From the IMG/VR virus record IMGVR_UViG_3300028591_000070, positions 96,001 through 160,000 of that record: a stretch of DNA of 64,000 bases; one strand, written 5' to 3'. The DNA comes from a virus. Lineage: Duplodnaviria; Caudoviricetes. The position numbers were made by a program, and so were the translations under genes. Of this stretch, positions 1 to 64,000 are shown piece after piece. How positions within the stretch are numbered: the stretch's first letter is position 1; each line of letters starts with the position of its first letter. Below the pieces are notes generated by a model. It searched no databases, was not told where the DNA came from, and worked only from the letters and a program-made list of their open reading frames with translations.

Positions 1-306
1 GGTGATTTTCATGTGCAGATGTACTATTGGGATGATGATGTGAAGGACTATAGAGCATGCATAAAAGAAGCCCACTTTGATGGTAAATATTTCCATCTCT
101 ATGATTTAGATGCTTATGAAGCAGTAAACTGGATTGATGATTGGAGTTATTTTACAACAAATATTAAAACTCCAGTTTGTGAAGGTTGGATAAATGAAGT
201 AAATAAAGGATGGAGAAATCCAAGCCCTTTATGCTGTAAGTTTAATTCAGAAACTAAAAAATATGAAATCATAAAAGAAGATAAACTTAAACTCTTAAAA
301 GAGTAA
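1..306 (+). CDS. hypothetical protein, 5'-partial (frame open from window start)
   Basis: Frame 1 is open from nt 1 to TAA at 304-306 and is followed by a terminator. Confidence 0.7.
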   Translation, partial: GDFHVQMYYWDDDVKDYRACIKEAHFDGKYFHLYDLDAYEAVNWIDDWSYFTTNIKTPVCEGWINEVNKGWRNPSPLCCKFNSETKKYEIIKEDKLKLLKE

Positions 307-338
307 AAAATAAGCCGCTCAATTGAGCGGCTTTATTA
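307..338. terminator. bidirectional intrinsic terminator
   Basis: AAGCCGCTC-AATT-GAGCGGCTT hairpin with A-tract before and T-rich tract after, between convergent genes. Confidence 0.85.
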
Positions 339-776
339 TTAGAAATTATCAGGTACTTGTATTGTTATCAATTCAGAAGCGTCCATGCATTTACCAACTC
401 CTGGGTCACCGGCAATCAACGCGTGGCGCTTATCAGCATGTCCTAAAATAACTGCTTTAACTATATTTTCCATATCTCTGAAAATGAAGTCGGCATCATT
501 TGCAATTTCAGTGGCATCTTCATCCATTAAAGCAGCTAATGCATCAGATGGAGCTTCACCAATATGAGAAGCACCTCCATATAATGGGGCATCAGGTTTT
601 GGAGGAACTGGAGCTTTTGCTTCTTTTATTTTTCTTTCTGGGTCTTTATCAGCATCATAATTTGCAGGATTTTCTTCTGCATTAGGAGCAAAATCATCTA
701 ATCCTATTTCTTTAGGCATCTCTCCTTTTTCAATGCTTGATAAAATATCTAAAAGACTTTCATTTATATATTTCAC
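339..776 (-). CDS. N-terminal fragment of a P-loop (AAA-type) ATPase fused to a 16-aa split-intein N-fragment
   Basis: HALIAGDPGVGK Walker A is followed directly by CMDASELITIQVPDNF-stop (intein block A pattern) instead of T/S; SD GGAG upstream. Confidence 0.75.
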   Translation of the reverse strand: MKYINESLLDILSSIEKGEMPKEIGLDDFAPNAEENPANYDADKDPERKIKEAKAPVPPKPDAPLYGGASHIGEAPSDALAALMDEDATEIANDADFIFRDMENIVKAVILGHADKRHALIAGDPGVGKCMDASELITIQVPDNF

Positions 777-778
777 TT

Positions 779-1216
779 TTACTCTCCTTTAATGCAGTGA
801 AATAATGTATGCTTCTTAAAAGGACCATAACTTTCTGTTAAAACTAAATCCTGAGTAGGATCTTCAGGAGCAGTTAAAGCCGTAATAAATGGACACTTCA
901 ATTCTGATGGATCTGTTGGAGTTGGAACTACAGGAGCTTTAAGGCCTGAATTTACTAATGGTTCTGCAGTATTTAATGAGTATTCAATTGGAGTCTCAGC
1001 CTGAGCAATCAATGAAGCTGGGTCTCTACGATTATAAACTACAACTTCTGCCGGATTAGAAGGCTCAACTGTCTCCTGTTCTTTTTGGAATCCTGGAAGA
1101 ATGTTGCCAATATCCTCTGGAGAAATAAAATATTGAATTACCATTCCCTTTGGAGGAATAAAGTTTATTGCTTTAAGAAAATCTTCTTCGTTTGGTTCTT
1201 GAACTGATATGTACAT
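779..1216 (-). CDS. hypothetical Pro-rich late protein
   Basis: ORF preceded by the ACTAATTA late motif; tightly coupled to 339..776. Confidence 0.7.
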   Translation of the reverse strand: MYISVQEPNEEDFLKAINFIPPKGMVIQYFISPEDIGNILPGFQKEQETVEPSNPAEVVVYNRRDPASLIAQAETPIEYSLNTAEPLVNSGLKAPVVPTPTDPSELKCPFITALTAPEDPTQDLVLTESYGPFKKHTLFHCIKGE

Positions 1217-1219
1217 GTT

Positions 1220-1756
1220 TTAATTAGTAGAATTGCGACGAGATCTTTGTTTTAAGGCTTTGCTAATATTTTCATTGTGTGACTTTGGACGTTTTTTAGC
1301 ATATTCAGAAATAGATTTATTTCTATTTGCAATTACATCTTCATCTAAATGAGACATCGACTCGGCAATTTTATTTCTAACCTCCTTTGCTTTTTCTTCA
1401 CCATATAAAATATCCAATGGTGGTTTATACCACTTAATATAATGTGGTTTTGCTTCTTCAAATTCTTTTGTATAATAAATTCTCAAACTTTTAAATTGAG
1501 GCTTATTATAAATTTGAATAAGCTTATTATAACAATATGTTTGCATTTCGCCATCGCTCTCTTTCGCTTTAAGGTAATATAATCTCAAAGCAATTGCCAA
1601 TGGAACTTCGAAAAAATATAAAAACTTATAGGTCATAGTATTTTCAGGAATAAGACCTATGTTTACGAGACTTTGAGTTTTCCTAAATAACTCGTCAAAG
1701 TTTTCAATTTTATCCAAGTCATTCCATTGAGAAATGAATGAAACATCTATAATCAT
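1220..1756 (-). CDS. homing-endonuclease-like (NUMOD3-type) DNA-binding protein, no recognisable catalytic motif
   Basis: C-terminal LYGEEKAKEVRNKIAES and HNENISKALK resemble NUMOD3-type HEG DNA-binding repeats. Confidence 0.5.
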   Translation of the reverse strand: MIIDVSFISQWNDLDKIENFDELFRKTQSLVNIGLIPENTMTYKFLYFFEVPLAIALRLYYLKAKESDGEMQTYCYNKLIQIYNKPQFKSLRIYYTKEFEEAKPHYIKWYKPPLDILYGEEKAKEVRNKIAESMSHLDEDVIANRNKSISEYAKKRPKSHNENISKALKQRSRRNSTN

Positions 1757-2367
1757 TTTGTGTCATACATCCTTGATGGTGTGAAATATTTTCCTTGATT
1801 ATTATGCTCACAATGTACAAACTTTACTATAGGTTCATCATAAGTAAAATCTGGCGAGCAAAAATAACTAGTATTGAATGATGAACAATGGCCATTAAAT
1901 GAAATCTTTTTATCTGGAATTATTAAGCTAATAGGGTTATCTGCAAAATAATTTCCCATAATCTGATAGTTGAGGCTCTCAAGATTCATGCATAAAACCC
2001 AAGTAAACTTATACTCATTTAATGTTTTAATTATATCAAGTTTTTTAGAAAATGGTGGATTTGATAAAACTAGGTCAACATAGCCAATAGTTTTTATTTT
2101 TTCAAAAAAGTCTCCATCTGGCTCAGAAATGTGAGAATGAATAATTTCTATTTCTTTACCAAATTTTTCTTTTAATGCAATTACAAACTCTGAGTTCTCT
2201 TTATCAAAAGGACACCAAATTCGTGGAATTGGTTTTGTTGGATTCCAATTAGAATAAATTCCATCTATGTAATTTTCTACAAAAGGCATAATTACATCAA
2301 CTAAAATCTTTGGTGTATATAATTCATCATTATCTCTTTTCATTGCATTTCTAATACTTGTTGACAT
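1753..2367 (-). CDS. phage DNA N6-adenine methyltransferase
   Basis: DELYTP, IWCPFD, GDFF and catalytic SNPPFS motifs. Confidence 0.85.
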   Translation of the reverse strand: MSTSIRNAMKRDNDELYTPKILVDVIMPFVENYIDGIYSNWNPTKPIPRIWCPFDKENSEFVIALKEKFGKEIEIIHSHISEPDGDFFEKIKTIGYVDLVLSNPPFSKKLDIIKTLNEYKFTWVLCMNLESLNYQIMGNYFADNPISLIIPDKKISFNGHCSSFNTSYFCSPDFTYDEPIVKFVHCEHNNQGKYFTPSRMYDTK

Positions 2368-2408
2368 CTTATGTTAGTTAGTAGAATTTTCAAAAATCAA
2401 AATTTTAA

Positions 2409-2440
2409 TTGAACTTTTTATATCACTCTAGTATATTCTA
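2409..2440 (+). promoter_or_regulatory. early sigma70-type promoter
   Basis: TTGAAC-17nt-TATATT-CTA; same consensus recurs at least 8 more times. Confidence 0.85.
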
Positions 2441-2469
2441 TATAAGAAAATTTTATAGGAGATTTTACT

Positions 2470-2763
2470 ATGGAAACAATGGTTAAAGATTTTTTCTACG
2501 ATAACAAAAACACAGGTGAACGTAAGCGCCGCAATGTTGTAGTTCTTAAGGAACGCGATTTTGCTTCACAGAAGGTTATGCAGTCTGCAGAAGAAGACTC
2601 AATTGAAGGTATTGATCTTTCTCTCCTTTCTGAAAAGGAAGTTAAGCGTTTCTTGAAGGTAAAGGAAGCTTATGATAAGCAGATGGCAAAGGTTATGCCT
2701 AAGGCTTACCGCAAGTTTTTGAAGTCTGGAATCATTGAAGTTGACCAGATCCTTGGTAAGTAA
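2470..2763 (+). CDS. hypothetical early protein
   Basis: SD AGGAG; first gene after the early promoter. Confidence 0.8.
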   Translation: METMVKDFFYDNKNTGERKRRNVVVLKERDFASQKVMQSAEEDSIEGIDLSLLSEKEVKRFLKVKEAYDKQMAKVMPKAYRKFLKSGIIEVDQILGK

Positions 2764-2765
2764 AT

Positions 2766-2948
2766 ATGAAACTATTTGAAAACTGCATAGTTCAGTCAAA
2801 ATCTTATCCAGAGTTGAATGGAAAACGTGTGACACGAACTGTTAAGTGGTGTTATTGCGGAAATCAAGACTCAACTCTGTATGAGGTTATTCTGGATGAT
2901 GGGAAACATTATCAGCTCTATGAAGATGAGATGGTGGAAAAGAAATGA
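2766..2948 (+). CDS. hypothetical protein
   Basis: Tightly packed operon ORF. Confidence 0.7.
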   Translation: MKLFENCIVQSKSYPELNGKRVTRTVKWCYCGNQDSTLYEVILDDGKHYQLYEDEMVEKK

Positions 2949-3361
2949 AAGAAAAAATTACATATATTGCCAGAGATGGCCGTGAGTTTTCATCCAAAGA
3001 TGAATGTCTTCACTATGAAAATGGTGATGCAATTCGTTCTGTGAGAAAATCTAAACAAATTGCTTATGACATAATTTGCTCTGAATTACATGCTATTAAG
3101 CAGAAGGGCACATGGCAGGAAACTCTGAATCGGAGTAATAAAAAACTTAACACTTATATAAATCTTCCTCGAAGCCATCAAGTTCTTGAAGAGATGCTCC
3201 ATACTATAAAGGACGTTTTAAGCTATACAAATAGCGTAAATGCCCATAATAACAGAATTAAAGAATTGCGTGAAAAACGTAATAAGTTAAAAGCCGATAT
3301 TATTGGTTTAGACAAAAAAATTGCAGAAATTGATGCTAATAAGGAGTCTAATAATGATTGA
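2945..3361 (+). CDS. hypothetical coiled-coil protein
   Basis: ATGA overlap; YIARDGREFSSKDECLHYE is a common phage hypothetical N-terminus. Confidence 0.75.
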   Translation: MKEKITYIARDGREFSSKDECLHYENGDAIRSVRKSKQIAYDIICSELHAIKQKGTWQETLNRSNKKLNTYINLPRSHQVLEEMLHTIKDVLSYTNSVNAHNNRIKELREKRNKLKADIIGLDKKIAEIDANKESNND

Positions 3362-3593
3362 TCCTGCTATTCAAACAGCTTATGGAGAACTTTGCAAAAA
3401 GCTTCAAGACGAAGCTAATAATCTTTGTGGGCCATCAGCAGTAATTATTGCTCCTGTTGAACGACCTTATGGAACAATGATTTATCTTTCTTATGGTGAT
3501 AAAGAATATGAGTTTAATCCAAGTGGTTTTAATTATCTTTATGTTCTTCGCCAGCTTACAGATAATCCAGTTATGGATGCTATAATGGAGTAG
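3354..3593 (+). CDS. hypothetical protein
   Basis: Start moved to ATG 3354 behind AAGGAG. Confidence 0.7.
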   Translation: MIDPAIQTAYGELCKKLQDEANNLCGPSAVIIAPVERPYGTMIYLSYGDKEYEFNPSGFNYLYVLRQLTDNPVMDAIME

Positions 3594-3596
3594 ATT

Positions 3597-4052
3597 ATGT
3601 TTTTTCGTCCAACATTTGAAGAGTTTTCAAAAGCAGCTCAAGCTAAAAAAACTCAAATTGAAAATTTAAGAATAGCTGCTGAAAATAATCATAAAAGTGC
3701 TTTAAATCAGTTGAATGTTGCTTTTTCAGCTTTTGCAAAACAGATGTACCCTTATTTTGAAGAAACTTGTAAGGTCAGTGGCCTAAATGACCTTTATTTT
3801 TCAATTAACGAAGATAATTGGGATTATGAGGTGACTTATTACTCCGACCATCGAATAGAGTTTATACTCACATATGATACACAACACTTTATTATTTTGG
3901 AATATCAAGCTGTTCATGGCCAAGAAGGTTCTGTAGACGTTACAGAAAAGCTAACAACAGGTGATGCTGACATTGAGCGCGCCACAAGGTATTTTCAAAG
4001 TCCAGTTTTTATGGGTAGTGTGACAGATAAACTCTTGGAGTGTATACAATGA
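3597..4052 (+). CDS. hypothetical protein
   Basis: SD GGAG, operon packing. Confidence 0.75.
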   Translation: MFFRPTFEEFSKAAQAKKTQIENLRIAAENNHKSALNQLNVAFSAFAKQMYPYFEETCKVSGLNDLYFSINEDNWDYEVTYYSDHRIEFILTYDTQHFIILEYQAVHGQEGSVDVTEKLTTGDADIERATRYFQSPVFMGSVTDKLLECIQ

Positions 4053-4237
4053 AAATGATTATTACATATTTGGCTGGTTTTATTTCTGCAGGAGCTTTGC
4101 TTTTAAGCTGGATAAATGGAGAAATTATTTTTGGTTTTATTATTTCCATTCCAATAACAATTCTTGCTTTTATTTTTGTACATAAAGTTCATAAGAAAAA
4201 GCAGAAAGAATATTACAATCGCTTTAAGGGGCTTTAA
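4049..4237 (+). CDS. small membrane protein
   Basis: Two hydrophobic segments and a basic tail; ATGA overlap. Confidence 0.7.
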   Translation: MKMIITYLAGFISAGALLLSWINGEIIFGFIISIPITILAFIFVHKVHKKKQKEYYNRFKGL

Positions 4238-4239
4238 TT

Positions 4240-4674
4240 ATGGATGATATTGATGATGCACTTTCTTATGCAAAATATAACTTTGAAGGAGTTATTGCTG
4301 GATTTAGAGTTCAGAAAAAAGAACGTCTAAAAGAAGAAAATAAGCGAAAAGATAAAAAGCCAGAGGAATTTAAACATTTAACTCTTTTTGCTGCGCAACA
4401 TCTTTCAGATGAAATAAAAAATTATTGTCATGCTTATGGTGATTATAACCATGCTACAGTTTGGGCAGCTTCATTTTTGAATGATATGGTTAGTGAATGT
4501 AAACAGCATAATTTTGAAAATTTCATTTCTAAAGATGAAATTCCATTAAAAACCTTAATGGAAAAAGCATGTGAAGTTCTATCAGATGACGTTATGGATG
4601 TTCATGTTTCTTGTAAGGCACACTTTCATGAAAGAAATGCGGACCCATATTTTGAAATTATTTTGAAATATTAG
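4240..4674 (+). CDS. hypothetical protein
   Basis: Operon packing. Confidence 0.75.
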   Translation: MDDIDDALSYAKYNFEGVIAGFRVQKKERLKEENKRKDKKPEEFKHLTLFAAQHLSDEIKNYCHAYGDYNHATVWAASFLNDMVSECKQHNFENFISKDEIPLKTLMEKACEVLSDDVMDVHVSCKAHFHERNADPYFEIILKY

Positions 4675-4682
4675 GAGTGATA

Positions 4683-4940
4683 ATGGCTAAAAAACTGATG
4701 ATTATTTCTTGGTTGGCATTAAACATTATTGGATTTGCAGGTATTTTTGTAAATTGGCCTAAATTATTTCTTTTAATTGTTGTTCCAATTTTATTGGTTA
4801 TTCTTATTACTTCCTTCTTCAAAGAAGAAACTAATGTTGAAAAAAGAGAGCTTGAAAGTTTTAGAGCCTATATAAACTCAGGTATTGATGGTGCTGCTGA
4901 AAAAATTGCAGAACATCCGGAGGTATTGCTATGGAGATAA
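4683..4940 (+). CDS. small membrane protein
   Basis: SD AGGAG; two predicted TM segments. Confidence 0.7.
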   Translation: MAKKLMIISWLALNIIGFAGIFVNWPKLFLLIVVPILLVILITSFFKEETNVEKRELESFRAYINSGIDGAAEKIAEHPEVLLWR

Positions 4941-5122
4941 TGAGAAAAACATTTCTTGCCACTAAAACAACATTGACTATTGCTTTTCTTATGGGTTTGC
5001 TTTTACTTATGGGAAAAGGATATGAAATGCATGTAATTCCTTTACCTACTATGGTAAGTGCATTTTTATATGTGGTTATTACTGTTGGTGCAATTTGGAA
5101 ATTGGTCACATCTGAACTTTAA
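4940..5122 (+). CDS. small membrane protein
   Basis: TAATG overlap; two hydrophobic segments. Confidence 0.65.
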   Translation: MRKTFLATKTTLTIAFLMGLLLLMGKGYEMHVIPLPTMVSAFLYVVITVGAIWKLVTSEL

Positions 5123-5153
5123 AAGTTAATATTTTAATCAAGGAGAAAAATCT

Positions 5154-5477
5154 ATGTTGGACGCAAAGAAAATTACGTTTAATAGTATTAAGCTTGTTAT
5201 TACTGAAATCGCTTATGGTTTGATTTTGACACTCATCAATGTTGGTAAGCAAGTTTTGAATACTGTTATTACTCAGTATGGTGCTACTTCAGAAATTCAG
5301 CGCCTTAAAGGTGAAACACCTTTAGCTGTTGTAGAAGTTTTGCAAAATCATACAAATTCACTTCATCTTGCCGCAAATGGTTTGATGCTTATTGTGATTA
5401 TACTTATGGCTTATTCAGCTTACAAGTATGTAAAAAATACTTATCTTGTAGAAAACTCACCTAGTGAGAAGAAATAA
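5154..5477 (+). CDS. membrane protein, probable partner of the SPFH protein
   Basis: SD AAGGAG; two hydrophobic segments; directly upstream of the SPFH gene. Confidence 0.7.
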   Translation: MLDAKKITFNSIKLVITEIAYGLILTLINVGKQVLNTVITQYGATSEIQRLKGETPLAVVEVLQNHTNSLHLAANGLMLIVIILMAYSAYKYVKNTYLVENSPSEKK

Positions 5478-5494
5478 AAATTAAGGAGATTTTA

Positions 5495-6604
5495 ATGAAA
5501 AAATCACTTTTTGGACTGTTTGCAATTATTGCAATGTGTTTTATGTCTACTTCTTGTTTGTTTATCAAACCTTATGATAAACCAGAGTATGTATCAATTG
5601 GAACAAATGAAACTGCATTCCTTATTGACCAGTTTGCTGATGACAACAAGGCGAATGGCCAGGTAAAAGTAAATGGTGATGCAAATTACCGTACAGTAAA
5701 CTCTAAGCTTGTAAAGATTGGTCACAAGTGGGTACAGACAGGTCGTCTTCCTGCTACAGGTCATTACATCGCTTCTGAAATTGTAATCGCTGTATCAAAC
5801 TCACCAGTTACAGGTACATGGGCTAATGATATTAAGGTTGAAACAAAAGGTTCTCAGGGATTTACAGTACCTATGAAATGGGGTATTCGTGTTAAGCCAG
5901 AAAATTCAGAACGTTTCTTGCGCAACTTCCCAGCTAATGTTCAGATTATGAGTGAAGATGGAAAGTCTAAGCTCTCTAAGAAAATGACATCAGTTAAGTC
6001 TGTAGCAGAAGACCAGTTTAAGACACAGGTTGCCGCTGAATTGTCTAAGGAATTCCATAAGTATGAATATAAAGATGTTCTTCCAGAGCGTGATGTTATT
6101 GTTCAGGCAGCTGTAGAACGTGTTACAGAATGGGCAACCGAACTTGGTATTACTATTGATAACTTGGCCGTATTTGAAGGTTTGATCCCAGATGATACTA
6201 CATTGCAGGATTCTTTGGATGAACAGGCTAAACTCGCTGCTCAGGTTGAAACTGAAAAGAAGAGATTTGATGCTGAAAAGCAGAAGAAACAGAATGAGAT
6301 TGAACTTCAGAAAATGGAGAAACTTCGTATTGAAGCTGAAACAGAAAATGCTAAGGCTGAAGCTTGTAAGACAGTAGAAACACAGAAGATTTTGGCTCAG
6401 ACATCTAATATCGAACTTGCTCGTAAGCAGCGTGAACAGGAAATTGCAAACCTTAAGTTGAAAGGTGAAGCAGAAGCTGAAGCTATTAAGATTCGTGCTA
6501 AGGCATTGGAAAATGTAAGCCTTCCAAAGGTTGTTACATCTAATGACCTCAAGGTACTTGGTCTTGATAGCCTTATTCGTGAAGCTACCGAAACAAGTCG
6601 CTAG
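5495..6604 (+). CDS. SPFH/band-7 domain lipoprotein
   Basis: Signal peptide ending FMSTS-C, LGITIDNL-type SPFH strand, long A/E/K coiled-coil C-terminus. Confidence 0.8.
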   Translation: MKKSLFGLFAIIAMCFMSTSCLFIKPYDKPEYVSIGTNETAFLIDQFADDNKANGQVKVNGDANYRTVNSKLVKIGHKWVQTGRLPATGHYIASEIVIAVSNSPVTGTWANDIKVETKGSQGFTVPMKWGIRVKPENSERFLRNFPANVQIMSEDGKSKLSKKMTSVKSVAEDQFKTQVAAELSKEFHKYEYKDVLPERDVIVQAAVERVTEWATELGITIDNLAVFEGLIPDDTTLQDSLDEQAKLAAQVETEKKRFDAEKQKKQNEIELQKMEKLRIEAETENAKAEACKTVETQKILAQTSNIELARKQREQEIANLKLKGEAEAEAIKIRAKALENVSLPKVVTSNDLKVLGLDSLIREATETSR

Positions 6605-6625
6605 TTATCTTTTAAGATAATAAAT

Positions 6626-6651
6626 GAGGGAGCATTTAGCTCCCTCTTTTT
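6626..6651 (+). terminator. intrinsic terminator
   Basis: GAGGGAGC-ATTTA-GCTCCCTC followed by T-tract. Confidence 0.85.
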
Positions 6652-6662
6652 GGAATTAAACT

Positions 6663-6950
6663 ATGAAAGAAAAAACTAAAATTATTTGGCTTATTATCGC
6701 AGGACTTATATGTGGTACTATTTTGTGGGTATTTACATCTAGTCTTAAAAGAGATGATAGTCCGATAATGGAAGGTACTTCAATTGAAGAGTATGAACAG
6801 CAAATGTTCGAAGAAATTCCTGAAGAAAAAGAACCTCCTAAAAAAGAAGAAAGTCCAATAGACTTTAATAATTATAAGCCTATTCGGATAATTGTTTATC
6901 AACATGGTTCAGTTTGTATAGATCAATTTGGTCAGGTATTTATTAAATGA
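6663..6950 (+). CDS. membrane-anchored hypothetical protein
   Basis: N-terminal TM helix. Confidence 0.7.
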   Translation: MKEKTKIIWLIIAGLICGTILWVFTSSLKRDDSPIMEGTSIEEYEQQMFEEIPEEKEPPKKEESPIDFNNYKPIRIIVYQHGSVCIDQFGQVFIK

Positions 6951-7636
6951 GAATTAATACAAAAACTAAAAATAAAATTATTTTAGGCATTATTATTGCT
7001 ATTTTACTTATAAGCCTTGGTGCTTGGTTTAATGATTTTATAACTCGAGAAAAAGAAATTAAAAATAGTCCAGTCTTTTATGATGGACAACCTTATATAG
7101 ATGAGTCATATGCTATCGCTGAAGATACAGCTATTAAAGAAAATCGAATACCAGAAAAAACAGCTGTTGCTGATTCATACAACTTTAGTTTAAATTCTGG
7201 CGAGTCTAAAACTGTTAAAAGTGGAAATACAACTATATCAGTAACTTATGGCGATAAGAAAAAAACAAATTACTTAATGTCTATTAATGGGATTAAGGTT
7301 GATAAAAATGGTGAGTTTGATATTGCTATTGATGGAATACAATATCATATTAGAGGTATTTCTTTAAAATGCCCTAATCCAGATTGTCGAAGACATACAT
7401 TTTGTTGGGACTGTAATTTTCAATTTACTGAAGATGAAAAGTTGCATGCTGAATGTAATAAGTGTCACGCTTTATATAAATATGAAAATTCTATAGATGA
7501 TTTCTTCTTTAATTGTCCAGAATGTGGTGATAGCAATTGTACTACATTTAAGTCTTGTAATTATTGCAGAAACTGTGGAAGAAATCTTGCAGAAGATAAA
7601 GAAAGATTATTAAATTATTCATGGGAGAGTAGATAA
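6947..7636 (+). CDS. membrane-anchored multi-zinc-ribbon protein
   Basis: N-terminal TM; CPNPDC, CWDC, CNKC, CPEC, CRNC motifs. Confidence 0.75.
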   Translation: MRINTKTKNKIILGIIIAILLISLGAWFNDFITREKEIKNSPVFYDGQPYIDESYAIAEDTAIKENRIPEKTAVADSYNFSLNSGESKTVKSGNTTISVTYGDKKKTNYLMSINGIKVDKNGEFDIAIDGIQYHIRGISLKCPNPDCRRHTFCWDCNFQFTEDEKLHAECNKCHALYKYENSIDDFFFNCPECGDSNCTTFKSCNYCRNCGRNLAEDKERLLNYSWESR

Positions 7637-7902
7637 TGCTTGCTATTATTTTATGGGTTGTTAGTTTAATCATTTGGATTATAAACTTAATTGTAAAAAT
7701 ACGACTTCCTATGAAAAATGCAACAGAAAATGGTTTTCATATCTTAATAGCAGTTTTGTTTATTATACTATCAGTAGTTAATATAGTAGGAAGAGTTATA
7801 AGCTTAAATAGTGATGCTTCTCCTGAGACTATATCTGAAACAACAGAGGCTCCTATAGAAGAACAAAGAGAAGAGCTCTATTATATAGAGGAATCATATT
7901 AA
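7636..7902 (+). CDS. small membrane protein
   Basis: Two TM segments, acidic tail. Confidence 0.7.
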   Translation: MLAIILWVVSLIIWIINLIVKIRLPMKNATENGFHILIAVLFIILSVVNIVGRVISLNSDASPETISETTEAPIEEQREELYYIEESY

Positions 7903-8675
7903 TGCATGAACTTTTAAAAAAGGCAGTAAATACTGAAGGCTTCATTAAACCTGAAGATTTGGCCATTCATTTGGGATTTTTAGAAGAAATAAAAAAATTA
8001 TATGGCGTTCAAAATACTTTTGAAATAGGCTTTTATAAAGGAAGATCTTCTATAATTCCTAGAGCTTTTGGCATAAATCATTATGCAATTGATTATACGG
8101 TTCCTGTAAATAATGAGCCAGGATTAACGATTTTTTATGAAGACTCAAACTTCTTAAAAGAAGATTTATCATTTCTGTTTGGTCAGGTTGACTTTATGAT
8201 CATAGATGGTGACCATTCTTACCAATCTACTAAAAATGATTTACAAATAGCAGCTAAGCTTTTATCGCAGAATGGTATTCTTGTGGTAGATGATACCAAC
8301 TTTAAATTACCAGGTGTTAATGAAGCTCTTTCAGATTTTTTGAAAAATAATAAAGATTTTTGTATTATCTGTAAAGATGATTCAGAAACTTTTTTGTGTA
8401 GATCCAGAGTATGGGAAGTTTATTATAAGTTCGCACTTCTAGAATTACCTTCATTGATGTCTAAATATTTAGACGATTTAAATTTAAAAGTTTTAAGTGG
8501 TGATTCTTTTGAAGCTAGTAGCTTTATAAGTCATCCTTATTTGATATTCGAATTTTTAGATTTTAAAGGTGACATGCGAGTAGAATATCTAGGTAAAAAA
8601 GATTATTATGATAATCCTAATACTTTTGTTTTATTAGAACGAAAAAATTTATCTTATTTAAATATTAAGGAGTAA
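7902..8675 (+). CDS. class I SAM-dependent methyltransferase (Methyltransf_24-like)
   Basis: FEIGFYKGRS, DFMIIDGDHSY, LSQNGILVVDD motifs. Confidence 0.85.
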   Translation: MHELLKKAVNTEGFIKPEDLAIHLGFLEEIKKLYGVQNTFEIGFYKGRSSIIPRAFGINHYAIDYTVPVNNEPGLTIFYEDSNFLKEDLSFLFGQVDFMIIDGDHSYQSTKNDLQIAAKLLSQNGILVVDDTNFKLPGVNEALSDFLKNNKDFCIICKDDSETFLCRSRVWEVYYKFALLELPSLMSKYLDDLNLKVLSGDSFEASSFISHPYLIFEFLDFKGDMRVEYLGKKDYYDNPNTFVLLERKNLSYLNIKE

Positions 8676-8679
8676 AAAT

Positions 8680-9867
8680 ATGGCATTTTTAAACATCGAT
8701 GGTGAGTACTATTGGATGGATGGAGATGGAATCTCTGTCGATAAAGTCATCAAAAAGAAGATTTGGAAAATGGTCCCAACTAAAATGGGTCCAAAACTTG
8801 CGCCATTAGATGATTTTAAACTTTCTCATGGAAAAATTTATGGTAATTCTCAGGCTAGAGCCAATCATATTGTTGAAGCATTTAGAAAAAATGATGCTGA
8901 CCACAACTTAGGTGTATTACTCTCTGGTGGAAGAGGTCTTGGTAAAACCCTTACAACAAGATTAGTTATTGAACAGCTCAAAGATGATTATCCAGTTGTA
9001 GTCATTTCTGAATATATGGGTGGAATGGCCGACTTCCTTTCTCATCTTAAAAATACAGTTATTCTTATGGATGAATTTGAGAAGTTTATGAGTGGTAATA
9101 TCAAAGGTGATGATAATTCCAATGAACAGACTAAGCAAGAGTCAATTCTCTCTGTATTAGATGGAAATACTGGAAGTGCTGGAAACCTTTATCTTTTAAC
9201 TGTAAATAACACTTATAAGTTGGATGAAAATTTAATTTCTCGTCCAGGCCGCATTCGTTATCATTACACTTATGAGAGTGAAGACGCATCAGTTGTAAGA
9301 GCTTATTGTAAGGATAACCTTAATGACCAGTCAAAGATTGAAGAGGTTGTTAATGTTTTAGGCTCTACAAAATATGTTTCAATGGATATTATTTCTTCAT
9401 TTGTTGATGAACTTAATAAGTTCCCTGAATTAAGTCCAACAGATGTTAGAGAATATTTCAATTTGGATGTATCTACTTCAAAATTAAAGTACTCAGTTCT
9501 CATGAGAACTCCAGATGGAAACTTTACTTATTCTACTACTTACTCTGGCAGTCCAGACGAAATCTGGTTGCATATGAATAACTCAGATTATAAGAAGTTG
9601 CTTAAGTCTAAAGGTCTTAAAGAAGAAGATGATGAATCTGATGACTTAGATTATATGTCTGCCATTAACATTACGATTGAAGATATGCCACCAATTTATG
9701 GTGTTCATAAACTTCTTCCTGATGAGCTTACTATAAATTATTTGGCATTCGCGTTAGGTCCAAACCAGTCTTTTGATGACTCTGATGGATATGAAATTCT
9801 TTCTGCAACAATTACAGACCCAGAGTTTGCTTCTTATACTAAGAAATATAATAAAGGCGCATTCTAA
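8680..9867 (+). CDS. AAA+ ATPase
   Basis: Walker A GGRGLGKT, Walker B ILMDEFEK, SRPGRI arginine finger. Confidence 0.9.
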   Translation: MAFLNIDGEYYWMDGDGISVDKVIKKKIWKMVPTKMGPKLAPLDDFKLSHGKIYGNSQARANHIVEAFRKNDADHNLGVLLSGGRGLGKTLTTRLVIEQLKDDYPVVVISEYMGGMADFLSHLKNTVILMDEFEKFMSGNIKGDDNSNEQTKQESILSVLDGNTGSAGNLYLLTVNNTYKLDENLISRPGRIRYHYTYESEDASVVRAYCKDNLNDQSKIEEVVNVLGSTKYVSMDIISSFVDELNKFPELSPTDVREYFNLDVSTSKLKYSVLMRTPDGNFTYSTTYSGSPDEIWLHMNNSDYKKLLKSKGLKEEDDESDDLDYMSAINITIEDMPPIYGVHKLLPDELTINYLAFALGPNQSFDDSDGYEILSATITDPEFASYTKKYNKGAF

Positions 9868-9868
9868 T

Positions 9869-9900
9869 TTGTAAAATCTCTTATATGGGAGTATATTCTA
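9869..9900 (+). promoter_or_regulatory. early sigma70-type promoter
   Basis: TTGTAA-17nt-TATATT-CTA, followed by RBS AAGAGGT. Confidence 0.8.
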
Positions 9901-9916
9901 TATAAGAGGTATTTTT

Positions 9917-10183
9917 ATGGATTGGGGTAAAATCGCAATTGCAAATGCAATAAATCCTGGTTTGGGTGTGATAGAATATGAAAAGCAGCAAAGAAAAGCA
10001 CAGAAGTTTAATGAAATTGAATTTAAACTTCGTACAATGAAAGTAGGTGCTACTTTGGATGTTGAAAGATATACTATCAAAAAGCAGGGTCAATATAATT
10101 ATGACCTTATGGTTTATAACAGCATCGTTCGTCAGTTTACATCTTATTTAATGCTTGTTGAATACTTAAAGCACATGATTTGA
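9917..10183 (+). CDS. hypothetical early protein
   Basis: Own promoter and AGAGGT RBS. Confidence 0.75.
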   Translation: MDWGKIAIANAINPGLGVIEYEKQQRKAQKFNEIEFKLRTMKVGATLDVERYTIKKQGQYNYDLMVYNSIVRQFTSYLMLVEYLKHMI

Positions 10184-10211
10184 ATTTAATTTTAATTTAT
10201 GGTATAATCTA
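10180..10211 (+). promoter_or_regulatory. early sigma70-type promoter
   Basis: TTGAAT-17nt-TATAAT-CTA. Confidence 0.85.
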
Positions 10212-10226
10212 AATAAGAGGTAATAT

Positions 10227-10499
10227 ATGGCAACAAAAACTTATTCAAATGTACGTAGAAATGGAAGATCAGCATCTTGGGTTCGCGTTCTTAAGGCACT
10301 TAATTTGAGTGATACTCCACTCGCAGCAAAAGAAATTCTTGAAACTGCAGCAACAACAAATAGTGGTGTTATCCGCAAGTTGCACAATGATAATCTCATT
10401 TCACGTAAAAAGATTGGACCCCACAATAAAATGGGTTACACTCTTTCTTATAAAGGTTTGAAAGCTTTGAATGAAGCTGAAAAAGCTCTTCGAAAGTAA
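10227..10499 (+). CDS. winged-helix DNA-binding protein
   Basis: Basic 90 aa; PLAAKEIL...IRKLHNDNLISR...YTLSYKG wHTH pattern. Confidence 0.7.
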   Translation: MATKTYSNVRRNGRSASWVRVLKALNLSDTPLAAKEILETAATTNSGVIRKLHNDNLISRKKIGPHNKMGYTLSYKGLKALNEAEKALRK

Positions 10500-10521
10500 T
10501 TTCATAGTTTTACTTCCTACT

Positions 10522-10546
10522 AAGCTCCCAGAAATGGGAGCTTTTT
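10522..10546 (+). terminator. intrinsic terminator
   Basis: AAGCTCCCA-GAAA-TGGGAGCTT followed by T-tract. Confidence 0.85.
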
Positions 10547-10576
10547 GAATTTTAAATAAATATGTGGTATATTCTA
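10545..10576 (+). promoter_or_regulatory. early sigma70-type promoter
   Basis: TTGAAT-17nt-TATATT-CTA. Confidence 0.85.
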
Positions 10577-10593
10577 AATAAGAGGTAAATATT

Positions 10594-10971
10594 ATGAAGA
10601 AATTTATTTGTTTATTCCTTTTTTCCCTTCTGTCATCAGGCCTCTTTGCTAAAGATTTTATTATATGTGATGATTACTCAGACAGTCATCGAACAGTGTA
10701 TCTAACACAAGTAAAAAATGATGACCAATATAGCGTAATGGTTTTTGAAAATGAAAATTATTGTCCTCAGTATATAATATCTTTTAAATCCCAGACTAAA
10801 AATTATGAAGCTTATAAAAAAGCTAAAGACTGTTTTGAAAATATTGAGGTTTTTATAGAAGAACATAATTTTGAACAAGGAAGAATTTCTAATTCAAATA
10901 TTTATTCTAAAACATCCAAAATTAAAATAGATAATGGCCGCCCACTTATGTATAATGACTTCCAAAAGTAA
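10594..10971 (+). CDS. secreted/periplasmic hypothetical protein
   Basis: Signal peptide MKKFICLFLFSLLSSGLFA. Confidence 0.75.
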   Translation: MKKFICLFLFSLLSSGLFAKDFIICDDYSDSHRTVYLTQVKNDDQYSVMVFENENYCPQYIISFKSQTKNYEAYKKAKDCFENIEVFIEEHNFEQGRISNSNIYSKTSKIKIDNGRPLMYNDFQK

Positions 10972-10980
10972 TTCTCATTA

Positions 10981-10988
10981 ACTAATTA
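10981..10988 (+). promoter_or_regulatory. putative late promoter ACTAATTA
   Basis: 4 nt before the SD-less ATG at 10993; same spacing at 13017, 42674, 43026 (+) and 1221, 34179, 39923, 61140 (-). Confidence 0.75.
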
Positions 10989-10992
10989 CTTT

Positions 10993-11832
10993 ATGGACTA
11001 TGATTTTCTCTATCCTCAAGGTGGTGGCGAAAAACAATCAAATAATAAAGCAATAGATAACATTCTCAGATCAGGAGCTGACTTTATTGGAAACCAGTTC
11101 CAGGCTATGTTTTATTGGTTTGATGAAGGTGGCAAAATAGAGAATGTATTTTACCAACATTTTAATACAAACCTCAGTTCAACATTAGTTTATGATAAAT
11201 CTAATTCTCATTTTGATCCAGAAAATCCAAAATTAAATAGTGTAGACGGCGATTTAGACTATGATAATAAATATAAGCAAGCTATTTTATCAAAAGAAGG
11301 ATTTTTAGTTCGCTTTTTAAATATTAAAATGCCTACAATAAAACAAGAAACTTATACTATTAAAGTAGGCATGCAGACAATAGAAAAAGTTAGAACTACA
11401 AAGGCAATAACTCCTCAAGCTTCTTTTTCATTTAGATTAGATGCAAACTTAGAGTGGCTAGACTTTTTTAATAAAGCTTCTGGAAATTATAATACCGTAT
11501 CTCAGAATAGTGATGATTTAAATGATTGGAGAAAAAATATTAGTCAGGTAACAAAATGTTTTGTCCCTTCCAATATAACGTCAAATCATCGATTATGCTT
11601 ATTTGTAAATGCAAGTTGTTTTGATTATACAATTCAAAAATACAAAAATGTAGAAGACTATAAAAATCTTATTCCTTTCTCATATGTTTTTCAAGATGTT
11701 AGATTTTTAGGACCTGGAAATATTACATATGAATCTAATGGTGGTGGAACTCAAGAGATTACTGTAGATTTTATTTATAAACGCTTGAGAAAAATTAGAA
11801 ACTTAGAAGGCGGAGTTATTGAGGTAATATAA
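10993..11832 (+). CDS. tail-tube-fold protein (gp48/gp54-like tube initiator candidate)
   Basis: Shares GAD, P..(Q/E)TY, F(S/T)FR.D, VF.DV.F.G and TQEITVDF motifs with 11832..12881 and 31741..32580. Confidence 0.6.
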   Translation: MDYDFLYPQGGGEKQSNNKAIDNILRSGADFIGNQFQAMFYWFDEGGKIENVFYQHFNTNLSSTLVYDKSNSHFDPENPKLNSVDGDLDYDNKYKQAILSKEGFLVRFLNIKMPTIKQETYTIKVGMQTIEKVRTTKAITPQASFSFRLDANLEWLDFFNKASGNYNTVSQNSDDLNDWRKNISQVTKCFVPSNITSNHRLCLFVNASCFDYTIQKYKNVEDYKNLIPFSYVFQDVRFLGPGNITYESNGGGTQEITVDFIYKRLRKIRNLEGGVIEVI

Positions 11833-12881
11833 TGGAATTAAATGACTATAACCTTAAACCATATAAAAATCTCAATCCTTATCTAGATGATACTACTGAA
11901 AGAACTGTTTATGAGCCTATAAATAGTGGTGAATTAGCTCTTTCTGGTAATGAGATTGACAATATTATTGGTGATGAGCTTGCAAAAGGATATGATAAGG
12001 ATGTTCATTATTTAAACTTTGCAAAACAAATCTTAGTTACTGGTGCTGATTTTGCTAAAAACTTTTTTGATACATTTCTATTTGCTATAAAATCAAATGG
12101 AAAGTCAACAACACAAGATGATGCTTTTAATGATTTGGCACAACAATCAAAGGATAATGAAGAAAAATTACCAAATTTATGGCGAACTGTAGGTATGTAT
12201 TCATTTACTACAAGAACAACTAGAGTTGAAATACCTCAACCTAAAGCTCAAACATTTGATTATACTGTTGGCCAATATGTTATTAGAAAAATAAAATCAG
12301 AATGGGATATGCCTAAAAAGTCATCACTTACTATGAGAATAGATGGGTTGGCTTACTATATAGATGCAATCAATTTATTGTCTCAGAATAGTGATAATGC
12401 TGTATTAAATGATAAAGGAATCGACCATTTAAGTTTTATGGGATTTAATAAACATATTGCAGAAGACCTTAAAAATGGAACTCGACTAGACTTAGTCGTA
12501 AGACATACAAATCCTAATGACGAGGGTCTTAAGAATAGTTGGTTAAAAAATGCAGAAAGAGCAGTGTATAGAGAGTCTGCAACACCAGATAGTCAAATTG
12601 GTATGGCTAATATTAGACCAGATAATGCTCGCTCTATGTTTTGGGTTTTTGAAGATGTTAAGTTTTTAGGATGGAATGATGGCCTTGAATTTGGCCATAC
12701 TTCAACTGGAAGTCAAGAACTAACAACTGATTTTATTTTCAAACGCTTGATAAGAGTAGATCCTATGTATTTAGAAAATTATATAGGTGGAACTGCTGGA
12801 AAAGCATTTGAATTGACTGATATTAAGGACTCTGCAATTTCATCTGAATTAAAAACTAAATCTAATTTCTCAAAAGTCTAG
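11832..12881 (+). CDS. tail-tube-fold protein (gp48/gp54-like tube initiator candidate)
   Basis: ILVTGADF, VEIPQPKAQTF, WVFEDVKFLG, SQELTTDFIFKRL; paralog of the preceding gene. Confidence 0.6.
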   Translation: MELNDYNLKPYKNLNPYLDDTTERTVYEPINSGELALSGNEIDNIIGDELAKGYDKDVHYLNFAKQILVTGADFAKNFFDTFLFAIKSNGKSTTQDDAFNDLAQQSKDNEEKLPNLWRTVGMYSFTTRTTRVEIPQPKAQTFDYTVGQYVIRKIKSEWDMPKKSSLTMRIDGLAYYIDAINLLSQNSDNAVLNDKGIDHLSFMGFNKHIAEDLKNGTRLDLVVRHTNPNDEGLKNSWLKNAERAVYRESATPDSQIGMANIRPDNARSMFWVFEDVKFLGWNDGLEFGHTSTGSQELTTDFIFKRLIRVDPMYLENYIGGTAGKAFELTDIKDSAISSELKTKSNFSKV

Positions 12882-13000
12882 AAACTGGTCACTGTTAAAT
12901 TATATTTAAAGATGACCATTTTCACGACTTTTCGTCGCTCAAATAGTAGACCGGGACACCGCCCTTCGGTCTCATACTGACTGGATATAAATAAAAAAGA
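12872..13000 (+). repeat. dispersed palindromic element, copy 1
   Basis: 61-bp imperfect palindrome (12872-12932), GC-rich hairpin AGACCG..CGGTCT, then TGGATATAAATAAAAA; inverted copy at ~39973-40111. Confidence 0.9.
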
Positions 13001-13028
13001 GCATATATTACTTTCTACTAATTACTAT

Positions 13029-16000
13029 ATGAATAGTAATTTTGACATTCCAGTTGAAAAATTGAACGAACCTGGAAATCTTTGGATTAGACCTCAAAAC
13101 AAACAGCTTAGATATAGCACAGATGCTGATAAAGCAGCATCTTGGCTCAATCCACTTCCTGTTTATAAAGCAAGCAAAGAAATTAAATTTGGACAGCCTG
13201 TTTCTCTTACAAACTATTCTCAAGAACACAGTATTTCTGAAAGTGGTGCTCGTGCTAGAACTATAATGCCAACAAATGCCTTAGAAAACTCGTCATTTAT
13301 TGGTATCGCTATTGAATATGGTGAAGAAAAGAAAGAAATTCATATCTTAAATCAAGGTGAACTTGTTTATGAAATATCTAAAAAAGATAATCCAAAATAC
13401 TGGTTGCCACCTTATCATAAAAATGGAGATGACTTTGTATTTGATTGGACAGATGCAGATGTAGGTTCAACAGTCTATATCACAAGTAATGGTTCATATA
13501 CCTTAAATGTTGATGATGTTTCAGGTGGAAATATTATGTCAGTGGGTAAACTTGTTTTTGCTCCAAAAGCAACTGAAACTAAAGAAAAACAACAGAAAAT
13601 TATTATTCATATTCAAGCTGGTGGTGATGACAGAGGCGTTAAAGATACAGCACAATTTACTGTTCAAATGTCATCTATTATTAAACCTACTTCAATCGAA
13701 AGTGATTACGACCAACTTATTTTTGTTAAGATAAATAAAGATGGCTTAGGTGAAATTATTTTTAATGATGATGCGATTACAAATGATATAGAGTCTTCTC
13801 CTGTGGGTGCCATCATGGTTAAGTCTGAAGATGGACTTTGTGATCTTACACCTATCATTGGTAAGAAAATTACTTTAGTAAGAATGGGTCTTATTAGTGG
13901 TAATTTTGGTTTTAACACAAATAATGTTGGTAAAATTGGACTCTTAAATGATGGTAGAGTAGCTTTCAAATCAGCTAAAGATTATAGCTTAAAAGTTGGT
14001 CTTTTTAAGTCTTATAGTGGTGATACACAAGACTTCTTAGTAGATTGTAGATTCCCAATGGAAGGAGCAGAGTCTGGTGATAAAATTGGCACAATTAAAC
14101 CTGTTTTTGGCCCATCAGATGATCCTCTTTTAGATATAGGATATGCATTAGTTGATAATGAAATCCATAGAACAACATTTATTAGAAATGACTCAGTTGA
14201 CAAAAGTGGAATAGATTGGGAAGATCTTATTAAAAATTGTTATACAAAAGACATTTTTGAGTTTGGTAGAAAAATAAATGGTAAGTATGTTTTTTCTAGA
14301 GTATTAGAAGAATTTAATGGAAAATCTTGGTCTTTAGATATTTATGATACAGACGAAACAGTTGCAATCTTAAATCCTGAGACTTTCTTTAAGTTCCGCA
14401 ATCTTTATTATACTATTAATTCAGATAATGGAATTAAACAAGTTGCTTGCCAGATTAAGTTTAATCAAGATTCAATAAATACAAATGAAGAATGTATTTG
14501 GCCTGAAGAAGCTTATAAGATTAAATTAAAAGCAACTTCTGATAAAGAAGATTATGTTTTAGGTGGTAAAGGACCTAAATCAACACTATTCTGTAATATT
14601 TCTCGTCTTGTTGCTATTGGAAACTATATGGATGGTAATGGTTCTAATATTGAGACATATGACATCACTGTAAAAGTTCAAAGTACAGGACAAATTCTCG
14701 CCCCAGGTTTTTATCAGAACAAAGATGGTAAATGGTGTGGCTATGAATGGTTTATTTATAGTAACAATGGCTTAACATATCTTTATATGAGTACAATTCC
14801 TTCTGGAGTAGATGCTAAAGATTGTAATGGTATTAACACTATTATTGCTGGAGAAAAACTTACATCTTCAGATCCAGAAGAAACCTTAATTGTTACTGTA
14901 AGAAGACGTCCAACACTTTATAATGCAGTTTATCTCAATCAATATCCAACAAATAATCCATGGATGCCATATGTTGATGGTAATACTGGAAATTTAATTA
15001 CAGAAAATGCTATTTATTTTGGCTCACCTTCTAAGTTATTAAATCAAAATCAAACTGGTGATGAAGATGAAGCTACTTCTGGAATGGAATTTAATGAAGC
15101 TGGAAGAAATGGTAAAATTGAGCTTATAACAGAAGATAGTGGTAAAGTTGTTACTCTTTCAACTCAAGTTAGAGGCTCAACTAATACTCCAACATTTAAG
15201 GATAAAAAACAAGTAATTAAGTCCGATGGTTCGATATCAAATACTATTGAATGGGAATATGATTTTGCTAATAATGTTACATCATTAAATTCATATTTTG
15301 CTCCAATTTTAATTTCTAGAAATTCTAAAAAAGATGAAATTGACCTCGTCCCATTGAGTTATCAATTAAATAATGATATTGTTACTACATCAGACTTTAA
15401 TGAGTATTTACATGACAACAGTATTTCTGCACTTGAAATTTTAGATACTTTCTATTTTAGAAATATTAAATATACAAAGGATGCAAAAAAGTCAACAATA
15501 TCTACTTTATTAGGTGATGATACTGATAATTCAAAAATACTTTTTCCAGAAGTTGATATTCTTGCAAATAATTATTCTATTAATTCTGAAAGTTTATCTG
15601 CTTATAAAGATTTCTTATATGTAGATAATAAATATATTGACTATATGTCTTTCATGAGTTTAATTGGACTTTCTACAAAAGATTTATTTAGTAAGGTTCT
15701 TAGATTAGAAAGAATAGTTAATGGAGTAGATTTTAATAAAAACGTCAATTCTCAAATTGAATATTCTGACAATAGTTTAGATTATATTGATAATATTGGC
15801 CTTTTGAGAACTGCTGGATATTTAAAAAATTCATTAATTTTAATAGACTCATTCAACTTAGACCATTTAGAAACAAATGAAGCTTTATTTCCAGACAATA
15901 ATTATATTTCTATTATTGATCGATATATTATTGAAAATTTTTATCATTATACAAATTCAGATGAATTAAAAACAAGATATATTGATTATAGAGATAAGAG

Positions 16001-19000
16001 CTTCTTTGATAGACTTCAATCTGTATTTAATTATACTCACCAAAAAAATAGTAATGTTGCCCAAATGTATATTGCATTTAATGACCTTGACATGAATGAA
16101 TACTCTTACAGAGTAGGTGACTTTTTTAAATTTCTTAACAATAATAAATATAGTTTATCTCCACAGGACGTTTATGAAGGAAAAACAATTTCTGCAGATA
16201 AAATTGTTTTTAGAAAAAATGTTTTAGGATATGATGCTTTATGCAAAGATAAAAATGGCTATGGCTATGAAGGACTAGTAACAGAACCTGAACCTACTAA
16301 AGATGTATATCAGATTAGTACAGATTCATATAATCCAGAAGAAACTTATTATGAAAATGTAGGTAGTAGAATTTTTGTTGTAAAAAGCTTAAAGGAGGAG
16401 GATTATTCACCTAATAAATATTATATTAAAAGAACTATTGACAATAAATATCAGGGTTATCCATTTAGATGGCCTATTTATAAAGATAGTGCTTTTAATG
16501 AATTAGACGTAGAGTATAATTTCTTTTCTAAGAATACTTATGGATTAGATGACAGTATTGCTATCTATGATGATAACAGAAATAAAACAATAAGTTCATT
16601 TAGTTCACAGTCATTGGAAGGTATTACCTTTGATACCATTTCAAAACTGTCTTTCTTATATTCTTGTTTTGATAATAACCATACTTTTGAATCTCAAATG
16701 ACATGGCTTTTACCATTCTTTGTAGATGATGGTACCGACTTTAAATATGAGCTTAAAAGATTATCTCAAGCTAAATCAATTAAAGCAGAGGATAATAAAA
16801 TATATTCTGCATTTGTTACAAGAGACAATAAGATTATTGAGTTGGGTAGCTTAATTTATAATGCTTATCGATTCATGTTCTTTGAATCTAATGCCTTTAA
16901 TGATACTGATGCATCTTCCATAAATTATGAAAATAAATTTTTAGATTGGAGACAAAGAATTTTAGGTGAAGTAGCTCATAAAAATGGTGTCAAAACATCT
17001 AAATCTATTGACTTTATTTTTGACTTAGGAGATAATAAAACTTATAAATTCTCAATTCTAGATAATATTGAAACTTATAAAAAGTTTATTTTCTTGGTGA
17101 CTCAAGGAAAATTAGCTCGTATAAAGAAAATATTGGAAAATGATCCATATAATGCATATAAAACATATGGCGATTTCTTTAAAAAAGATTATCTTATTAG
17201 TATTGATATTTCCACAAATGAAGGAATAGAAGAGGCTAAGAACTCAATTGCAAATTATCTTTATTCTGGTATCTCAGATGATAAATTAAACTTATTATCT
17301 AAATTTTCTGTCACTCCAGCAACTACAGGCCCAAATGATGAATATAATCAATTAGGATCATATAGTACTATTGTTTCAGAAATAAAGTCCCTTAGATTAG
17401 TTGAAGATGTTACTTTAAGTGAGTTACAAGAGTTTTTTACATTTATAGAATCATTTAATAATCCTTCTTCAGATAGTAGATGGGATAGTTTTGAAATTAT
17501 TGACTATGCTAGAGTAGCAGCATATGGTTCAAAAAATATAGTATATTACAATGAATCAGCATATAAGACATTCAATAATATTCCATCAGAAACAAATTTA
17601 AAATTTAATTTTACTCAAATTTTAAATAAAGCAATTAAAGATAGTAATGACCTTATTGATACTCAAGACACAGCCTCTCTTAAGGTAGTTTGGCCTTCTG
17701 AGATAAATACTTATGGTCAAAAACAAGAAAGTCTTACATTTGCTAAAAATAATATTAATCAATTCATTGATAGAAAAGTATCAGATGATACAACTACTAA
17801 TGGAAATATAGGTATTATAAATATTAAGACAAATCCTGTATCAAGAATTTCAATTATTGACGAAAATAATATTCCAGATATAACTGTTGCAGAATTAAAG
17901 CTATTATTAGAAGGTGATGAAACAATTTGCAATAAATGTGGAATTGATAATAATGAAATTAAAGAATATAATCTTAATATTGAGCCACTGAAAAATGCAA
18001 CATTAGACTGGACAATTCCGGTAGTTACATTGGGTGATGATCAATTTAAGACTTTATTTGAAATCAGAAACTTGCAATATCAGCAAATAAGTGCTTATAA
18101 TAATTCTAATGTAGATGAAGAAATCTTGTCAACAGCTGTAATAGATTATTCTAAAGAAGCCATTATCTATGATTTAATTAAGCAAGGATTAAATTATGAT
18201 ACAGCAAAATTATTTGCTGATGGTATTTTAACTGAAGGCGTAAATATTAGTGGTGGCTTTATCCATAATCCTCAACTCCAGACTACATATGGTCTTTTAA
18301 ATACAGATTTATATGGTGAAGTAAAAGAAGATGGTCATATACAATATGGCTCAAAACTTGAAGGATATATATTACATATATCTTCTAAAGAAGATAAAAA
18401 TATTAATGACTTTAAGTTGAAAGATTTATACAATTATAATAATATTGATCAGTTAATTTTAGCTGCAGAAAAATCAAATTGCGATGTATTATTGCAGAAT
18501 CTTTCAACTATTAAAAATTATATTGAATTATTCTTTAGTCATTGTGATAAGATCTTAAAAGATCTTTCAGTTTCAGGTAAGCAATCTCCTATTGAGATTA
18601 AAGGTACTACTTATATTGATGATTTTGTTGATAGTGAAATTACTAATAAAAACTTTAATGAATTAAAGAAGTCATTAGACTCTATTACAACTATTAAAAA
18701 AGAGATACCTACTGATAGTAATATTACAGGTGTTGATGCATATTCACCAATAGTAAATAGTTATTTTGCAGAATTGGCTAATGACTGCGTAGAAATATTT
18801 AGAAAAATTGCTCATATTTTACAAAATAACTTGAATTTAAGTGAATCTGATGCAAAATTAGTGGCTGATATCGCAAATGCTAGGGTATCACTAGACTTGC
18901 CTACTAATCAGCTTAGAGAATCAATTATAAAAACCGCTATAGAAGTTATTAATAAATCTAATTTTACTTTGGATATGCAAAAACCATCTGATATGGAAGA

Positions 19001-20117
19001 TGTTAAAGTTTCAAAAGCATTTAATTTAGAGAAATATAATAATGAGTATGATAGAGAAAATAATACAGGACTTCAAGTAGAATATTATAAATATAACGAA
19101 CTTTTACCAGAATATAGTTATCTCTATTCAAAGCCATCTGATGGAATTTCTATTAAAAAAGTGGTAGATGCTCAAGAGATTAATGGAAAAATGTATCACA
19201 ATAATATAAATACTATTGTAAAACATAGACCTCTAAATGGTGAGGCAATGCAAAAAGAAACATTTATTGGAGATAAAATTGAACTTAAAGAAGGTATGTA
19301 TCTAAGAGGAGAACAACTTCCATTACCAAGAGTTTCATTAAATATTAGTCCTTACATTCAAAATAATACTCAAAGAATTGAGTTTAAGCCTACATATGAA
19401 GATTATGCAAGTACTTATCGTAATCCAACAGTCCATTATGGAAACAGTTCTCAGAAATGTATTAAACTTATTGGTTCATTCCCAAATATTAAAATCGATG
19501 GTTTTGAATACCATATTCTTGCAATAAGAAAAAATATTTTCACTGGAGATGTTTTTGATAAATTGCCTAATGGACTAAAGATTATACCAGATGTAGAAAT
19601 TAAATACGCTGCAAACTATAAGCAAGAATATACTTCAGAGAGTGGTGAGCCAACTTCCCATAGTGCTACCACAACAGGAGAGTTCTTTATCGAGGGTCCA
19701 AGATTATATAAAAACTATGTTTATAGTATAGCATTATCTAATGTTGGTGAAAATAATACTGTTGCAATTTCTAATAAAAATTCTGTATATGCAGGTATTA
19801 CTGTAAATACTTCATGTTTGGTTGAAAACTATCCAAATGATAATAAATATATAGAGCATTTGAATATAATAAAGAGTACTACAGCTGAAAGAGCTTTACC
19901 TTATGACTTAGACTTATTAAGAGATATTATCTTAAATTCAGATCTTTTTATTTATAAGCCTACTACTAAAGAGGAATATTTAATAGATGCTAAAGATAAT
20001 GTTGTATTACAAGTTGGCAATTATGATATATCTATGCCTTCCAGAACTGAGGTAGTAAATATGTTCAAAGGAAAGATCAAACACGTTTCTGAATGTGATA
20101 TAGAATTTGTGCAATAA
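13029..20117 (+). CDS. giant virion structural protein (tail fibre/baseplate-associated candidate), 2362 aa
   Basis: Late motif at 13017; N-terminal beta-rich ASKEIKFGQPVS...IGIAIE...VGSTVYIT segment typical of phage fibre/cement domains; structural gene context. Confidence 0.55.
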   Translation: MNSNFDIPVEKLNEPGNLWIRPQNKQLRYSTDADKAASWLNPLPVYKASKEIKFGQPVSLTNYSQEHSISESGARARTIMPTNALENSSFIGIAIEYGEEKKEIHILNQGELVYEISKKDNPKYWLPPYHKNGDDFVFDWTDADVGSTVYITSNGSYTLNVDDVSGGNIMSVGKLVFAPKATETKEKQQKIIIHIQAGGDDRGVKDTAQFTVQMSSIIKPTSIESDYDQLIFVKINKDGLGEIIFNDDAITNDIESSPVGAIMVKSEDGLCDLTPIIGKKITLVRMGLISGNFGFNTNNVGKIGLLNDGRVAFKSAKDYSLKVGLFKSYSGDTQDFLVDCRFPMEGAESGDKIGTIKPVFGPSDDPLLDIGYALVDNEIHRTTFIRNDSVDKSGIDWEDLIKNCYTKDIFEFGRKINGKYVFSRVLEEFNGKSWSLDIYDTDETVAILNPETFFKFRNLYYTINSDNGIKQVACQIKFNQDSINTNEECIWPEEAYKIKLKATSDKEDYVLGGKGPKSTLFCNISRLVAIGNYMDGNGSNIETYDITVKVQSTGQILAPGFYQNKDGKWCGYEWFIYSNNGLTYLYMSTIPSGVDAKDCNGINTIIAGEKLTSSDPEETLIVTVRRRPTLYNAVYLNQYPTNNPWMPYVDGNTGNLITENAIYFGSPSKLLNQNQTGDEDEATSGMEFNEAGRNGKIELITEDSGKVVTLSTQVRGSTNTPTFKDKKQVIKSDGSISNTIEWEYDFANNVTSLNSYFAPILISRNSKKDEIDLVPLSYQLNNDIVTTSDFNEYLHDNSISALEILDTFYFRNIKYTKDAKKSTISTLLGDDTDNSKILFPEVDILANNYSINSESLSAYKDFLYVDNKYIDYMSFMSLIGLSTKDLFSKVLRLERIVNGVDFNKNVNSQIEYSDNSLDYIDNIGLLRTAGYLKNSLILIDSFNLDHLETNEALFPDNNYISIIDRYIIENFYHYTNSDELKTRYIDYRDKSFFDRLQSVFNYTHQKNSNVAQMYIAFNDLDMNEYSYRVGDFFKFLNNNKYSLSPQDVYEGKTISADKIVFRKNVLGYDALCKDKNGYGYEGLVTEPEPTKDVYQISTDSYNPEETYYENVGSRIFVVKSLKEEDYSPNKYYIKRTIDNKYQGYPFRWPIYKDSAFNELDVEYNFFSKNTYGLDDSIAIYDDNRNKTISSFSSQSLEGITFDTISKLSFLYSCFDNNHTFESQMTWLLPFFVDDGTDFKYELKRLSQAKSIKAEDNKIYSAFVTRDNKIIELGSLIYNAYRFMFFESNAFNDTDASSINYENKFLDWRQRILGEVAHKNGVKTSKSIDFIFDLGDNKTYKFSILDNIETYKKFIFLVTQGKLARIKKILENDPYNAYKTYGDFFKKDYLISIDISTNEGIEEAKNSIANYLYSGISDDKLNLLSKFSVTPATTGPNDEYNQLGSYSTIVSEIKSLRLVEDVTLSELQEFFTFIESFNNPSSDSRWDSFEIIDYARVAAYGSKNIVYYNESAYKTFNNIPSETNLKFNFTQILNKAIKDSNDLIDTQDTASLKVVWPSEINTYGQKQESLTFAKNNINQFIDRKVSDDTTTNGNIGIINIKTNPVSRISIIDENNIPDITVAELKLLLEGDETICNKCGIDNNEIKEYNLNIEPLKNATLDWTIPVVTLGDDQFKTLFEIRNLQYQQISAYNNSNVDEEILSTAVIDYSKEAIIYDLIKQGLNYDTAKLFADGILTEGVNISGGFIHNPQLQTTYGLLNTDLYGEVKEDGHIQYGSKLEGYILHISSKEDKNINDFKLKDLYNYNNIDQLILAAEKSNCDVLLQNLSTIKNYIELFFSHCDKILKDLSVSGKQSPIEIKGTTYIDDFVDSEITNKNFNELKKSLDSITTIKKEIPTDSNITGVDAYSPIVNSYFAELANDCVEIFRKIAHILQNNLNLSESDAKLVADIANARVSLDLPTNQLRESIIKTAIEVINKSNFTLDMQKPSDMEDVKVSKAFNLEKYNNEYDRENNTGLQVEYYKYNELLPEYSYLYSKPSDGISIKKVVDAQEINGKMYHNNINTIVKHRPLNGEAMQKETFIGDKIELKEGMYLRGEQLPLPRVSLNISPYIQNNTQRIEFKPTYEDYASTYRNPTVHYGNSSQKCIKLIGSFPNIKIDGFEYHILAIRKNIFTGDVFDKLPNGLKIIPDVEIKYAANYKQEYTSESGEPTSHSATTTGEFFIEGPRLYKNYVYSIALSNVGENNTVAISNKNSVYAGITVNTSCLVENYPNDNKYIEHLNIIKSTTAERALPYDLDLLRDIILNSDLFIYKPTTKEEYLIDAKDNVVLQVGNYDISMPSRTEVVNMFKGKIKHVSECDIEFVQ

Positions 20118-20134
20118 AATAAGTTTTTTACAAT

Positions 20135-20181
20135 AAGAAAATCGCTTATTTAGTTTTTTACAATAAGCGATTTTCTTTTTT
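20135..20181 (+). terminator. intrinsic terminator-like hairpin
   Basis: AAGAAAATCGCTTATT...AATAAGCGATTTTCTT followed by T-tract. Confidence 0.7.
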
Positions 20182-20218
20182 AAATTGAACTACTAAGTAT
20201 TTTAATGGAGGACAATAC

Positions 20219-21166
20219 ATGAATAATCCTATTTCTTTTGTTCCAGGACAATATAATCCAGCAGGATTAGATGTTAATGGAGATGGACAGGCAGATATCA
20301 CATTACATGATTTACATGCGAGTATGATTCGCCGTCCACGTGGACAGGAAGTTAGAACCTTAAATCAGTATACAGGATATTTTTCAACATCAGAAGGAGA
20401 TTATCCAGTTTCTGTTGTTGCAAACTCAATGAAAGAAGCAGCAAAAATTCTTACAATGCCAGGTGTATTTGGACAAGAATCATTAGAGCCAACTATGATT
20501 AAATATGTTAAAGGTTCTGTAGCTGTTTCAGTTCCAGTTCATATGGTTGGTTTTACAACTGTAATCACACCAGCAGGAGCTATTGATTCTGGAGCTTATG
20601 CTACACCAGAACATGCAACTGTAAACAATGGTACAGATGTAATTTTCTCAGCTTATGAGCCATTTGGATGGAAGTTTGTTGGTTGGTACAAAGGTGACCC
20701 AGATAATGGTGGAACTTTAATCTCAGCAGACAAGATTTCTACAATCGACGTTTATGATCCATATTCAACATTAGTAACATACTATGCTAAATATGAGTTC
20801 CAGCCAATAATCAGAAATGGACGCTATATGGACGTTTCTCGTGGATGGACTTGGGAAATTGATACAGATGGCTATTCAAACTATGAAGGACGCATCATTT
20901 TAAGAGCATCTGAAGTAGCCGATTATTACTGGGTAATTACTGAAAAGAGAATGAATGCTGATGGTTCAGGAGTTTGGGTATTAGCACCAGATCCAACAGT
21001 AACTCAACCTGGTGGAGTTGAAGGTGGAATTAAGGCTTCTGTAGCATTTACACCATCTTATATTGGTTTAAATCTTGTATTCAAGACAATTGACCAGAAC
21101 CAATTCACATTTGATACAGACACAATCTGTAATCTTAGATGGGTTGGAGTAGATAATCAGCAATAA
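20219..21166 (+). CDS. virion decoration/surface protein with InlB-B-repeat-like (Flg_new) domain
   Basis: GTDVIFSAYEPFGWKFVGWY motif; DVNGDGQAD Ca-binding-like loop; strong SD GGAGG; ACTAAGTA late-like motif upstream. Confidence 0.6.
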   Translation: MNNPISFVPGQYNPAGLDVNGDGQADITLHDLHASMIRRPRGQEVRTLNQYTGYFSTSEGDYPVSVVANSMKEAAKILTMPGVFGQESLEPTMIKYVKGSVAVSVPVHMVGFTTVITPAGAIDSGAYATPEHATVNNGTDVIFSAYEPFGWKFVGWYKGDPDNGGTLISADKISTIDVYDPYSTLVTYYAKYEFQPIIRNGRYMDVSRGWTWEIDTDGYSNYEGRIILRASEVADYYWVITEKRMNADGSGVWVLAPDPTVTQPGGVEGGIKASVAFTPSYIGLNLVFKTIDQNQFTFDTDTICNLRWVGVDNQQ

Positions 21167-21183
21167 TTGATTAGCTAAAAAAT

Positions 21184-21211
21184 AAAGGAGCAGCAAAGCT
21201 GCTCCTTTTTT
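21184..21211. terminator. bidirectional intrinsic terminator
   Basis: AAAGGAGCAGC-AAA-GCTGCTCCTTT between convergent genes. Confidence 0.85.
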
Positions 21212-21226
21212 ATTTAATCAAGTTGA

Positions 21227-21811
21227 TTACTTATCTTCATCTTCACTTGATTCTGATGATTTATCTTCTATCTGAAGTTCTCCAAAAAGAGATCTTCGAA
21301 TTGGTTTTAATTCTTCACGAGGCTCCATGGAGATTTCAAGAAGACCATTTTCCAAATTGATTTTGGTTGTATTTACATCATAAAGCTTAGGATCAAATCT
21401 AAGTTCAAGAGTTTCATCTGTAGGAAGTTTCAATCCCTTATAAGAATAAACTCTTCCACTTTCATCAATATCTTTCTTTACTCTGATAATGATTTTATCA
21501 TCATCAATATCAACTTTTACATCCTTTTTTGAAATTCCACAAAGGCCAACCTCATAGTGAAGGGTTTTATCTTCTTCGGGTTTAACAAACTTTGAATGTG
21601 GTGGGAATGCAACATTTGACTCACTCTTAAGAAATCTTGCTGGAGATTTCAACATATAATTTTCAAAAAGTGGAGTGTGAAAGAAATCATTGAAAGTTGA
21701 ATTGAACATTGAGTTTACGATATCATCAAAAGATACATCATCATTAAACTCACCAGATTTTTGTGTAACGTTTCCGTTTACATTTTTAATAATAGAATAT
21801 TTTCCTGCCAT
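21227..21811 (-). CDS. small heat-shock protein (Hsp20/alpha-crystallin)
   Basis: FPP, EVGLCGISKKDVKVDIDDDKIII, LENGLLEI motifs. Confidence 0.85.
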   Translation of the reverse strand: MAGKYSIIKNVNGNVTQKSGEFNDDVSFDDIVNSMFNSTFNDFFHTPLFENYMLKSPARFLKSESNVAFPPHSKFVKPEEDKTLHYEVGLCGISKKDVKVDIDDDKIIIRVKKDIDESGRVYSYKGLKLPTDETLELRFDPKLYDVNTTKINLENGLLEISMEPREELKPIRRSLFGELQIEDKSSESSEDEDK

Positions 21812-21979
21812 AATTTTTTCTCCTCGAGTAAATTAAGCTAATCCATAAAGGTATTGCTTAAAGTCTCTATTATAGCTTTGTTAAATAAATATTTAAGAAT
21901 GATCTCAATATTCCGGACTAAGAGTATCACTCTCTTTATAATTTATATTAACATTAATAATTAGTACAATTTAAAAAAT

Positions 21980-22005
21980 AAAAGGTGGTTTTTCAACCAC
22001 CTTTT
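21980..22005 (-). terminator. intrinsic terminator
   Basis: AAAAGGTGGTT-TTTC-AACCACCTTTT downstream of 22023..22364. Confidence 0.8.
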
Positions 22006-22022
22006 AAAACCTTAAACTCTAA

Positions 22023-22364
22023 TTAAAGAGCTGGGTCATCTGCAGCAAGAGCAGCATCATCTTCAGCAGCAGGTGTATCTCCTGCAACTGGAGTTTCGAT
22101 AGCTGAACTTCCAAGGATTCCCTGGATTGTAGCAATTGCTGCATTCAAAGCTGAAACCTGTTCACCTGTAAGTGTGAGAGGTTCTGCAGCTGCTACGTCT
22201 GCAACTAAAGCAGGTTCTTCTGTTGGAACAGCTGGTGTTTCGATATCAGCGCCAGTAACTCCATCATCAGGAACTCCTGCATCACCATAAATAGAATTGA
22301 ATGTTGCGTTGTCTTCATAAGAGTCGTCAAACATTCTAATTGCATCTTCACGTAATGATCTCAT
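22023..22364 (-). CDS. acidic prohead core/internal protein candidate
   Basis: Very acidic and Ala-rich; N-terminal LRE-D; co-transcribed with the scaffold-like gene. Confidence 0.5.
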   Translation of the reverse strand: MRSLREDAIRMFDDSYEDNATFNSIYGDAGVPDDGVTGADIETPAVPTEEPALVADVAAAEPLTLTGEQVSALNAAIATIQGILGSSAIETPVAGDTPAAEDDAALAADDPAL

Positions 22365-22386
22365 AATCTATATTTTCTCCTCTTAA

Positions 22387-23640
22387 TTAGCCAAGCAATC
22401 CTGTCTTCATAGACTCTTTCAAGCTCTTGAAGTCCAATTTTGGAGCAAAATAGCTCTCAACATAGCGGTTTGTTACTTCAGACTCAGAAATCTTTGCAGG
22501 AGTTTCTGTCTTTGTTTCTACAGATTCTTCTACTTTCTTTTCTTCAGTCTTAGCTTCTTCTGCTTTTTCTTCTTTCTTAGGCTCTTCTTTAGCTTCTTCC
22601 TCTTTCTTTTCCTCAGATTCTTTCAAACCTTTTGTTTCAGAAGCAGGAATATCTTTTGTAGGCCAAGTCTTAGCAGGTTTAATTTCTTTAGCTGCTGGAC
22701 CAGAAGCATAACCTTTAGCGAGCTCTTCTTCAGATGGGATATGATCCCAGTCATCTTTTGATTCCTGAAGAACACCAAGATGTGTAAGATAAGCTTTTCC
22801 AAGGTCTCCCTTATAGTGCTCATTCATAACATCTAACTTAGCAGCACGGTAAGCAATGCGGTTTTCGCGGTCGCCATACTTTTCAATAAGAGCTGCACCT
22901 TTTTCAGCCATAACATTCTTGAAAGTAGCTTCATCAATCTTTTCGCCATTAGCGCGAATAGCATCAAATGCTTCCATTACTGGCTGAGCTGCTGCATCAG
23001 CAACACCTTCTGGATTCTGTCCTGTAACTGCACCAACATCAGAAGTTGGAGCTGAACCGAATTCATTAACTTCAATACCGGCTGAAGCTTTAAGAGCATC
23101 CAAAGCTGCTTGAAGCTGTGTAATCTGCTGTTGTACCTCAGGTGATACAGTTGGAGCTGCAGTAGGAGCGGCACCTTCTGGAGCAGGAGCGGCAGCAGGG
23201 TCAACTGGGGCAGCTGCTGGAGCAGCACCAGGAACTTCTGCTTCCTGAACTTTTTCAGTAGATTCTTCTACCTTTTCTGTAGACTCTTCAACTTTTTCAG
23301 CTGTTGACTCTTTTACAGGTTCTGTAGATTCTTCTACTTTTGTAGCAGTTGTTTCAGGAGTTTCTGTTGATTCCTGAACTTTTGTTTCTTCAGTCTTTAG
23401 TTCTTCAGCATTTTCCTGAATATGTGGTTTTTCTGAAGTAGGAATTTCAGCTTCCTTAAGGAAGATTCCTTTTGCATTAGCTGCTTTTACAGCTTCACGA
23501 AGTTTGCAAGCATCTCTGTAAGTAGCTGCTTCACCGAGGGTAGCTTCCTTGTATTTTTTGAAGTTTTCCCATACAACTTTGAAATCATTAAGAGGCTTTT
23601 CAGTCTTTTCTGTTGATTCTGTGAGTGATTTTCTAATCAT
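22387..23640 (-). CDS. prohead scaffold/core protein candidate
   Basis: Glu/Ala/Lys-rich; many (L/I/V)xE-(S/A) motifs including tandem EKVEEST repeats; late motif at 23753-23760. Confidence 0.6.
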   Translation of the reverse strand: MIRKSLTESTEKTEKPLNDFKVVWENFKKYKEATLGEAATYRDACKLREAVKAANAKGIFLKEAEIPTSEKPHIQENAEELKTEETKVQESTETPETTATKVEESTEPVKESTAEKVEESTEKVEESTEKVQEAEVPGAAPAAAPVDPAAAPAPEGAAPTAAPTVSPEVQQQITQLQAALDALKASAGIEVNEFGSAPTSDVGAVTGQNPEGVADAAAQPVMEAFDAIRANGEKIDEATFKNVMAEKGAALIEKYGDRENRIAYRAAKLDVMNEHYKGDLGKAYLTHLGVLQESKDDWDHIPSEEELAKGYASGPAAKEIKPAKTWPTKDIPASETKGLKESEEKKEEEAKEEPKKEEKAEEAKTEEKKVEESVETKTETPAKISESEVTNRYVESYFAPKLDFKSLKESMKTGLLG

Positions 23641-23791
23641 TCTTTTTTCTCCTTATAAAACATATTTAAGGTTTTTATAATTTATACTGCGCCATATAGT
23701 TAACTCACTCTATAAATATATAGATGTGACAAATTATAAAAGCTTTATTTAATAATTAGTAGCAGACTCATAAAAGACTAAATATAATATC

Positions 23792-25147
23792 ATGAGATCA
23801 ACATCAACAATCGATAAGTTGTATGACCAATATAAGCTACAGGACTGGGATATAAATGCTGATAACCTTAATCCAAAAAGAGAAATGCTTATGGGTCAAG
23901 TTAAACAATTGGAAAAAGCAATTCAAAGTTTAACTGACGATATTGTTAGAAAACGAATTACTCCTAAACAAGAAGATATTGAGATGCTTACTACTTCTTT
24001 TGGTGGTGAATCCACAGTTGGTAATTTGGGTAAAACAATTGCTTCAATAAATGCTGGTTCTGATGATGGAACTATATTTGGAGAAGGCTTACCATCTGAT
24101 GTTGAAGAACAAATTGCTTTATTACAGGCTGAGTTAGGACCAGTTGTAATAGATTGTAAAAAGATTTTAAGTAAATATAATTTTGATGTTGCAAGCTCTG
24201 AAGATATTGATGATGAAGATGGTGAGCATACTTATGTTGTGAATACGGATGATATAGACTCATCAAATAGACCTAAAACAAATGATGTTCTTGAGGAACT
24301 CAACTTAGATGGTTTACAAAATGATAATTGTGCCGCAGCAGATCTTACAATCTTAAAAATCTTTATTGCCATATTAAAGATATTTCAGATAATAGTTAAG
24401 ATTTTGCAGTTTCTTCTTGAATTACCAACTATTTTAGCAGAACTTATTGAATTAGCAGCAATGTGTTGGATTAACCCACCATCTATTGCTTTATTGGTTC
24501 AAATTATTTTGGATTTAATTACTTCTTTAATAGTTGCTTTAATTTCAAATCTTATTAAGTTTTTATGGGATTTATTAGGATTAGATTGTATATCACAACA
24601 AGCAACAGATTTATTAGATAATATTCAGGATTTAATTTCAAAGTTTAAGAATACTGCAGCTTTAATTGATATTGGAGCTGTAGGATTTATGTTTGATGGT
24701 ATTTCTACTCAGATTGATAATATTTCTGATTTAATTAAAAAATCTATAAATGATATGAAAGAGGATTGGAATGAGGCGGTCAATAAAGTTAAGGATTACT
24801 TTTCTGAAGAAGGTCTTGAAAATCTAAAAGAAGCAGCAATTGATGCTGCAGTAAATACTTTACAAGATGAATATTCTGAAGCTGTAAATGGAAATACAAA
24901 CGCAACTATAAATAAAGGAATAAATGACGTTACTAGAAGTTTAGCTCATGGTACAATTATTGAAGATGCCAAAAATAAAGCTATACAAAAATATAATGAT
25001 ATGACAAATGCTTATTACTCTGCAATGGAAACGGCTACTTCTACAGTAGACAACCTTAAAGAGTCATTTGCAAGAATGCAAGACTCTACTACAAAATTAG
25101 GTGAGTTAATTTCAGACGTATCACTTGGTGATTTGGAGATAGAATAG
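23792..25147 (+). CDS. virion protein with long hydrophobic helical hairpin
   Basis: ~80-aa Ile/Leu-rich stretch flanked by coiled coils; ACTAAATA motif at 23777. Confidence 0.55.
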   Translation: MRSTSTIDKLYDQYKLQDWDINADNLNPKREMLMGQVKQLEKAIQSLTDDIVRKRITPKQEDIEMLTTSFGGESTVGNLGKTIASINAGSDDGTIFGEGLPSDVEEQIALLQAELGPVVIDCKKILSKYNFDVASSEDIDDEDGEHTYVVNTDDIDSSNRPKTNDVLEELNLDGLQNDNCAAADLTILKIFIAILKIFQIIVKILQFLLELPTILAELIELAAMCWINPPSIALLVQIILDLITSLIVALISNLIKFLWDLLGLDCISQQATDLLDNIQDLISKFKNTAALIDIGAVGFMFDGISTQIDNISDLIKKSINDMKEDWNEAVNKVKDYFSEEGLENLKEAAIDAAVNTLQDEYSEAVNGNTNATINKGINDVTRSLAHGTIIEDAKNKAIQKYNDMTNAYYSAMETATSTVDNLKESFARMQDSTTKLGELISDVSLGDLEIE

Positions 25148-28100
25148 TGGACTACACACAATTTGAAAAACTTTTAACAAATGCAAACATTATAAAAACA
25201 ACTCTCTCAGATACTCCTAGTAATTTATATGATGGAGCAACTTCATTTGAGTCTAAAAGAGCAAACTCAGTAGATAATTATGGCCTTAGTACAAAATTAA
25301 AAGCAGTTTATAGCACATATTTAGATTTAATTAGAGGCCAAAAGAAAACTCATGATACAATTGCTAAATTAGAATCAATTGACCTTTCAAGCACAAATAA
25401 TAATGCTTTATTGGATGATAGCCTATCTCAAGATCAGGTAGCCAAAGAATTTATAGAAGGTGTAGAAGCTCAAAAAGCAAAAGAAATAATTAAACTATAC
25501 TTTTCTCAATACCTTAATAAATTAAATTCAGATATGCAATGGCGTATTGGCCAACCTATTGATAGTATTACTGAGGTAGATGATGCCTTTTTAATTAATG
25601 GAAAATATCCTTCTAGAGGATTCATCATTCCAACTAGAAATGACACAATTTATAATGGAAAAACTTTTCCAAAAGATGATACAAGATTCGTTAGTTATGG
25701 CTTTCCTCCATATAAAGTAGAGCTTGAGAAAAATATTATTGAAGATACAACAGTCACTTCAGATAATCCAGACTCAACTTTTGATTTTAAGGATTACTCA
25801 ATAAATAGAGAAGAATACACTTATCGTGAGATGGGTATGAAAGCCCTTACAAGTTATATCGACTATCTCCAATATCTTACCGAAGGTGCAACAGGTATTG
25901 TTTCAACTTATATCACAGAATGGGATCTTTCAAACTATATGCAAGAAAATCTTATGTCTGTAACTGATAACAATATTGACTTAACCTTAAATTATCGTAT
26001 CAGACAAGATAATCCTTTCTCAGATAGAGAAGAATATCGTGGAGATAAAGCTCTTTGTTTTAATGTTTGTGGTTCTTCTGTTTCTAAGTTGTATCATGAT
26101 AATGAGAAATTATGGCTTCCATCTGATTATGTTTATTCTTCTTGGTGGACTCCATATCTTGAAGGAATTGATTTTAATCTTAAACAACTTAAATTACCTC
26201 AATATGACACATCTATTTCTTATATGGACTGCTATGATAATTTTGACATTTCATATAATTATGACTCACAAACAGATATTTTAAATGTAATTAAACATCA
26301 AGATATATTAAATTCTATTCTTTCTTGTAAAACAAGTTTTACCACAAGATATTATGATGCATTCTATTCTTCATCAGAAGATGCTTTAAGTGATTATGAT
26401 GTTATGCTCGAAGAATACACAAATGAGGCAGCTGGTTCATCATCCTGTAGAGATGTTGCATCTTTAATTCAAGATAGCAAGATTGAAATGCTTTGTGCAG
26501 GTGGGTATGAGAATGCTTTATATTCTGCTGCTTTTTCTCAAGGTGGTTTATTTGGTAAAAGAGCTATTATTAAAGCTCTTGAAAAAAATGGTGAATATAA
26601 AAAGAATGAGCTTATAAATCAAAGTTCTCAAAAAAACTCAGCAGATATTAAGATCTCATCAGATGGAATTATTGATGATTTAATGCATTCTAATAATATG
26701 AATGGAGCAACTTTGGCTAAAATGGATGGTATTTCAAGATTTGCTCCAGCTATTTATGGAGGAAATCATGGTGCTTGTTATTCTCTTAATTCTTTAAGAG
26801 GTCATTTTGATAATACAATCTTAAATCTCAATACACCTACATTAAATTTAACTCCAGCTTCAAATGATTTTTCTAATATGGAAGCCAAATATATAAATAG
26901 TGAATCATTTCAGATTTGTAGATCTCCTACTATGAATAAGAGAATTCTTTTCGATGGTGAACTTCATTATGTTTATCGTTTAGCTTTTAAAATAGTAAAA
27001 ACTACTCAGGAAATAGAGGCGGATATTTTTATCAATAAGTTTGGTAGATATGATTATTCTTTCCCAGTAACTAAAAATGGCAGAGCAGTTGTTTATTCTG
27101 GAAAACAATATACTAAAAGAAAAACATTTAAGGTTGCAGATATTTTAGCAGCTACAAATGAGAAAAAAGAAAAATTAAATTATTATTCTATTTTTAATAA
27201 TAATTCTATTTTAACACCAGATAGATATGACCCAAAACAGAATTATGTTACAATTGAAGTTCCTTGTAAACAAGCAACCTATTTTGATGCTCGATTTGGA
27301 TTAGTAAAATTGCCAATCATAAATGATAATCCAGACATAGAATGGACTATCACTATGCATAAATTTGATGAGTATGCTGCTGATACTCTTTTAAGTGGAT
27401 CATTTTTAAGAACTGTAAAAATTGCTGATAAAACTGCTTTTAGAAGTGATAAATTATCTCATGAAGCTATGTTACAAAATCCAGGATTTATTTTAAGATT
27501 CCCAGGACACCCAGAAAAAGAGCAAGAAGTCATTAGGAATATGATGTGGTATGGAAAAGGCTTAAATAATAATAATCCTATCTATTTATATTTCTTGGAA
27601 GGAAATAAAGAAAAAAGATATACTGAAGGACCAGAAAGTATCATTAAAGCTCCTTGTTACATTAAATATTATGATGCTAAACCTAAAAGAAAATCTATTT
27701 TTAGAAAAATTATAGACTTTTTATTTAATAGAAATAAAGTTGAAAAAACAAATGTTCCTTATATTTATGTAGACTTATTTAATGCTGTACAGTTTTATGA
27801 TGGACTTAATAAAAATATAAATTATGTTCCAGAGAGTGGATTTAAGCCATTGCATACAAGTAGTGATGCATTCTTTAAGAAAGCTAGTACTGAAGCTGTA
27901 AATCCTGTTCAAAAACTCCATAAAATAAACCAGGATATTTTGATCTCACAAAAAGGTTCTGTGTCTATCTCTAATGTAGGATTAGATGGAATTGGTATTC
28001 TTACTGGATTGATTGGATTAAACTCTAAAACTCAGGATCTTATTTCTATAGGTTCTGATAATGTAGCATTAGATAGTGGTTTAGGCGTAGATTATAGCAA

Positions 28101-29682
28101 AGACACTCCATTAGAAGTGCTTCCACTATATACAGCTCATGTTGAAGTTCCTACTTCTTGGTATGCTGAACTTTTTGGTAGAAAATGGATGACTAGCATT
28201 TTAGGTCACCAGGAATATGTTAAACAACCATATGACCCAGGCTTAAGAAAAGCTTATATCAATATGCTGTCAAGAATCACAATGTTTAAGTATGCAGATA
28301 ATAAATATCAGCCATACTTCTTAGATATGAGTGCTCCTTATAGAGTTATCTTGTCAGCATTAATTTCTCATAAGAATTACTTAAAAACTATTCAAGATCT
28401 TTTAGGAAGTTTGGGTGCAGAATATATTCATGACACTTTAGTTTATAATGTTGATAGATGTGTTCTATATGCTTGTGGTATGACATTTGATAAAGAAGGT
28501 TTTTATAAAATTGGCACACCATTTAAGACTCACATTTTCTATAATTATTGGATCGATAAAGCTGTTCATAGCTTTGGAAATATAAATACAGCAAAAACAA
28601 CTGTTAAAAATGTGGTAAATCTTACAAATCAATTTAATACTTTTGCAGATAAATATATTAATACTATGAAACCTATCCTAGAAAAACAATCTAGAGTTTG
28701 GACAATAAATGATATTGAAACAATGAATAAATGCCTCGAAAGTATTAAAGAAACTTTTAATAAAAGAAATGCTTTGGATGATTTCATGATGATGTATTTA
28801 AACATCTTATATTTCTATCGTTTATTCTATATTGGAAATAGATTTAATAAAGTCGATGGTACTATGTGGAGAATGAGACATCTTGAAGCATCATTACATA
28901 TGATAAAACAACCAAATATTATTAAACCAAAATCTCCATCTGAGTTCCAAGTAAAACCTGAAAGACATACCGTTGCTTTCTATGAGGTTCAAAATACTGT
29001 GGCCATGAAAACAAAATCTATTGTTAAGGATGTTGTTTTGGATAAAGATAGAATTTATCGTATTTATGTTAAAGTAGATTATACAAATAAGGAAGCTTAT
29101 GATAAATGGATTCTTTATAAGAATAATCCGGATAACTATGAAAGAGTTCCAGAAGTTGATAGATATTTGGTAAATGGCGAATATAGATATGTTCTAAAAC
29201 CTGCAGATGGTGTTTATCAATTTAGATCTAAGGAATATAATGAGAATGAAGCAAATGTTAAATGGAATTCAAGACATATAAATGACATTCCTAGAAATGT
29301 TTGGAAAGAAAACTTAGATTGTAAGTTTAATATTACATGGCATAACTCAGCTGATAAGACTCCAATTAGATGGAATGTATTAGGAAATATTAATGTTGAT
29401 AATTTACTAGAATATGCTCCAATGGGAATTACAGGTGAGGATTTAGTTTGTTTGATTGAAGAAGGTTCAGATTTCTGGACAATAAATATCCCTGAAGGAT
29501 TGTGGCCAGAAAAATCTCACTATGTTAATAATTTATATATCAAGCAAATATTTGAAAATGAAAAAGAAGATGACCCATCTAAAGATGCTTATGTGTCTAT
29601 TCTTGGACCATTGGCTCATTCAATATCACCTATTATTAAAGAGCCTATGGACGTGAGTCTAAACTTTACAAATAAATTCTAA
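25147..29682 (+). CDS. large hypothetical virion protein, 1511 aa
   Basis: GTG start overlapping the TAG of the previous gene; late cluster. Confidence 0.6.
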   Translation: MDYTQFEKLLTNANIIKTTLSDTPSNLYDGATSFESKRANSVDNYGLSTKLKAVYSTYLDLIRGQKKTHDTIAKLESIDLSSTNNNALLDDSLSQDQVAKEFIEGVEAQKAKEIIKLYFSQYLNKLNSDMQWRIGQPIDSITEVDDAFLINGKYPSRGFIIPTRNDTIYNGKTFPKDDTRFVSYGFPPYKVELEKNIIEDTTVTSDNPDSTFDFKDYSINREEYTYREMGMKALTSYIDYLQYLTEGATGIVSTYITEWDLSNYMQENLMSVTDNNIDLTLNYRIRQDNPFSDREEYRGDKALCFNVCGSSVSKLYHDNEKLWLPSDYVYSSWWTPYLEGIDFNLKQLKLPQYDTSISYMDCYDNFDISYNYDSQTDILNVIKHQDILNSILSCKTSFTTRYYDAFYSSSEDALSDYDVMLEEYTNEAAGSSSCRDVASLIQDSKIEMLCAGGYENALYSAAFSQGGLFGKRAIIKALEKNGEYKKNELINQSSQKNSADIKISSDGIIDDLMHSNNMNGATLAKMDGISRFAPAIYGGNHGACYSLNSLRGHFDNTILNLNTPTLNLTPASNDFSNMEAKYINSESFQICRSPTMNKRILFDGELHYVYRLAFKIVKTTQEIEADIFINKFGRYDYSFPVTKNGRAVVYSGKQYTKRKTFKVADILAATNEKKEKLNYYSIFNNNSILTPDRYDPKQNYVTIEVPCKQATYFDARFGLVKLPIINDNPDIEWTITMHKFDEYAADTLLSGSFLRTVKIADKTAFRSDKLSHEAMLQNPGFILRFPGHPEKEQEVIRNMMWYGKGLNNNNPIYLYFLEGNKEKRYTEGPESIIKAPCYIKYYDAKPKRKSIFRKIIDFLFNRNKVEKTNVPYIYVDLFNAVQFYDGLNKNINYVPESGFKPLHTSSDAFFKKASTEAVNPVQKLHKINQDILISQKGSVSISNVGLDGIGILTGLIGLNSKTQDLISIGSDNVALDSGLGVDYSKDTPLEVLPLYTAHVEVPTSWYAELFGRKWMTSILGHQEYVKQPYDPGLRKAYINMLSRITMFKYADNKYQPYFLDMSAPYRVILSALISHKNYLKTIQDLLGSLGAEYIHDTLVYNVDRCVLYACGMTFDKEGFYKIGTPFKTHIFYNYWIDKAVHSFGNINTAKTTVKNVVNLTNQFNTFADKYINTMKPILEKQSRVWTINDIETMNKCLESIKETFNKRNALDDFMMMYLNILYFYRLFYIGNRFNKVDGTMWRMRHLEASLHMIKQPNIIKPKSPSEFQVKPERHTVAFYEVQNTVAMKTKSIVKDVVLDKDRIYRIYVKVDYTNKEAYDKWILYKNNPDNYERVPEVDRYLVNGEYRYVLKPADGVYQFRSKEYNENEANVKWNSRHINDIPRNVWKENLDCKFNITWHNSADKTPIRWNVLGNINVDNLLEYAPMGITGEDLVCLIEEGSDFWTINIPEGLWPEKSHYVNNLYIKQIFENEKEDDPSKDAYVSILGPLAHSISPIIKEPMDVSLNFTNKF

Positions 29683-29692
29683 AGGAGATTAA

Positions 29693-29896
29693 ATGAAAAC
29701 TCTTACAGGATATGGAATAAAACAAGAAAGCAAAAAAGGAAAGCTCTATTATAGAAACTTTTTTGATGAAAGTTGGCAAATTGCTGAAAAGTTTGATATG
29801 GATTGCATCGCTCCATGGCATATAGTTGAGAATGAATCTAAACAATGGAGTGACTGCGAAATAGTTGAGTTTGATATTATAGTTAGAGAGGTATAA
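29693..29896 (+). CDS. hypothetical protein
   Basis: SD AAGGAG. Confidence 0.7.
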   Translation: MKTLTGYGIKQESKKGKLYYRNFFDESWQIAEKFDMDCIAPWHIVENESKQWSDCEIVEFDIIVREV

Positions 29897-29928
29897 AAAA
29901 GGAGGTCCTGCCAACGACAAGACCTCCT
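29895..29928 (-). terminator. intrinsic terminator of the ligase transcript
   Basis: AGGAGGTC...GACCTCCT hairpin with T-tract on the minus strand. Confidence 0.75.
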
Positions 29929-29965
29929 AGAGGTAAATATCTTAGGTGCTAAGAGCACATAGATT

Positions 29966-31072
29966 TTATGCAACTTTATACTGAACTTGCGGGATAATTT
30001 CGCCTTTCTTTGCAATAGCTACTTTATCACCAATTTTAATTCCAAGTTTATTTATAAGATTTATGTTACAAAGATTTGCGTGAGTAACAGTTGTCCCATC
30101 CAACTCAACAGGTTCAAGAACAGCAATTGGGTTGAAATAGCGACCTTTGTAATTCCAATCAATTCCGACAATCTTTGTAATTGCAATTGTCAAATCAAAT
30201 TTGAGTGCAATTGCTGATTTCTGTACTTTTTCAAGCTGGTCACGATAATCAACTTCATCATCAAAGATAACAATTCCATCCAAAGCAAACTGATTATCCT
30301 GTGTACGGAGTTCACCATATTTATTACGGAATGCATAAACTTCTTCAAGAGTCGTTACAGTTTCATGCGCAGGAGTAATAAAAGACATACCTTCAAGTAA
30401 ATCAAAAACAGCAGACTTTGTATTTGGCTGGTGTCCATCTGAATGGTAATCATAAGCGATAAAAGTTACCTGAGAAAGAATTCTTTTATCTTCATCAGTT
30501 AATTCAGAAGCTTTACGATTGAAAAGACCGGCAACAGCATTACGAGGATTTTTCTTTCCTGTGAAATATGGATCTTTGAAAAGTTCATTCTTTACTTCAA
30601 GCTCTCCACGAACCTGAGATTTATTTGAATGATCTGGAATTATTTTATTAATAGTAGAAATATAATCGGCAAAAACAAGTTTATCAAAACCTGAGAAGCC
30701 ATCACCACGGCTTACAAGATGTGTGAGCTTTCCATTTTCATACTGAAGCTCGCAACCAATTCCATCCTGCTTTGTAGAAATATGAAAACGTTTTGTACCT
30801 GCTTTTTTCTTTTTATTAAACCAGGTTTCAAAAACTGAAGTTGTCATGGCTTTATCCAGAGTACCAGTTGTAAGAATATGTGGTACCTTAACATAACCAG
30901 CAGGATTTGTTTCATCACCTGCAAGACCAGGAATAAGTGGATTGTCTGGGTCCTGAGCACGCAACTCTTCAATAAGAAAATCATATTCTTTGTCAGTCAT
31001 AATTTCCTGACCAGAATAATAAGCGTTTGCGGCATTCTTAATAATTTCTTCAAGTTCTGCTATCGTTTTCAT
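29966..31072 (-). CDS. ligA: NAD+-dependent DNA ligase, adenylation + OB domains only
   Basis: YYSGQEIMTDKEYD (domain Ia), KQDG active site, SRGDG, VRGE, NPRNAVAG, LDGIV, LEPVELDGTTVTHANL, GEIIPQV; ends before the Zn finger/HhH/BRCT. Confidence 0.92.
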   Translation of the reverse strand: MKTIAELEEIIKNAANAYYSGQEIMTDKEYDFLIEELRAQDPDNPLIPGLAGDETNPAGYVKVPHILTTGTLDKAMTTSVFETWFNKKKKAGTKRFHISTKQDGIGCELQYENGKLTHLVSRGDGFSGFDKLVFADYISTINKIIPDHSNKSQVRGELEVKNELFKDPYFTGKKNPRNAVAGLFNRKASELTDEDKRILSQVTFIAYDYHSDGHQPNTKSAVFDLLEGMSFITPAHETVTTLEEVYAFRNKYGELRTQDNQFALDGIVIFDDEVDYRDQLEKVQKSAIALKFDLTIAITKIVGIDWNYKGRYFNPIAVLEPVELDGTTVTHANLCNINLINKLGIKIGDKVAIAKKGEIIPQVQYKVA

Positions 31073-31075
31073 ATA

Positions 31076-31107
31076 TAGAATATACCTCTTTTTATGCTAA
31101 AGTTCAA
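31076..31107 (-). promoter_or_regulatory. early promoter, leaderless to ligA
   Basis: TTGAAC-17nt-TATATT-CTA; ATG lies 6 nt after the -10 box. Confidence 0.8.
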
Positions 31108-31421
31108 TAGACTCTTTCGGACTCTGTAACTTCTTCATCGTCATAACAAAGCCAAAAACTTTCATCATGCATAAGCTGATTAGCATCAAAACCCAAACAG
31201 TCACAGAGCTGAGATACACGATAAAGTTCACCAGACTGCTCTCTCTTATCGATAGGAGAGCTCTCGATTTCTTTAAAGAAATTAGAGATTATAGGTGCAT
31301 TGCAAGTAACACCAAAAGTTTTACGAATAAAATCGTCAATACCTTCTTTTGAAACAAAAAGTTTATCAGCTTTAAGCTCGTATTTAATTGTACCCCAATT
31401 ATAATGGATCATACATCCCAT
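31104..31421 (-). CDS. hypothetical protein
   Basis: SD AAGGAG. Confidence 0.75.
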   Translation of the reverse strand: MGCMIHYNWGTIKYELKADKLFVSKEGIDDFIRKTFGVTCNAPIISNFFKEIESSPIDKREQSGELYRVSQLCDCLGFDANQLMHDESFWLCYDDEEVTESERVY

Positions 31422-31431
31422 AATTTACTCC

Positions 31432-31605
31432 TTAGTGAGAATATCTCAATTCTCTCTCAAATGCTGTTAAGCAATCTTTTTTATGAGAAAACTGGTCAAC
31501 CTTACGGTTATTTTTGTAAATACACCATGTAGAGTTTACACGATCATAAACTACCTGTAAAGAACCACGAGTTTTATAAACCATTAAAACTGAATTAGAC
31601 TGCAT
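31432..31605 (-). CDS. hypothetical 57-aa early protein (not in ORF track)
   Basis: MQSNSVLMVYKTRGSLQVVYDR...RYSH*; RBS AAGAGGT; early promoter at 31621-31652. Confidence 0.75.
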   Translation of the reverse strand: MQSNSVLMVYKTRGSLQVVYDRVNSTWCIYKNNRKVDQFSHKKDCLTAFERELRYSH

Positions 31606-31620
31606 AATATTTACCTCTTA

Positions 31621-31652
31621 TAGAATATACTAAGAATCATAAATTTATTCAA
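31621..31652 (-). promoter_or_regulatory. early sigma70-type promoter
   Basis: TTGAAT-17nt-TATATT-CTA. Confidence 0.85.
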
Positions 31653-31740
31653 AATGTGTTAGTTAGTAGGATTTTCATCTTTTCCTCGAAAGCTACTTTT
31701 TTAAGCTAAATTTAAATATTATTAAAATAGGAGGAATTCA

Positions 31741-32580
31741 ATGTATAATAAGTCTTCTGATAACGGTGGACGTCCACACTCACCAGCTATGAGAGGTATT
31801 GTCGATGCAGGTGCAGACCTTTTGAAAACAATGTATGATGTAAAGATTTTCTTCCCAGACTTTACATCAGGAAAACCTAATACAGAAGCTGGTATTTCTT
31901 CAACATATCCAATCACAGTTCGTGCTACAGGATTTACAGTTCCTGATGTTGAAGTTGGTACTTATGAAGTTGGTTATCATGGACAGAAAGTTAATAAACC
32001 AAGTGGAGAAATTAACTTTACTCGTTCTTTTGATATTACTTTCCGTGAAGATGCTGCTTTCGATTTGAGACGTCGTTTCACTGCATGGCTTTCAGCTGTA
32101 GGTGATCCAGTTTCAGGTGGTATCTCAAACTCTACTGGATTCTATGGAAATGTTCAGGTAGCTACAGTAGCTAATGATTTTTATGCATTTACTTCAGTTT
32201 ATCCTTCTGGAAATGAAGAAAATGGTAGACAGATTTTCGCTGAATCTGGAGAAATTTCTAATGAATTGGGTAATACCGCTGGTAAACTTTCACCAACAAA
32301 ACACACAAACCCAATCATGCTTTGGAACTTCTATCATGTATGGGTATCTAAGGTATCTGGTCCTGCATTTGAAACAAATGGTAGTGGTGCTAATGAAATG
32401 ACAGTAACATTCCAGTTCATGGACTGCGATATGCCATTTTTTGCTGGTAATACTCAATTTGACTCTTCTAAGTGGACTGGTATTTCTGGTAGTGATGCAC
32501 TTCCTGATATGTATAAGACTATTGGCGACAAGAATGCTTTAATGATTGCTAATAACAATGGTACATTCAAAAATCAGTAA
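31741..32580 (+). CDS. tail tube protein (T4 gp19-like fold)
   Basis: VPDVEVGTYEVGYHGQKVNKPSG, FDITFRED, RRRFTAW, FYHVW, MTVTFQF; strong SD, monocistronic with terminator. Confidence 0.75.
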   Translation: MYNKSSDNGGRPHSPAMRGIVDAGADLLKTMYDVKIFFPDFTSGKPNTEAGISSTYPITVRATGFTVPDVEVGTYEVGYHGQKVNKPSGEINFTRSFDITFREDAAFDLRRRFTAWLSAVGDPVSGGISNSTGFYGNVQVATVANDFYAFTSVYPSGNEENGRQIFAESGEISNELGNTAGKLSPTKHTNPIMLWNFYHVWVSKVSGPAFETNGSGANEMTVTFQFMDCDMPFFAGNTQFDSSKWTGISGSDALPDMYKTIGDKNALMIANNNGTFKNQ

Positions 32581-32601
32581 TTAAAAAATCTTAAACAAAA
32601 T

Positions 32602-32628
32602 AAAAGCTCCTCAAATGAGGAGCTTTTT
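32602..32628. terminator. bidirectional intrinsic terminator
   Basis: AAAAGCTCCTC-AAAT-GAGGAGCTTTT. Confidence 0.85.
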
Positions 32629-32630
32629 AT

Positions 32631-32822
32631 TTATGATAAAACTAATGTTGGAAAACCTTCCTTATCTAAGATAAGGTCTCCATTAGTGAAGCAATGTAGG
32701 AGTGTTTCAAGTACTACATCATGAGGTACTCTTAGAATCATGGATATTCTAAGTGAGTCTAGCCCTCCTAAGCATAACTCAACAATCTTGGCAATAAGCT
32801 GACGATAATTACTTTGTTTCAT
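32631..32822 (-). CDS. hypothetical protein
   Basis: Last ORF of the minus-strand operon. Confidence 0.6.
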   Translation of the reverse strand: MKQSNYRQLIAKIVELCLGGLDSLRISMILRVPHDVVLETLLHCFTNGDLILDKEGFPTLVLS

Positions 32823-33231
32823 TTTTCTTTTTCAACATTTCATAGTAATATTCTGGACAGAACCATTTATCATCATCTTCCAAGAAATTGGCTATAGCAT
32901 ATATGCCATTATCATCGCTAAATACTCTACAAGGTTTATTTAGTAGTGAGCTTAATCCAACTTCTTCATCAAAGCCAAATAAACGAATAAAGTTTGAAAT
33001 AAAATTACCTGCTCCTACATCACTCCAACCTTTATCAGAATTACCAGTTAAAACAGGACTCATATATCCTTGAGCCCCAACTCCATAAGAAACATTATAT
33101 TTTAAAACCAAAAATGATCTAAATAATGCAACATCTACATATTGAATTTGAGCATTCTTTATTTTAGCTTCTGGATGAGCATCTTGAAGATATTCTCTCA
33201 TAAAATTTTCAGAAATATAGCAAGTTTCCAT
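32809..33231 (-). CDS. hypothetical protein
   Basis: Operon packing. Confidence 0.75.
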   Translation of the reverse strand: METCYISENFMREYLQDAHPEAKIKNAQIQYVDVALFRSFLVLKYNVSYGVGAQGYMSPVLTGNSDKGWSDVGAGNFISNFIRLFGFDEEVGLSSLLNKPCRVFSDDNGIYAIANFLEDDDKWFCPEYYYEMLKKKNETK

Positions 33232-33816
33232 TTATTTCAACTCCTTTAAGACATCTTTCCAAGTATTACATTTTACTAGATTTTCATTTAGGTCTTTTAC
33301 TTTTGTGAAATCCATCTCAAGAATTTCATCCTGTTGATAGCCATAAGTTCCAAATAAAATTTTTTTATATCGGTCTTTATTACCTAATAAACATAAAGGT
33401 TTATCATCAATAATTACTGAGCCTCTTCTTCCAACCATTCCTTTATCAAAGGCTGATAAGAAACAAGTTTGATATTCACATGGCATATTTTGCTCAAGCC
33501 ATTCTAGAAGAGGTTCATAAGCTCCCCTTTCTCGACGAGAACAAACAATAATATTATAGGTTTTTGATAATTCAGCAATAGCTTCTTTTGCATATTCATC
33601 AGTCCATTCAAGAAACTCATACATTTTAGGGTCACTAAAATATGAAAGACATTCCACTAAATCTTCCTTATTAATATAAGGCGAAAAGTTCCATTTTAGG
33701 TCTTCTCTCTTAAATGGAATACCATTTAATCGATGGCGCTCGTTAAAAAGATTATAAATTCTTTCGCTTGAGGCCGCTATTGTTCCATCAAAATCTATAA
33801 TTAAATCTCTTTTCAT
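33232..33816 (-). CDS. HAD-family 5'(3')-deoxyribonucleotidase-like
   Basis: IDFDGTI motif I, VCSRR, IIDDKP motif IV. Confidence 0.85.
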   Translation of the reverse strand: MKRDLIIDFDGTIAASSERIYNLFNERHRLNGIPFKREDLKWNFSPYINKEDLVECLSYFSDPKMYEFLEWTDEYAKEAIAELSKTYNIIVCSRRERGAYEPLLEWLEQNMPCEYQTCFLSAFDKGMVGRRGSVIIDDKPLCLLGNKDRYKKILFGTYGYQQDEILEMDFTKVKDLNENLVKCNTWKDVLKELK

Positions 33817-33980
33817 CTACCTTTTTGAACTATTCTCCAATAATGGTCCATTGCTTCTTTAGGATTTTCATAAAAATAAAATAAGCCTAAATACTTTTGA
33901 CAAACCAAATATTTTGTAGGTGTTTGCCAAAGTTCAACAATACATTCACTATTGCTTCTTAGTAATCTCCAATTTAACAT
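33813..33980 (-). CDS. hypothetical 55-aa protein (not in ORF track)
   Basis: MLNWRLLRSNSEC...QKGR*; overlaps both neighbours and fills the gap. Confidence 0.65.
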   Translation of the reverse strand: MLNWRLLRSNSECIVELWQTPTKYLVCQKYLGLFYFYENPKEAMDHYWRIVQKGR

Positions 33981-34174
33981 ATTCCTAACCTCTTAATAAG
34001 AGCTAGCGGATTACACTGAGGATGGCATCTTATAACATAGGTTATACCTTTTGAAGAAACAAATTTATATCGTGGCATAGGAGCTATCCCATCTTTACCA
34101 CAAACATCACACATTTCGGTAATAACCGGTTCTTTTTTCTCCTCAACTACTTTCCCACCAAACCAGCTGCTCAT
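33974..34174 (-). CDS. small zinc-binding protein
   Basis: CDVC...CHPQC; ACTAATTT motif 4 nt upstream. Confidence 0.65.
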   Translation of the reverse strand: MSSWFGGKVVEEKKEPVITEMCDVCGKDGIAPMPRYKFVSSKGITYVIRCHPQCNPLALIKRLGIC

Positions 34175-34187
34175 AAGTAAATTAGTT

Positions 34188-34454
34188 TTATAAAGTCTCT
34201 ATTATCTCATTAAGCCAGTGTGTAAAATTTTCAGGATGGTCTTCATCGAACGCTGAAATCTTTAATAAAGTATCTTCACATCCAATCACAAAATCAATAA
34301 CATAGGTTTCATATGCTCCACCAGATACTTTGGAAATTTTAATCCAATCATCTTCTGTAGTATCAGATACATAAAAAATAGAGTCCAACTTATCAAAAGA
34401 TTCTGGGTCATAGTGATAACCATTGATTTTTAATTTTGTCAAAATTTCTGGCAT
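34188..34454 (-). CDS. hypothetical protein
   Basis: Operon packing. Confidence 0.7.
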   Translation of the reverse strand: MPEILTKLKINGYHYDPESFDKLDSIFYVSDTTEDDWIKISKVSGGAYETYVIDFVIGCEDTLLKISAFDEDHPENFTHWLNEIIETL

Positions 34455-34472
34455 ATTTATTTATATTAACTC

Positions 34473-34673
34473 CTAATCTCCGTTTCTGAATAATAATTTA
34501 ACAGAACCTTTATCAGATTTTATAATTGATAAAATTGGGTTATCTAAAACAATATCGCTTGCGCAATGGTCGCATTCTGTTAAAACTTCAATAGCATGAA
34601 CTGCTAATCCTGCATTCGCAGCTAATTGGCATGCAGATTCTAAATCTGCTACTGTTTTTATTTTATAATCCAT
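34473..34673 (-). CDS. hypothetical protein
   Basis: Operon packing; CDHC. Confidence 0.65.
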   Translation of the reverse strand: MDYKIKTVADLESACQLAANAGLAVHAIEVLTECDHCASDIVLDNPILSIIKSDKGSVKLLFRNGD

Positions 34674-34677
34674 GTTT

Positions 34678-35166
34678 TTAAACTTCTCCTAAATATCCTT
34701 TGCAATAAGTCTCAATTGATTTTTCTACTTGTTTAGAGATCTGAGTACCTCTAGGCTCAGTCATATCAAAAAGGCCTATACATAAAGTATAATCGAAGTT
34801 TTGTTTTATCACCACAGCAAGATATTCCCAAAGATTTTTAGGTTCAGTGAAACTTGCTGGATGCAAAGCATATAAGAAAGCTCTACCATTCTCAAATTCA
34901 AGTGAGACAAGACCTGCCTCATTAAAGAAATCTTTAATTAAACTTACAACAAGCTCTGCAGCAGATTTTATATCCGCCATCTTGTATCTTGTATTAGAAT
35001 ACGTCTCAGTAAAATGATGCCCAACAGCGCATACTATCGCGTTAATAACATCTTCTTCTGGTGTAGATTGTTCTTTCGTAGGAGTTAAAAGTGCTACATA
35101 TTTTTCTAAATCTGCAACTCTTTTTTCAAGTGCATCTACTCTTTCTTCTAACAGTTTATTACCCAT
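34678..35166 (-). CDS. hypothetical protein
   Basis: N-terminal coiled coil; SD GGAG. Confidence 0.75.
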   Translation of the reverse strand: MGNKLLEERVDALEKRVADLEKYVALLTPTKEQSTPEEDVINAIVCAVGHHFTETYSNTRYKMADIKSAAELVVSLIKDFFNEAGLVSLEFENGRAFLYALHPASFTEPKNLWEYLAVVIKQNFDYTLCIGLFDMTEPRGTQISKQVEKSIETYCKGYLGEV

Positions 35167-35852
35167 TATATTACTCCTTCATTTTCCATTTTATGGTAGT
35201 CGGCTATTTTTTTGCACATTTCCCAAATAATAGGATGATATTCGCCTATTACTGTTGAACTTACATCATCCCAAAAAAATGTAGCAAATCCATTTTCTTT
35301 TGCATATTTTACAAACTCTTCTCTTAGAAGAGTAAACTTTCTATCATGAATATTATAAAAATAACTTGGTACTATATAGTCCTTATATAGGCTAATATCA
35401 TGTATTTTTTTACTTATAGGGAACTTAATAATCTCTGGGTAGTTATTTATTCTATTTATAATAGAATTTAATAAACAATCATCAACAGATGAGTAAAATA
35501 TTTGATATTCTTTTTGAGTTTTAACAAAATTTAAATCAAAATCTTTCTTTTCTCGGCGAGCTTTTTTAGCCCATGTGATAGCATCTTTAACATAATAACT
35601 TATATGTTCTTTTTCATGAGAGTCTAAATAAGACTCTTTACTTAGGTTAATTACTTGTTTACCTTCAGATTTACAAAGAGTAGCAATAATATGAGTATAA
35701 TAAGGAATTAAATCTCTAGGCTCCTTAATAGCTACTCTTGCATCATTTAAATAAACTTCTGCATATTTAACTATTGAATCTGGATCGTTATGAGCATTAC
35801 ACCAATCAAAGAAATCACTTTTTCCTGTAAAATTATGTGTTCGTTCTGTCAT
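35166..35852 (-). CDS. hypothetical protein
   Basis: FTGKSDFFDW N-terminus; operon packing. Confidence 0.75.
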   Translation of the reverse strand: MTERTHNFTGKSDFFDWCNAHNDPDSIVKYAEVYLNDARVAIKEPRDLIPYYTHIIATLCKSEGKQVINLSKESYLDSHEKEHISYYVKDAITWAKKARREKKDFDLNFVKTQKEYQIFYSSVDDCLLNSIINRINNYPEIIKFPISKKIHDISLYKDYIVPSYFYNIHDRKFTLLREEFVKYAKENGFATFFWDDVSSTVIGEYHPIIWEMCKKIADYHKMENEGVI

Positions 35853-36372
35853 AGATATTAATAATTTTTCCTTTCTTGAATGCTGTTAAAGCATTATCAT
35901 AATATATGAATTCATCTGTTGGTAAAACATCCGGAGGAGCTTTATAAACCTCAATACCACTATCAAAAGTGCCAATTTTATAAACACCTTTTGGATCGCT
36001 ATTAACTCTTTTAAAATTCTGCGAAAGTTTAATGTAAGCAGATACAGTGCAACCACAAACTATAAAATCTGTCTTTAAGTTTTGTATTATTTCACAAACA
36101 TATTGTGCTTGATTAAAATAAGGTTCTCTAGTATAAGACTCACTTGACCACTTAGCATCTAAGGTTAGAGGTGACCCATCATCTATAATAGAATTATAAA
36201 TCTTTCGTATTGCTAAATATTCAATTTGCAATTGCTCATAATCTTTAAGAAGAGTGGCCATATCAATATACATGCCTGCAGTACCAGCATCTTCAGTTAA
36301 TTTAGAGACCTTATTTCTAGCAATTTCAATAATTGTGGGATTATTGAATTCAAATCTCTCCTCAAATGTCAT
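35833..36372 (-). CDS. protein with a C-terminal fragment resembling T4 gp23-type major capsid protein
   Basis: AKWSSESY...DFIVCGCTVSAYI...GVYKIGTFDSGIEVYKAP..D.F parallels gp23 ARWAGESF...NFIIASRNV...AGVLGGKYRVYIDQY...DYF (recalled, not aligned). Confidence 0.5.
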   Translation of the reverse strand: MTFEERFEFNNPTIIEIARNKVSKLTEDAGTAGMYIDMATLLKDYEQLQIEYLAIRKIYNSIIDDGSPLTLDAKWSSESYTREPYFNQAQYVCEIIQNLKTDFIVCGCTVSAYIKLSQNFKRVNSDPKGVYKIGTFDSGIEVYKAPPDVLPTDEFIYYDNALTAFKKGKIINIYDRTNT

Positions 36373-37067
36373 CTTCTTACAACTTCCTCTACATCCTTAA
36401 GGTCAGAAATAGCATGCATAATTTCTTCTAAGTTTTTATCAGAAGAAACTTTTACATCTAAGTGATATTCTTCTTTATGGAATTCCCATTCATTGATAAG
36501 TTTATTAAGCTTCTCTGAAAAGTTTATCCAAATATCACTGCCTCTTGGTCTACCTAAAATTCTTTTACCTTCTTTTACAAGTTTATATGCTTCTTCAAAA
36601 GAAGAAATAGCTCCACTATCTTCGTCTTCATTTTCAGCTGCTTCTGCTCTGTTGGCATTCCATTTTATTTCTTCAGATTCATTATTGATTCTATAATAGA
36701 AATTACAATCCTTAGTATATTTATCTGCCTCTTCTACTGTAAAGAATGGTCTAATAAGCTTCCATCTTGGATTAATAAAATGAAGATCATTTTGAGCCAT
36801 AGTTATATATTCATTCTTGTCATTGTCAAAATAAACAAACCATTTAGGCTCTTTCTGATGAGTTAAATATCTTCCATATAATGTGGCATTATGCTTACTT
36901 TGAAAACGAGCAATAAACTTCCAAGAGCTTATTATAGATTCTTTAGGACCTACTACATGATAAACATTTTTGTCATCCTGATAAAGTGCCATTGGATATT
37001 CTTTTACAAGTGCAGTACCACATTCAACAAAACAAGGCTGTGTCTCTTCTAAAATAGTTGTAAACAT
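36369..37067 (-). CDS. hypothetical protein
   Basis: Operon packing. Confidence 0.75.
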   Translation of the reverse strand: MFTTILEETQPCFVECGTALVKEYPMALYQDDKNVYHVVGPKESIISSWKFIARFQSKHNATLYGRYLTHQKEPKWFVYFDNDKNEYITMAQNDLHFINPRWKLIRPFFTVEEADKYTKDCNFYYRINNESEEIKWNANRAEAAENEDEDSGAISSFEEAYKLVKEGKRILGRPRGSDIWINFSEKLNKLINEWEFHKEEYHLDVKVSSDKNLEEIMHAISDLKDVEEVVRR

Positions 37068-37429
37068 TATTGTTTCTTCTCCTTTTTTCTAATCCATATA
37101 TTGTATTCTACAGGTGCAGTTAAAATACCAAAACGAGTTGCAATATACTGTTCAAAGTCATAAGTATCTAAAACATTAAAAATATAATCTTTATACCGAC
37201 CTTCTGAAAACTCTTCATATTTAGAAATGTATGCCTTTTCAATTTCGTCCATGGCCTCATAAGTAGGCTCACCATTTTTAATAAATGACAAAAGCTCCGC
37301 ATCTGGAATTGACTCCAAAAATGCAAGAGCTTCAATTACTTCATCGATATGATCTTCTACTGAAAACCCAAGATTCTCGATTTCAGAATATTTATCTATG
37401 ACTTGACTTCTTAATTCTTCCTTTATCAT
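37067..37429 (-). CDS. hypothetical protein
   Basis: Operon packing. Confidence 0.75.
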   Translation of the reverse strand: MIKEELRSQVIDKYSEIENLGFSVEDHIDEVIEALAFLESIPDAELLSFIKNGEPTYEAMDEIEKAYISKYEEFSEGRYKDYIFNVLDTYDFEQYIATRFGILTAPVEYNIWIRKKEKKQ

Positions 37430-37446
37430 AGATAAATATTAACCTA

Positions 37447-38016
37447 TTAATCTTTAGCTTTTTTAGTAGAAGACTTTCCTTTATAGTTTTCAAGGCTAGC
37501 GCGGCTAACATAGTTGTAAGTCTGATAAAGGAACAAAAACCAATTTGACTCTTCTGAAGGAAGAAGTTTACCTTCTACATCAAACCAATAAGGGAAATCA
37601 GTGTTTTTAATCACCAAAGGTTTATATTCAGTTTTAAGTACATTTGTAACTTTTTCAATTGCTTCTTTTGGAGCATACATAACACCACCCATCACATAAT
37701 ATGGCATGTCAATAAGCTGGCGGAAGAAAACTCCACATAATTCTGGTGATACTTTTTCCCACTTATATTTTTCCAAATCAGTTTTGCGGATATGATAATA
37801 ATTACAATCAATAGGGATTGAATAATTGCCATCTACTTCAACAAGCTGATAGATGTTAAGTTCATCATTAGGACAGTTGAAATTATTAATCGCCTGATAT
37901 TCATCATGGAACTTATCTACAAAGGCTTTCTTTTCCTTTGAATTAGGACGAGCAACAATAGAGTCAACTACTTCCTTAGTTTTTTCATTCCAAATTTTGT
38001 AAATTAATTTTCCCAT
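37447..38016 (-). CDS. hypothetical protein
   Basis: Operon packing. Confidence 0.75.
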   Translation of the reverse strand: MGKLIYKIWNEKTKEVVDSIVARPNSKEKKAFVDKFHDEYQAINNFNCPNDELNIYQLVEVDGNYSIPIDCNYYHIRKTDLEKYKWEKVSPELCGVFFRQLIDMPYYVMGGVMYAPKEAIEKVTNVLKTEYKPLVIKNTDFPYWFDVEGKLLPSEESNWFLFLYQTYNYVSRASLENYKGKSSTKKAKD

Positions 38017-38298
38017 TTACTTCACCTTCTCGATTTCTTTAATAATATTGCTAAACTCTGTTGGAGTAACTTCAACAAGTTTTTTATCTTTAATTGCTAA
38101 AACCTTAGCAATCTTAGTTTTTGAAATAGGCTTTGCAATATCAATAACTGAGTTTTCAGTAACATCATTACCGATATTGAAAAACATTGACTGACGAAAA
38201 CCAATAAGCTGATTTTCTGCTGCAGGCTCATTGATATTTGCAACAGCAATATATTCAATCAAGTCTTGCTTTGCTGGATTTAAGTTTACCAATTTCAT
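38017..38298 (-). CDS. hypothetical protein
   Basis: SD AGGAG. Confidence 0.75.
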   Translation of the reverse strand: MKLVNLNPAKQDLIEYIAVANINEPAAENQLIGFRQSMFFNIGNDVTENSVIDIAKPISKTKIAKVLAIKDKKLVEVTPTEFSNIIKEIEKVK

Positions 38299-38310
38299 AG
38301 TTTATCTCCT

Positions 38311-39672
38311 TTATTTGCTACTTTCAACAAAGCTCATCTGGTAGTAAGCCATATAAGTTTTCAAAACAACTCTCAAACGTTTTGCAACATCCTGAATTGA
38401 GCTTGAACCTTCATAAGAATCTTTCAAGAAGTTTTCAAGGCGAAACATTGCCTCATAATCTGAAGTAAACTCTCCCATCTTTTCAACAGAACCATCTAAG
38501 AAACTGAGTGATTTCTTAATATCTTTTGAATACTTCTTTTCAACTTCTGTCATTGCCAAAGAAATATCTTCATCAATATCTTCAGCATCACCAGATTCAT
38601 AAGCATTCATTGTTTCAAGGATTTTTCCCTGCAAATCTGAAGCATAAACTACAGACTCTTTGTTTCTAAGAGAATTAACTCCACCGGCACAACGCTGAAG
38701 AATTTCACAGCCTTTCTTGTGGATAAGTTCGCGGAACTGATTTATTTGTGTAACACGCTCTTCAGGATCTTCTGACCAAGAGTTTGTTCCACCACCCATC
38801 ATACCATCCATTACCAAAGATACAAAAGAAGGGTCATTACCATCAAGTCCCATAGAATAAAGAGCCTTGAATGCACGACAAATATAAGACATATTACGAC
38901 CTGAGATGAAGTTCAAAACCTGACCAACACCTGTATCATTGTCAGAATACATTCCATCAAATCTCTGATTGTTGAGATTTAATGCGCCAATAGTCTGACC
39001 AACTTTTGAAGAAAGGTCGCGTGGATATTTTTTCCAAAGTCCATGGAAAAATTTATTCATGAGATTTAATACTTTTGTATCGCTTGTTTTTGTTGGCTCA
39101 ATATTTGGAATTTCTGGCCATTCATCATCAACTTCTGCAAAGTCCTGAGTAAATTCATCAATAACATCCAAGTCATTAGATGACTGAAGATTGATGATAC
39201 AAAAACGATTTAATTCTGGAGCCATGATGTCACACCAACCAGGAAGGTTGAGTTTATAGTTTGCAGCTGCACAAATGATACAATCATCAGGAAGTTTACG
39301 ACCACCACGAATTTTGCGTTCAAAGCAAACCTGAAGAAGAGAAGATTGAACTTCAGTTGAAGCTGCAGAAATTTCATCAAAGAAAAGAATAGAAGGAATT
39401 TTTTCTTTTTCCTTAGATTTAATATTGGTGTACCATTCAGGAGCTTTTGCAGTGAGTGATTCACCACCTTCATTTACAAGATAACCAAGAATTTCATCTT
39501 TTGAATACTGTGATCCACATACAGTTTCAACATGATAGCCATTCTTCTTGGCGTATGTATTAATTGTAGTTGTTTTTCCGTAACCCGGATTTGAAATAAA
39601 AATAACTGGTACCTTAGAGCGACGGCTCATTTCCAGCGCATAGATAACAGTATTTCTGAAAGTGTTATTCAT
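38311..39672 (-). CDS. MoxR/dynein-related AAA+ ATPase
   Basis: SNPGYGKTT Walker A, ILFFDEI Walker B, ICAAAN sensor I, ELNRF. Confidence 0.88.
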   Translation of the reverse strand: MNNTFRNTVIYALEMSRRSKVPVIFISNPGYGKTTTINTYAKKNGYHVETVCGSQYSKDEILGYLVNEGGESLTAKAPEWYTNIKSKEKEKIPSILFFDEISAASTEVQSSLLQVCFERKIRGGRKLPDDCIICAAANYKLNLPGWCDIMAPELNRFCIINLQSSNDLDVIDEFTQDFAEVDDEWPEIPNIEPTKTSDTKVLNLMNKFFHGLWKKYPRDLSSKVGQTIGALNLNNQRFDGMYSDNDTGVGQVLNFISGRNMSYICRAFKALYSMGLDGNDPSFVSLVMDGMMGGGTNSWSEDPEERVTQINQFRELIHKKGCEILQRCAGGVNSLRNKESVVYASDLQGKILETMNAYESGDAEDIDEDISLAMTEVEKKYSKDIKKSLSFLDGSVEKMGEFTSDYEAMFRLENFLKDSYEGSSSIQDVAKRLRVVLKTYMAYYQMSFVESSK

Positions 39673-39686
39673 ATACTTACCTCTAG

Positions 39687-39719
39687 TAGAATATACTAGA
39701 AGTAGTAACTAAAATTCAA
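39687..39719 (-). promoter_or_regulatory. early sigma70-type promoter
   Basis: TTGAAT-18nt-TATATT-CTA then AGAGGT RBS. Confidence 0.75.
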
Positions 39720-39918
39720 AAATCTGGATGTCTCCTACAATTTTTATTGTAGTTTTAAATTTATGTTCTTTTAAAAACTTCTGAAAAATTTTACCTTTAT
39801 TTTTGTCAGAGCTATAATAATTTATTTCAGTAGGCAAAATACTGAAATTAAAAAAACTTTCATTATACTCTTCACAAAATTTTTGTATTAACTCTTCTAA
39901 AAAAATTACATCTTTCAT
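39709..39918 (-). CDS. hypothetical protein
   Basis: CCTAAATA late-like motif 4 nt before the ATG. Confidence 0.55.
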   Translation of the reverse strand: MKDVIFLEELIQKFCEEYNESFFNFSILPTEINYYSSDKNKGKIFQKFLKEHKFKTTIKIVGDIQIFEF

Positions 39919-39972
39919 ATTATATTTAGGTGTTTTTAAATTTTAATTTAAATAGCTTTAATAATTCTACTA

Positions 39973-40111
39973 TCTATTTTTATTTATATCCATCTGAGTA
40001 TGTGACTAGCACTGCTGCAGTCAGCCAATTTTCGGACTTGGAGCGCAGCAAAAAGTCTGGAAAGTGGTCATCTTTAAATATAATTTAACAGTGACCACTT
40101 TCCAGACTTTT
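39973..40111 (-). repeat. dispersed palindromic element, copy 2 (inverted)
   Basis: Palindrome 40051-40111 has perfect 20-bp arms AAAAGTCTGGAAAGTGGTCA; its reverse complement matches 12872-12932 at 56/61. Confidence 0.9.
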
Positions 40112-40132
40112 ATTTTGACAAATATTAAAATA

Positions 40133-40477
40133 ATGTCATTTTCATAAATTAGATTGATTATTAAAGCAACTAATTATTCTATGAAACCTGAATTTGTAGT
40201 ACCTGAAAAACCAGGATATATTTTTTCGCATTGGTCGGCAGTTTCTCCAGATAGTGGAGAAGAACAAACTCCTTTTGATTTTGATCATAATGTTATTTTA
40301 AAAGATACAGTTTTATATGCTGTATTTGTGCCAAAAGTAACTGTTACATTTGAGTCAGAAGGCACAACTTGTGGCTCTGAGGATTTGATGACAGGCGGTA
40401 GAGCTTATGATCCTCTAAGTAATAGCATTGTTCCAGGAGTATGTAAACCTTCTAAGGAATATTATAGAGAGAGTTAA
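40133..40477 (+). pseudogene. InlB-B-repeat (Listeria-Bacteroides repeat) protein remnant
   Basis: PEKPGYIFSHW...FDF...DTVLYAVF repeat; second repeat cut at KPSKEYY; in-frame ATG 40133 interrupted by TAA 40145. Confidence 0.5.
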
Positions 40478-40478
40478 T

Positions 40479-40730
40479 ATGAAATTTTTAGTTGCAGAAC
40501 TTATCTTTCATGATAATACATGGGAAGCTATTGGTCTTTATGACTCTCTTTTAGATGCAAAAGCAGCAGTTTTTGATTTATGTAAAAAAGAAGATAAAGA
40601 TGATATGTGTACTCATACTTTTGAAGTGAAAGATAGAGGATGTTATGATAGACTATCTTATGTGCATAATAAGCCTGAGTGGAGGGAAGGTGACCTTACA
40701 ACAAAAGTCTATGATAATGTTATTTGGTAA
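40479..40730 (+). CDS. hypothetical protein
   Basis: Probable start ATG 40479. Confidence 0.65.
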   Translation: MKFLVAELIFHDNTWEAIGLYDSLLDAKAAVFDLCKKEDKDDMCTHTFEVKDRGCYDRLSYVHNKPEWREGDLTTKVYDNVIW

Positions 40731-40735
40731 AAACA

Positions 40736-40969
40736 ATGACTTATATTATACGAAAAAAGAATTCACCTTATTATGTAAAAGATATGACTCAAAAAGTTGA
40801 TGGAAACTTCGAGATTCTTCATTGGGAAACATCTTTTACAGATGTTAAAGATTTTATTATCTTAAAAATAAAAGGAAAAAAAGAAGCACTTGAAAAAATA
40901 GCTTTATTAAAAAGTATTTTTCCAAAAGAACAAATGGATTTTGAATTAGAACCTTATGGAAAAAAGTAA
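40736..40969 (+). CDS. hypothetical protein
   Basis: Operon packing. Confidence 0.6.
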   Translation: MTYIIRKKNSPYYVKDMTQKVDGNFEILHWETSFTDVKDFIILKIKGKKEALEKIALLKSIFPKEQMDFELEPYGKK

Positions 40970-41858
40970 AACAATTCATATCATAAACTTAGGTCATTAT
41001 TTAGAGAATACTCCATTTGCACAAGATTTATTAAAGCACAATATGGAGATGGAGCCAAATATGGAATGGAGAATATGGACTGAAAAAGATCCAGAAATTC
41101 AAGAAGGCATAGAGTCTTATGTTGGTCCTGTAAGTAAAGGTTATCTTCCATTTTTAGCAGGAGCTTATTTATCACACTATATTTTATACCGTTTTGGTGG
41201 TGTTTACTGCGAGATGGATTATGAATTTAAAATTAAAAACTTTTTCTATGATTTATATCAGAAAGGAGAGGTTATACATAATGCTCCATCTACTTGGTAT
41301 TTTTTAAATTGTAATTGTAATCAAGTTCATTATTTTCCTTATCCTAAGCATGATCTTCTAAAAAGACTATTATGGTTGTTAAATTATAATCAAGAACCAC
41401 TTCATTTAGAAAGTAGTATTGCTAATGATGCAGAAGCTCTTTCTATTAAAAGAGCTTTAGAATTAAAAGCTTTTACACAGAACGAGATTGATGAATTGGT
41501 AAAATCAGCATTATCTAAAAATATTGATAATTGTAAAGTTTTAAATCACTATCAAACACAAGTAGCTGGAAGCTGTAAGAAAATCGTCTTTTGCTCTGCT
41601 TCAACATACTTAAAACTTAAAAAAATAGAAAAATTTAATTTGGAATTTTTTGACAACGAGTATGTAAATTTAAGAATTTTTGAAGATGTTGATATATCTT
41701 ATAAAGAATTACCTAAACGCTATGATTGGGGATATTTAATATCTACAACAAAAGATGTTGAATTATTCAAAACAACATGCCAAAAATATCAAACTTATAA
41801 GAAAGATAAAGTTGTAATTCTAGGACAGGATATAAAGAAACTAATAAATGAAAAATAA
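40956..41858 (+). CDS. glycosyltransferase, GT32/Gly_transf_sug-like
   Basis: PNMEWRIWTE and ILYRFGGVYCEMDY (canonical LYxYGGxYxDxD). Confidence 0.7.
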   Translation: MEKSKTIHIINLGHYLENTPFAQDLLKHNMEMEPNMEWRIWTEKDPEIQEGIESYVGPVSKGYLPFLAGAYLSHYILYRFGGVYCEMDYEFKIKNFFYDLYQKGEVIHNAPSTWYFLNCNCNQVHYFPYPKHDLLKRLLWLLNYNQEPLHLESSIANDAEALSIKRALELKAFTQNEIDELVKSALSKNIDNCKVLNHYQTQVAGSCKKIVFCSASTYLKLKKIEKFNLEFFDNEYVNLRIFEDVDISYKELPKRYDWGYLISTTKDVELFKTTCQKYQTYKKDKVVILGQDIKKLINEK

Positions 41859-42678
41859 TGTTATTCATATTATAAATTTAAATAATTTTCTTGAACTCAA
41901 TAGATTAGCTCAATATCTATTAAGTCATAATAAAAGTATAGAACCTAATATGGAATTTAAGATTTGGACAGAAAAAGACCAAGATATTAAAGATGCTTTG
42001 GCCTTATGCAAAAATGAATGGCCTTTAGATTTTAAAGCAGGTGTTTTTCTTCCAACTTATATTTTATATAAGTATGGTGGTTTTTATTGTGAAATGGATT
42101 ATGAACTTTTACAGCCAAATTATTTATATAATTTAACCTTAAAAAATCAAAGAATATTAGAAAGTCCACTTTATGAAAATTTATGCATAAATAATGGCTT
42201 TGTTAGTTATTTTCCTACTGCTAATGATTCTTATTTAAGAAGATTATTAGATATATATTTGGAATATTATACCATCGGTAGTGATTGGTTTGTATCTTCT
42301 TTTTCATCAGCAGTTGAATTAGGTTTTTCTAAAAAAGAATTAAATGAATTAAGAGATATTGCGACAGAAAATTTTAAGTATAGCCATGATTATATTTTCC
42401 ATATTAGTAATTTACGTGGTACAAAAGATGTGGTTATTTGTACTTTAAGTCAATTTGAAAAATTATTTTCAAAAAAACAATCGCGAATAAATAGATATTT
42501 TATATATGTTGACGATGAGAAATTATCAGAACAAAAACCTTTAGAAATTAAAGGACTTACACTAGAATATTGGCAAACGCTCTTTTATGATAAAGAGACT
42601 TTAAAAAAATATTATAATTTAATCAAATCTTATACTGATAAGAATATTATCATTATGGATAAGTCTTTAATCAACTAA
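41848..42678 (+). CDS. glycosyltransferase, GT32-like, tandem paralog
   Basis: PNMEFKIWTE and ILYKYGGFYCEMDY. Confidence 0.7.
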   Translation: MKNNVIHIINLNNFLELNRLAQYLLSHNKSIEPNMEFKIWTEKDQDIKDALALCKNEWPLDFKAGVFLPTYILYKYGGFYCEMDYELLQPNYLYNLTLKNQRILESPLYENLCINNGFVSYFPTANDSYLRRLLDIYLEYYTIGSDWFVSSFSSAVELGFSKKELNELRDIATENFKYSHDYIFHISNLRGTKDVVICTLSQFEKLFSKKQSRINRYFIYVDDEKLSEQKPLEIKGLTLEYWQTLFYDKETLKKYYNLIKSYTDKNIIIMDKSLIN

Positions 42679-42685
42679 TTAAATT

Positions 42686-43006
42686 ATGAAAAGTAGATAC
42701 GACTTTATGGATGAAAGCGAAGTTATTGATAAAGAAACTGGAGAAAGCTATCCAGACCCATTGTCAATAAACTATAATGAAGGTAAACTTACTATTCTTC
42801 CAATAAATGCAGATGTTTCAAAATATGACCTCGAAAAGTTTTGGCTTTTCATGTATAATCAATATAATACTTTTAACTATGATGATGTTCTCTTAAATGA
42901 GAATAATGTTCCTTATATAAATTGTCTAAATCCAGGTGATAAAATTTATTTACCCAGAGGTGGAGATGTTACCAATTTTATAAGAGAAGCCTCAAATCGA
43001 AAATAG
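42686..43006 (+). CDS. baseplate wedge protein, gp53/LysM-like
   Basis: MYNQY...DVLLNENNVPYINCLNPGDKIYLP LysM-like pattern; late motif at 42674. Confidence 0.7.
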   Translation: MKSRYDFMDESEVIDKETGESYPDPLSINYNEGKLTILPINADVSKYDLEKFWLFMYNQYNTFNYDDVLLNENNVPYINCLNPGDKIYLPRGGDVTNFIREASNRK

Positions 43007-43037
43007 CCAACCCAGTTGAAATTTTACTAATTTATTT

Positions 43038-46000
43038 ATGAAAAAGTTTCAACCTAATAGTGATCTATACAACAATTTTTACGATGGCTACACTTCTTCA
43101 GATGAATTTATAGCCAAAAAAAGAATCCATACAACTAATGAAATTCCTCCTCTTTCAATTTATAAGAATCTCCATTCTATGCTTCAGAGAGATTTCTGGA
43201 AGAACTTAGTTGGCGACACAGAAATTATTTATGATGAGTATTATAATTTAGACACAGATGGAAAAGAAACTTTTGATAGAAATGGTGACATAAAGGAAAT
43301 GTCAGTTGCCAAATATACAAATGGCATTCGTTCCTTAAACTATGGCCCAATCCCTAGATTAGTTTGGAATAAAAACTGGAAAAAAGATTATGAGAATTAT
43401 TTACAACAAGTAGAAGATGGTGAAGCATTTGATGAAGGTAAAACAGCAAATGACTTTAAATATATTGTAGATAATTCTGAAACAAAATATAATCGTTTTG
43501 AAGTAACTGGTGTTTTTGAGCCTCAGAAAGATCTTATGATGCATGAGGCTTATCGCTATTTAAGTTGTATTTATCCAGACCATCCAGATTATTTGAACAT
43601 TCTTACAAAGAATGAATTTGATGATAAAATTGATGACTCAGCTTGTTTAATTGATTATAAGATTGATATTCCTTTTATGGATTGGCTTCCAAAATATTTT
43701 GAATATATTGAAGGAATAAATACACAAATTGCTCAAGAAGATGAAGCTGCAAAATTAAAGATTCGTAACCTTAAAAATTATGCAATGAATAGAAAATTCT
43801 TTGGTGCTAAAGAAGGTTATAAAATGTTTGCGGCATCTGCTTTCCAACATGCATCAATTTACTCAGCTTCTCAATATATTCCATTAGAGGGTGGAAATGT
43901 TTCAAGTTTTGGCACTCCAAAGAATGTTGATATTACTTGGTTTAAGGAGTTTTTTGACCAGCCTGAAGAATTTACAAATAGTGACATAGATAAAGGACAC
44001 TACTTATATAAGAAACTTTTCAGAAATATAGATTGGCAGAACTCTTCTTATGATTTCATAAACAGATATAAAGAGCCAACTCCTTTTTATGGAACAGCAT
44101 ATCCAACTCCAAATTCTCGTTTTGTTTTATATGAATATCCAAATGAAAGAATTATCGATACTTTGGATAAACAGGAAGGAAGATCAACTGATGATCTCTA
44201 TGGAACAATAAGAGCTGATTTCAAAGAAGGTCAGAAAATTAAGGTAAGTGGTCAAAAACAAAATTGGGAAGAAGGCTCGTATAAAGAAGGACATATCTCA
44301 TATATTACAAGCGAAACTTATTATAAAGTTAGAGCTATATTAGGATATAACAAGAGTGGTGATTACATGCCTTCTAAATCTGAATTAGAAGAGCATCATA
44401 TTGATAATGCTATTACAGTTGTAAATGTTGATACTCCATTGCAGCCACTTTACAAAAATTTTAGTGTATATCCTTCAAATGGAAAAATACTTCAGCTTAT
44501 TTCAGACCATGACAATAATCCTGAATTAATAGAACATGATAAGGATTTACCTATTGAAGAAAAATGGGCAATTCATAAGAGTGATGCAGATGTAATGCTT
44601 CCATATTTTCAATCACTTGAAATGGAACAGCCTTTCTATTGTTCAACTATTGTTCTTGAGAATATTTATGGTGATATTAAAGGTGAATTATCAAGATTTA
44701 ATGAGGCTCCTAAAGTAAAAACTGCAAAAATCACATTAGACCCACATCAAGATGGATGCATATTTATTGCCCCACAACAGCAGATTTCTGAATTTGAAGA
44801 GGCCTTAAATATCACATTAAATATAGATAGTTGGTTTGATGAGAATGTAGCAAAACCTGCCTCAAAAATAATTTATGGAACTACAAATCTTTCTGATAAA
44901 GCTTTCTTGAAAGAAGGTGATTATATTGTTTCAGAAGATAAAAAATATATCTCATCTGTTTTAGGATTGTCTAGCGCATTCTTACAATTCAGCTTAACTG
45001 GAAAAGGAACAGACTATGAACTTATAAATAAAAAAGTAGAAGCAATGAATAAAGAAACTACTGCTAGACATGGTGTTGTTTTTGCTTTAAGTGGAAACAA
45101 CCCAGAAGCAGCAGGAAAAAGAGTAATTGTTTTTGGTAAGCCTACTTTTGAAGATGTTACTTCTATGGACAATGATCCAAGAAAATTCTCTTCTAAGGGT
45201 GTTTATTTTGATGTTAAAGCAATTCCTACAACTAAAGACCATGCTCAATTAAGATTTATTTACGGTAGTAGATTTGCTTCTATTGCAGCTCAAAAATATC
45301 AAGATTTAAGACAGTTGTATAAAGATGATTATCTTTCTATTGCTGATGAATATGCTAAAAATCTTTTAGATAATCTTCTTTTGATTGATGAAAGTTTTAA
45401 GGCTTTAGATGAGAGAGTTGAAAAAACTAGAGAGTCTATTAAGAATGAGTCTATTTATTACAATGACTACTCAGCTAAAAAATATGATTATTATATGGAC
45501 ACAACTATTTCTGCTATGCTTCTTCGTAAAGTTTTACAAAAACAAGCAGAAAAAACTTATAAGCCTTATGATGATGAATTAAATGGTAAAATTGATGACC
45601 TTGTAAAAACTTATAGAAATACTTGTAACTATGAACTTACTATGGCTGGTGATACAACTTATGCAAATCTTGAAACAGCTAGAAATATTTATACAGATAG
45701 TTTAGTTGACGCTTGGAATGGTTTCAATAAAGTATTTAATGAGGAATACAATAAGTTTTATAAGGCTATTAGCAATTTAGTAGAAGATGGCACAGATTTA
45801 GAAGCTCCAAAAATTAAAAAGAATCTTGAAAAGAATTATAAGATTGTAAATGAAAAATTAAATATTCTTTATAATGCAATTTTAGATTATACACAAGTTT
45901 ATAATGACTCAAATTGGACAGATATTTCTCAGCCATTAGAAGATCTTCTCGGATGGTTTGATAGATTTAAGGACTCTAGAACTCTTATCAGAGAAGCTTA

Positions 46001-49000
46001 TACTAAACTCTTCAAGGATGGTAAAGATGCAGAACAAATCTATCTTAATAGCTGCATACAGTCTCTTAAAGAGTTTAATGATGTATATTATCCTCAATAT
46101 GTTGAATATACTAAGGCTCTTAATAATTCTGAAAATGATGTTCATGAGGAATTAGAGTCAGTTGAGCATCTTTTCTCAGCAATTTCATATTACTATGATG
46201 AAATTGAAAATACTCTTAATCAAAGAAAAACAGTTACTAAAGATGTAACAGACTCTTTCAAAGATGCATTCTATGACTATACAAACTTTATAATTTCTTC
46301 TTGCGGTAAAGGTTCTTATGACGAAAGAGGAATGGCCGCCTTCAAGAAAGATTATAATAAAAAATTACAAGAATTTATTACACTCGAAATTAAAGCTAAA
46401 GAGGTTGTTAAAAAATATGTAGATGAATACATGACTTGGTTTAGTGAAGAGATTGCAATTTATTTTGATGATGAGCAGTTTTATAGCGATGTTATAGACA
46501 TTAAGAGCTCAGACCCAGAAATTAGAAATCTTTCACTAGATATTCTTGGATGTGATACAGTTTTATTTACTGAAATGCTTCCAAATAAAGCATTCTTATT
46601 AGCTCCTCTTCCTAAAGACCTTTTAATGAGAAAGGAATTAGAAGGAGATTTTAGTTACTCATTACTTACAGACCAAGATTATTTCCAAGATATTGTTTCA
46701 TTCAAGAAAAATGAATTTGATGATTTATTGGAATTAGAAGCAGAAAGTATTTTTGGTAGAAGTGGATTGCTCACAAACTGTAAATCAGTTTCAATGGATG
46801 CTTGGAGTTTTGGTTCAATAAACACAGCAACATTAGCAGAGACTCACTATGATGAGGATATATTTGATTATGTTACTGAAGATGTTGCCTTAAAAACAGA
46901 AGCAGATAAAAACTTCTTAGGTGATTACTATCAGTCTAATAAACCTTGGATAAATGATTATTATATTGATGACCCACAGGCAGCAGAATTAGAAGTTAAA
47001 CAATATAAATATTTTGACTTAAATCAGGATATTTATACTTTAATGAATGATACTGATATGACTCATAAGTTTGCATATTGTGACCCTAATATGCTTGAAA
47101 TGTTCTTAACTGATGAGGATAAGAATAATATTCGTGGTGAGGTATTAAATTTTAATAAAGTAAAAATTAATTGTCATACTGTACAAGATTCAAATGTTGT
47201 TACCTTAGAGGAAAGAGCATCAATTAGAAAATTAGATTATATCACAACAGGATGCCAAGTTATTGGTAAAACTGTAGATGATGATACATATGTAGAAGCA
47301 ATTGACTTAGAAGATCATTCTATAACATTAAATAAGCCAATGCAGATTACAGGTGAATTTGTATTTACATTTTTATGTAAAATTCAATATGAGCCTGATG
47401 ACGTTTCAGAAGACTTCTATAATTATCGTATTGCAGCTTCTAAAAATAAAGAAGTTTCAAATAACTCAATTTTTGAACATGGTGTTATTGATACCTTAAA
47501 TTATGGCGAAATCTCAGATTATATGCTTAGCTCATATATTGATTTTGCTGTATTTAGAGAAGCTCTTACTGATAACTTACAAGAGCAGCCATACTATAAA
47601 GAAAACTTCAATTTGCTTGTAAGAAATTTCTATAATAGATATTTGGGAACAGCTCGTGAGAATGATGTATTTGTTAAGCCATCTATGATTGAGAATGAAG
47701 ATGATATTTTCTTTGAATTAAATGCTTATAACCTTTTAGGTGAAGATTATATCATGAGGCAAGAAATATTAGATTATTTCTATCAGTACTTAGATGAAAT
47801 GACAAAAGCTTCAGATGACATTCATCTAGGTGTTGCTGTAAATGGATATACTCTAAATGATGGAAAAGTTTTCCATGGTGATAGCGCATTCTCAGATAAA
47901 AACATTCATGCTAAGTTTATAACTACTGATGACTGGAAGGATTATGAGCCATTCTATATTAAGATTGGTTGTGGTTGTATTCCAGGTATTTTTGATGAAA
48001 AAGAAATTGTAGACCACGATGAGAATGATGAACTTGTAGGAAGATCACTTTATAATGAACATGATGACCCTTATGGTTCTGCTCTTTATAATGGTTCACA
48101 AGTAGAAGTACAAGATAATACTCAAAGAAAACATTATTATGATATTGGTGACCCTGTATTTAAGGCTCGTTTAGGTGAATATGAAATTCAGAAAAATATC
48201 ATGTTTAATGATTTCTCATCTGATAGAGTATTTAATACTATCCAATTCTCAGTTATGAAAAGAATCATCGACTCATTTGTTGATGATAACACAATTACTA
48301 TTGCGAACTCAACAGTTTCAAACTGGAATGGATTACAAACATGGCCTAAAAACTGTTATACAATAGATGATCTTTATATTATGGGTGAAAATGGGGAAGC
48401 AGCTGAACTTAAAGATATAAACTTCTTAGGTGAATGGTCTCCTAAAATTGAAAATGATGAGATTGTTTTCCCAGAAAAGCCATTATATGACAATGTATTA
48501 AATTATTATGTAATTACAAATAATTATAGCTTCATTGTAGATGAGAAAGAGGTTAATTATAAGCCTGGACAGATTATTATCTGGGAAAATGACAAATGGA
48601 TTGTTAAAACATTCTATGCTGCTGGATTTATTGGTGATTCATATTCTGCAGCAAAATATATCACAGGTAAATATGAAGATGAGGCTATCACAACAGGTTC
48701 AAATCTTATCATTACTGAAACAACAGATTTTAGAGCAGTTATTCTTTATAAGGTTTTAAATTCTATTGGATGCTATACTAATATTGCCACTGCAGCAAAT
48801 TATGGTTACTCTAAATTATTAGAGCTTTATCAAAATGCTTTAGCATTCTTCAAAGAAGAAAAAACAATAGATGAAGTAAATGAATCAGTATATCCTATTG
48901 AATTAGACCCAACCTGTAAAAATACTTTTGATGAGAATACTTGTTATTGGTTTGAATACATTGGATATGATGCCGATTTTGCGGATGCTTTGGCAAATAG

Positions 49001-52000
49001 AAACTTTAAGCCAGGACAGTTTATTGCAGCTATTTATAATATTGACCATTTCGAGATTGTATTATGCGATGTTTCTCAATTACTATTCCATTTTGATAAC
49101 TCAAGAAAATATCTCTCTGAAAGAGAGTATAGAACATTCTTTGGATTAAACTCTAAAGCAAATGGAGCTTCATTAGAAGGTGAAGATTATATTGATAGAT
49201 ATCCATTCTTAATCAATGAAAAAATTGAGTCTATTTCAAATACTATTAAGTTGAGAGATTATGAAGAGCTCGTTCCAGGTTCATATTCTTCTATGAATAG
49301 AGTTTGTATTCCATTCACAGCAGAAGGATTTAGATATTTAGAAGATGGTTCAATCTCAAAAGAAAAAGAAAAGATTTTCCTTACAGAAGACTATATTTTC
49401 TCAGATGATGAAAATAAAGTATTATTTACATATAACATGATTGATGGTAAACCTGTAAAGTTTGCTATTTATCAGGAACAGAACAAATACTTTAAAAATA
49501 TTGTAAATAATGTAGTTGGATATTCAAAAGAAGAGGTTCTTACAAAAGATGGCCTTATTCAGAATGGTATCTTTACACCTGTTTCTGGATTTGACTTCAG
49601 TGGCTCAAGTTTAAGTTTGAATGATAGAATTTTAAGTCTTAAGCCAATTGATATTCGTTCAGCTTATGGACTTTATTTAGAGCCTCGTTTATTCAGTAAA
49701 TATACAACTATTTCTGGTACACTTAAAGGTATTATTGCAGATTCAGATATCGAAGAAAGACTTTATGGAAAAGTTTTGAAATGGAATGTTTCTCATGAAT
49801 TTGGAACTGGTACAAAAGAATATCTTAATAGAGTTTCATTTGCATCAGTTTTGGATAATTTCCGTCCAAATAATAAACAAGATGAAACAGTTTATCAAGA
49901 AAATAGTTTGACATTTGATAAAGATTCATTTGAAGACAAAATTATATCTGCTCCTAAGATTACAAAAGTGAATATCTTGGATAAGATTTCTACAGAAAAT
50001 GGAGTAACTTATTATAAGAATAATCTTATCGTTGAAGGTACAATTGATGAAAAAGACCCAACAGTTATCAACTTTGGTAGTACAAAATCTATTGATGCCT
50101 TAAATAATGTACAGGTTGGTGATAAGATTCTTGAAATTGCTTCTCTTACAAATGGTTCAAATACATTTAATCAGATTGATGCCGACCTTACAGGTATTAG
50201 ATTTATTGATTATAGAAATAATAAACTCTTGATTTGTGCTGACTCAGGTATGAAAGTAAGAGAAATGAGTGAGTTTACACTCGAGAATGTTAAGAGAATT
50301 AATGGTTCTACAAGACAGGACTACATCTTAGATGATGAAGTATTAACTGGTTCTGTAAGTCCTTCAATGCTTATCTGGGATAATGACCAAGAAAATTGGA
50401 TTTTAGCCCTTAAAGAAGCAAATGCTGAAATAGGTCTTGGAATGTATAATATTTCTTTCCAAGATGATAATAGAATCGTTCTTATTAAGATTGATGAAGA
50501 TCTTGAAAAAGATAATGACTTCAATAAGTTCCAATTAGTTGACCCTTACATTACTGAAAATCTTGATAAACTTAATAATTCAAATGATAAATTAATTTCT
50601 CATAAATATAGCGAAGGTAGAATGCTTGCAAGAGATATGGCCATTCGTGAAATTGATACAACAATCAATAAAAAGCCATCTAGAGCAACTGTTACTGTTG
50701 AATATAAAGAAACAAATGGCAAGATTCAGCCTAAATCTCCTATTATAGAATATGATGCATCACCTAGAAATTACATTGAATTAGATTGTACTATAAGCAA
50801 TACAAAAGAAGAAACAACTCTTAAATTAAAGAAAGATAAAGCTTATTGGTTGTTTGACAATAGAATTGGTAAGTGGATTTTCTATCAGACAAATAAGGGT
50901 TCTGAGATTCATATTGGTGACCAAGGAAAAGATTCTCTTAATTTAAGACTTTATTATGTTGGTTACAATACAGCTAAAAATATTGGATTAGACCAGACAT
51001 TTGAAACAGATGCTTGGGGATTTGCTGATGCTACAGAGGTAAATGATAATACTTTAGCTCAAGGTGAGTTCTTATGGAAATTACCTCGCCCAATGTATGA
51101 CAATGAAATTATTGCCGTACAAGTTGAAACACAAGCTTCTTATGAAAAGAGCTCAAATGTTGATGATAAAGATAATAAGTATTCAGAAATTGATGTTTAC
51201 GCCGAGATAGCGGGCGCAACAATTTCAGACGTAGCTATTACAACTAAAGACATTCTCACAATTGGTACAGAAGCTTATGATAATCATGAAGCTTTAAGAA
51301 ATAAAACAGACTTCGATAGATTACCATATGTAACAGGACCTTATATTCCTTATGAGGATAAGTCTAAAGTTATTAGAGGTTGCTCAAACTCAGATGGTTA
51401 TGAAGCTGTTTTGGTAGGTACAAATATCTTTATTAAGTCTCCTACAAAACTTTGGACTTCTGACAATAATAAACATTATACTCCAACTATGGAAACAGAA
51501 GAGTTCTTCTGGAAACGTGCAAAACTTCCAAGATTTAGAGATATTTCTCATGGTGATATTTCTAAAATGACTATTGAAGATGCATTTACAAAAGTTGCAA
51601 TTATGCGTCTTATGGTTTTGGAAGACCTTAAAACAAACTTCCCAGAGTCTGCATTCTATGCTTGGCTTAAAAATAATGAAGTTGTTCATTATGAGAATAT
51701 TGATGATATTCCAACAAAAATCACAATGAATGATGTATCTTATACTATTACTGCTAATGGTACAAGACCTACATATTTCACAACACTTAAAGATGGCGAG
51801 CTTGTTCCAGAAAGTGTAGTATATGGAAAAGCATTGCATTTTGAAAATTATATCGCAGCAGAGGATGTTGACCTTTCATTAGGATATGCTTCAAACTCAT
51901 ACTTAAAAGAGCAGATGTATCTTTCTTATTTGAGAGATTTCTATGAAATTATTTTAGGTTGCAATAATATTACAAATATGTTTGAAGAAGGAATAAAAGA

Positions 52001-55000
52001 TATTAAGATGTCTAATACTTGTCTTATTATTACTTCTTATAACAATATCATCATGAGTTTGCCATTCTCTAAAATGACAAGTAGAGATGATATTGAAAAC
52101 ATGAATAACTGGAATATGCTTAGTCTTAATACTGACTACGAAATTCCATGTTGTGATAATCATTCATATCAGAATGGAAATTATATCTATAAAGATAGTC
52201 AGAATGGTATTGTAACTTATAACTTTGGACCAAAATTATCATCATTCTTTGCTTATGACCTTACTTGCTCATATGTTAAGGATGATATTCAGGTTTATGG
52301 TGGTACATTAAATCTTGATAATCAGGCTGTTTCAGATTATTTGAGCTTCCTTAAAAAGTTTGATGGTGTAGATTATGACTATTCTTGGATGGATAAATCT
52401 AATGTAAATGCATTTAAGAATAAACATTTATTCATTGCTTATTCAAGTGATAATGGTCGTACATTCACTACAGTTGACCTTACAGAAGCTGGTATTCAGA
52501 TTCCAACAATGGGTTCAAATGTAAATGCAATTTATAGAATAGATAATACTATTAGAATTCTTTATAACAAGAGTTCTGATAAGATTTATAATTATGATAT
52601 TATAATTAAGGATGACTCTCTTGAAGAAAGTTTGATTGAAAAAGAATATACTGAATCTGACATTAAGTATAAGCTAATGAATAAAAATTTCTATATTGGT
52701 GGTGGCTATGAATGTTTAATCAACTCACCAGTAGAAAAGAATAGCTTTAATTCAAGTGTAGATAGTTTTATTATCTCAATGCCAGGTGCTTTCTCAGGTG
52801 GTACTATTTCTATAAAATCTGCTACTTCTATCACTTATAATCCAACAAATGTATATGATACAGATGGTGGAAACTTAAATGTTAGAGTTCTTTTAGCTAT
52901 TCAGACTTCTAAACAGATTTATGATCAGTTCAAATACCTCGACTATAAAGAAGATTACTTCAATATGCAAGGTGATTTAAGAGTAAGCGAATCTGAAGAG
53001 GTATTGAATTCATCAACTGCTGATAGAGCATTCTCATTAAATGAAACTTTACCACTTGCTCAAGAGTCAATTTATAGTATTCCTTCATTAGCTGTTGATA
53101 CTGGAGATAAAGGTACTCATAACATTTATAAATATAATGTTTCTCTTAAGAATGGCTCAAATGAAAAGGTTTATAACCCAATTCCTATGACAAACTTTGA
53201 AGGTAATGACATTTATCTTTGTGGTATGGTTTCTCAAGAAGAAGGAAAGAAATTCTTAATTTATAGAAACAGAACTATTGGAAGTTGCATGACATTTAAG
53301 GATATTCTTAAATCATATAATAGTTCACCAGATATTATTGACAATATCCAGAGAATGTATGATATAAATGATGACTTTGAGTTTACTGTAAATGATGAGT
53401 TCTTAACAAATATTATCAATAAATATGCAATTGATAAAAATCTCATCTTAAAAGAAATTCATTTTGAGAATGAAAATCCTCATATGATAAATACTACAAG
53501 TGAAAATACAGATGAAGATATTATCCAGATTTTGAATAATAAATACTTCTTAAAGTGGCCTACAATCGATGGTGCTTTATGCGAAAAGCTCTGTGGTGAT
53601 TTAGGACTTGAATTTGATGAGTATGATGGTTCTAATACTGATGATGGCCTTAAAGAGTTTTTAGAGAAGTTGCAGCTTCTTGAGAAAGATTTAGGCAACC
53701 TAACAGATGAAATTATTAGATCATACTTTAAACCAATTAAGGTTTACTATAATGAAGATGACTACTTCTATGGCGTTTATGAGATTAGTTCATCTACAAT
53801 TTTAATGACAGAAAGATCAATCAAAGAAGTTATTTCAATGACTTATGAGTTTGGTTCTACTTTCAATTATTTGGATAATTCAATTCTTACAAGTACTACA
53901 GATTTGGATGAAAATAATTTGAGTATGTATACTGCTGTATTAAATACTCAATATGATGAAAACTCTTTAATAAACGCAATTGCTATTGATCCGGTTGGTT
54001 ATGGAGCTTCAATAAGCAATAAGAAATGGGATAATAAGCTTCCTCAAGATATTGACCCAGCTGCTTGGGTTGAAAATACAATGTTGTTCAACTCAAATGG
54101 AGAGCCAATCTTCTTATGCGACACAAATGGAAATAATGTCACAATGAGAAAAGGTTTATTCTATGGTGAAAAAGGAAATGTTTATACAGTTTCTCATGAT
54201 AATCTTTATGCTGAAGATTCAGTTATTGACATTTTTGATGGCAACTTGGTTGATAATAAATCAACATTCCATTTCTATAGTTTACCTGAGTCTGAAATAA
54301 AGATTTGGACACCTTTTGAAAAAGTTGACCTTAAAGATACAGTAATTACTCCATTTAGAGTTTATAGAGGTGGTATTGCAATTTCTAAAGAAGAATTTGA
54401 TGCTCACTACACTTTAACTTATAGTTCTCTTTATAAGAATGACCTTACACCTTATGTTGGTTTAGCTATCACTTATGATGGTGAAAAACTTGCATTTAAG
54501 GGAAGTTATAATGGTGATGCTCTTGTTGAAAATGATGTTCTTAATATAACTATAACAGATAATAGATCTGGAGCTTCAGCTTCTATAACTCTTGAAGTAG
54601 AAAATAACAGCTTCAAAGTTGTAAATGTTCCAAATACATATGAGGCTTATACAGAAGATGATTCACAACAAATAACTTATGTTATCAATAGAGAACTTTC
54701 TAAGATTTCTATTCCAGATAATAATATCAGTGGAGCAATTTCTAGAGAAAATGGAAAAACAAATTTAGCAATTACAATTGCTAGATGGCCTGAAAAACCT
54801 TCAATTATCATTTATGATAATGATGGTAATTCAGCAAATCTTAAATTGGATGTTGTTAAATTAAATCCAAAGCTTTATACAGATAGAGATTGGATTAGTG
54901 ACAATTTAGATGTAGATGGAATAAATTGTAAAGTATACTCAGAAGATGTAGATATTACAGATAGATATGTTATCACAAAAACTAATAAACAAATTAAAGC

Positions 55001-56333
55001 TGTTTGTAAGTATTCTGCACTCTCTATTCTTACAAAAGAAATTAAACAAGTTGAGTCTAATATTAAAGTAGGTGATATTGATTACAACAATAAGTTTGTT
55101 TATTCTTATGGTGAAGAAAATACATTTGTTGTAAATCGTCAGGAAGACTTCTTAATTAGAGGTTTATTTGGACAAGTAATTCTTCTTGCTCCAGCATTTA
55201 AAAACTTTAAAGACTTAATTACCTCTCTTGGAAGAATGATTGATACTGATGTTGAAGAAATTTATAATGTTGAGACAGCAGATGAAAAAATCTCAATTGT
55301 AAGTATAGATACAACAAAAGTAAGTATTGACCACTTATTAGATACTGAAGCACCTTATTTAAGGATAAAGCTTATGCCAGTTTCTTCTATTATATTGCCA
55401 TCAGACCTTATGAATAATAAGGATTACTATACTGAGATTAGTATTGATGATATAGACTTCTATGGTTATGATAGAGTTTGGATTAATGAGAATGTATTTA
55501 TGGCTCCTCCATTAAAAGTAGAAAATCAATACTTTAATACAGAGAGTGTTGCACAATATACAGTTGAGTCTTGGAAAAACAAAGATGGATATTCAGTATA
55601 TCTTTCTGATGAAAATGGTAAGTATGTTAAAGGATTTATCAATAATCATAAATTGAATTATAAGGTTATTGGTGATGAATTTGGAAATTGCTCACAAGAA
55701 GTTTATCAGAGTGTAAATCCTAGATTAAATCCAACTGAGCTTATTTATAAGACTGCTTATGATTATTACTATAACACATATTATAGTAGTGTTAGAAGAA
55801 GCAATCCATTCTTTAGATTCTTGAAGATTAACCAAAATATTATTGGTGAGAATATCATAGATGAGATTGGACTTTATCAGCAGCTTAAAGAGAATAATGT
55901 AATAGTTCTCAAGAAGGATAATGACTTTAATGTAATTAACAAGATCACATTAGACCTCGACCTAAATCAGACTTATAGTCTTGATGATATTATTGATGAA
56001 AAGAAAGGAGAACTAAATTATATTATAACATGCACTCCTTCTGATGAAGAATATAGCTATTTAGCTGGTATTAAATATAAGAATTACATGTATGATAGTG
56101 ACATTGTTTCTGATAAAAAATATTGTAAAGTAGACAGTAATTTAATGGCTAAGTTTGCAATACTTTCAAAAGAAGATGTAACTAATACTGAGTATAAGCC
56201 TATAGTCAATATCACAGAAATGGGTATCTTCAGTAAGGAAGGATATTTGTTAGCTTATATGCACCATCCTATCGTGCAATATAATACAAAAACAAATCAC
56301 ATCTCATATAACTTAATTATAGAGAATGCATAG
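43038..56333 (+). CDS. giant baseplate/tail-fibre-associated protein, 4431 aa
   Basis: N-terminal IRNLKNYAMNRKFFGAKEGY resembles a baseplate-wedge (P2 gpI-like) motif; C-terminal ITEMGIFSKEGYLLAYMHHP resembles tail-collar/fibre-attachment domains; follows the gp53-like gene. Confidence 0.65.
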   Translation: MKKFQPNSDLYNNFYDGYTSSDEFIAKKRIHTTNEIPPLSIYKNLHSMLQRDFWKNLVGDTEIIYDEYYNLDTDGKETFDRNGDIKEMSVAKYTNGIRSLNYGPIPRLVWNKNWKKDYENYLQQVEDGEAFDEGKTANDFKYIVDNSETKYNRFEVTGVFEPQKDLMMHEAYRYLSCIYPDHPDYLNILTKNEFDDKIDDSACLIDYKIDIPFMDWLPKYFEYIEGINTQIAQEDEAAKLKIRNLKNYAMNRKFFGAKEGYKMFAASAFQHASIYSASQYIPLEGGNVSSFGTPKNVDITWFKEFFDQPEEFTNSDIDKGHYLYKKLFRNIDWQNSSYDFINRYKEPTPFYGTAYPTPNSRFVLYEYPNERIIDTLDKQEGRSTDDLYGTIRADFKEGQKIKVSGQKQNWEEGSYKEGHISYITSETYYKVRAILGYNKSGDYMPSKSELEEHHIDNAITVVNVDTPLQPLYKNFSVYPSNGKILQLISDHDNNPELIEHDKDLPIEEKWAIHKSDADVMLPYFQSLEMEQPFYCSTIVLENIYGDIKGELSRFNEAPKVKTAKITLDPHQDGCIFIAPQQQISEFEEALNITLNIDSWFDENVAKPASKIIYGTTNLSDKAFLKEGDYIVSEDKKYISSVLGLSSAFLQFSLTGKGTDYELINKKVEAMNKETTARHGVVFALSGNNPEAAGKRVIVFGKPTFEDVTSMDNDPRKFSSKGVYFDVKAIPTTKDHAQLRFIYGSRFASIAAQKYQDLRQLYKDDYLSIADEYAKNLLDNLLLIDESFKALDERVEKTRESIKNESIYYNDYSAKKYDYYMDTTISAMLLRKVLQKQAEKTYKPYDDELNGKIDDLVKTYRNTCNYELTMAGDTTYANLETARNIYTDSLVDAWNGFNKVFNEEYNKFYKAISNLVEDGTDLEAPKIKKNLEKNYKIVNEKLNILYNAILDYTQVYNDSNWTDISQPLEDLLGWFDRFKDSRTLIREAYTKLFKDGKDAEQIYLNSCIQSLKEFNDVYYPQYVEYTKALNNSENDVHEELESVEHLFSAISYYYDEIENTLNQRKTVTKDVTDSFKDAFYDYTNFIISSCGKGSYDERGMAAFKKDYNKKLQEFITLEIKAKEVVKKYVDEYMTWFSEEIAIYFDDEQFYSDVIDIKSSDPEIRNLSLDILGCDTVLFTEMLPNKAFLLAPLPKDLLMRKELEGDFSYSLLTDQDYFQDIVSFKKNEFDDLLELEAESIFGRSGLLTNCKSVSMDAWSFGSINTATLAETHYDEDIFDYVTEDVALKTEADKNFLGDYYQSNKPWINDYYIDDPQAAELEVKQYKYFDLNQDIYTLMNDTDMTHKFAYCDPNMLEMFLTDEDKNNIRGEVLNFNKVKINCHTVQDSNVVTLEERASIRKLDYITTGCQVIGKTVDDDTYVEAIDLEDHSITLNKPMQITGEFVFTFLCKIQYEPDDVSEDFYNYRIAASKNKEVSNNSIFEHGVIDTLNYGEISDYMLSSYIDFAVFREALTDNLQEQPYYKENFNLLVRNFYNRYLGTARENDVFVKPSMIENEDDIFFELNAYNLLGEDYIMRQEILDYFYQYLDEMTKASDDIHLGVAVNGYTLNDGKVFHGDSAFSDKNIHAKFITTDDWKDYEPFYIKIGCGCIPGIFDEKEIVDHDENDELVGRSLYNEHDDPYGSALYNGSQVEVQDNTQRKHYYDIGDPVFKARLGEYEIQKNIMFNDFSSDRVFNTIQFSVMKRIIDSFVDDNTITIANSTVSNWNGLQTWPKNCYTIDDLYIMGENGEAAELKDINFLGEWSPKIENDEIVFPEKPLYDNVLNYYVITNNYSFIVDEKEVNYKPGQIIIWENDKWIVKTFYAAGFIGDSYSAAKYITGKYEDEAITTGSNLIITETTDFRAVILYKVLNSIGCYTNIATAANYGYSKLLELYQNALAFFKEEKTIDEVNESVYPIELDPTCKNTFDENTCYWFEYIGYDADFADALANRNFKPGQFIAAIYNIDHFEIVLCDVSQLLFHFDNSRKYLSEREYRTFFGLNSKANGASLEGEDYIDRYPFLINEKIESISNTIKLRDYEELVPGSYSSMNRVCIPFTAEGFRYLEDGSISKEKEKIFLTEDYIFSDDENKVLFTYNMIDGKPVKFAIYQEQNKYFKNIVNNVVGYSKEEVLTKDGLIQNGIFTPVSGFDFSGSSLSLNDRILSLKPIDIRSAYGLYLEPRLFSKYTTISGTLKGIIADSDIEERLYGKVLKWNVSHEFGTGTKEYLNRVSFASVLDNFRPNNKQDETVYQENSLTFDKDSFEDKIISAPKITKVNILDKISTENGVTYYKNNLIVEGTIDEKDPTVINFGSTKSIDALNNVQVGDKILEIASLTNGSNTFNQIDADLTGIRFIDYRNNKLLICADSGMKVREMSEFTLENVKRINGSTRQDYILDDEVLTGSVSPSMLIWDNDQENWILALKEANAEIGLGMYNISFQDDNRIVLIKIDEDLEKDNDFNKFQLVDPYITENLDKLNNSNDKLISHKYSEGRMLARDMAIREIDTTINKKPSRATVTVEYKETNGKIQPKSPIIEYDASPRNYIELDCTISNTKEETTLKLKKDKAYWLFDNRIGKWIFYQTNKGSEIHIGDQGKDSLNLRLYYVGYNTAKNIGLDQTFETDAWGFADATEVNDNTLAQGEFLWKLPRPMYDNEIIAVQVETQASYEKSSNVDDKDNKYSEIDVYAEIAGATISDVAITTKDILTIGTEAYDNHEALRNKTDFDRLPYVTGPYIPYEDKSKVIRGCSNSDGYEAVLVGTNIFIKSPTKLWTSDNNKHYTPTMETEEFFWKRAKLPRFRDISHGDISKMTIEDAFTKVAIMRLMVLEDLKTNFPESAFYAWLKNNEVVHYENIDDIPTKITMNDVSYTITANGTRPTYFTTLKDGELVPESVVYGKALHFENYIAAEDVDLSLGYASNSYLKEQMYLSYLRDFYEIILGCNNITNMFEEGIKDIKMSNTCLIITSYNNIIMSLPFSKMTSRDDIENMNNWNMLSLNTDYEIPCCDNHSYQNGNYIYKDSQNGIVTYNFGPKLSSFFAYDLTCSYVKDDIQVYGGTLNLDNQAVSDYLSFLKKFDGVDYDYSWMDKSNVNAFKNKHLFIAYSSDNGRTFTTVDLTEAGIQIPTMGSNVNAIYRIDNTIRILYNKSSDKIYNYDIIIKDDSLEESLIEKEYTESDIKYKLMNKNFYIGGGYECLINSPVEKNSFNSSVDSFIISMPGAFSGGTISIKSATSITYNPTNVYDTDGGNLNVRVLLAIQTSKQIYDQFKYLDYKEDYFNMQGDLRVSESEEVLNSSTADRAFSLNETLPLAQESIYSIPSLAVDTGDKGTHNIYKYNVSLKNGSNEKVYNPIPMTNFEGNDIYLCGMVSQEEGKKFLIYRNRTIGSCMTFKDILKSYNSSPDIIDNIQRMYDINDDFEFTVNDEFLTNIINKYAIDKNLILKEIHFENENPHMINTTSENTDEDIIQILNNKYFLKWPTIDGALCEKLCGDLGLEFDEYDGSNTDDGLKEFLEKLQLLEKDLGNLTDEIIRSYFKPIKVYYNEDDYFYGVYEISSSTILMTERSIKEVISMTYEFGSTFNYLDNSILTSTTDLDENNLSMYTAVLNTQYDENSLINAIAIDPVGYGASISNKKWDNKLPQDIDPAAWVENTMLFNSNGEPIFLCDTNGNNVTMRKGLFYGEKGNVYTVSHDNLYAEDSVIDIFDGNLVDNKSTFHFYSLPESEIKIWTPFEKVDLKDTVITPFRVYRGGIAISKEEFDAHYTLTYSSLYKNDLTPYVGLAITYDGEKLAFKGSYNGDALVENDVLNITITDNRSGASASITLEVENNSFKVVNVPNTYEAYTEDDSQQITYVINRELSKISIPDNNISGAISRENGKTNLAITIARWPEKPSIIIYDNDGNSANLKLDVVKLNPKLYTDRDWISDNLDVDGINCKVYSEDVDITDRYVITKTNKQIKAVCKYSALSILTKEIKQVESNIKVGDIDYNNKFVYSYGEENTFVVNRQEDFLIRGLFGQVILLAPAFKNFKDLITSLGRMIDTDVEEIYNVETADEKISIVSIDTTKVSIDHLLDTEAPYLRIKLMPVSSIILPSDLMNNKDYYTEISIDDIDFYGYDRVWINENVFMAPPLKVENQYFNTESVAQYTVESWKNKDGYSVYLSDENGKYVKGFINNHKLNYKVIGDEFGNCSQEVYQSVNPRLNPTELIYKTAYDYYYNTYYSSVRRSNPFFRFLKINQNIIGENIIDEIGLYQQLKENNVIVLKKDNDFNVINKITLDLDLNQTYSLDDIIDEKKGELNYIITCTPSDEEYSYLAGIKYKNYMYDSDIVSDKKYCKVDSNLMAKFAILSKEDVTNTEYKPIVNITEMGIFSKEGYLLAYMHHPIVQYNTKTNHISYNLIIENA

Positions 56334-56344
56334 AGGGGAATAGA

Positions 56345-56587
56345 ATGAAAAAACTTATTACAGTACTTTTATTATTACTTGTCGGAACTATTGGATTTAC
56401 AGCTACCTATCATCATTATGGACATTCTGTAAAATGTGCCAAATGCGTTGAAGAGTCTAAGAAATGGCCTGGACAATATATCAACATTGCTTGGCGTACT
56501 ACTGAACCTTATAGAAAAGAAGGTGATAAAGTGTATGCTCAGTACCACTGTTTTGGTGGTCATTACTATTGGGCTGAAATTGATTAA
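56345..56587 (+). CDS. small secreted Cys/His-containing protein
   Basis: Signal peptide; CAKC...CFGGH. Confidence 0.7.
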   Translation: MKKLITVLLLLLVGTIGFTATYHHYGHSVKCAKCVEESKKWPGQYINIAWRTTEPYRKEGDKVYAQYHCFGGHYYWAEID

Positions 56588-56589
56588 AA

Positions 56590-56632
56590 CAAAAAATGGG
56601 AAGATGTCTAGCTAGCCCATCTTCCCAAAAAA
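56590..56632 (-). terminator. terminator closing the ncRNA operon
   Basis: GGGAAGATG...CATCTTCCC hairpin followed by a T-tract on the minus strand. Confidence 0.8.
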
Positions 56633-56769
56633 TCATGCCGTCTCACTACTTAGAACTTAAGAGGTAATAAATAGTCTTTTTGTGAGACGATCCATAAAAA
56701 TGGATTGGGAACCTTCAGATAACGGCCAACAGTTCCTCATCTCACGATTTTCAAAATGCCGTTTTAGAG

Positions 56770-56855
56770 TGCACCAGACGAGACTCGAACTCGTACGCCT
56801 GTTACCAGACACAGGATTTTAAGTCCTGGGCGTCTACCAGTTCCGCCACTGATGC
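56770..56855 (-). tRNA. trnL: tRNA-Leu(UAA), CCA not encoded
   Basis: GCATCAG acceptor, D-loop AACTGGTAGA, CAGGA-CTTAAAA-TCCTG anticodon arm, long variable arm, ACGAG-TTCGAGT-CTCGT T-arm. Confidence 0.95.
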
Positions 56856-56899
56856 AAAAAGGGATGGCTTCATATTAACATACAAAACCATCCCTAAGT

Positions 56900-56982
56900 T
56901 TTCAGGTTTCACGCCTTACCTCAAGAAATAAAGCTCTCAGACCGAAGTCATCTCTTAACTTTACCCGAACCTGTACTTGAGA
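56900..56982 (-). ncRNA. structured RNA with predicted pseudoknot
   Basis: CTCAAG/CTTGAG stem crossed by CAGGTT/AACCTG; inner TAAAGTT/AGCTTTA stem with a GAC-TTCG-GTC tetraloop. Confidence 0.55.
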
Positions 56983-57036
56983 TTTTATAACGGCAGCGGC
57001 AAATAATTATTCTAAAAAGGGAGGTTATGCTCCCCG

Positions 57037-57150
57037 ATTACTGAAAAAAGGACTCGAACCTCTTTCGCGCGCCTTATCGTCAGCTGGGATCTGCTTAATG
57101 CAGGCCATACTTATTGTCAGGCACTGTGCGCCAGTACACCATTCAGTAAT
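57037..57150 (-). ncRNA. tRNA-like RNA with 46-nt insert in place of the anticodon loop
   Basis: TACTGAA/TTCAGTA acceptor, U8, GTGT-ACTGGC-GCAC D-arm, GTGCC/GGCGC stem, AGAGG-TTCGAGT-CCTTT T-arm. Confidence 0.8.
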
Positions 57151-57205
57151 GAGTGTTTCGAACCACTCCAGAAAGTTCACGTTCGAAATAGAACTTTCCT
57201 TTTAT

Positions 57206-57291
57206 TGAGGACTCCAGGAATTGAACCTGATCATCTTCTGCATTTAAGTTTTAACTTAAAATTTGGTAATGCAACCGTACATCAAATCCTC
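57206..57291 (-). ncRNA. tRNA-like RNA with non-canonical anticodon/variable region
   Basis: GAGGATT/AGTCCTC acceptor, ATGT-ACGGTT-GCAT D-arm, TCAGG-TTCAATT-CCTGG T-arm; middle is a TTTAAGT-TAAA-ACTTAAA hairpin. Confidence 0.8.
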
Positions 57292-57297
57292 AAAAAT

Positions 57298-57452
57298 TCG
57301 TAATTCCGACTTTACGGTTAAAGTCTCCGCTTTAGTATTCTCTTAATCATCGAGAATTGATTGATTCGGGCTAATTTCGCGCAGTGAATTACTCTGCCTT
57401 ATTATGAACCAATCCGCCCAACCTAATTCATCTTAGGACATCTTTGTTACGA
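57298..57452 (-). ncRNA. multi-branched structured RNA of unknown family
   Basis: Closed by TCGTAA/TTACGA; internal stems CCTAA/TTAGG, GATTGGTTC/GAATCAATC, GCAG/CTGC, ATTCTC/GAGAAT, GACTTTA/TAAAGTC. Confidence 0.6.
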
Positions 57453-57497
57453 GTGTGAGCTTTTCAGCATTTCACCCTGATTATTATTCTCTATATT

Positions 57498-57529
57498 TAG
57501 ACTATACCAAAGCTAAAGAAAAAGTTCAA
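57498..57529 (-). promoter_or_regulatory. early promoter of the tRNA/ncRNA operon
   Basis: TTGAAC-17nt-TATAGT-CTA, with no protein gene downstream. Confidence 0.85.
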
Positions 57530-57753
57530 AAATATCCATACTTTTTCTCAATAATTGCGTCTTTAATAAGTAAAATTATTGCAATGACATCAATTATTAA
57601 AATAAATGGAAGTGTGAGAAATACCCACAATGCAGATAAGTCACTATCTACATAATTAGTCCAGAAATAAACATCTAAGATTAAAATTGCTCCTATAAGA
57701 CCAACACAACAAAGAGCACCAAGCACTTCAAAAAGAATACTCATATTTCCCAA
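57526..57753 (-). CDS. small membrane protein
   Basis: Two TM segments. Confidence 0.65.
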   Translation of the reverse strand: MGNMSILFEVLGALCCVGLIGAILILDVYFWTNYVDSDLSALWVFLTLPFILIIDVIAIILLIKDAIIEKKYGYF

Positions 57754-57755
57754 CC

Positions 57756-58199
57756 TTATTTTTTAATATAGTCTTTTGCACCTTCAATTAAACTTTTTAC
57801 ATTTTTGAAATCAGAAGTACTAATGAAGTTTAATAATTCTTCTGCGCCTGAAACAAAACTATCTTTACTACCAGATTTTTCTGCCTTACCTTGGAATGTG
57901 ATAAAATCATCTTTCGCACGTGCACTCCAAAGTTTAGAAATATCACTTATGCTTACATAATCAATTACTTCATGCAATAAGCTTAATTTATCCAAGTGTT
58001 CCTTAAAAAGGATAACATCAATATTACCATATTCTGTTGTAAACCAATGATTTTTATCGTTTATGTCCCAAGAATAATCTGAATAGCAACACCCATCTAT
58101 ATTTGATGCATCATGTGCGGCTTCATTCATATTCTCAGCTACAAGATAATATTTTTTATCATTTACTGTCGCAATATAAACATTATATAAAGATTCCAT
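57756..58199 (-). CDS. hypothetical protein
   Basis: Probable start ATG 58199 behind GGAG. Confidence 0.7.
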   Translation of the reverse strand: MESLYNVYIATVNDKKYYLVAENMNEAAHDASNIDGCCYSDYSWDINDKNHWFTTEYGNIDVILFKEHLDKLSLLHEVIDYVSISDISKLWSARAKDDFITFQGKAEKSGSKDSFVSGAEELLNFISTSDFKNVKSLIEGAKDYIKK

Positions 58200-58255
58200 A
58201 TAGTATTCTCCATAAAATAAGGTATTCAAGTAGAGTCACCTGAATACCTCAAAAA

Positions 58256-59032
58256 TTAAATTGAAAAATATTTAAATCCGATTACAGCATCTTTGCCACA
58301 TTCGTCTTCAAGAACTTTCTTTACAGATCTTTTATCATCTTTTACGAAAGGCTGCTCTAAGAAACAAACTTCAGCTAGATGCTTATTAAGTTTACCAGTA
58401 AGAATACCTTCTTTTACCTTATCAGGTTTTCCGGCCATCTTAGGATCTTTATCCATCTGAGCCTTGAAAATTTCCATCTTTTCATCAAGGTAGTCCTGAG
58501 GTACACTTTCTTTGTTGATAAAAGGTGGCTCAAAAGCTACAAGATGCAAACAGCAGTCATGAGCAAATGTTTTTGCCTTCTCTCTGTCTTTAACATTAGA
58601 AAGAATTACTACAGCACCAGACTTATTATCAGAATGTACATATGTACCAACTACATCTTCAGGACCATAGTCAAATGATTTTTCTGTGTCGATAATAATA
58701 TTTTCGCGCATAGAAACTTTAAGTTTATCTACAGCTTCTGTGAGATTTTCAGCTTCACCTAATGCTGCAAAGTCTTTGTTATTTGCAACAAAGTCTGTCT
58801 CACATTTTATAACAGCAACATTTACAGCATCTTTACCATTATCTTTGATAAAGACTCGACCTTCAGCAGTAGCTCTACCACTTCTAGCATCAGAAGCAGC
58901 AAGTCCTTTCTTCTGAAGAACTTTTATTGCTTCATCAAAATCACCATTAGCTTCATCTAATGCCTTCTTACAATCTGCAAGACCTGCCATAGTAGCAGCT
59001 CTTAATTTTTTAACCAATTCAACATTTGCCAT
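58256..59032 (-). CDS. tsf: translation elongation factor Ts
   Basis: VKKLRAATMAGLADCKKAL UBA-like N-terminus, RATAEG, CETDFVA signature, YVH, GKPDKVKEGILTGKL, LEQPFVKDD. Confidence 0.95.
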   Translation of the reverse strand: MANVELVKKLRAATMAGLADCKKALDEANGDFDEAIKVLQKKGLAASDARSGRATAEGRVFIKDNGKDAVNVAVIKCETDFVANNKDFAALGEAENLTEAVDKLKVSMRENIIIDTEKSFDYGPEDVVGTYVHSDNKSGAVVILSNVKDREKAKTFAHDCCLHLVAFEPPFINKESVPQDYLDEKMEIFKAQMDKDPKMAGKPDKVKEGILTGKLNKHLAEVCFLEQPFVKDDKRSVKKVLEDECGKDAVIGFKYFSI

Positions 59033-60265
59033 TTATTTTTCCTCATCTGATGCTTTAAAGTTATAAATAGGTTTTATAATAGATATAACATCAGCATTTT
59101 CTTTAATATTATCCAAAATCTCATCAGCAGATTTATAAGCCATTGGAGATTCATCAATTGTAGAAGTACTTACACAAGTAGTATAAATATCCTTCATTGC
59201 CGCCTTAAAATCTTCCATCTTCAAGCATTCTTTTGCTTTAGAACGAGACATTAAACGACCAGCTCCATGTGGGCCAGAGAAGTTCCAGTCTGGGTTTCCC
59301 TTACCTTTTACAATCAAAGAACCATATTCCATGTTGATTGGAATAATAGCTTCTTCACCTTCCTGAAGAGAAATTGCGCCTTTACGCAAAATGCCATTTT
59401 CAAGGTCGATATAATTGTGGATAGTACAAAACTTACCAAGAATATGTCTTTTTTTAATTCCCATTTCTTCAATGAGAACATCAAGCATTGCTTCACGATT
59501 TAAGCGAGCAAACTCCTGGCAGATTTTCATATCATGCAAATATCCATCCAAATCTTCGCCTTCAAGATATGACAACTCTCTAGAAATTATAACTGGTGGA
59601 AGCTTAGCAATTTCTTCCTGAATGTCTTTTTCACGACCTTCTTTTTTAAGTCTGTTAATAAGTTCATTCTTAGCAGAAGAATTATTTTTATGATAAGCGA
59701 TTGCTTTATTTTCCCAGTATTTAGCAACTACAATTCCAAGGTGACGAGAACCAGAGTGGATTACAATATAATAATCACCATTCTCATCTTTATCGATTTC
59801 AACAAAGTGGTTTCCACCACCTAATGAACCCATAGCATAAAGTTCTTTATCATAGTCGGCATCCGCAATAAGCTGTTTAATGTCAATATTTTTTGTAAAC
59901 TTATGGTAAGTTGAACGATGGCCCGCTCCTGATGGAACTTTAGTATGCATGATCTTATCAAACTTATCCAAACCTGGCTTATTAAATAACTGCTTTCCAG
60001 CTTCTGCAGAAATTTTCAAAACAAGCATTCCACAGCCAATATCAACTCCAACCATATTTGGATTGACGCGAGGATTCTCTTTATTGATCTTCTGGGTAAA
60101 TCCAATTGTGACACCTTTTCCACTGTGTACATCTGGCATAATAGCCACATGGCATCCCTCTGTAACAGGATTATTTGCAAAAGTATATAATTGAGATAAT
60201 GCCTCATCCTCAACTGTTGAGGCATATACATTCATTTCGCAAAACTTACCTTTAATAGTAAACAT
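59033..60265 (-). CDS. rtcB: RNA 3'-phosphate/5'-OH ligase RtcB
   Basis: MPDVHSGKG, VGVDIGCG, GSLGGGNHF, IHSGSR, HNY, RKGA, HGAGR, DESPMAYK. Confidence 0.95.
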   Translation of the reverse strand: MFTIKGKFCEMNVYASTVEDEALSQLYTFANNPVTEGCHVAIMPDVHSGKGVTIGFTQKINKENPRVNPNMVGVDIGCGMLVLKISAEAGKQLFNKPGLDKFDKIMHTKVPSGAGHRSTYHKFTKNIDIKQLIADADYDKELYAMGSLGGGNHFVEIDKDENGDYYIVIHSGSRHLGIVVAKYWENKAIAYHKNNSSAKNELINRLKKEGREKDIQEEIAKLPPVIISRELSYLEGEDLDGYLHDMKICQEFARLNREAMLDVLIEEMGIKKRHILGKFCTIHNYIDLENGILRKGAISLQEGEEAIIPINMEYGSLIVKGKGNPDWNFSGPHGAGRLMSRSKAKECLKMEDFKAAMKDIYTTCVSTSTIDESPMAYKSADEILDNIKENADVISIIKPIYNFKASDEEK

Positions 60266-60268
60266 AAC

Positions 60269-61135
60269 CTACCTCTCTAACCATCGCTTACATAAAAAAC
60301 CTGGGACAAAACCTTCTGGGCATTCATAGCAAAACTTATTTTCTTTGCCATTATTAAACCAGTGTTTTCCTTTGCCTGCTTCAGAAATTTTCTTTTTTCG
60401 TTTTTCCTCAGTTTCTTTATTTATTTTTTTAGTAATTCCTTTCCAATAACCTTCTGGGCAACATTCAGATACTATATTATCTTTTCCATTTGTCCAGAAA
60501 GTTTTTCCAAACATTCCATTATCTTTTCCAAATTTTTGTGAAGATGGACAAGACTGACCTTTATTCCAAACTTTAATTTCACCAGACTCATATTTTGTTT
60601 TTAAAGTTGTTGAAATTTTTTCTTTCGTGGATTCATTTAATGAATGACCTTCATTATGAGTTTTAATCTCTTTTGAAGCATATTTTCTTTTAAGAGTATT
60701 AGAAATTTTATCCTTGTGATCTTTAGAAGGACTTTTATGTAAAGTTCCATTTTTTATTTTAGTTTCTTTAGCTTTGCTTCTTGACTCAGGAGTCCAATTA
60801 TTTATGCCTTTTCTAAGATTAGAATGCATAATTTTTAATTGCTCATATTCTCTACTAGAGATTTTATAATCTGAATTAGGTCGAACAGTAAAAGCTACTA
60901 AAGCATATGACATTTCTTTTGATGGATATATTTTACTTAAAAGTTGATGACAGAAAAAATGCTCTCTTGCTGTCAAAAGAACTATATTTGTTCTTCTCTT
61001 TTTCCATAAAGGAAATAATGACTTTGGTAAAATATGATGCCTTTCATAATATCCATTCTTTTTAGATCTTAAACCTTGTGTTTCCTCCAATCTCGCATTA
61101 GAAATAATTTTAATATAAACTTTTCTATAATTCAT
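60269..61135 (-). mobile_element. free-standing HNH homing endonuclease with NUMOD-type repeats
   Basis: ERHHILPKS...NIVLLTAREHFFCHQLL; HKDKISNTLK, NGMFGK, WTNG, WFNNG repeats. Confidence 0.9.
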
Positions 61136-61138
61136 ATT

Positions 61139-61297
61139 TTAATTAGTTAAACTAGTATGTGTATCTGGCATAATTGCAATATTACAACCTTCTACAACAG
61201 GAGAGTTCATAAATCCGTAAATTTGAGACATACATTCATCTTCAACTGTAGTAGCATAAACTTTTGCAGTTCCATATTTTCTTGTTATTTCAAACAT
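61139..61297 (-). pseudogene. rtcB: displaced rtcB 5' fragment (52 aa)
   Basis: MFEITRKYGTAKVYATTVEDECMSQIYGFMNSPVVEGCNIAIMPDTH aligns with the first 47 aa of 59033..60265; SD AAGGAG. Confidence 0.9.
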
Positions 61298-61301
61298 AAT
61301 T

Positions 61302-61502
61302 TTACTCCTTCTTATGTATTTCGAAATACATAATTGTATGACCAGGGTCAAACTCATTGTCAACTTTAACAAGAGCCAAAGTCTTACCTTTTTCAGGTAT
61401 ATTTTCAGCTGCAAGTTTTGTTAATTTTTCTTCTGAAACTTCGACATATATTCTGTCATTTTCATCTCCGATAGGATTATCACAAACAAAATAATGCAAC
61501 AT
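61302..61502 (-). CDS. hypothetical protein
   Basis: SD AAGGAG. Confidence 0.7.
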   Translation of the reverse strand: MLHYFVCDNPIGDENDRIYVEVSEEKLTKLAAENIPEKGKTLALVKVDNEFDPGHTIMYFEIHKKE

Positions 61503-61503
61503 A

Positions 61504-61770
61504 TTATTCTCCTTTGTCCTCTATACCTATAGAGAAAAATGTTGTTAGGATAAATCCAATTATATAAAAAAGATATGCAATAATTACAGCCGGCCAAAGA
61601 AAAAAGCAAAAACATAAATGTTCATGCCAAGAAGATGCTTCTATTTTAGGATTTTTTGCTTTTGCTCTTTTATCAATCCATTTTTGGATGGGCCATGAGA
61701 TACGAGCAAAAACTCCACCAATAAAAGCATATCCAAACATTATAGCAAATATAATAACAATTGCTAACAT
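61504..61770 (-). CDS. membrane protein
   Basis: Two TM segments. Confidence 0.7.
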   Translation of the reverse strand: MLAIVIIFAIMFGYAFIGGVFARISWPIQKWIDKRAKAKNPKIEASSWHEHLCFCFFLWPAVIIAYLFYIIGFILTTFFSIGIEDKGE

Positions 61771-61773
61771 TTT

Positions 61774-62142
61774 TTATAAATCCTCTCTGTTCCAATCAAA
61801 GTTTATTACCCAAGAGGTGGCCGGAAGTCCTTTAAATATTCCTTCTATATTCTTTTCCTCTTTTTTAAGAGTGTCATAACCATACATGAAATATTCATAT
61901 AGGGTCATAAAGTGTTTATACCAGATAAATGTCTGAACATCTGGTCGATATTTTTCGTCAATGGCATCTTTTTGAATTTGTTTATAAACTCTATGCAGTC
62001 GCTGCTTATCAAAATATCTAAAATAGGCAGGTCTAACTCGATACATAAAAGCTAAATCTTTACGTCTAACCTGTCCATAAATAAGAGATAAAGCACGGCC
62101 AATAAGACGTCTCTGTTGCTTTTTATAAATTCGCTTATTCAT
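61774..62142 (-). CDS. basic hypothetical protein, probably leaderless
   Basis: ATG 62142 lies 6 nt after the -10 box of ATGAAT-17nt-TATATT-CTA (62146-62177). Confidence 0.7.
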   Translation of the reverse strand: MNKRIYKKQQRRLIGRALSLIYGQVRRKDLAFMYRVRPAYFRYFDKQRLHRVYKQIQKDAIDEKYRPDVQTFIWYKHFMTLYEYFMYGYDTLKKEEKNIEGIFKGLPATSWVINFDWNREDL

Positions 62143-62293
62143 AAATAGAATATACAATTTTTAGAAAAAAGATTCATAAAAAAGTATAGTCTATATATGA
62201 TAGGAATGATTTTATATTTTATTGCAGTGGGCTATTTTGTAGCCAAACTTTCAGAAAGACTTTAAAGTTAATATTAACTCATAGGAGACACAA

Positions 62294-63103
62294 ATGAACG
62301 AAGCTTTATTGGCACGAAATTTATGGTTGGAGTATATATTTTTAGGACTTCCTGCAACTATACTCATTGTTAAAATGATTTTGGAACATGTATTTTCAAA
62401 AATAGTTAGAAAACAAAGTGATGCAAAGTTTAAACTTAAAAATGCTTTAGAACAAAAGTATAGTTGTTTTAATTTTTATCATTTCCATAACGCCGATGTT
62501 TTTCTCATGAGAGATGAGCATGGTAAACTTATTTTTGATGATGAGAAAAATGAAATTAAAAAATTATCTCCAGAAGAAGTAAATAAAAAATACCCAGAAC
62601 TTGAAAATGATTATCAAAAATTACAAAAACTTGAAAATGCAAACCCAAGACTTAAAAAAATATCCCACTTTTTAAGTGGATTATCTGTGTGTGATGTTGG
62701 CTGGTGGCTTGGATATTGTATTACAAGTTGGTTTTTATTATTTGCATGTTTAATAACTATGAGTTGTTCATCCACAGAATTTGACTCAGAAAAAGCATTT
62801 TATAACAATGGAAAATATACAGCTATTACTCAGTTTGAAGATTATGAGTCACTTCCTGACTGGGATAAAAATGCTAAAGTTTATATTCATAAAGCTGAAT
62901 TAGTAAATGAGTCTTATTTTAAGGAAGATGGTTCATTTAAGCCTGGAGTTTTAGGTTATATCATTCCAGATGAAAATGGAAATTACCCTATTTTAGATGA
63001 TAATGGCAAACCCACTGGAAAATATTTAGAGTCAATTAATACTAATCAGATGTATAAAAGTTTTTTAAAGCTTTGCCAAAGTGAAGAAGAGGTATTAAAA
63101 TGA
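62294..63103 (+). CDS. membrane protein
   Basis: SD AGGAG; two hydrophobic segments. Confidence 0.75.
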   Translation: MNEALLARNLWLEYIFLGLPATILIVKMILEHVFSKIVRKQSDAKFKLKNALEQKYSCFNFYHFHNADVFLMRDEHGKLIFDDEKNEIKKLSPEEVNKKYPELENDYQKLQKLENANPRLKKISHFLSGLSVCDVGWWLGYCITSWFLLFACLITMSCSSTEFDSEKAFYNNGKYTAITQFEDYESLPDWDKNAKVYIHKAELVNESYFKEDGSFKPGVLGYIIPDENGNYPILDDNGKPTGKYLESINTNQMYKSFLKLCQSEEEVLK

Positions 63104-63315
63104 TTTTATTTAAGTGTGATATTTGTGGAGTAGACTGCAAAGAAAAAGTAATCTCCTGTCAACTTGTCTTTGGCGCAAAAAATATTTCTACAAATGAAGT
63201 TAAAGCAACTGCAACAATGCATGCAGTAGATTTGTGTGAGTCATGTTTTAACAAAGTATGGAAGGTCATGGGTTATACTGATGGTGATATGACCTCTATA
63301 AAGGATGTTTTATGA
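63100..63315 (+). CDS. small zinc-finger protein
   Basis: CDICG...DLCESC. Confidence 0.7.
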   Translation: MILFKCDICGVDCKEKVISCQLVFGAKNISTNEVKATATMHAVDLCESCFNKVWKVMGYTDGDMTSIKDVL

Positions 63316-64000
63316 AATATTATGTATTAAATGGCGCTAAGAAATATGATAATGTTCAAAATGAAGATAAAGGTTGGTATAGAAACTGGGCTGTAGTTCT
63401 CGAGCTTACTGATGGTCAGAAATATGTAGGTTATCATTCTGAAACTTATTATTGGGAAGGTTCAGGCTGGGAAGATAATCACTATGGACCTAGATATTGG
63501 TCTAAATTGCCTGAAGATTTTTATGAAAAATATCATCAAGTTGGTGGTGAAGAGTGTTCAGAAGCTTGTGAAGCTTTATGGTATAAATTTAAGGAAGAGG
63601 ATAATAAGGAAAAAACAGAAATGGAAAAAGCAACAAACTCTAAAATGGAATTTCTAAAAAGTTTAGAAACAGAAAATGCACATTCATCTGTTACTAAAGA
63701 AATTATTAATGACATGAAAAAGAAATATGAAAATATGTCAACTACAAGTATTAAAGAAGTAATGAGTTGGCTTCTTGAAGATAAAGATGTAGTTTATCGT
63801 CCTGTTCATCCTGGCATTCCTGATAGTGAAGCAGGAGAGTGGCTAAAAGTTGATCCTAAAAATCCAATTTTAGCTGAAGATTATGAATATCAACTCGCAG
63901 AAAAAACAAAAAGTATGTGGACTTTTAGAGTTCCAGATTGGCATTTTGAAGCATCATCTAGAGAAGACGCTTTACAAATAGCATATAAATATATAATGGA
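63312..64000 (+). CDS. hypothetical protein, 3'-partial
   Basis: ATGA overlap; frame MKYYVLNGAKKY... open to window end. Confidence 0.75.
   Translation, partial: MKYYVLNGAKKYDNVQNEDKGWYRNWAVVLELTDGQKYVGYHSETYYWEGSGWEDNHYGPRYWSKLPEDFYEKYHQVGGEECSEACEALWYKFKEEDNKEKTEMEKATNSKMEFLKSLETENAHSSVTKEIINDMKKKYENMSTTSIKEVMSWLLEDKDVVYRPVHPGIPDSEAGEWLKVDPKNPILAEDYEYQLAEKTKSMWTFRVPDWHFEASSREDALQIAYKYIM

Follow-up and report, generated by a model that had tools for sequence, protein, structure and literature searches.

The 145-residue open reading frame at positions 339 to 776 of the window, the 64,000-nucleotide stretch of virus DNA analysed here, very probably encodes the N-terminal half of an AAA ATPase of a jumbo phage, a protein broken between the GK and the T of its P-loop by a naturally, atypically split intein of class 1 type. 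The first-pass annotation had put forward a candidate atypically split intein in Walker A, and that reading now draws support from a partner gene elsewhere in the genome, from the HINT fold predicted for the C-terminal intein fragment (IntC), from conserved catalytic residues and from the uninterrupted junction in intein-free relatives. The window spans bases 96001-160000 of its virus record, which is 385,934 bp long, and carries mostly small genes, few of them with a known family. The record is 100% complete by CheckV and has a GC content of ~31%; its size, GC content and gut provenance are compatible with the 'Jug' jumbo phages of Bacteroides and Phocaeicola gut hosts. Many introns and putative inteins have been reported in the 'Jug' gut jumbo phages (PMC12880540).

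The N-half gene and its host ATPase

The extein portion of the N half comprises an N-terminal domain and Walker A as far as its lysine (GDPGVGK), and the protein ends in ...HALIAGDPGVGK-CMDASELITIQVPDNF-stop, in which (A)GDPGVGK is followed by Cys and 15 further residues (Table 1). The cysteine codon directly after the Walker A lysine is where the first-pass annotation had placed it, and the other details given there are correct as well. The end of the gene likewise abuts a bidirectional terminator and a convergent gene as described there: a hairpin separates the N-half gene from a convergent open reading frame, 13-306(+), that ends six bases before the hairpin. Searches of the N half against Pfam and PHROGs gave sub-threshold P-loop matches only, and no match came from a tblastn search of GenBank phages.

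Intein-free homologues of the ATPase pass the Pfam AAA model PF00004 across the split site with 23.7-25.8 bits against a cut-off of 21.2, while the N and C halves each stay below the threshold alone, in keeping with an AAA domain divided between them. Over the two halves together, Walker A (GDPGVGK-T) and Walker B (VIVLDD) are both present. The ATPase falls in phrog_1250 of PHROGs, whose function is not annotated, and a profile of the intein-free ATPases, run against the PDB, finds only weak P-loop matches, to RFC and Cdc6 (E ~0.005-0.05), clamp-loader subunits among them.

Elsewhere in the window, the same leftward gene string that holds the N half includes a 204-residue open reading frame, 1753-2367(-), with an L-S-N-P-P-F sequence that resembles motif IV of N6-adenine or N4-cytosine DNA methyltransferases. 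Very long open reading frames lie at 13029-20117(+), 25147-29682(+) and 43038-56333(+), encoding 2362, 1511 and 4431 residues, respectively.

A single partner gene on the same strand

No partner half is present in the window, as had been noted, and the proposal that an IntC-ATPase half lies elsewhere is borne out by the rest of the genome. The whole genome has 1865 open frames of 50 residues or more; when these were scanned for His-Asn-[Ser/Thr/Cys] followed by Walker B, exactly one matched, G000:C1:340127-341515(-), equivalent to L003:5128-6516(-). Its product begins MKTITLSIGELF, carries the block B His within A-G-E-H and has VYGFSIDSEKHLY as block F. IntC closes with G-M-I-H-H-N at residues 137-142, after which the sequence runs T-Y-T-V-T-E-T-L-K-K-Y, with the Walker B motif 43 residues later. 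The HINT-fragment gene that had been predicted, with a ~100-140 aa fragment, a TxxH block B, a terminal HN, Thr or Ser and Walker B, is thus recognisable in a 142-residue IntC, an HHN end, a Thr and a Walker B, the block B itself reading A-G-E-H.

Profile searches of all open reading frames of the genome agree with the motif scan, returning a single match each for the N half (E 6e-91), IntC (E 4e-72) and the C-extein (E 3e-143), and no intact ATPase paralogue. Each intein fragment is fused to one extein in its own gene, and the two genes, each unique in the genome, lie on the same strand 243,351 bp (243 kb) apart. Since the ATPase exists only as these two genes, its assembly probably depends on protein trans-splicing. 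Neither half adjoins an endonuclease detectable by Pfam. The Pfam intein models PF14890 and PF13403 have no match in the whole genome, so both miss this intein.

The C-half gene lacks a visible Shine-Dalgarno sequence and starts 29 bases past a terminator hairpin (L003:6517-6563 = G000:C1:341516-341562); set against the strong AGGAG of the N half, this raises the possibility that the two halves differ in translation efficiency. Immediately upstream of the C half, the gene L003:6591-7259(-) weakly matches sigma-70 region 4 (PF08281, E 0.002, below the cut-off) and may encode a sigma-like factor of the phage.

Table 1 Features of the two half genes and IntN tail lengths among distant N halves. 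Positions are those of the window unless prefixed with C1.
Feature	Position	Strand	Description
N-half ORF	339-776 (C1:96339-96776)	-	145 aa, GTG start
N-extein	390..776	-	Residues 1-129 of the putative split AAA ATPase; aligns with the N-terminus and P-loop of intein-free P0047-P0065
IntN	342..389	-	16 residues, Cys1 first (codon 389-387); conserved in aligned homologues
Stop codon	339..341	-	Directly after IntN; from sequence and alignment
Bidirectional intrinsic terminator hairpin	312..333	.	9 pairs, 6 of them G-C; T-runs on both strands
Shine-Dalgarno AGGAG	784..788	-	Precedes the GTG by seven bases and falls within the 3' end of the preceding ORF 779-1216(-)
C-half gene	G000:C1:340127-341515	-	462 aa: 142-aa IntC, Thr+1 and a 319-aa remainder
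Distant IntN tail, 19 aa			P0072
Distant IntN tails, 24-25 aa			P0069, P0067
Distant IntN tails, 28-29 aa			P0068, P0070, P0073, P0076, P0077, P0080, P0085, P0087
Distant IntN tail, 32 aa			P0071
Distant IntN tail, 37 aa			P0089

Predicted fold of IntC

IntC was modelled alone (142 aa) with 20 homologues as the alignment, and the resulting model has a mean pLDDT of 90.8. Every one of the top matches listed by Foldseek against the PDB is an intein or a HINT domain, led by the Pyrococcus horikoshii (Pho) RadA intein (E 1e-6, TM ~0.7); the matches listed also include VidaL, Cat, PolB16, gp41-1 and Npu DnaE. In the VIA comparison 75 chains reach Z >= 8, and the best 50 of these 75 are all inteins or HINT domains; the best inteins score Z 13.1-13.4, with Cat at 12.4 and VidaL at 12.3. 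In nearly every VIA row residues 1-3 of the model pair with residues 12-14 of the solved intein (20 in its own numbering for the VidaL structure 6vgv), and the alignment continues to the last residue. The model therefore suggests that IntC is a HINT domain lacking only beta1-beta2, the first 12-13 residues, which the 16-residue IntN would supply. A break after beta2 together with a 16-residue IntN corresponds to the S1 split site as defined previously (PMC13014065).

At the level of sequence the relationship is far more distant. A phmmer search of the C half against PDB sequences gave no match, and the profile search of PDB sequences gave a sole match, to the Cat IntC at E 0.7, which, like the silence of the two Pfam intein models, we count against the split-intein reading; structure-based identity to the known atypically split inteins is 13-22% by Foldseek and VIA.

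Conservation of the 16-residue tail

Searches with the N half recover 26 clusters of homologues (68-98% identity; contigs as long as 389 kb), in which a protein of the same length ends in the same tail. In an alignment of the window protein with 16 homologues at 69-97% identity, GK-Cys is kept in 17 of the 17 sequences and C130, I137, T138, V141, P142 and F145 are invariant; the 16-residue tail ends at one column in all but one of the 17, and P0021 departs from the other aligned N halves by a shorter N-terminus only. Conservation of GKC and of the tail across the 17 aligned sequences is more than would be expected by chance.

These observations bear on whether the gene is a functionless truncated remnant or pseudogene, or an artefact of assembly at about position 340. 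The open reading frame alone does have Walker A only and no significant Pfam match, and with the N half as query no homologue exceeds 254 aa, which speaks for a remnant. The same truncated architecture is nonetheless repeated in dozens of independently assembled sequences, a recurrence that is our sole ground for arguing against misassembly, and it is common to distant N halves as well; the gene has a strong Shine-Dalgarno sequence and a terminator directly after its stop codon, and a unique matching C half resides in the same genome. On this recurrence, the unique C half and the expression signals we rejected a pseudogene or misassembly, which we regard as highly improbable.

Catalytic residues and the proposed splicing reaction

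Cys1 of the intein (C130 of the N half), invariant among the aligned homologues, is either Cys or Ser in distant N halves. Among 20 split homologues of the C half, ranging down to 37% identity, no variation is seen at H74 of block B, H130 of block F, the terminal N142 or Thr+1, and at least 90% retain the penultimate H141. Two positions deviate from the usual pattern. In the TxxH motif of block B, the position of the Thr is Ala or Gly in all members (A-G-E-H in the phage protein), while H74 is retained, and block F has Gly (VYGFS) in place of the usual Asp. Thr+1 is moreover a weaker nucleophile than Cys or Ser. We count the Ala or Gly in block B, the Gly in block F and the Thr+1 against splicing competence, and the conserved Cys1, block B His, terminal His-Asn and Thr+1 make trans-splicing likely. 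On balance, the split element looks likely to be splicing-competent as judged by its residues.

In the reaction that we propose, the short IntN strand would dock after translation on a pre-folded IntC and so complete the HINT fold, Cys1 would form the thioester, and the N-extein would then be passed to Thr+1. Cyclisation of the terminal Asn would release a 449-residue ATPase with an intact GDPGVGKT P-loop.

The deviating residues of blocks B and F could also mean that the intein fragments act as a non-covalent clasp, holding the halves together as a heterodimeric ATPase with a HINT domain in its P-loop and no splicing. All class 1 splicing residues (Cys1 or Ser1, the block B His, the penultimate His, the terminal Asn and Thr+1) are, however, conserved down to 37% identity, whereas dead inteins normally lose them, and a 158-residue domain between the Walker A Lys and the Thr would disrupt a P-loop that is kept intact in intein-free relatives. 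A clasp of this kind thus appears unlikely, and trans-splicing to a continuous ATPase is the reading that we follow below.

Split, intein-free and contiguous relatives

Searches with the C half return three types of protein: split forms, intein-free forms and one contiguous intein form. About 20 C-half homologues share the split, close ones at 77-95% identity and distant ones down to 37% in the alignment or 31% by BLAST. The split C halves all start at one point (MK-E/T-ITL-x-IG), and nearly all retain HHN followed by T. By sequence comparison, the split is old and widespread across the relatives.

The intein-free homologues P0047-P0065 (564-617 aa) read ...DKRHA-x-IAGDPGIGK-TYTV... without interruption. 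The N half aligns with these forms up to the K and the C half from the T after HHN, such that GK joined to TYTV reproduces at the junction the GDPGIGKTYTV of P0047-P0065 and of loci L005-L009. The first-pass annotation had named contiguous homologues natively carrying GKC as evidence against an intein; the contiguous ones read GK-T or GK-S, never GKC. In IMG/VR, the C-half alignment retrieved one split locus and five intein-free ones, and related-locus searches begun from the C half alone or from the N-half alignment gave no match. The N half was not found on the 40.8-kb fragment that carries the L004 split C half, a record too incomplete (13%) for the absence to be informative.

The exactness of this junction, GK to T at the protein level, also bears on a rejoining of the halves at the RNA level, by intron trans-splicing, or on ribosomal bypass or readthrough. 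Many group I introns are carried by gut Jug phages of a like size class (PMC12880540), which lends RNA-level rejoining some plausibility. The halves, however, lie 243 kb from each other, the intein fragment in each is protein-coding, with a HINT fold and signs of purifying selection, and the N-half stop codon directly precedes a terminator and a convergent gene. The spacing, the coding HINT fragments, the terminator and the exact protein junction led us to reject RNA-level rejoining, the chances of which we put as close to nil.

The contiguous form, P0036 (770 aa, a protein of the SRC catalogue), has a 177-residue intein at the same GK-T site with Ser as its first residue, and the 16-residue IntN is homologous to the start of this intein. 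P0036 is contiguous in a protein-level assembly, which is how the SRC catalogue was built, so its contiguity is provisional at the DNA level. The model of P0036 has a mean pLDDT of 72.5 and matches full inteins with a TM of up to 0.74 on the target; inside the intein it has one low-confidence loop, 246-250, at the place where the relatives are split.

Comparison with known inteins

A 16-residue IntN is not unprecedented. Natural atypically split inteins are known with an IntN of 15-37 residues (PMC13014065, PMC11766414, PMC10189870), and the phage fragment equals that of VidaL in length and is one residue longer than that of PolB16. VidaL (PDB 6vgv; Neugebauer 2017 and Burton 2020, as cited in PMC13014065), with its 16-residue IntN, S1 split and Cys1-dependent splicing, is similar to the phage intein in its split after beta2, IntN length and Cys1, and superposes with Z 12.3 and an rmsd of 2.5 over 119 residues. 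The two are not close sequence relatives, having 18% structure-based identity, and 6vgv was found by neither phmmer nor the profile search of the PDB, consistent with no recognisable sequence similarity. The phage intein further differs from VidaL in having Thr+1, in sitting in the Walker A of an AAA ATPase and in having both halves mapped, 243 kb apart, in a single complete genome of 386 kb; the splicing half-time of VidaL is ~1 min, whereas splicing of the phage intein is predicted. PolB16 OarG (PDB 8cpo/8cpn), from a sheep gut metagenome, shares the natural atypical S1 split, with a 15-residue IntN (PMC10189870), and matches in Foldseek at E 4e-4, more weakly than other inteins do (TM ~0.5). 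It is cysteine-less, with Ser1, and its host is a PolB polymerase, in contrast to the Cys1, Thr+1 and ATPase P-loop of the phage intein.

The AceL-TerL, GOS-TerL and consensus Cat-TerL inteins (PDB 6dsl; PMC11766414) are likewise phage-derived, naturally split inteins, with an IntN of 25-37 residues (25 in AceL-TerL and 37 in GOS-TerL; PMC13014065, PMC11766414) and a long, partly pre-folded IntC. The Cat IntC is the only sequence-level match to the phage-intein profile in the PDB and superposes with Z 12.4. The TerL inteins differ in their S2 split after helix alpha1, their Cys+1 and their location in terminase, as opposed to the S1 split found here, and relatives of the phage intein with tails of 24-37 residues add a helix and come near the TerL inteins in length. 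The 'fractured genes' inteins gp41-1, NrdJ-1 and IMPDH-1 (Dassa et al. 2009, as cited in PMC13014065) similarly rejoin phage or metagenomic genes by trans-splicing. They are described there as canonically split, with an IntN of ~100 residues and with halves adjacent around a free-standing homing endonuclease, whereas the phage halves are far apart and have no adjacent endonuclease by Pfam.

Among the best structural matches is the Pho RadA mini-intein (PDB 4e2t, 2lqm), which aligns over 136 of 142 residues with Z 13.1 and 21% identity. This mini-intein also sits in the P-loop of its ATPase host; it is contiguous, cis-splicing and archaeal, and the phage intein is split.

Judged on these comparisons, the phage inteins evidently represent a new family within a known kind, that of naturally, atypically split inteins, with negligible sequence similarity to the known members. 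No paper on a split intein of this ATPase or of jumbo phages from the gut came up in a literature search of incomplete coverage. Split inteins with a short IntN are sought for protein semisynthesis and labelling, in which proteins are joined to synthetic peptides, and few natural ones, VidaL, PolB16, AceL-TerL and GOS-TerL among them, have an IntN short enough for peptide synthesis. The 16-residue IntN ties as second-shortest known, and dozens of natural variants, including forms with Ser1 or an added helix, could be mined for faster or orthogonal tools. The phage genome also adds a case in which both split-intein halves are mapped in one complete genome. The value as a tool is real; the conceptual novelty is moderate.

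The wider family of N halves

A search of 1.84 billion representative proteins with the N-half profile brought up many distant N halves, 131-407 aa long, in which GDPG[VI]GK is followed by Cys or Ser, a tail of 19-37 residues and a stop (Table 1). The distant tails follow the pattern of the 16-residue tail up to V-x-D-N, and the longer ones add a helix-like segment (e.g., I-A-K-E-L-E-S-F); the 16-residue form is the shortest IntN within the family. A tentative reading, to which we give somewhat less than an even chance, is that these proteins constitute a large undescribed family in the P-loop of a jumbo-phage ATPase, with an IntN length series of 16, 19, 24-29, 32 and 37 residues, the extra helix having been lost in the 16-residue form, and with P0073, P0080 and P0087 as members of Ser1/Thr+1 type.

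These three are the Ser-first N halves, with an IntN of 28-29 residues. Paired with Thr+1, they could be candidates for cysteine-independent splicing. If the Ser1 members are active and have no catalytic cysteines, they would add to the natural cysteine-less inteins with an atypical split, of which PolB16 alone is listed (PMC13014065).

A different element appears in P0091 (264 aa), in which GSPGCGK is followed by N-L-S-N-T-S-K-L-L-L-S-D-N-S-W-G-T-I and then by at least 170 residues. This insert looks like a different, longer intein-like element in the same place of the P-loop, its first residue being Asn instead of the expected Cys1 or Ser1.

What the first reader, a model, noticed from the sequence alone, without database searches (positions are those of the whole stretch)
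57037..57150. tRNA mimic with a structured 46-nt insert bounded by direct repeats in the anticodon loop
Seen: the elbow determinants are intact (U8, A14, G18G19, G53-TTCGA-C61) and the anticodon stem is paired (GTGCC/GGCGC). The loop (57074-57119) is 46 nt, begins and ends with near-identical CTGACAATAAG / CTGACGATAAG, and contains a CTGC-ATTAA-GCAG hairpin. The 3' side GATAAGG resembles tRNA-Ile(GAU), but removing one repeat unit gives a 9-nt loop, not a canonical one. Inference: an intron-like insert that RtcB could help splice, or a tRNA scaffold displaying a two-site binding element.
Basis: partly seen in the sequence, partly recalled or inferred. Interest (0 to 1): 0.75.

Follow-up and report, generated by a model that had tools for sequence, protein, structure and literature searches.

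The report
Phage tRNA mimic with loop-E arm
A giant gut-type phage carries a small RNA gene shaped like a tRNA, but its code-reading loop is replaced by a long stiff arm built with a structural motif known from ribosomal 5S RNA; it is not an intron, cannot read codons, and probably serves as a decoy or scaffold whose partner is still unknown.

Summary
The element is real and lies on the minus strand (57148-57038), in a non-coding operon beyond the tRNA array of a 386-kb jumbo phage. It is not an intron: no excision restores U33, and the phage has no splicing endonuclease. The two 'direct repeats' are best read as the two strands of one bacterial loop E motif (GACAAUA/GACGAUA). This exact pair occurs in a natural 5S rRNA, and the single mismatch is the central A-G pair, present in 76 of 78 5S-type hits. 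The 46-nt 'loop' is therefore a stacked rod with a hairpin cap. Relatives show four arm types on a homologous tRNA body: this one; a longer arm with the same cap; an arm with two loop E motifs in swapped strand order; and a 9-nt loop equal to this RNA minus one repeat. It fails the Y RNA tests although the phage encodes Ro60. Most likely it is a non-decoding tRNA mimic acting as scaffold or decoy; expression and partner are untested.

The parts
57038..57148 (-). tRNA-like RNA gene, acceptor 5' end to discriminator position; no encoded CCA
57142..57148 (-). acceptor stem 5' strand (pairs with 57045-57039; one extra U at 57046 between T stem and acceptor)
57126..57139 (-). D arm: 4-bp stem, 6-nt loop with A14 and G18G19; stem nearly invariant across all four arm types
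57120..57124 (-). anticodon stem 5' strand (pairs with 57073-57069), extended by a U-A pair 57119/57074 that is U-G in relatives
57112..57118 (-). loop E 5' strand GACAAUA (core of 'repeat 1', 57120-57110)
57075..57081 (-). loop E 3' strand GACGAUA (core of 'repeat 2', 57083-57073); central pair A57115-G57078
57082..57111 (-). apical cap: two 3-bp helices with a bulged A, a 1x3 loop, and the 4-bp hairpin 57103-57091 with 5-nt loop; 29/30 identical between short-arm and long-arm relatives
57047..57063 (-). T arm
57151..57168 (-). upstream hairpin with T-loop-like 8-nt loop, kept 15-17 nt before the D arm in all four arm types with compensatory stem changes; may belong to the same RNA
57171..57198 (-). 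second upstream hairpin, conserved with paired changes in close relatives
57501..57529 (-). promoter-like site (9/12, extended -10) in front of the non-coding operon; such sites are no more frequent than in shuffles, but it is conserved in relatives
57206..57291 (-). neighbouring second tRNA-like element with a remodelled anticodon arm (Rfam tRNA 23.8 bits, below cut-off)
56769..56855 (-). ordinary tRNA-Leu(UAA) downstream in the same operon
58256..60265 (-). context genes upstream: EF-Ts (58256-59032) and RtcB (59033-60265)

Best explanation
The gene makes a non-decoding, tRNA-shaped RNA. SHOWN (sequence and comparison): a tRNA elbow and an irregular acceptor/T helix carry, in place of the anticodon loop, a rod made of the anticodon stem, one bacterial loop E motif and a bulged hairpin cap. 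The two repeats are the two strands of that pseudo-symmetric motif. The body belongs to a family in related jumbo phages whose arm length varies widely (25 to 112 nt between the D and T arms). INFERRED: it is transcribed from the promoter at 57529-57501 with its neighbours and cut out as a stable RNA by tRNA-processing enzymes, and it is not spliced. It acts as a scaffold or decoy: the elbow is recognised as tRNA, but there is no anticodon loop to decode or to be cut by an anticodon nuclease. Loop E keeps the long arm stacked without a long perfect helix and offers a docking face. Which partner uses it is open. My rough split within this reading: a host factor that recognises tRNA shape (anti-phage nuclease or toxin) about 40%, a loop E binder such as host bL25/CTC about 25%, the phage Ro60 about 20%, RNA-RNA docking about 15%.
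For: Loop E identity: among 78 distinct 5S-geometry hits whose 5' strand is GACRATA, the central pair is A-G or G-A in 76; our exact pair occurs once and the swapped pair four times. Rfam confirms 5S for the five loci tested, including the exact-pair one. The geometry arises in 22 of 100,000 shuffles and once in the whole 386-kb genome on both strands. Independent support: a model built only from our arm type picked out a homologue in a more distant phage (L232, EF-Ts 74% identical) with two such motifs in swapped strand order and a different cap. All 11 substitutions among the short-arm relatives fall in unpaired positions, keep pairing (U-G to U-A, U-A to U-G, G-C to G-U), or turn one sheared A-G into A-A. 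The same 11-nt pair lies upstream of a GOLLD 3' domain in an unrelated phage. Context: about 46 tRNAs, tmRNA, RtcB, EF-Ts, Ro60, a CCA-adding-type enzyme and GOLLD, which Iyer et al. (PMC7824862) read as counter-defence against tRNA attack.
Against: The arm is not needed for the family to persist: L249-L256 keep the body with a 9-nt loop, the long-arm type keeps only part of the motif (G-A, G-U, U-G, A-A, U-A, U-A, A-G in register), and L246 (EF-Ts 98%) has no trace of the operon. Whole-RNA folding z-score is only -1.79. The short-arm relatives are 97% identical, so their substitutions are few and not independent. The motif finder was written after I saw the motif. The 5S sample was capped at 120 rows and selected for this strand type.
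Confidence: 0.55

Rival explanations
1. It is an un-permuted Y RNA: the arm is the Ro60-binding stem of the phage's own Ro60, closed by a hairpin instead of holding the RNA ends.
For: The genome encodes a TROVE protein like Thermus phage Ro60. In YrlA the Ro-binding stem extends from the anticodon position (10.1101/312249). The long-arm relatives carry GCCGAAAG, which fits the GNCGAAN0-1G motif of Chen et al. (PMC4201824), on the 3' strand of the arm.
Against: Our copy lacks the motif. It lies about 20 kb from the Ro60 gene, whereas nearly all YrlA lie within 4 kb. There is no Rfam YrlA hit. The phage has a separate family of 12 handle-bearing RNAs, three of them just upstream of Ro60, whose GCAG-N8/9-GTTACTTC signature our element lacks. 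In the long form the motif overlaps the loop E strand GAAAGUA, so it may be coincidence.
Confidence: 0.15
2. It is a 5S mimic that titrates the host ribosomal protein bL25/CTC, or another loop E binder, through its loop E.
For: The motif is letter for letter a natural 5S loop E. L25 binds loop E (PMC4408793). L232 doubles the motif. 24 of 50 genomes with this loop E type encode L25.
Against: 26 of those 50 genomes show no L25, so the sequence type is not tied to it (many are incomplete). The phage encodes no L25. Two of four arm types lack an intact motif. E-loops are also plain architecture in other RNAs, for example raiA, where one docks on RNA (PMC12968392). The host's own loop E type was not checked.
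Confidence: 0.13
3. The cap is an antisense guide: its loop and 5' stem strand pair with the conserved 5' segment of the phage's 12 Y-like handle RNAs and regulate them.
For: The cap's 10-mer is the exact reverse complement of the handle copy next to Ro60 and is unique on that strand of the genome. The mean duplex energy beats 97.7% of shuffles and 97.2% of array windows. The cap is 29/30 conserved between arm types.
Against: The test was post hoc with p of about 0.02-0.03. The segment is locked in a hairpin with pairing probability 0.99. The hairpin is nearly palindromic in an AT-rich genome. L232 has a different cap.
Confidence: 0.06
4. It has no role of its own: a degenerate tRNA kept only as a processing signal for the operon, with a neutral duplication in its loop.
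For: An allele equal to this RNA minus one repeat exists and aligns without gaps (51/77 identical), so the insert can be gained or lost at the repeats. The operon is mosaic and can be absent.
Against: The one mismatch between the repeats is exactly the one loop E requires. The motif recurs twice, with swapped strands, in L232. Substitutions preserve pairing, and the cap is kept on two different arms.
Confidence: 0.08
5. The insert is an intron removed by a nuclease and sealed by RtcB to give a tRNA-Ile-like product.
For: RtcB is encoded 1.9 kb away.
Against: No excision gives U33. There is no splicing endonuclease in the genome and no bulge-helix-bulge in the fold. The body is non-canonical. 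A normal tRNA-Ile(GAT) is already in the array. Relatives have no common splice junction.
Confidence: 0.03

Closest known systems
Bacterial loop E (E-loop) motif of 5S rRNA, the bL25 site (PMC4408793; Leontis and Westhof 1998 as cited there, not read)
   Same: Symmetric 7x7 internal loop GA-nnn-UA / GA-nnn-UA between Watson-Crick helices; sequence identical to a natural 5S variant; central A-G / G-A swap seen as in 5S.
   Different: Sits in the anticodon arm of a tRNA-like phage RNA; the rest of 5S is absent; binding untested.
YrlA-type bacterial and phage Y RNAs with Ro60/Rsr (PMC4201824; 10.1101/312249; PMC12135203)
   Same: tRNA elbow with a long stem in place of the anticodon arm; Ro60 in the same genome and on the same strand.
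   Different: Not circularly permuted; lacks GNCGAAN0-1G in this copy; about 20 kb from Ro60; no Rfam match; lacks the phage's own handle signature.
Phage T4 RNAC and RNAD (PMC3014915)
   Same: Small RNAs of unknown role transcribed from a phage tRNA region.
   Different: No sequence match (Rfam and phage BLAST negative); loop E arm not reported in the passage I could read.
Intron-containing tRNA genes (archaeal/eukaryal type; own knowledge)
   Same: Extra sequence within the anticodon loop; an RtcB ligase nearby.
   Different: No product with a canonical loop, no bulge-helix-bulge, no endonuclease.
GOLLD and raiA ornate RNAs (PMC12286853, PMC12968392)
   Same: Phage tRNA-array RNAs (GOLLD); E-loop used as a docking element (raiA); the same 11-nt pair lies upstream of a GOLLD 3' domain (L004).
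   Different: Much larger, no tRNA body of this kind; no family match for our RNA.

Membership tests
canonical tRNA (RF00005) | 7-nt anticodon loop with U33 | tested here: not met
   46 nt enclosed; insert-less allele has 9 nt
canonical tRNA (RF00005) | elbow residues U8, A14, G18, G19, T loop | tested here: met
   A21 and a purine at 15 are missing
canonical tRNA (RF00005) | 7+5 bp acceptor/T helix without extra residues | tested here: not met
   one extra U at 57046; irregular in relatives too
canonical tRNA (RF00005) | CCA addition and aminoacylation | not testable with these tools
   CCA not encoded; the phage has a PF01743 nucleotidyltransferase
intron-containing tRNA | excision restores a canonical anticodon loop | tested here: not met
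   0 of 8 possible 7-nt products have U33
intron-containing tRNA | bulge-helix-bulge signal and splicing endonuclease, or self-splicing intron core | tested here: not met
   fold shows none; PF01974 absent; no Rfam intron hit
YrlA / Y RNA | GNCGAAN0-1G Ro-binding motif | tested here: not met
   absent in this copy; present in long-arm relatives
YrlA / Y RNA | permuted order T arm - closed acceptor - D arm | tested here: not met
   ordinary order D arm - arm - T arm
YrlA / Y RNA | encoded within about 4 kb of Ro60 on the same strand | tested here: not met
   Ro60 gene at genome 172.8-174.5 kb, element at 153.1 kb
YrlA / Y RNA | bound by Ro60 | not testable with these tools
   needs a binding assay
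bacterial loop E motif | symmetric 7x7 loop, GA at the 5' end and UA at the 3' end of both strands, flanked by Watson-Crick helices | tested here: met
bacterial loop E motif | inner pairs of a type found in natural 5S rRNA, with central A-G or G-A | tested here: met
   exact pair in the 5S of L347; 76/78 central A-G or G-A
bacterial loop E motif | variation in homologues keeps the non-canonical pairs | tested here: inconclusive
   L232 has the strand swap twice and L236 has A-A for A-G, but the long-arm type keeps only part and L249 has one strand
bacterial loop E motif | seven stacked non-canonical pairs in 3D; binds bL25 | not testable with these tools
   needs probing, structure or binding assay
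5S rRNA (RF00001) | whole-family match | tested here: not met
   no hit up to E = 10

The most novel reading that the evidence does not exclude
These phages build a family of tRNA-ribosome chimeric decoys. A tRNA elbow displays one or more copies of a 5S rRNA loop E (in one relative two copies plus a sarcin-ricin-like AGUA/GAA loop) and so captures a host ribosomal protein such as bL25/CTC, or a defence nuclease that reads tRNA or rRNA shapes.
Probability: 0.15. Interest if true: 0.85.

Novelty: new variant of a known kind. Interest (0 to 1): 0.52.

Why it matters
It corrects a tempting misreading: direct repeats at the ends of an anticodon insert can be the two strands of a symmetric RNA motif rather than splice or insertion signals. 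It defines an unannotated family of phage tRNA mimics with four natural arm variants (none, partial, one or two loop E motifs) on a homologous body. That is a ready-made series for asking what tRNA-like RNAs in phage tRNA arrays do, a question still open for T4 RNAC/RNAD. If the arm binds bL25 or a defence nuclease, it would be a phage RNA mimicking two parts of the translation machinery at once.

Tried and rejected
Plus-strand fold: not the coding strand. Repeat-pattern scans of IMG/VR and metagenomes: almost all hits were unrelated tandem repeats; only the GOLLD-associated L004/L005/L050/L112 was informative. D-arm and cap pattern scans and a double-motif scan: chance hits or none. RtcB-based locus search: distant phages without the element. 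EF-Ts locus search in IMG/VR: none. Phage BLAST: only tRNA-Leu hits or nothing. Hammerhead reading of CUGACGA...GAAA: rejected by inspection, since stem II cannot close. Kissing dimer through the cap loop: rejected, because the loop's UUAA palindrome is lost in relatives. Several primary papers on loop E, L25 and GOLLD were not held. No protein fold or complex job was sent, because the question concerns RNA.

Full report
1. Observation. The element is on the minus strand, from 57148 (first acceptor base) to 57038. U8, A14, G18G19, the T loop, the 5-bp anticodon stem, the 46 enclosed nucleotides (57119-57074), the two 11-nt repeats (57120-57110, 57083-57073) and the small hairpin (57103-57091) are all as described. 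A repeat this good occurred in 11 of 5000 shuffles of the loop, and never at both ends. ARAGORN finds the gene only with introns allowed and Rfam has no match. The body is imperfect: 6-nt D loop, C at position 15, no A21, an extra U between T stem and acceptor, no encoded CCA.

2. Setting. The window is part of a 385,934-base virus record rated complete, with a 145-nt end repeat. It holds about 46 tRNAs and a tmRNA between 152 and 184 kb, EF-Ts and RtcB just upstream of the element, a Ro60-like TROVE protein about 20 kb away, a GOLLD 3' domain and a CCA-adding-type enzyme. The closest named bacterial EF-Ts matches are Treponema, so the host is probably a gut spirochaete (inference). The element lies in a non-coding stretch of about 900 nt behind a promoter-like site at 57529-57501 (a weak score alone, but conserved in relatives).

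3. It is not an intron. None of the eight ways to trim the loop to 7 nt gives U33. The fold has no bulge-helix-bulge, the genome has no tRNA splicing endonuclease, and an ordinary tRNA-Ile(GAT) is already present.

4. The repeats are one motif. The fold pairs the anticodon stem, one more U-A pair, two short inner helices and the cap, and leaves a symmetric 7x7 loop made of the repeat cores GACAAUA and GACGAUA. Read against each other they give G-A, A-U, C-A, A-G, A-C, U-A, A-G. From memory this is the pattern of bacterial 5S loop E, so I tested it. A genome scan for 5S-shaped sequences with GACRATA as the 5' strand gave 78 distinct hits. The partner strand, whose three inner positions were free, made the central pair A-G or G-A in 76. 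Our exact pair occurred once and the swapped pair four times. Rfam confirmed 5S at all five loci tested, including the exact-pair locus L347. So the single mismatch between the 'repeats' is the pair the motif requires. The geometry appears in 22 of 100,000 shuffles, and a motif finder returns only this site in the whole genome. That finder was written after the fact, and the 5S sample was capped and selected, so these numbers show fit and not frequency in nature. Loop E is described as symmetrical, highly structured and the L25 site (PMC4408793); in raiA RNA an E-loop docks on RNA (PMC12968392).

5. Relatives. Using EF-Ts and the 147-aa neighbour as anchors, I found four arm types on a homologous body that shares the D stem, the T arm and an upstream hairpin with compensatory changes. 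(a) Short arm, as here (L236, L237, L257-L259, L384-L386). All 11 substitutions in the four relatives tabulated are unpaired, keep pairing, or change one sheared A-G to A-A; the second repeat drifts to 8/11 identity with the first in L236. (b) Long arm (L240, L241, L243, L381-L383): no repeats, the same 30-nt cap at 29/30 identity, a 3' strand GAAAGUA colinear with ours, and only part of the motif intact. (c) L232, a more distant phage, found by a covariance model built from type (a) alone: two tandem loop E motifs with the strands in swapped order, an S-turn-like loop and a different cap. (d) L249-L256: a 9-nt loop holding one strand. This allele aligns without gaps to our RNA minus one repeat (51/77 identical), with a compensatory change in the anticodon stem. 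So the insert can be gained or lost at the repeats in DNA, but the empty form is not a normal tRNA either. The direction is unresolved. L246, with 98% identical EF-Ts, shows no trace of the operon in the stretch fetched, so the operon appears optional. The same 11-nt pair also lies upstream of a GOLLD 3' domain in an unrelated phage.

6. Ro60. YrlA RNAs carry their Ro-binding stem at the anticodon position, and type (b) has a match to the GNCGAAN0-1G motif there. Our copy does not. It is far from the Ro60 gene, and it lacks the signature of the 12 handle RNAs that cluster in the array and around that gene. I therefore do not file it as a Y RNA, although its layout resembles one. The cap is complementary to the 5' segment of those handles, but only at p of about 0.02-0.03 in a post hoc test.

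7. Mechanism. Shown: a tRNA elbow, no decoding loop, a loop-E-containing rod, and conservation of structure across a variable family. Inferred: co-transcription, excision by tRNA-processing enzymes, and action as a stable scaffold or decoy in a phage that is rich in tRNA repair and replacement functions (PMC7824862). I put the structural reading at about 0.85 and the scaffold/decoy mechanism at 0.55. The partner is open. L25 is present in 24 of 50 genomes with this loop E type and absent from the phage, which neither supports nor excludes it. No expression data could be obtained.

8. Novelty. tRNA mimics are known (YrlA, tmRNA), T4 RNAC/RNAD are small RNAs of unknown role from a phage tRNA region, and this scan has noted anticodon-less phage tRNA-like RNAs on other DNA (unchecked notes). 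I found no paper joining tRNA-like phage RNAs with loop E (the library lacks most subscription papers) and no database match. Verdict: a real feature and a new variant of a known kind; interest 0.52.

Noticed in passing
genome G000:C1 163381-182226, minus strand (L008, L009): Twelve copies of a Y-RNA-like handle (GCAG, 8-9 nt, GTTACTTC; one variant copy) inside the tRNA array. Three lie just upstream of the Ro60 gene, and one encloses a permuted YrlA-type tRNA module (Rfam YrlA 33.9 bits, below cut-off). Several are conserved in L222.
   Followed up: partly
L008 9343-9802 (genome 169343-169802), minus strand: GOLLD 3' domain (96 bits, below cut-off) overlapping an embedded tRNA-Asn with the unusual anticodon ATT; the relative L222 has a tRNA-Leu(TAG) at the matching place.
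   Followed up: partly
L232 about 3335-3495: Family member with two tandem loop E motifs and an AAAGUA/GAAAA loop resembling a sarcin-ricin (S-turn) motif; no Rfam or phage-database match.
   Followed up: yes
L004 7780-7835 (also L005, L050, L112): The same ordered 11-nt pair about 420 nt upstream of a GOLLD 3' domain in another phage's tRNA array, probably an E-loop of the GOLLD 5' domain; the neighbouring stretch matches the GOLLD of phage Phosso (L380).
   Followed up: partly
window 57206-57291, minus strand: Second tRNA-like element with a remodelled anticodon arm; relatives swap in other odd tRNA-like RNAs at this slot (L243 7033-7113 and 7250-7355, L240 about 1940-2045).
   Followed up: no
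window about 57340-57490, minus strand: Multibranch non-coding RNA at the head of the operon, diverged but recognisable in L240 and L381 and possibly L249; no Rfam match.
   Followed up: no
window about 56620-56765, minus strand: About 150-nt non-coding stretch after tRNA-Leu that is the best-conserved part of the operon (89-98% in L240 and L243, also present in L249); no Rfam match.
   Followed up: no
   Followed up: no
window 60269-61414, minus strand: A 288-aa ORF without a Pfam match and a 91-aa ORF that looks like an RtcB N-terminal piece lie upstream of the full-length rtcB. In L243-L245 and L256 rtcB is split around a 254-265-aa ORF, which suggests a mobile intron or homing element.
   Followed up: no
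L243 7759-8700; L384 8177-8750: tRNA-Leu at the end of the operon is interrupted or replaced by an inserted ORF (one with faint HNH hits), leaving a tRNA fragment behind.
   Followed up: no
L234 11355-11483 and 19899-20027: Two further tRNA-like genes with 39-49-nt anticodon-arm inserts, unrelated in sequence to this family, in a phage with 71% identical EF-Ts.
   Followed up: no
window 58256-59032: Phage-encoded EF-Ts whose closest named bacterial matches are Treponema (49-54%), pointing to a spirochaete host; relatives come from bovine and pig gut metagenomes.
   Followed up: partly
window 43038-56333: 4431-aa ORF on the plus strand, conserved in length in relatives (4428-4736 aa); not examined.
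   Followed up: no

Follow-up and report, generated by a model that had tools for sequence, protein, structure and literature searches.

The rtcB locus of a 386-kb double-stranded DNA jumbo phage genome very probably carries a composite homing element, in which an 18-nt leader and a free-standing gene for an HNH-type endonuclease are combined with a divergent replacement of the first ~55 rtcB codons that brings its own ribosome-binding site and start codon. On this reading the resident 5′ part of the gene would have been pushed upstream as a redundant fragment of 52 codons, and the replacement 5′ end would have been fused in frame to the resident body; because of this in-frame joining, a full-length chimeric RtcB would be made without intron or intein splicing. 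The stretch of DNA analyzed, called the window below, comprises 64,000 nucleotides (positions 96,001–160,000 of IMG/VR record IMGVR_UViG_3300028591_000070). Positions refer to the window unless they are given as rtcB nucleotides or residues, and related loci are designated by L numbers.

Organization of the rtcB locus

On the minus strand, an rtcB 5′ fragment (61297–61139) is followed by an HNH-type endonuclease gene (61135–60269) and then by a complete rtcB gene (60265–59033), with gaps of 3 nt on both sides of the endonuclease ORF. The same order had been read in a preliminary description of the sequence, and all of its coordinates hold. The features of the locus are as follows.

61302–61502, minus strand: up66, a small conserved gene directly 5′ of rtcB, which in most relatives flanks the site on the left
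61139–61297, minus strand: displaced native (A-type) rtcB 5′ fragment, an ORF of 52 codons with its own AAGGAG ribosome-binding site
61136–61153, minus strand: leader of the element, AGTTTAACTAATTAAAAT, 18 nt, which gives the fragment its out-of-context tail and stop
60269–61135, minus strand: predicted free-standing HNH-type homing endonuclease gene, 288 aa, from PHROG matches
60096–61165, minus strand: recently transferred cassette, which runs from the final 12 nt of the fragment through the leader, the endonuclease gene and a 3-nt spacer into rtcB (nt 1–170); 100% identical to L126
60000–60265, minus strand: B-type replacement of the rtcB 5′ end together with the co-conversion tract, from sliding-window identity to B alleles
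59033–60265, minus strand: complete chimeric rtcB, 410 aa, Pfam PF01139 (E = 1.8e-59)
58256–59032, minus strand: tsf (EF-Ts), beginning directly after the rtcB stop, Pfam EF_TS (E = 2.1e-38)

The fragment ORF consists of 47 RtcB codons ending in MPDTH, followed by TSLTN and a TAA stop, and two other fragment ORFs, P0121 and P0122, have the same …H-TSLTN end. It matches phrog_1075 (tRNA splicing ligase, E = 5.6e-8) and agrees with A-type RtcB N-termini at 42–46 of 47 residues. Codons 1–47 of the full gene are a divergent homolog of the fragment, as the preliminary description had also remarked, with 28/47 amino acids and 88/141 nucleotides in common; beside the full rtcB the fragment is redundant. 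Within the leader, at 61147–61140, lies ACTAATTA, placed at −12 of the endonuclease ATG. This motif is approximately 30-fold enriched upstream of ORFs, with 24 copies at exactly −12, and is a real, strongly enriched start-proximal signal; a comparison of ten ACTAATTA-headed ORFs with PHROG gave no informative annotation as to the late timing proposed in the preliminary description.

Homologs of up66 (78–88% amino acid identity) adjoin rtcB or its fragment upstream in L113, L116, L118, L122 and L126. The neighbourhood is mosaic, with tsf, up88/up66 and other nuclease-like ORFs present or absent among relatives. The slot downstream of rtcB is without tsf in L110, L122 and L113, and by this distribution tsf is a lineage-specific neighbour that lies outside the mobile cassette. 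Searching the viral contigs with the tsf protein gave no relatives, hence no synteny anchor, and a nucleotide search of the phage collection returned distant rtcB matches only (65–72%) and no close relative. The layout is not an assembly artefact, since an identical endonuclease protein is present on at least 18 contigs and the whole arrangement is repeated at 98% identity in three loci from separate samples (L124, L125 and L127); an assembly chimera is thus ruled out.

The empty site and the insertion point

The state of the locus without the element is provided by L122, which lacks the endonuclease gene and has the gene order up127, up88, up66 and an intact, uninterrupted A-type rtcB. Nucleotide identity between L122 and the window is 95% from 63000 to 61154 (rtcB nt 144), and the homology ends exactly at the start of the leader, where the fragment departs. 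That rtcB of endonuclease-free relatives should join the upstream fragment to the gene body had been anticipated from the window alone, and is borne out by L122, whose intact gene is collinear with the window up to nt 144. It has to be kept in mind that the nearest empty-site relatives of the window are not isogenic with it, the rtcB body being 85.6% (L122) or 90.8% (L110) identical. In L113 and L115, a decayed rtcB relic of 20–40 nt corresponding to …IMPDTHA precedes a leader identical to that of the window. Alignment of these junctions indicates that the insertion point is fixed, inside the resident rtcB after codon 48, between …MPDTHA and GKG…. The junctions, together with clusters of substitutions around the MPDxH codons in two lineages, suggest that the endonuclease cuts near these codons. 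A local tandem duplication that diverged in place was rejected as the source of the two 5′ ends: relatives have intact alleles 95% identical to the fragment, and other genomes have ends 90–100% identical to the replacement end.

The complete rtcB gene is a chimera

The downstream gene encodes a full-length member of the RtcB family. Besides the Pfam match, it matches phrog_1075 over residues 2–409 (E = 9.7e-124), and the conserved N-terminal MPDxH block is included: its MPDVH aligns to M63–H67 of the Pyrococcus horikoshii RtcB structure. A literature search on the role of the Asp and His of MPDxH found nothing. The ribosome-binding site of the complete gene, GAGAGG, is located within the last codons of the endonuclease gene.

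Sliding-window comparison reveals two different affinities along this gene. Over nt 1–270 its identity to the B alleles L113, L115 and L106 is 85–97%, with 88–97% for nt 1 to ~250; over nt 1–150 it amounts to 90–92% for B alleles and 65% for the A allele. The A allele L110 is 61–68% identical over nt 1–150 and reaches about 90% by nt 270, after which the ranking reverses: from nt 180 to the end, the gene is 90.8% identical to L110 versus 80–83% to B alleles. The B-like sequence stops at about nt 250–270. The replacement end as such has about 62–65% identity to A alleles or to the fragment versus 90–100% to other B ends. In the tree of RtcB bodies (aa 95 to the end), the protein from the window groups with the A-type proteins P0003 and P0011 (SH-aLRT 97–99). 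Judged by alignment and tree, the full gene is a chimera of a B-type 5′ end and an A-lineage body. The codon differences among B ends are mostly synonymous (e.g. 14 synonymous vs. 3 nonsynonymous), which indicates that these ends keep their function.

The endonuclease protein

The 288-residue product of the middle ORF matches phrog_655 ‘homing endonuclease’ (E = 8.4e-38) and phrog_12434 ‘HNH endonuclease’ (E = 2.3e-14). Residues E31, H33, H34, N50, H59 and H63 are invariant among 46 homologs, and the predicted model contains a strand-strand-helix unit in residues 31–69 (strand 31–34, strand 51–54, helix 56–69) with pLDDT > 90. By these features the protein is a putative nuclease. Pfam assigned it no significant family either at default settings or with E up to 10, HNH remaining below threshold; a sequence search of the Protein Data Bank gave no match, and a Foldseek search of the model against the Protein Data Bank returned nothing at E up to 0.001. 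The top VIA-align match, an HNH nuclease of phage GVE2, is weak (Z 4.7, rmsd 5.8 Å over 58 residues) and tied with unrelated entries. None of the endonuclease relatives found in viral contigs (L081–L105) adjoins rtcB.

Transfer of the cassette between phages

A block of 1,070 nt is common to the window and L126 at 100% identity, with no mismatch in the endonuclease gene. The flanks of this block in L126 are only 65–88% identical to the window, and L126 has its own diverged fragment and downstream genes other than those of the window. In principle, such a block could come from ordinary recombination of two genomes already bearing the element. A second case is the near-isogenic pair L139, with the element, and L140, without it. 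The L139 contig stops inside the endonuclease gene, and the comparison covers the rtcB side onward: 62 of the 73 differences fall in rtcB nt 7–171, 11 in nt 204–381 and none in the next ~5.6 kb. The endonuclease and the new 5′ end are taken to form one mobile unit because of the 1,070-nt block in a diverged background and the L139/L140 pair. The same two cases uphold the earlier proposal that the element consists of the HNH gene plus a new rtcB N-terminus.

Two hallmarks of homing are found at this locus. Presence and absence of the element alternate at one fixed site (L139/L140, with L122 as the empty site for the lineage of the window), and co-conversion declines with distance, as seen in the L139/L140 gradient and in the B-like tract of the window, which extends to about nt 250. 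On the RtcB body tree, the B N-terminus changes 11 times, at least 8 of these changes being forced by well-supported branches. This distribution needs at least eight independent changes and points to repeated swapping of the B N-terminus among RtcB bodies. When six B sequences were paired with their nearest A bodies over the first 100 residues, three pairs differed only at aa 3–53, and the other three showed one to three extra differences at aa 54 or 92–97. The discordance of N-terminus and remainder that had been suspected from the window alone is confirmed by the B-like stretch from nt 1 to ~250, the A-lineage sequence after it and the changes on the body tree. Cassette swapping would also explain why RtcB N-termini in this phage clade disagree with the rest of the protein.

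The mechanism that we propose would start with a cut or nick made by the endonuclease in the intact A-type rtcB of a co-infecting relative, near the MPDTH codons. In the repair of this break, homology would be provided on the left, probably, by the displaced fragment with its upstream flank and on the right by the rtcB body, and leader, endonuclease gene and new 5′ end would be copied in. The restored gene is probably a poor target, as its replacement end is only about 62–64% identical to the fragment, and the B end may be immune to cutting. The same divergence probably hampers recombination that would skip the endonuclease gene or remove it.

Origin of the element and alternative explanations

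A distant phage locus, L006, carries a 45%-identical homolog of the endonuclease in the spacer directly upstream of an unduplicated rtcB. Relative to siblings that lack the endonuclease, L006 shows 16–18 substitutions in rtcB nt 120–180 and 0–5 in the neighbouring 60-nt bins, and this cluster surrounds the MPDVH codons. The endonuclease lineage thus appears to be tied to the 5′ region of rtcB independently in L006. An intergenic endonuclease upstream of rtcB, as in L006, is probably the ancestral state, and the composite element would have arisen from it by a one-off illegitimate recombination.

L006 also lends itself to another account, in which the endonuclease of the window is an ordinary intergenic one upstream of rtcB, the fragment is a one-off scar of illegitimate recombination without any role, and the mobile unit is the endonuclease with normal co-conversion. 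Consistent with this, fragments are decayed or gone in L113, L115, L116 and L106, so that the fragment is not maintained by selection in the genome that carries it. However, the target in this clade is an A-type gene that is intact and has its 5′ end on the upstream side of the cut, and the sole homology that a donor has to the left of the endonuclease is therefore the fragment with its flank. Moreover, the right edge of the cassette recurs at aa 53 in several body backgrounds, its left edge lies within 12–33 nt of the junction, and recipients retain their own diverged 5′ fragment (window vs. L126), a pattern expected only if each insertion falls inside rtcB. We therefore hold the scar explanation to be unlikely.

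We give very little credence to the view that no homing takes place, the shared block and the mosaic N-termini being products of general homologous recombination among co-infecting jumbo phages, with the endonuclease as a passive or inactive passenger. The mosaic character of the whole neighbourhood speaks for it, but in independent pairs the limits of exchange fall at the insertion point on either side, and L139 and L140 are the same over ~5.6 kb and yet differ by the element and by dense changes in rtcB nt 7–171 that thin out by nt 381. In addition, the endonuclease ORF is intact, at 77–100% identity, across backgrounds, and another HNH element, inverted and likewise equipped with a replacement end, is found within the same 20-nt zone of rtcB.

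Introns or inteins are the usual home of endonuclease genes at conserved codons, and T4-related phages offer examples of genes split by such insertions (PMC2988022), but the chance that the fragment is half of a split or spliced gene (degenerate group I intron, intein, trans-splicing by a split intein, or translational bypass) is negligible, as the fragment ends in a stop, the endonuclease begins with a start of its own, the gaps measure 3 nt, the complete downstream gene already holds codons 1–47 and the fragment is deleted in relatives that keep full rtcB. The candidates were rejected individually. For a group I intron, the lack of room noted in the preliminary description stands with the 3-nt gaps, the completeness of the downstream rtcB and an Rfam intron search of 58900–61600 that gave none at E up to 1. 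An intein is incompatible with the TAA at the end of the fragment and with the separate ATG of the endonuclease and of rtcB, and a split gene of the Aeh1 nrdA type with a fragment that duplicates codons 1–47 of a complete rtcB and that relatives lose while keeping rtcB.

Comparison with known systems

Endonuclease genes landing in coding sequence are generally thought to persist by means of introns, inteins or tolerated gene splitting. The composite element at rtcB represents a fourth route, gene-end replacement in a phage, which was previously documented only for 3′ ends in fungal mitochondria. There, endonuclease ORFs with a replacement gene C-terminus are described for Allomyces macrogynus atp6, for Glomus sp. 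atp6, atp9, cox2 and nad3, for Rhizopus atp9 and for Mortierella cox2 (PMC3630166). As in those elements, the phage locus has an endonuclease ORF inside a conserved gene with neither intron nor intein, a foreign divergent end that restores a hybrid gene, and a native end displaced as an unexpressed or decaying duplicate that is close to element-free relatives. The traits of the Allomyces atp6 type are recovered one by one: the fragment is 95% like L122, the foreign end is divergent and rtcB is a hybrid. Even the identity between the duplicates is alike, 63.5% at the nucleotide level for Glomus atp6 (PMC3630166) versus 62–64% for phage rtcB. On the other hand, the phage element replaces the 5′ end and therefore must supply a ribosome-binding site and a start codon; its endonuclease is a separate ORF instead of an in-frame fusion, and is of HNH type instead of LAGLIDADG or GIY-YIG; and it resides in a double-stranded DNA jumbo phage rather than in a mitochondrion.

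The element also resembles intronless homing by the free-standing T4 endonucleases SegF, SegG, SegB and MobE (PMC2988022, PMC2790892, PMC2330249), in being a free-standing gene with its own expression signals, in the presence/absence polymorphism at a fixed site, in the co-conversion of flanks and in having its target in a conserved gene adjoining the endonuclease gene; the homolog in L006 matches this type exactly. Whereas the T4 examples are intergenic, with no duplication or replacement of the target, the insertion in phage rtcB is inside coding sequence. The intronless insertion of a free-standing endonuclease gene into a functionally critical part of a phage gene is further shared with genes split by endonuclease-gene insertion (Aeh1 nrdA/mobE, T4 gene 39/60 mobA and phage 25 gene 43; PMC2988022) and with the ‘fractured genes’ with split inteins of Dassa et al. 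2009, as cited in PMC10448857. In those, the pieces are complementary and both needed, whereas at rtcB the upstream piece is redundant and the downstream gene complete. Literature searches for a phage precedent returned intergenic, intron, intein and split-gene cases only, and no gene-end replacement.

Two practical points follow for work on such loci. Short ‘RtcB-like’ ORFs beside nuclease genes are insertion scars, which deserves attention in annotation, and the endonuclease together with rtcB nt ~100–190, A-type versus B-type, makes a testable nuclease/target pair for the study of specificity.

Possible competing cassettes and fate of the insertions

Whether the locus exemplifies a hitherto undescribed class of phage homing element, which brings its own gene start (ribosome-binding site, start codon and ~50–75 codons), we regard as evenly balanced. 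In such a class, at least three cassettes would compete at the rtcB hotspot as alternative ‘immunity alleles’: B, whose HNH gene is in forward orientation, and B′ and C, each with its HNH gene inverted. The cassettes may also rewire rtcB expression, since the forward (B) cassette puts rtcB downstream of the ACTAATTA start-proximal signal.

Public metagenomes display the life-cycle stages of the element, from the empty site and a recent insertion whose native fragment is still intact to decayed relics, loci that lost the endonuclease but kept the foreign end, and collapse of the locus. Loss of the endonuclease is exemplified by L106–L109, in which the B end is kept and a 5-codon relic of the A start remains, while L120 is a decayed locus.

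Organization of the rtcB locus

The source of the window is a single viral contig of 385,934 bp with 31.7% G+C, of which it covers bases 96001–160000. All features of the rtcB arrangement lie on the minus strand.

Features of the rtcB locus (window numbering)
61297..61139, minus strand, rtcB 5′ fragment: 52-codon ORF with its own AAGGAG ribosome-binding site
61135..60269, minus strand, endonuclease ORF: 288 codons, starting three bases after the fragment ORF
60265..59033, minus strand, complete rtcB: 410 codons, starting three bases after the endonuclease ORF
59032..58256, minus strand, tsf: directly past the rtcB stop

The order given in the preliminary description (fragment, HNH gene and complete rtcB, with 3-nt gaps) is correct in every detail. 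Codons 1–47 of the fragment encode an RtcB N-terminus ending in MPDTH, which is followed by TSLTN and a stop codon. The fragment is assigned to the tRNA-splicing-ligase family by PHROGs (E = 5.6e-8), and Pfam recognizes RtcB (E = 1.8e-59) and EF-Ts (E = 2.1e-38). The two rtcB starts had been described as divergent; codons 1–47 of the fragment and of the full gene are indeed homologous and distant, with 28 of 47 residues and 88 of 141 bases identical. The ribosome-binding site of the full gene, GAGAGG, is located within the final codons of the endonuclease gene. Consistent with the proposed absence of a group I intron, none was found by Rfam in the interval 58900–61600.

Comparison with a relative devoid of the endonuclease gene reveals an uninterrupted rtcB. 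In this locus (L122, encoding the RtcB protein P0011) the upstream genes up127, up88 and up66 are followed by an intact rtcB with the resident start also found in the fragment (type A), and no endonuclease gene is present upstream. The window is 95% identical to L122 from 63000 down to 61154, which corresponds to rtcB nt 144, the last base of codon 48 (…MPDTHA/GKG…, the slash marking the junction); from there on the window has the leader AGTTTAACTAATTAAAAT, followed by the ATG of the endonuclease gene. The left junction is constant, since the same leader is found after shortened '…IMPDTHA' relics in two other relatives (L113 and L115, with endonucleases 90% and 84% identical to that of the window, respectively) and since fragment ORFs with the …H-TSLTN end recur on other contigs.

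Chimeric structure of rtcB

A protein search yielded 120 close relatives of RtcB at 72–88% identity, many of them encoded on contigs of 300–400 kb. When the first 47 residues of these proteins and of the window's own gene (121 sequences) are considered, they sort into discrete types: 91 starts are of type A, agreeing with the window fragment at 38–46 (mostly 42–46) of the 47 positions, 12 are of a divergent type B, agreeing at 39–46 positions with the beginning of the full gene in the window, and 13 are of type C, a few others making up the remainder. The nearest relative of the window RtcB body (residues 48–410) is P0003 (91.5%), whose own start is of type A, the identity with B-type proteins being about 86%. 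In sliding windows, nt 1 to ~270 of the window rtcB are 85–97% identical to the B alleles of L113, L115 and a third locus, L106, whereas identity with the A allele of L110 is 61–68% over nt 1–150 and climbs to ~90% by nt 270. Past about nt 270 the order is reversed, and from nt 180 to the end the gene is 90.8% identical to L110 vs. 80–83% to the B alleles. Read from these comparisons, the full rtcB is a chimera, with a B-type start on an A-lineage body, as had been proposed.

In a maximum likelihood tree of the body (residues 95 to the end, 121 proteins) the window protein joins the A-type proteins P0003 and P0011 with SH-aLRT values of 97–99. The B label is scattered over this tree, requiring 11 changes of which at least 8 are forced by well-supported branches, and thereby bears out the separate histories suspected for the N-terminus and the remainder; for type C the label changes 10 times, at least 7 of them forced. 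Differences between B-type proteins and the nearest A-type bodies fall almost all at residues 3–53 (P0002 and P0030 show 20 differences, none past residue 53), and the type C block stops near residue 73. Among themselves, B-type 5′ ends differ mainly by synonymous changes (e.g. 14 synonymous vs. 3 nonsynonymous codon differences), which argues that the replacement end is under purifying selection as coding sequence.

Transfer of the cassette as one unit

An identical endonuclease protein is encoded in L126, a locus with a different phage background and a different gene after rtcB. Both loci are 100% identical over window positions 61165–60096, a block that takes in the final 12 nt of the fragment, the leader, the endonuclease gene in full, the spacer and the first 170 nt of rtcB. 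The first two mismatches past its left edge are at 61166 and 61187; identity falls sharply beyond the block on both sides, the flanks being 65–88% identical, and each locus retains its own diverged A-type fragment. Two further loci, L139 and L140, come from runs with neighbouring accession numbers and have common downstream genes. In L139, the contig of which begins inside the endonuclease gene, this gene adjoins a B-type rtcB, whereas in L140 up66 adjoins an intact A-type rtcB. An alignment of 6,000 bases starting at the rtcB ATG contains 73 differences between the two: 62 fall in nt 7–171 and 11 in nt 204–381, with none in the remaining ~5.6 kb. Such a distribution marks a recent gene conversion with its centre at the insertion point and a short tract of co-conversion, the genomes being otherwise identical. 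The block in common with L126 and the L139/L140 pair both support the proposed mobile unit of HNH gene and new rtcB N-terminus.

The endonuclease and its start-proximal motif

In PHROGs the 288-aa protein matches 'homing endonuclease' (E = 8.4e-38) and 'HNH endonuclease' (E = 2.3e-14). Residues E31, H33, H34, N50, E58, H59, C62 and H63 are invariant in 46 homologs and map, in the AlphaFold model (mean pLDDT 82, >90 for residues 1–70), to a strand-strand-helix unit (31–34, 51–54, 56–69), past which helical repeats and small β-hairpin modules are found. Neither Pfam HNH, a sequence search of solved structures nor Foldseek gave a match for this protein; its top structural match, a phage HNH nuclease, reaches only Z 4.7, and the NUMOD3 matches in its relatives are sub-threshold or precomputed. 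The protein is therefore regarded as an HNH-type homing endonuclease with a predicted nuclease activity, an assignment for which family profiles and motif give good support and the fold gives no proof.

The putative late motif reported at the junction, ACTAATTA, is real and carried by the element, as it is enriched before ORFs and heads the endonuclease gene. It occurs in 48 copies genome-wide; 34 are found ≤60 nt upstream of ORFs of ≥100 codons vs. about 1.3 expected (~30-fold enrichment), 24 of these 34 at exactly −12 from the ATG. The pattern ACTAATT(A/T)N2-6ATG (4 nt typical) heads 54 ORFs, several of >2,000 codons, including the endonuclease gene.

Examples of motif-headed ORFs in the window
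779-1216, minus strand
10993-11832, plus strand
13029-20117, plus strand
43038-52040, plus strand
60269-61135, minus strand

No useful annotation was found for ten motif-headed proteins. Given its fixed distance from the start codon, the motif may act as a promoter of near-leaderless transcripts or as a special signal for initiation. Outside the window, the motif heads a 192-codon ORF (G000:C1:167528-168106 in the whole genome) whose product resembles the C-terminal module of the rtcB endonuclease (37% over 44 residues, E = 7e-5) and which may be another endonuclease-related gene.

Comparison with known systems and possible origin

The empty site, the chimeric gene, the transfer of the cassette and the lack of an intron together support the splicing-free strategy put forward in the preliminary description, and a composite splicing-free homing cassette is very probably the best explanation of the locus. 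Nuclease activity, a cut site and immunity are properties that we infer for the putative element. The nearest precedent is found in fungal mitochondria, where mobile endonuclease ORFs in atp6, atp9, cox2 or nad3 bring a foreign, divergent C-terminal coding piece and the native C-terminus remains downstream, the first case being atp6 of Allomyces macrogynus; in Glomus the duplicated pieces share 63.5% identity, the native one agreeing with endonuclease-free relatives (PMC3630166). The phage case is its mirror image: in contrast to the fungal elements, the 5′ end is replaced, the element supplies translation signals, an HNH-type endonuclease is encoded by an ORF of its own, and the genome invaded is that of a phage. 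For T4-related phages, reviews describe free-standing endonuclease genes that lie between other genes and show intronless homing, as well as genes split in two with both halves required (PMC2988022, PMC2790892). No case of gene-end replacement in phages was found in the literature searched, which does not disprove its existence elsewhere.

A distant jumbo phage (L006, ~348 kb, RtcB 51% identical) carries a 45%-identical endonuclease homolog (L006:5154-5990) in the spacer just ahead of its rtcB, which is not duplicated; in its siblings L013 and L009 this spacer has no endonuclease gene (L013:5958-6001). Compared with these siblings, rtcB of L006 shows 16–18 differences in the bin of nt 120–180 vs. 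0–5 in neighbouring 60-nt bins, and the cluster flanks the MPDVH codons on both sides. This fits a recognition or cut site at that place, with protective changes in the element-bearing allele, and L006 thereby lends independent support to an action of this endonuclease lineage on the 5′ region of rtcB. The composite element could have derived from an intergenic gene order of this kind: one illegitimate joining event would have stranded the 5′ fragment of the recipient upstream, and this fragment would then have provided the homology on the left side that allowed the element to home regularly into A-type genes.

Variants and decay at the rtcB site

The rtcB site is a hotspot used by more than one element. 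A second family occupies it, with an HNH relative of 215–232 aa on the opposite strand, its own replacement starts (B′ or C), a G+C-rich hairpin at the far end and a junction near rtcB nt 126, not nt 144. In L118:3984-5001 and L119:1468-2485 an A-type fragment ending earlier (43 codons, junction near nt 126) is followed by the hairpin, the inverted 232-aa HNH relative and a B′ end; L116:4140-5001 shares this inverted element end, which is combined there with a type C start, the fragment being gone.

Decayed forms are also found. L106–L109 have kept the B start and lost the endonuclease gene, only a five-codon relic of the A start being left, and in L120 the endonuclease gene sits between N-terminal and C-terminal rtcB scraps. 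In L128, a deletion between two EDEC-coding stretches has removed the endonuclease gene and rtcB together with the greater part of the fragment and of tsf, so rtcB and tsf are dispensable at least in some setting; the resulting 35-codon ORF (L128:1553-1660) runs from the first 22 codons of the A-type rtcB start into the final 13 codons of tsf, the two parts meeting in the shared EDEC stretch.

The slot between rtcB and the downstream gene dn157 is variable. It contains tsf only in the window's lineage (L124, L125, L127), is empty in L110, and holds a TACO1/YebC-like gene in L113 and, in L122, an inverted 256-aa HNH relative, part of which is ~77% identical in nucleotides to the endonuclease gene of the window. 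Other nuclease-like or unknown ORFs vary around rtcB (L115:3118-4029, L139:1976-2884, L140:2186-3094, L107:2461-3330), one of them encoding, immediately after rtcB, a 302–303-aa DUF7487 protein. An upstream ORF for a DUF559 (Vsr-like) protein of 289 aa is present in L107 and L108 and absent from L106. Precomputed Pfam matches to flagellar FliM/FliMN_C and FlgM, an unusual phage cargo, are associated with L120:2603-3571 and L118:3427-3540.
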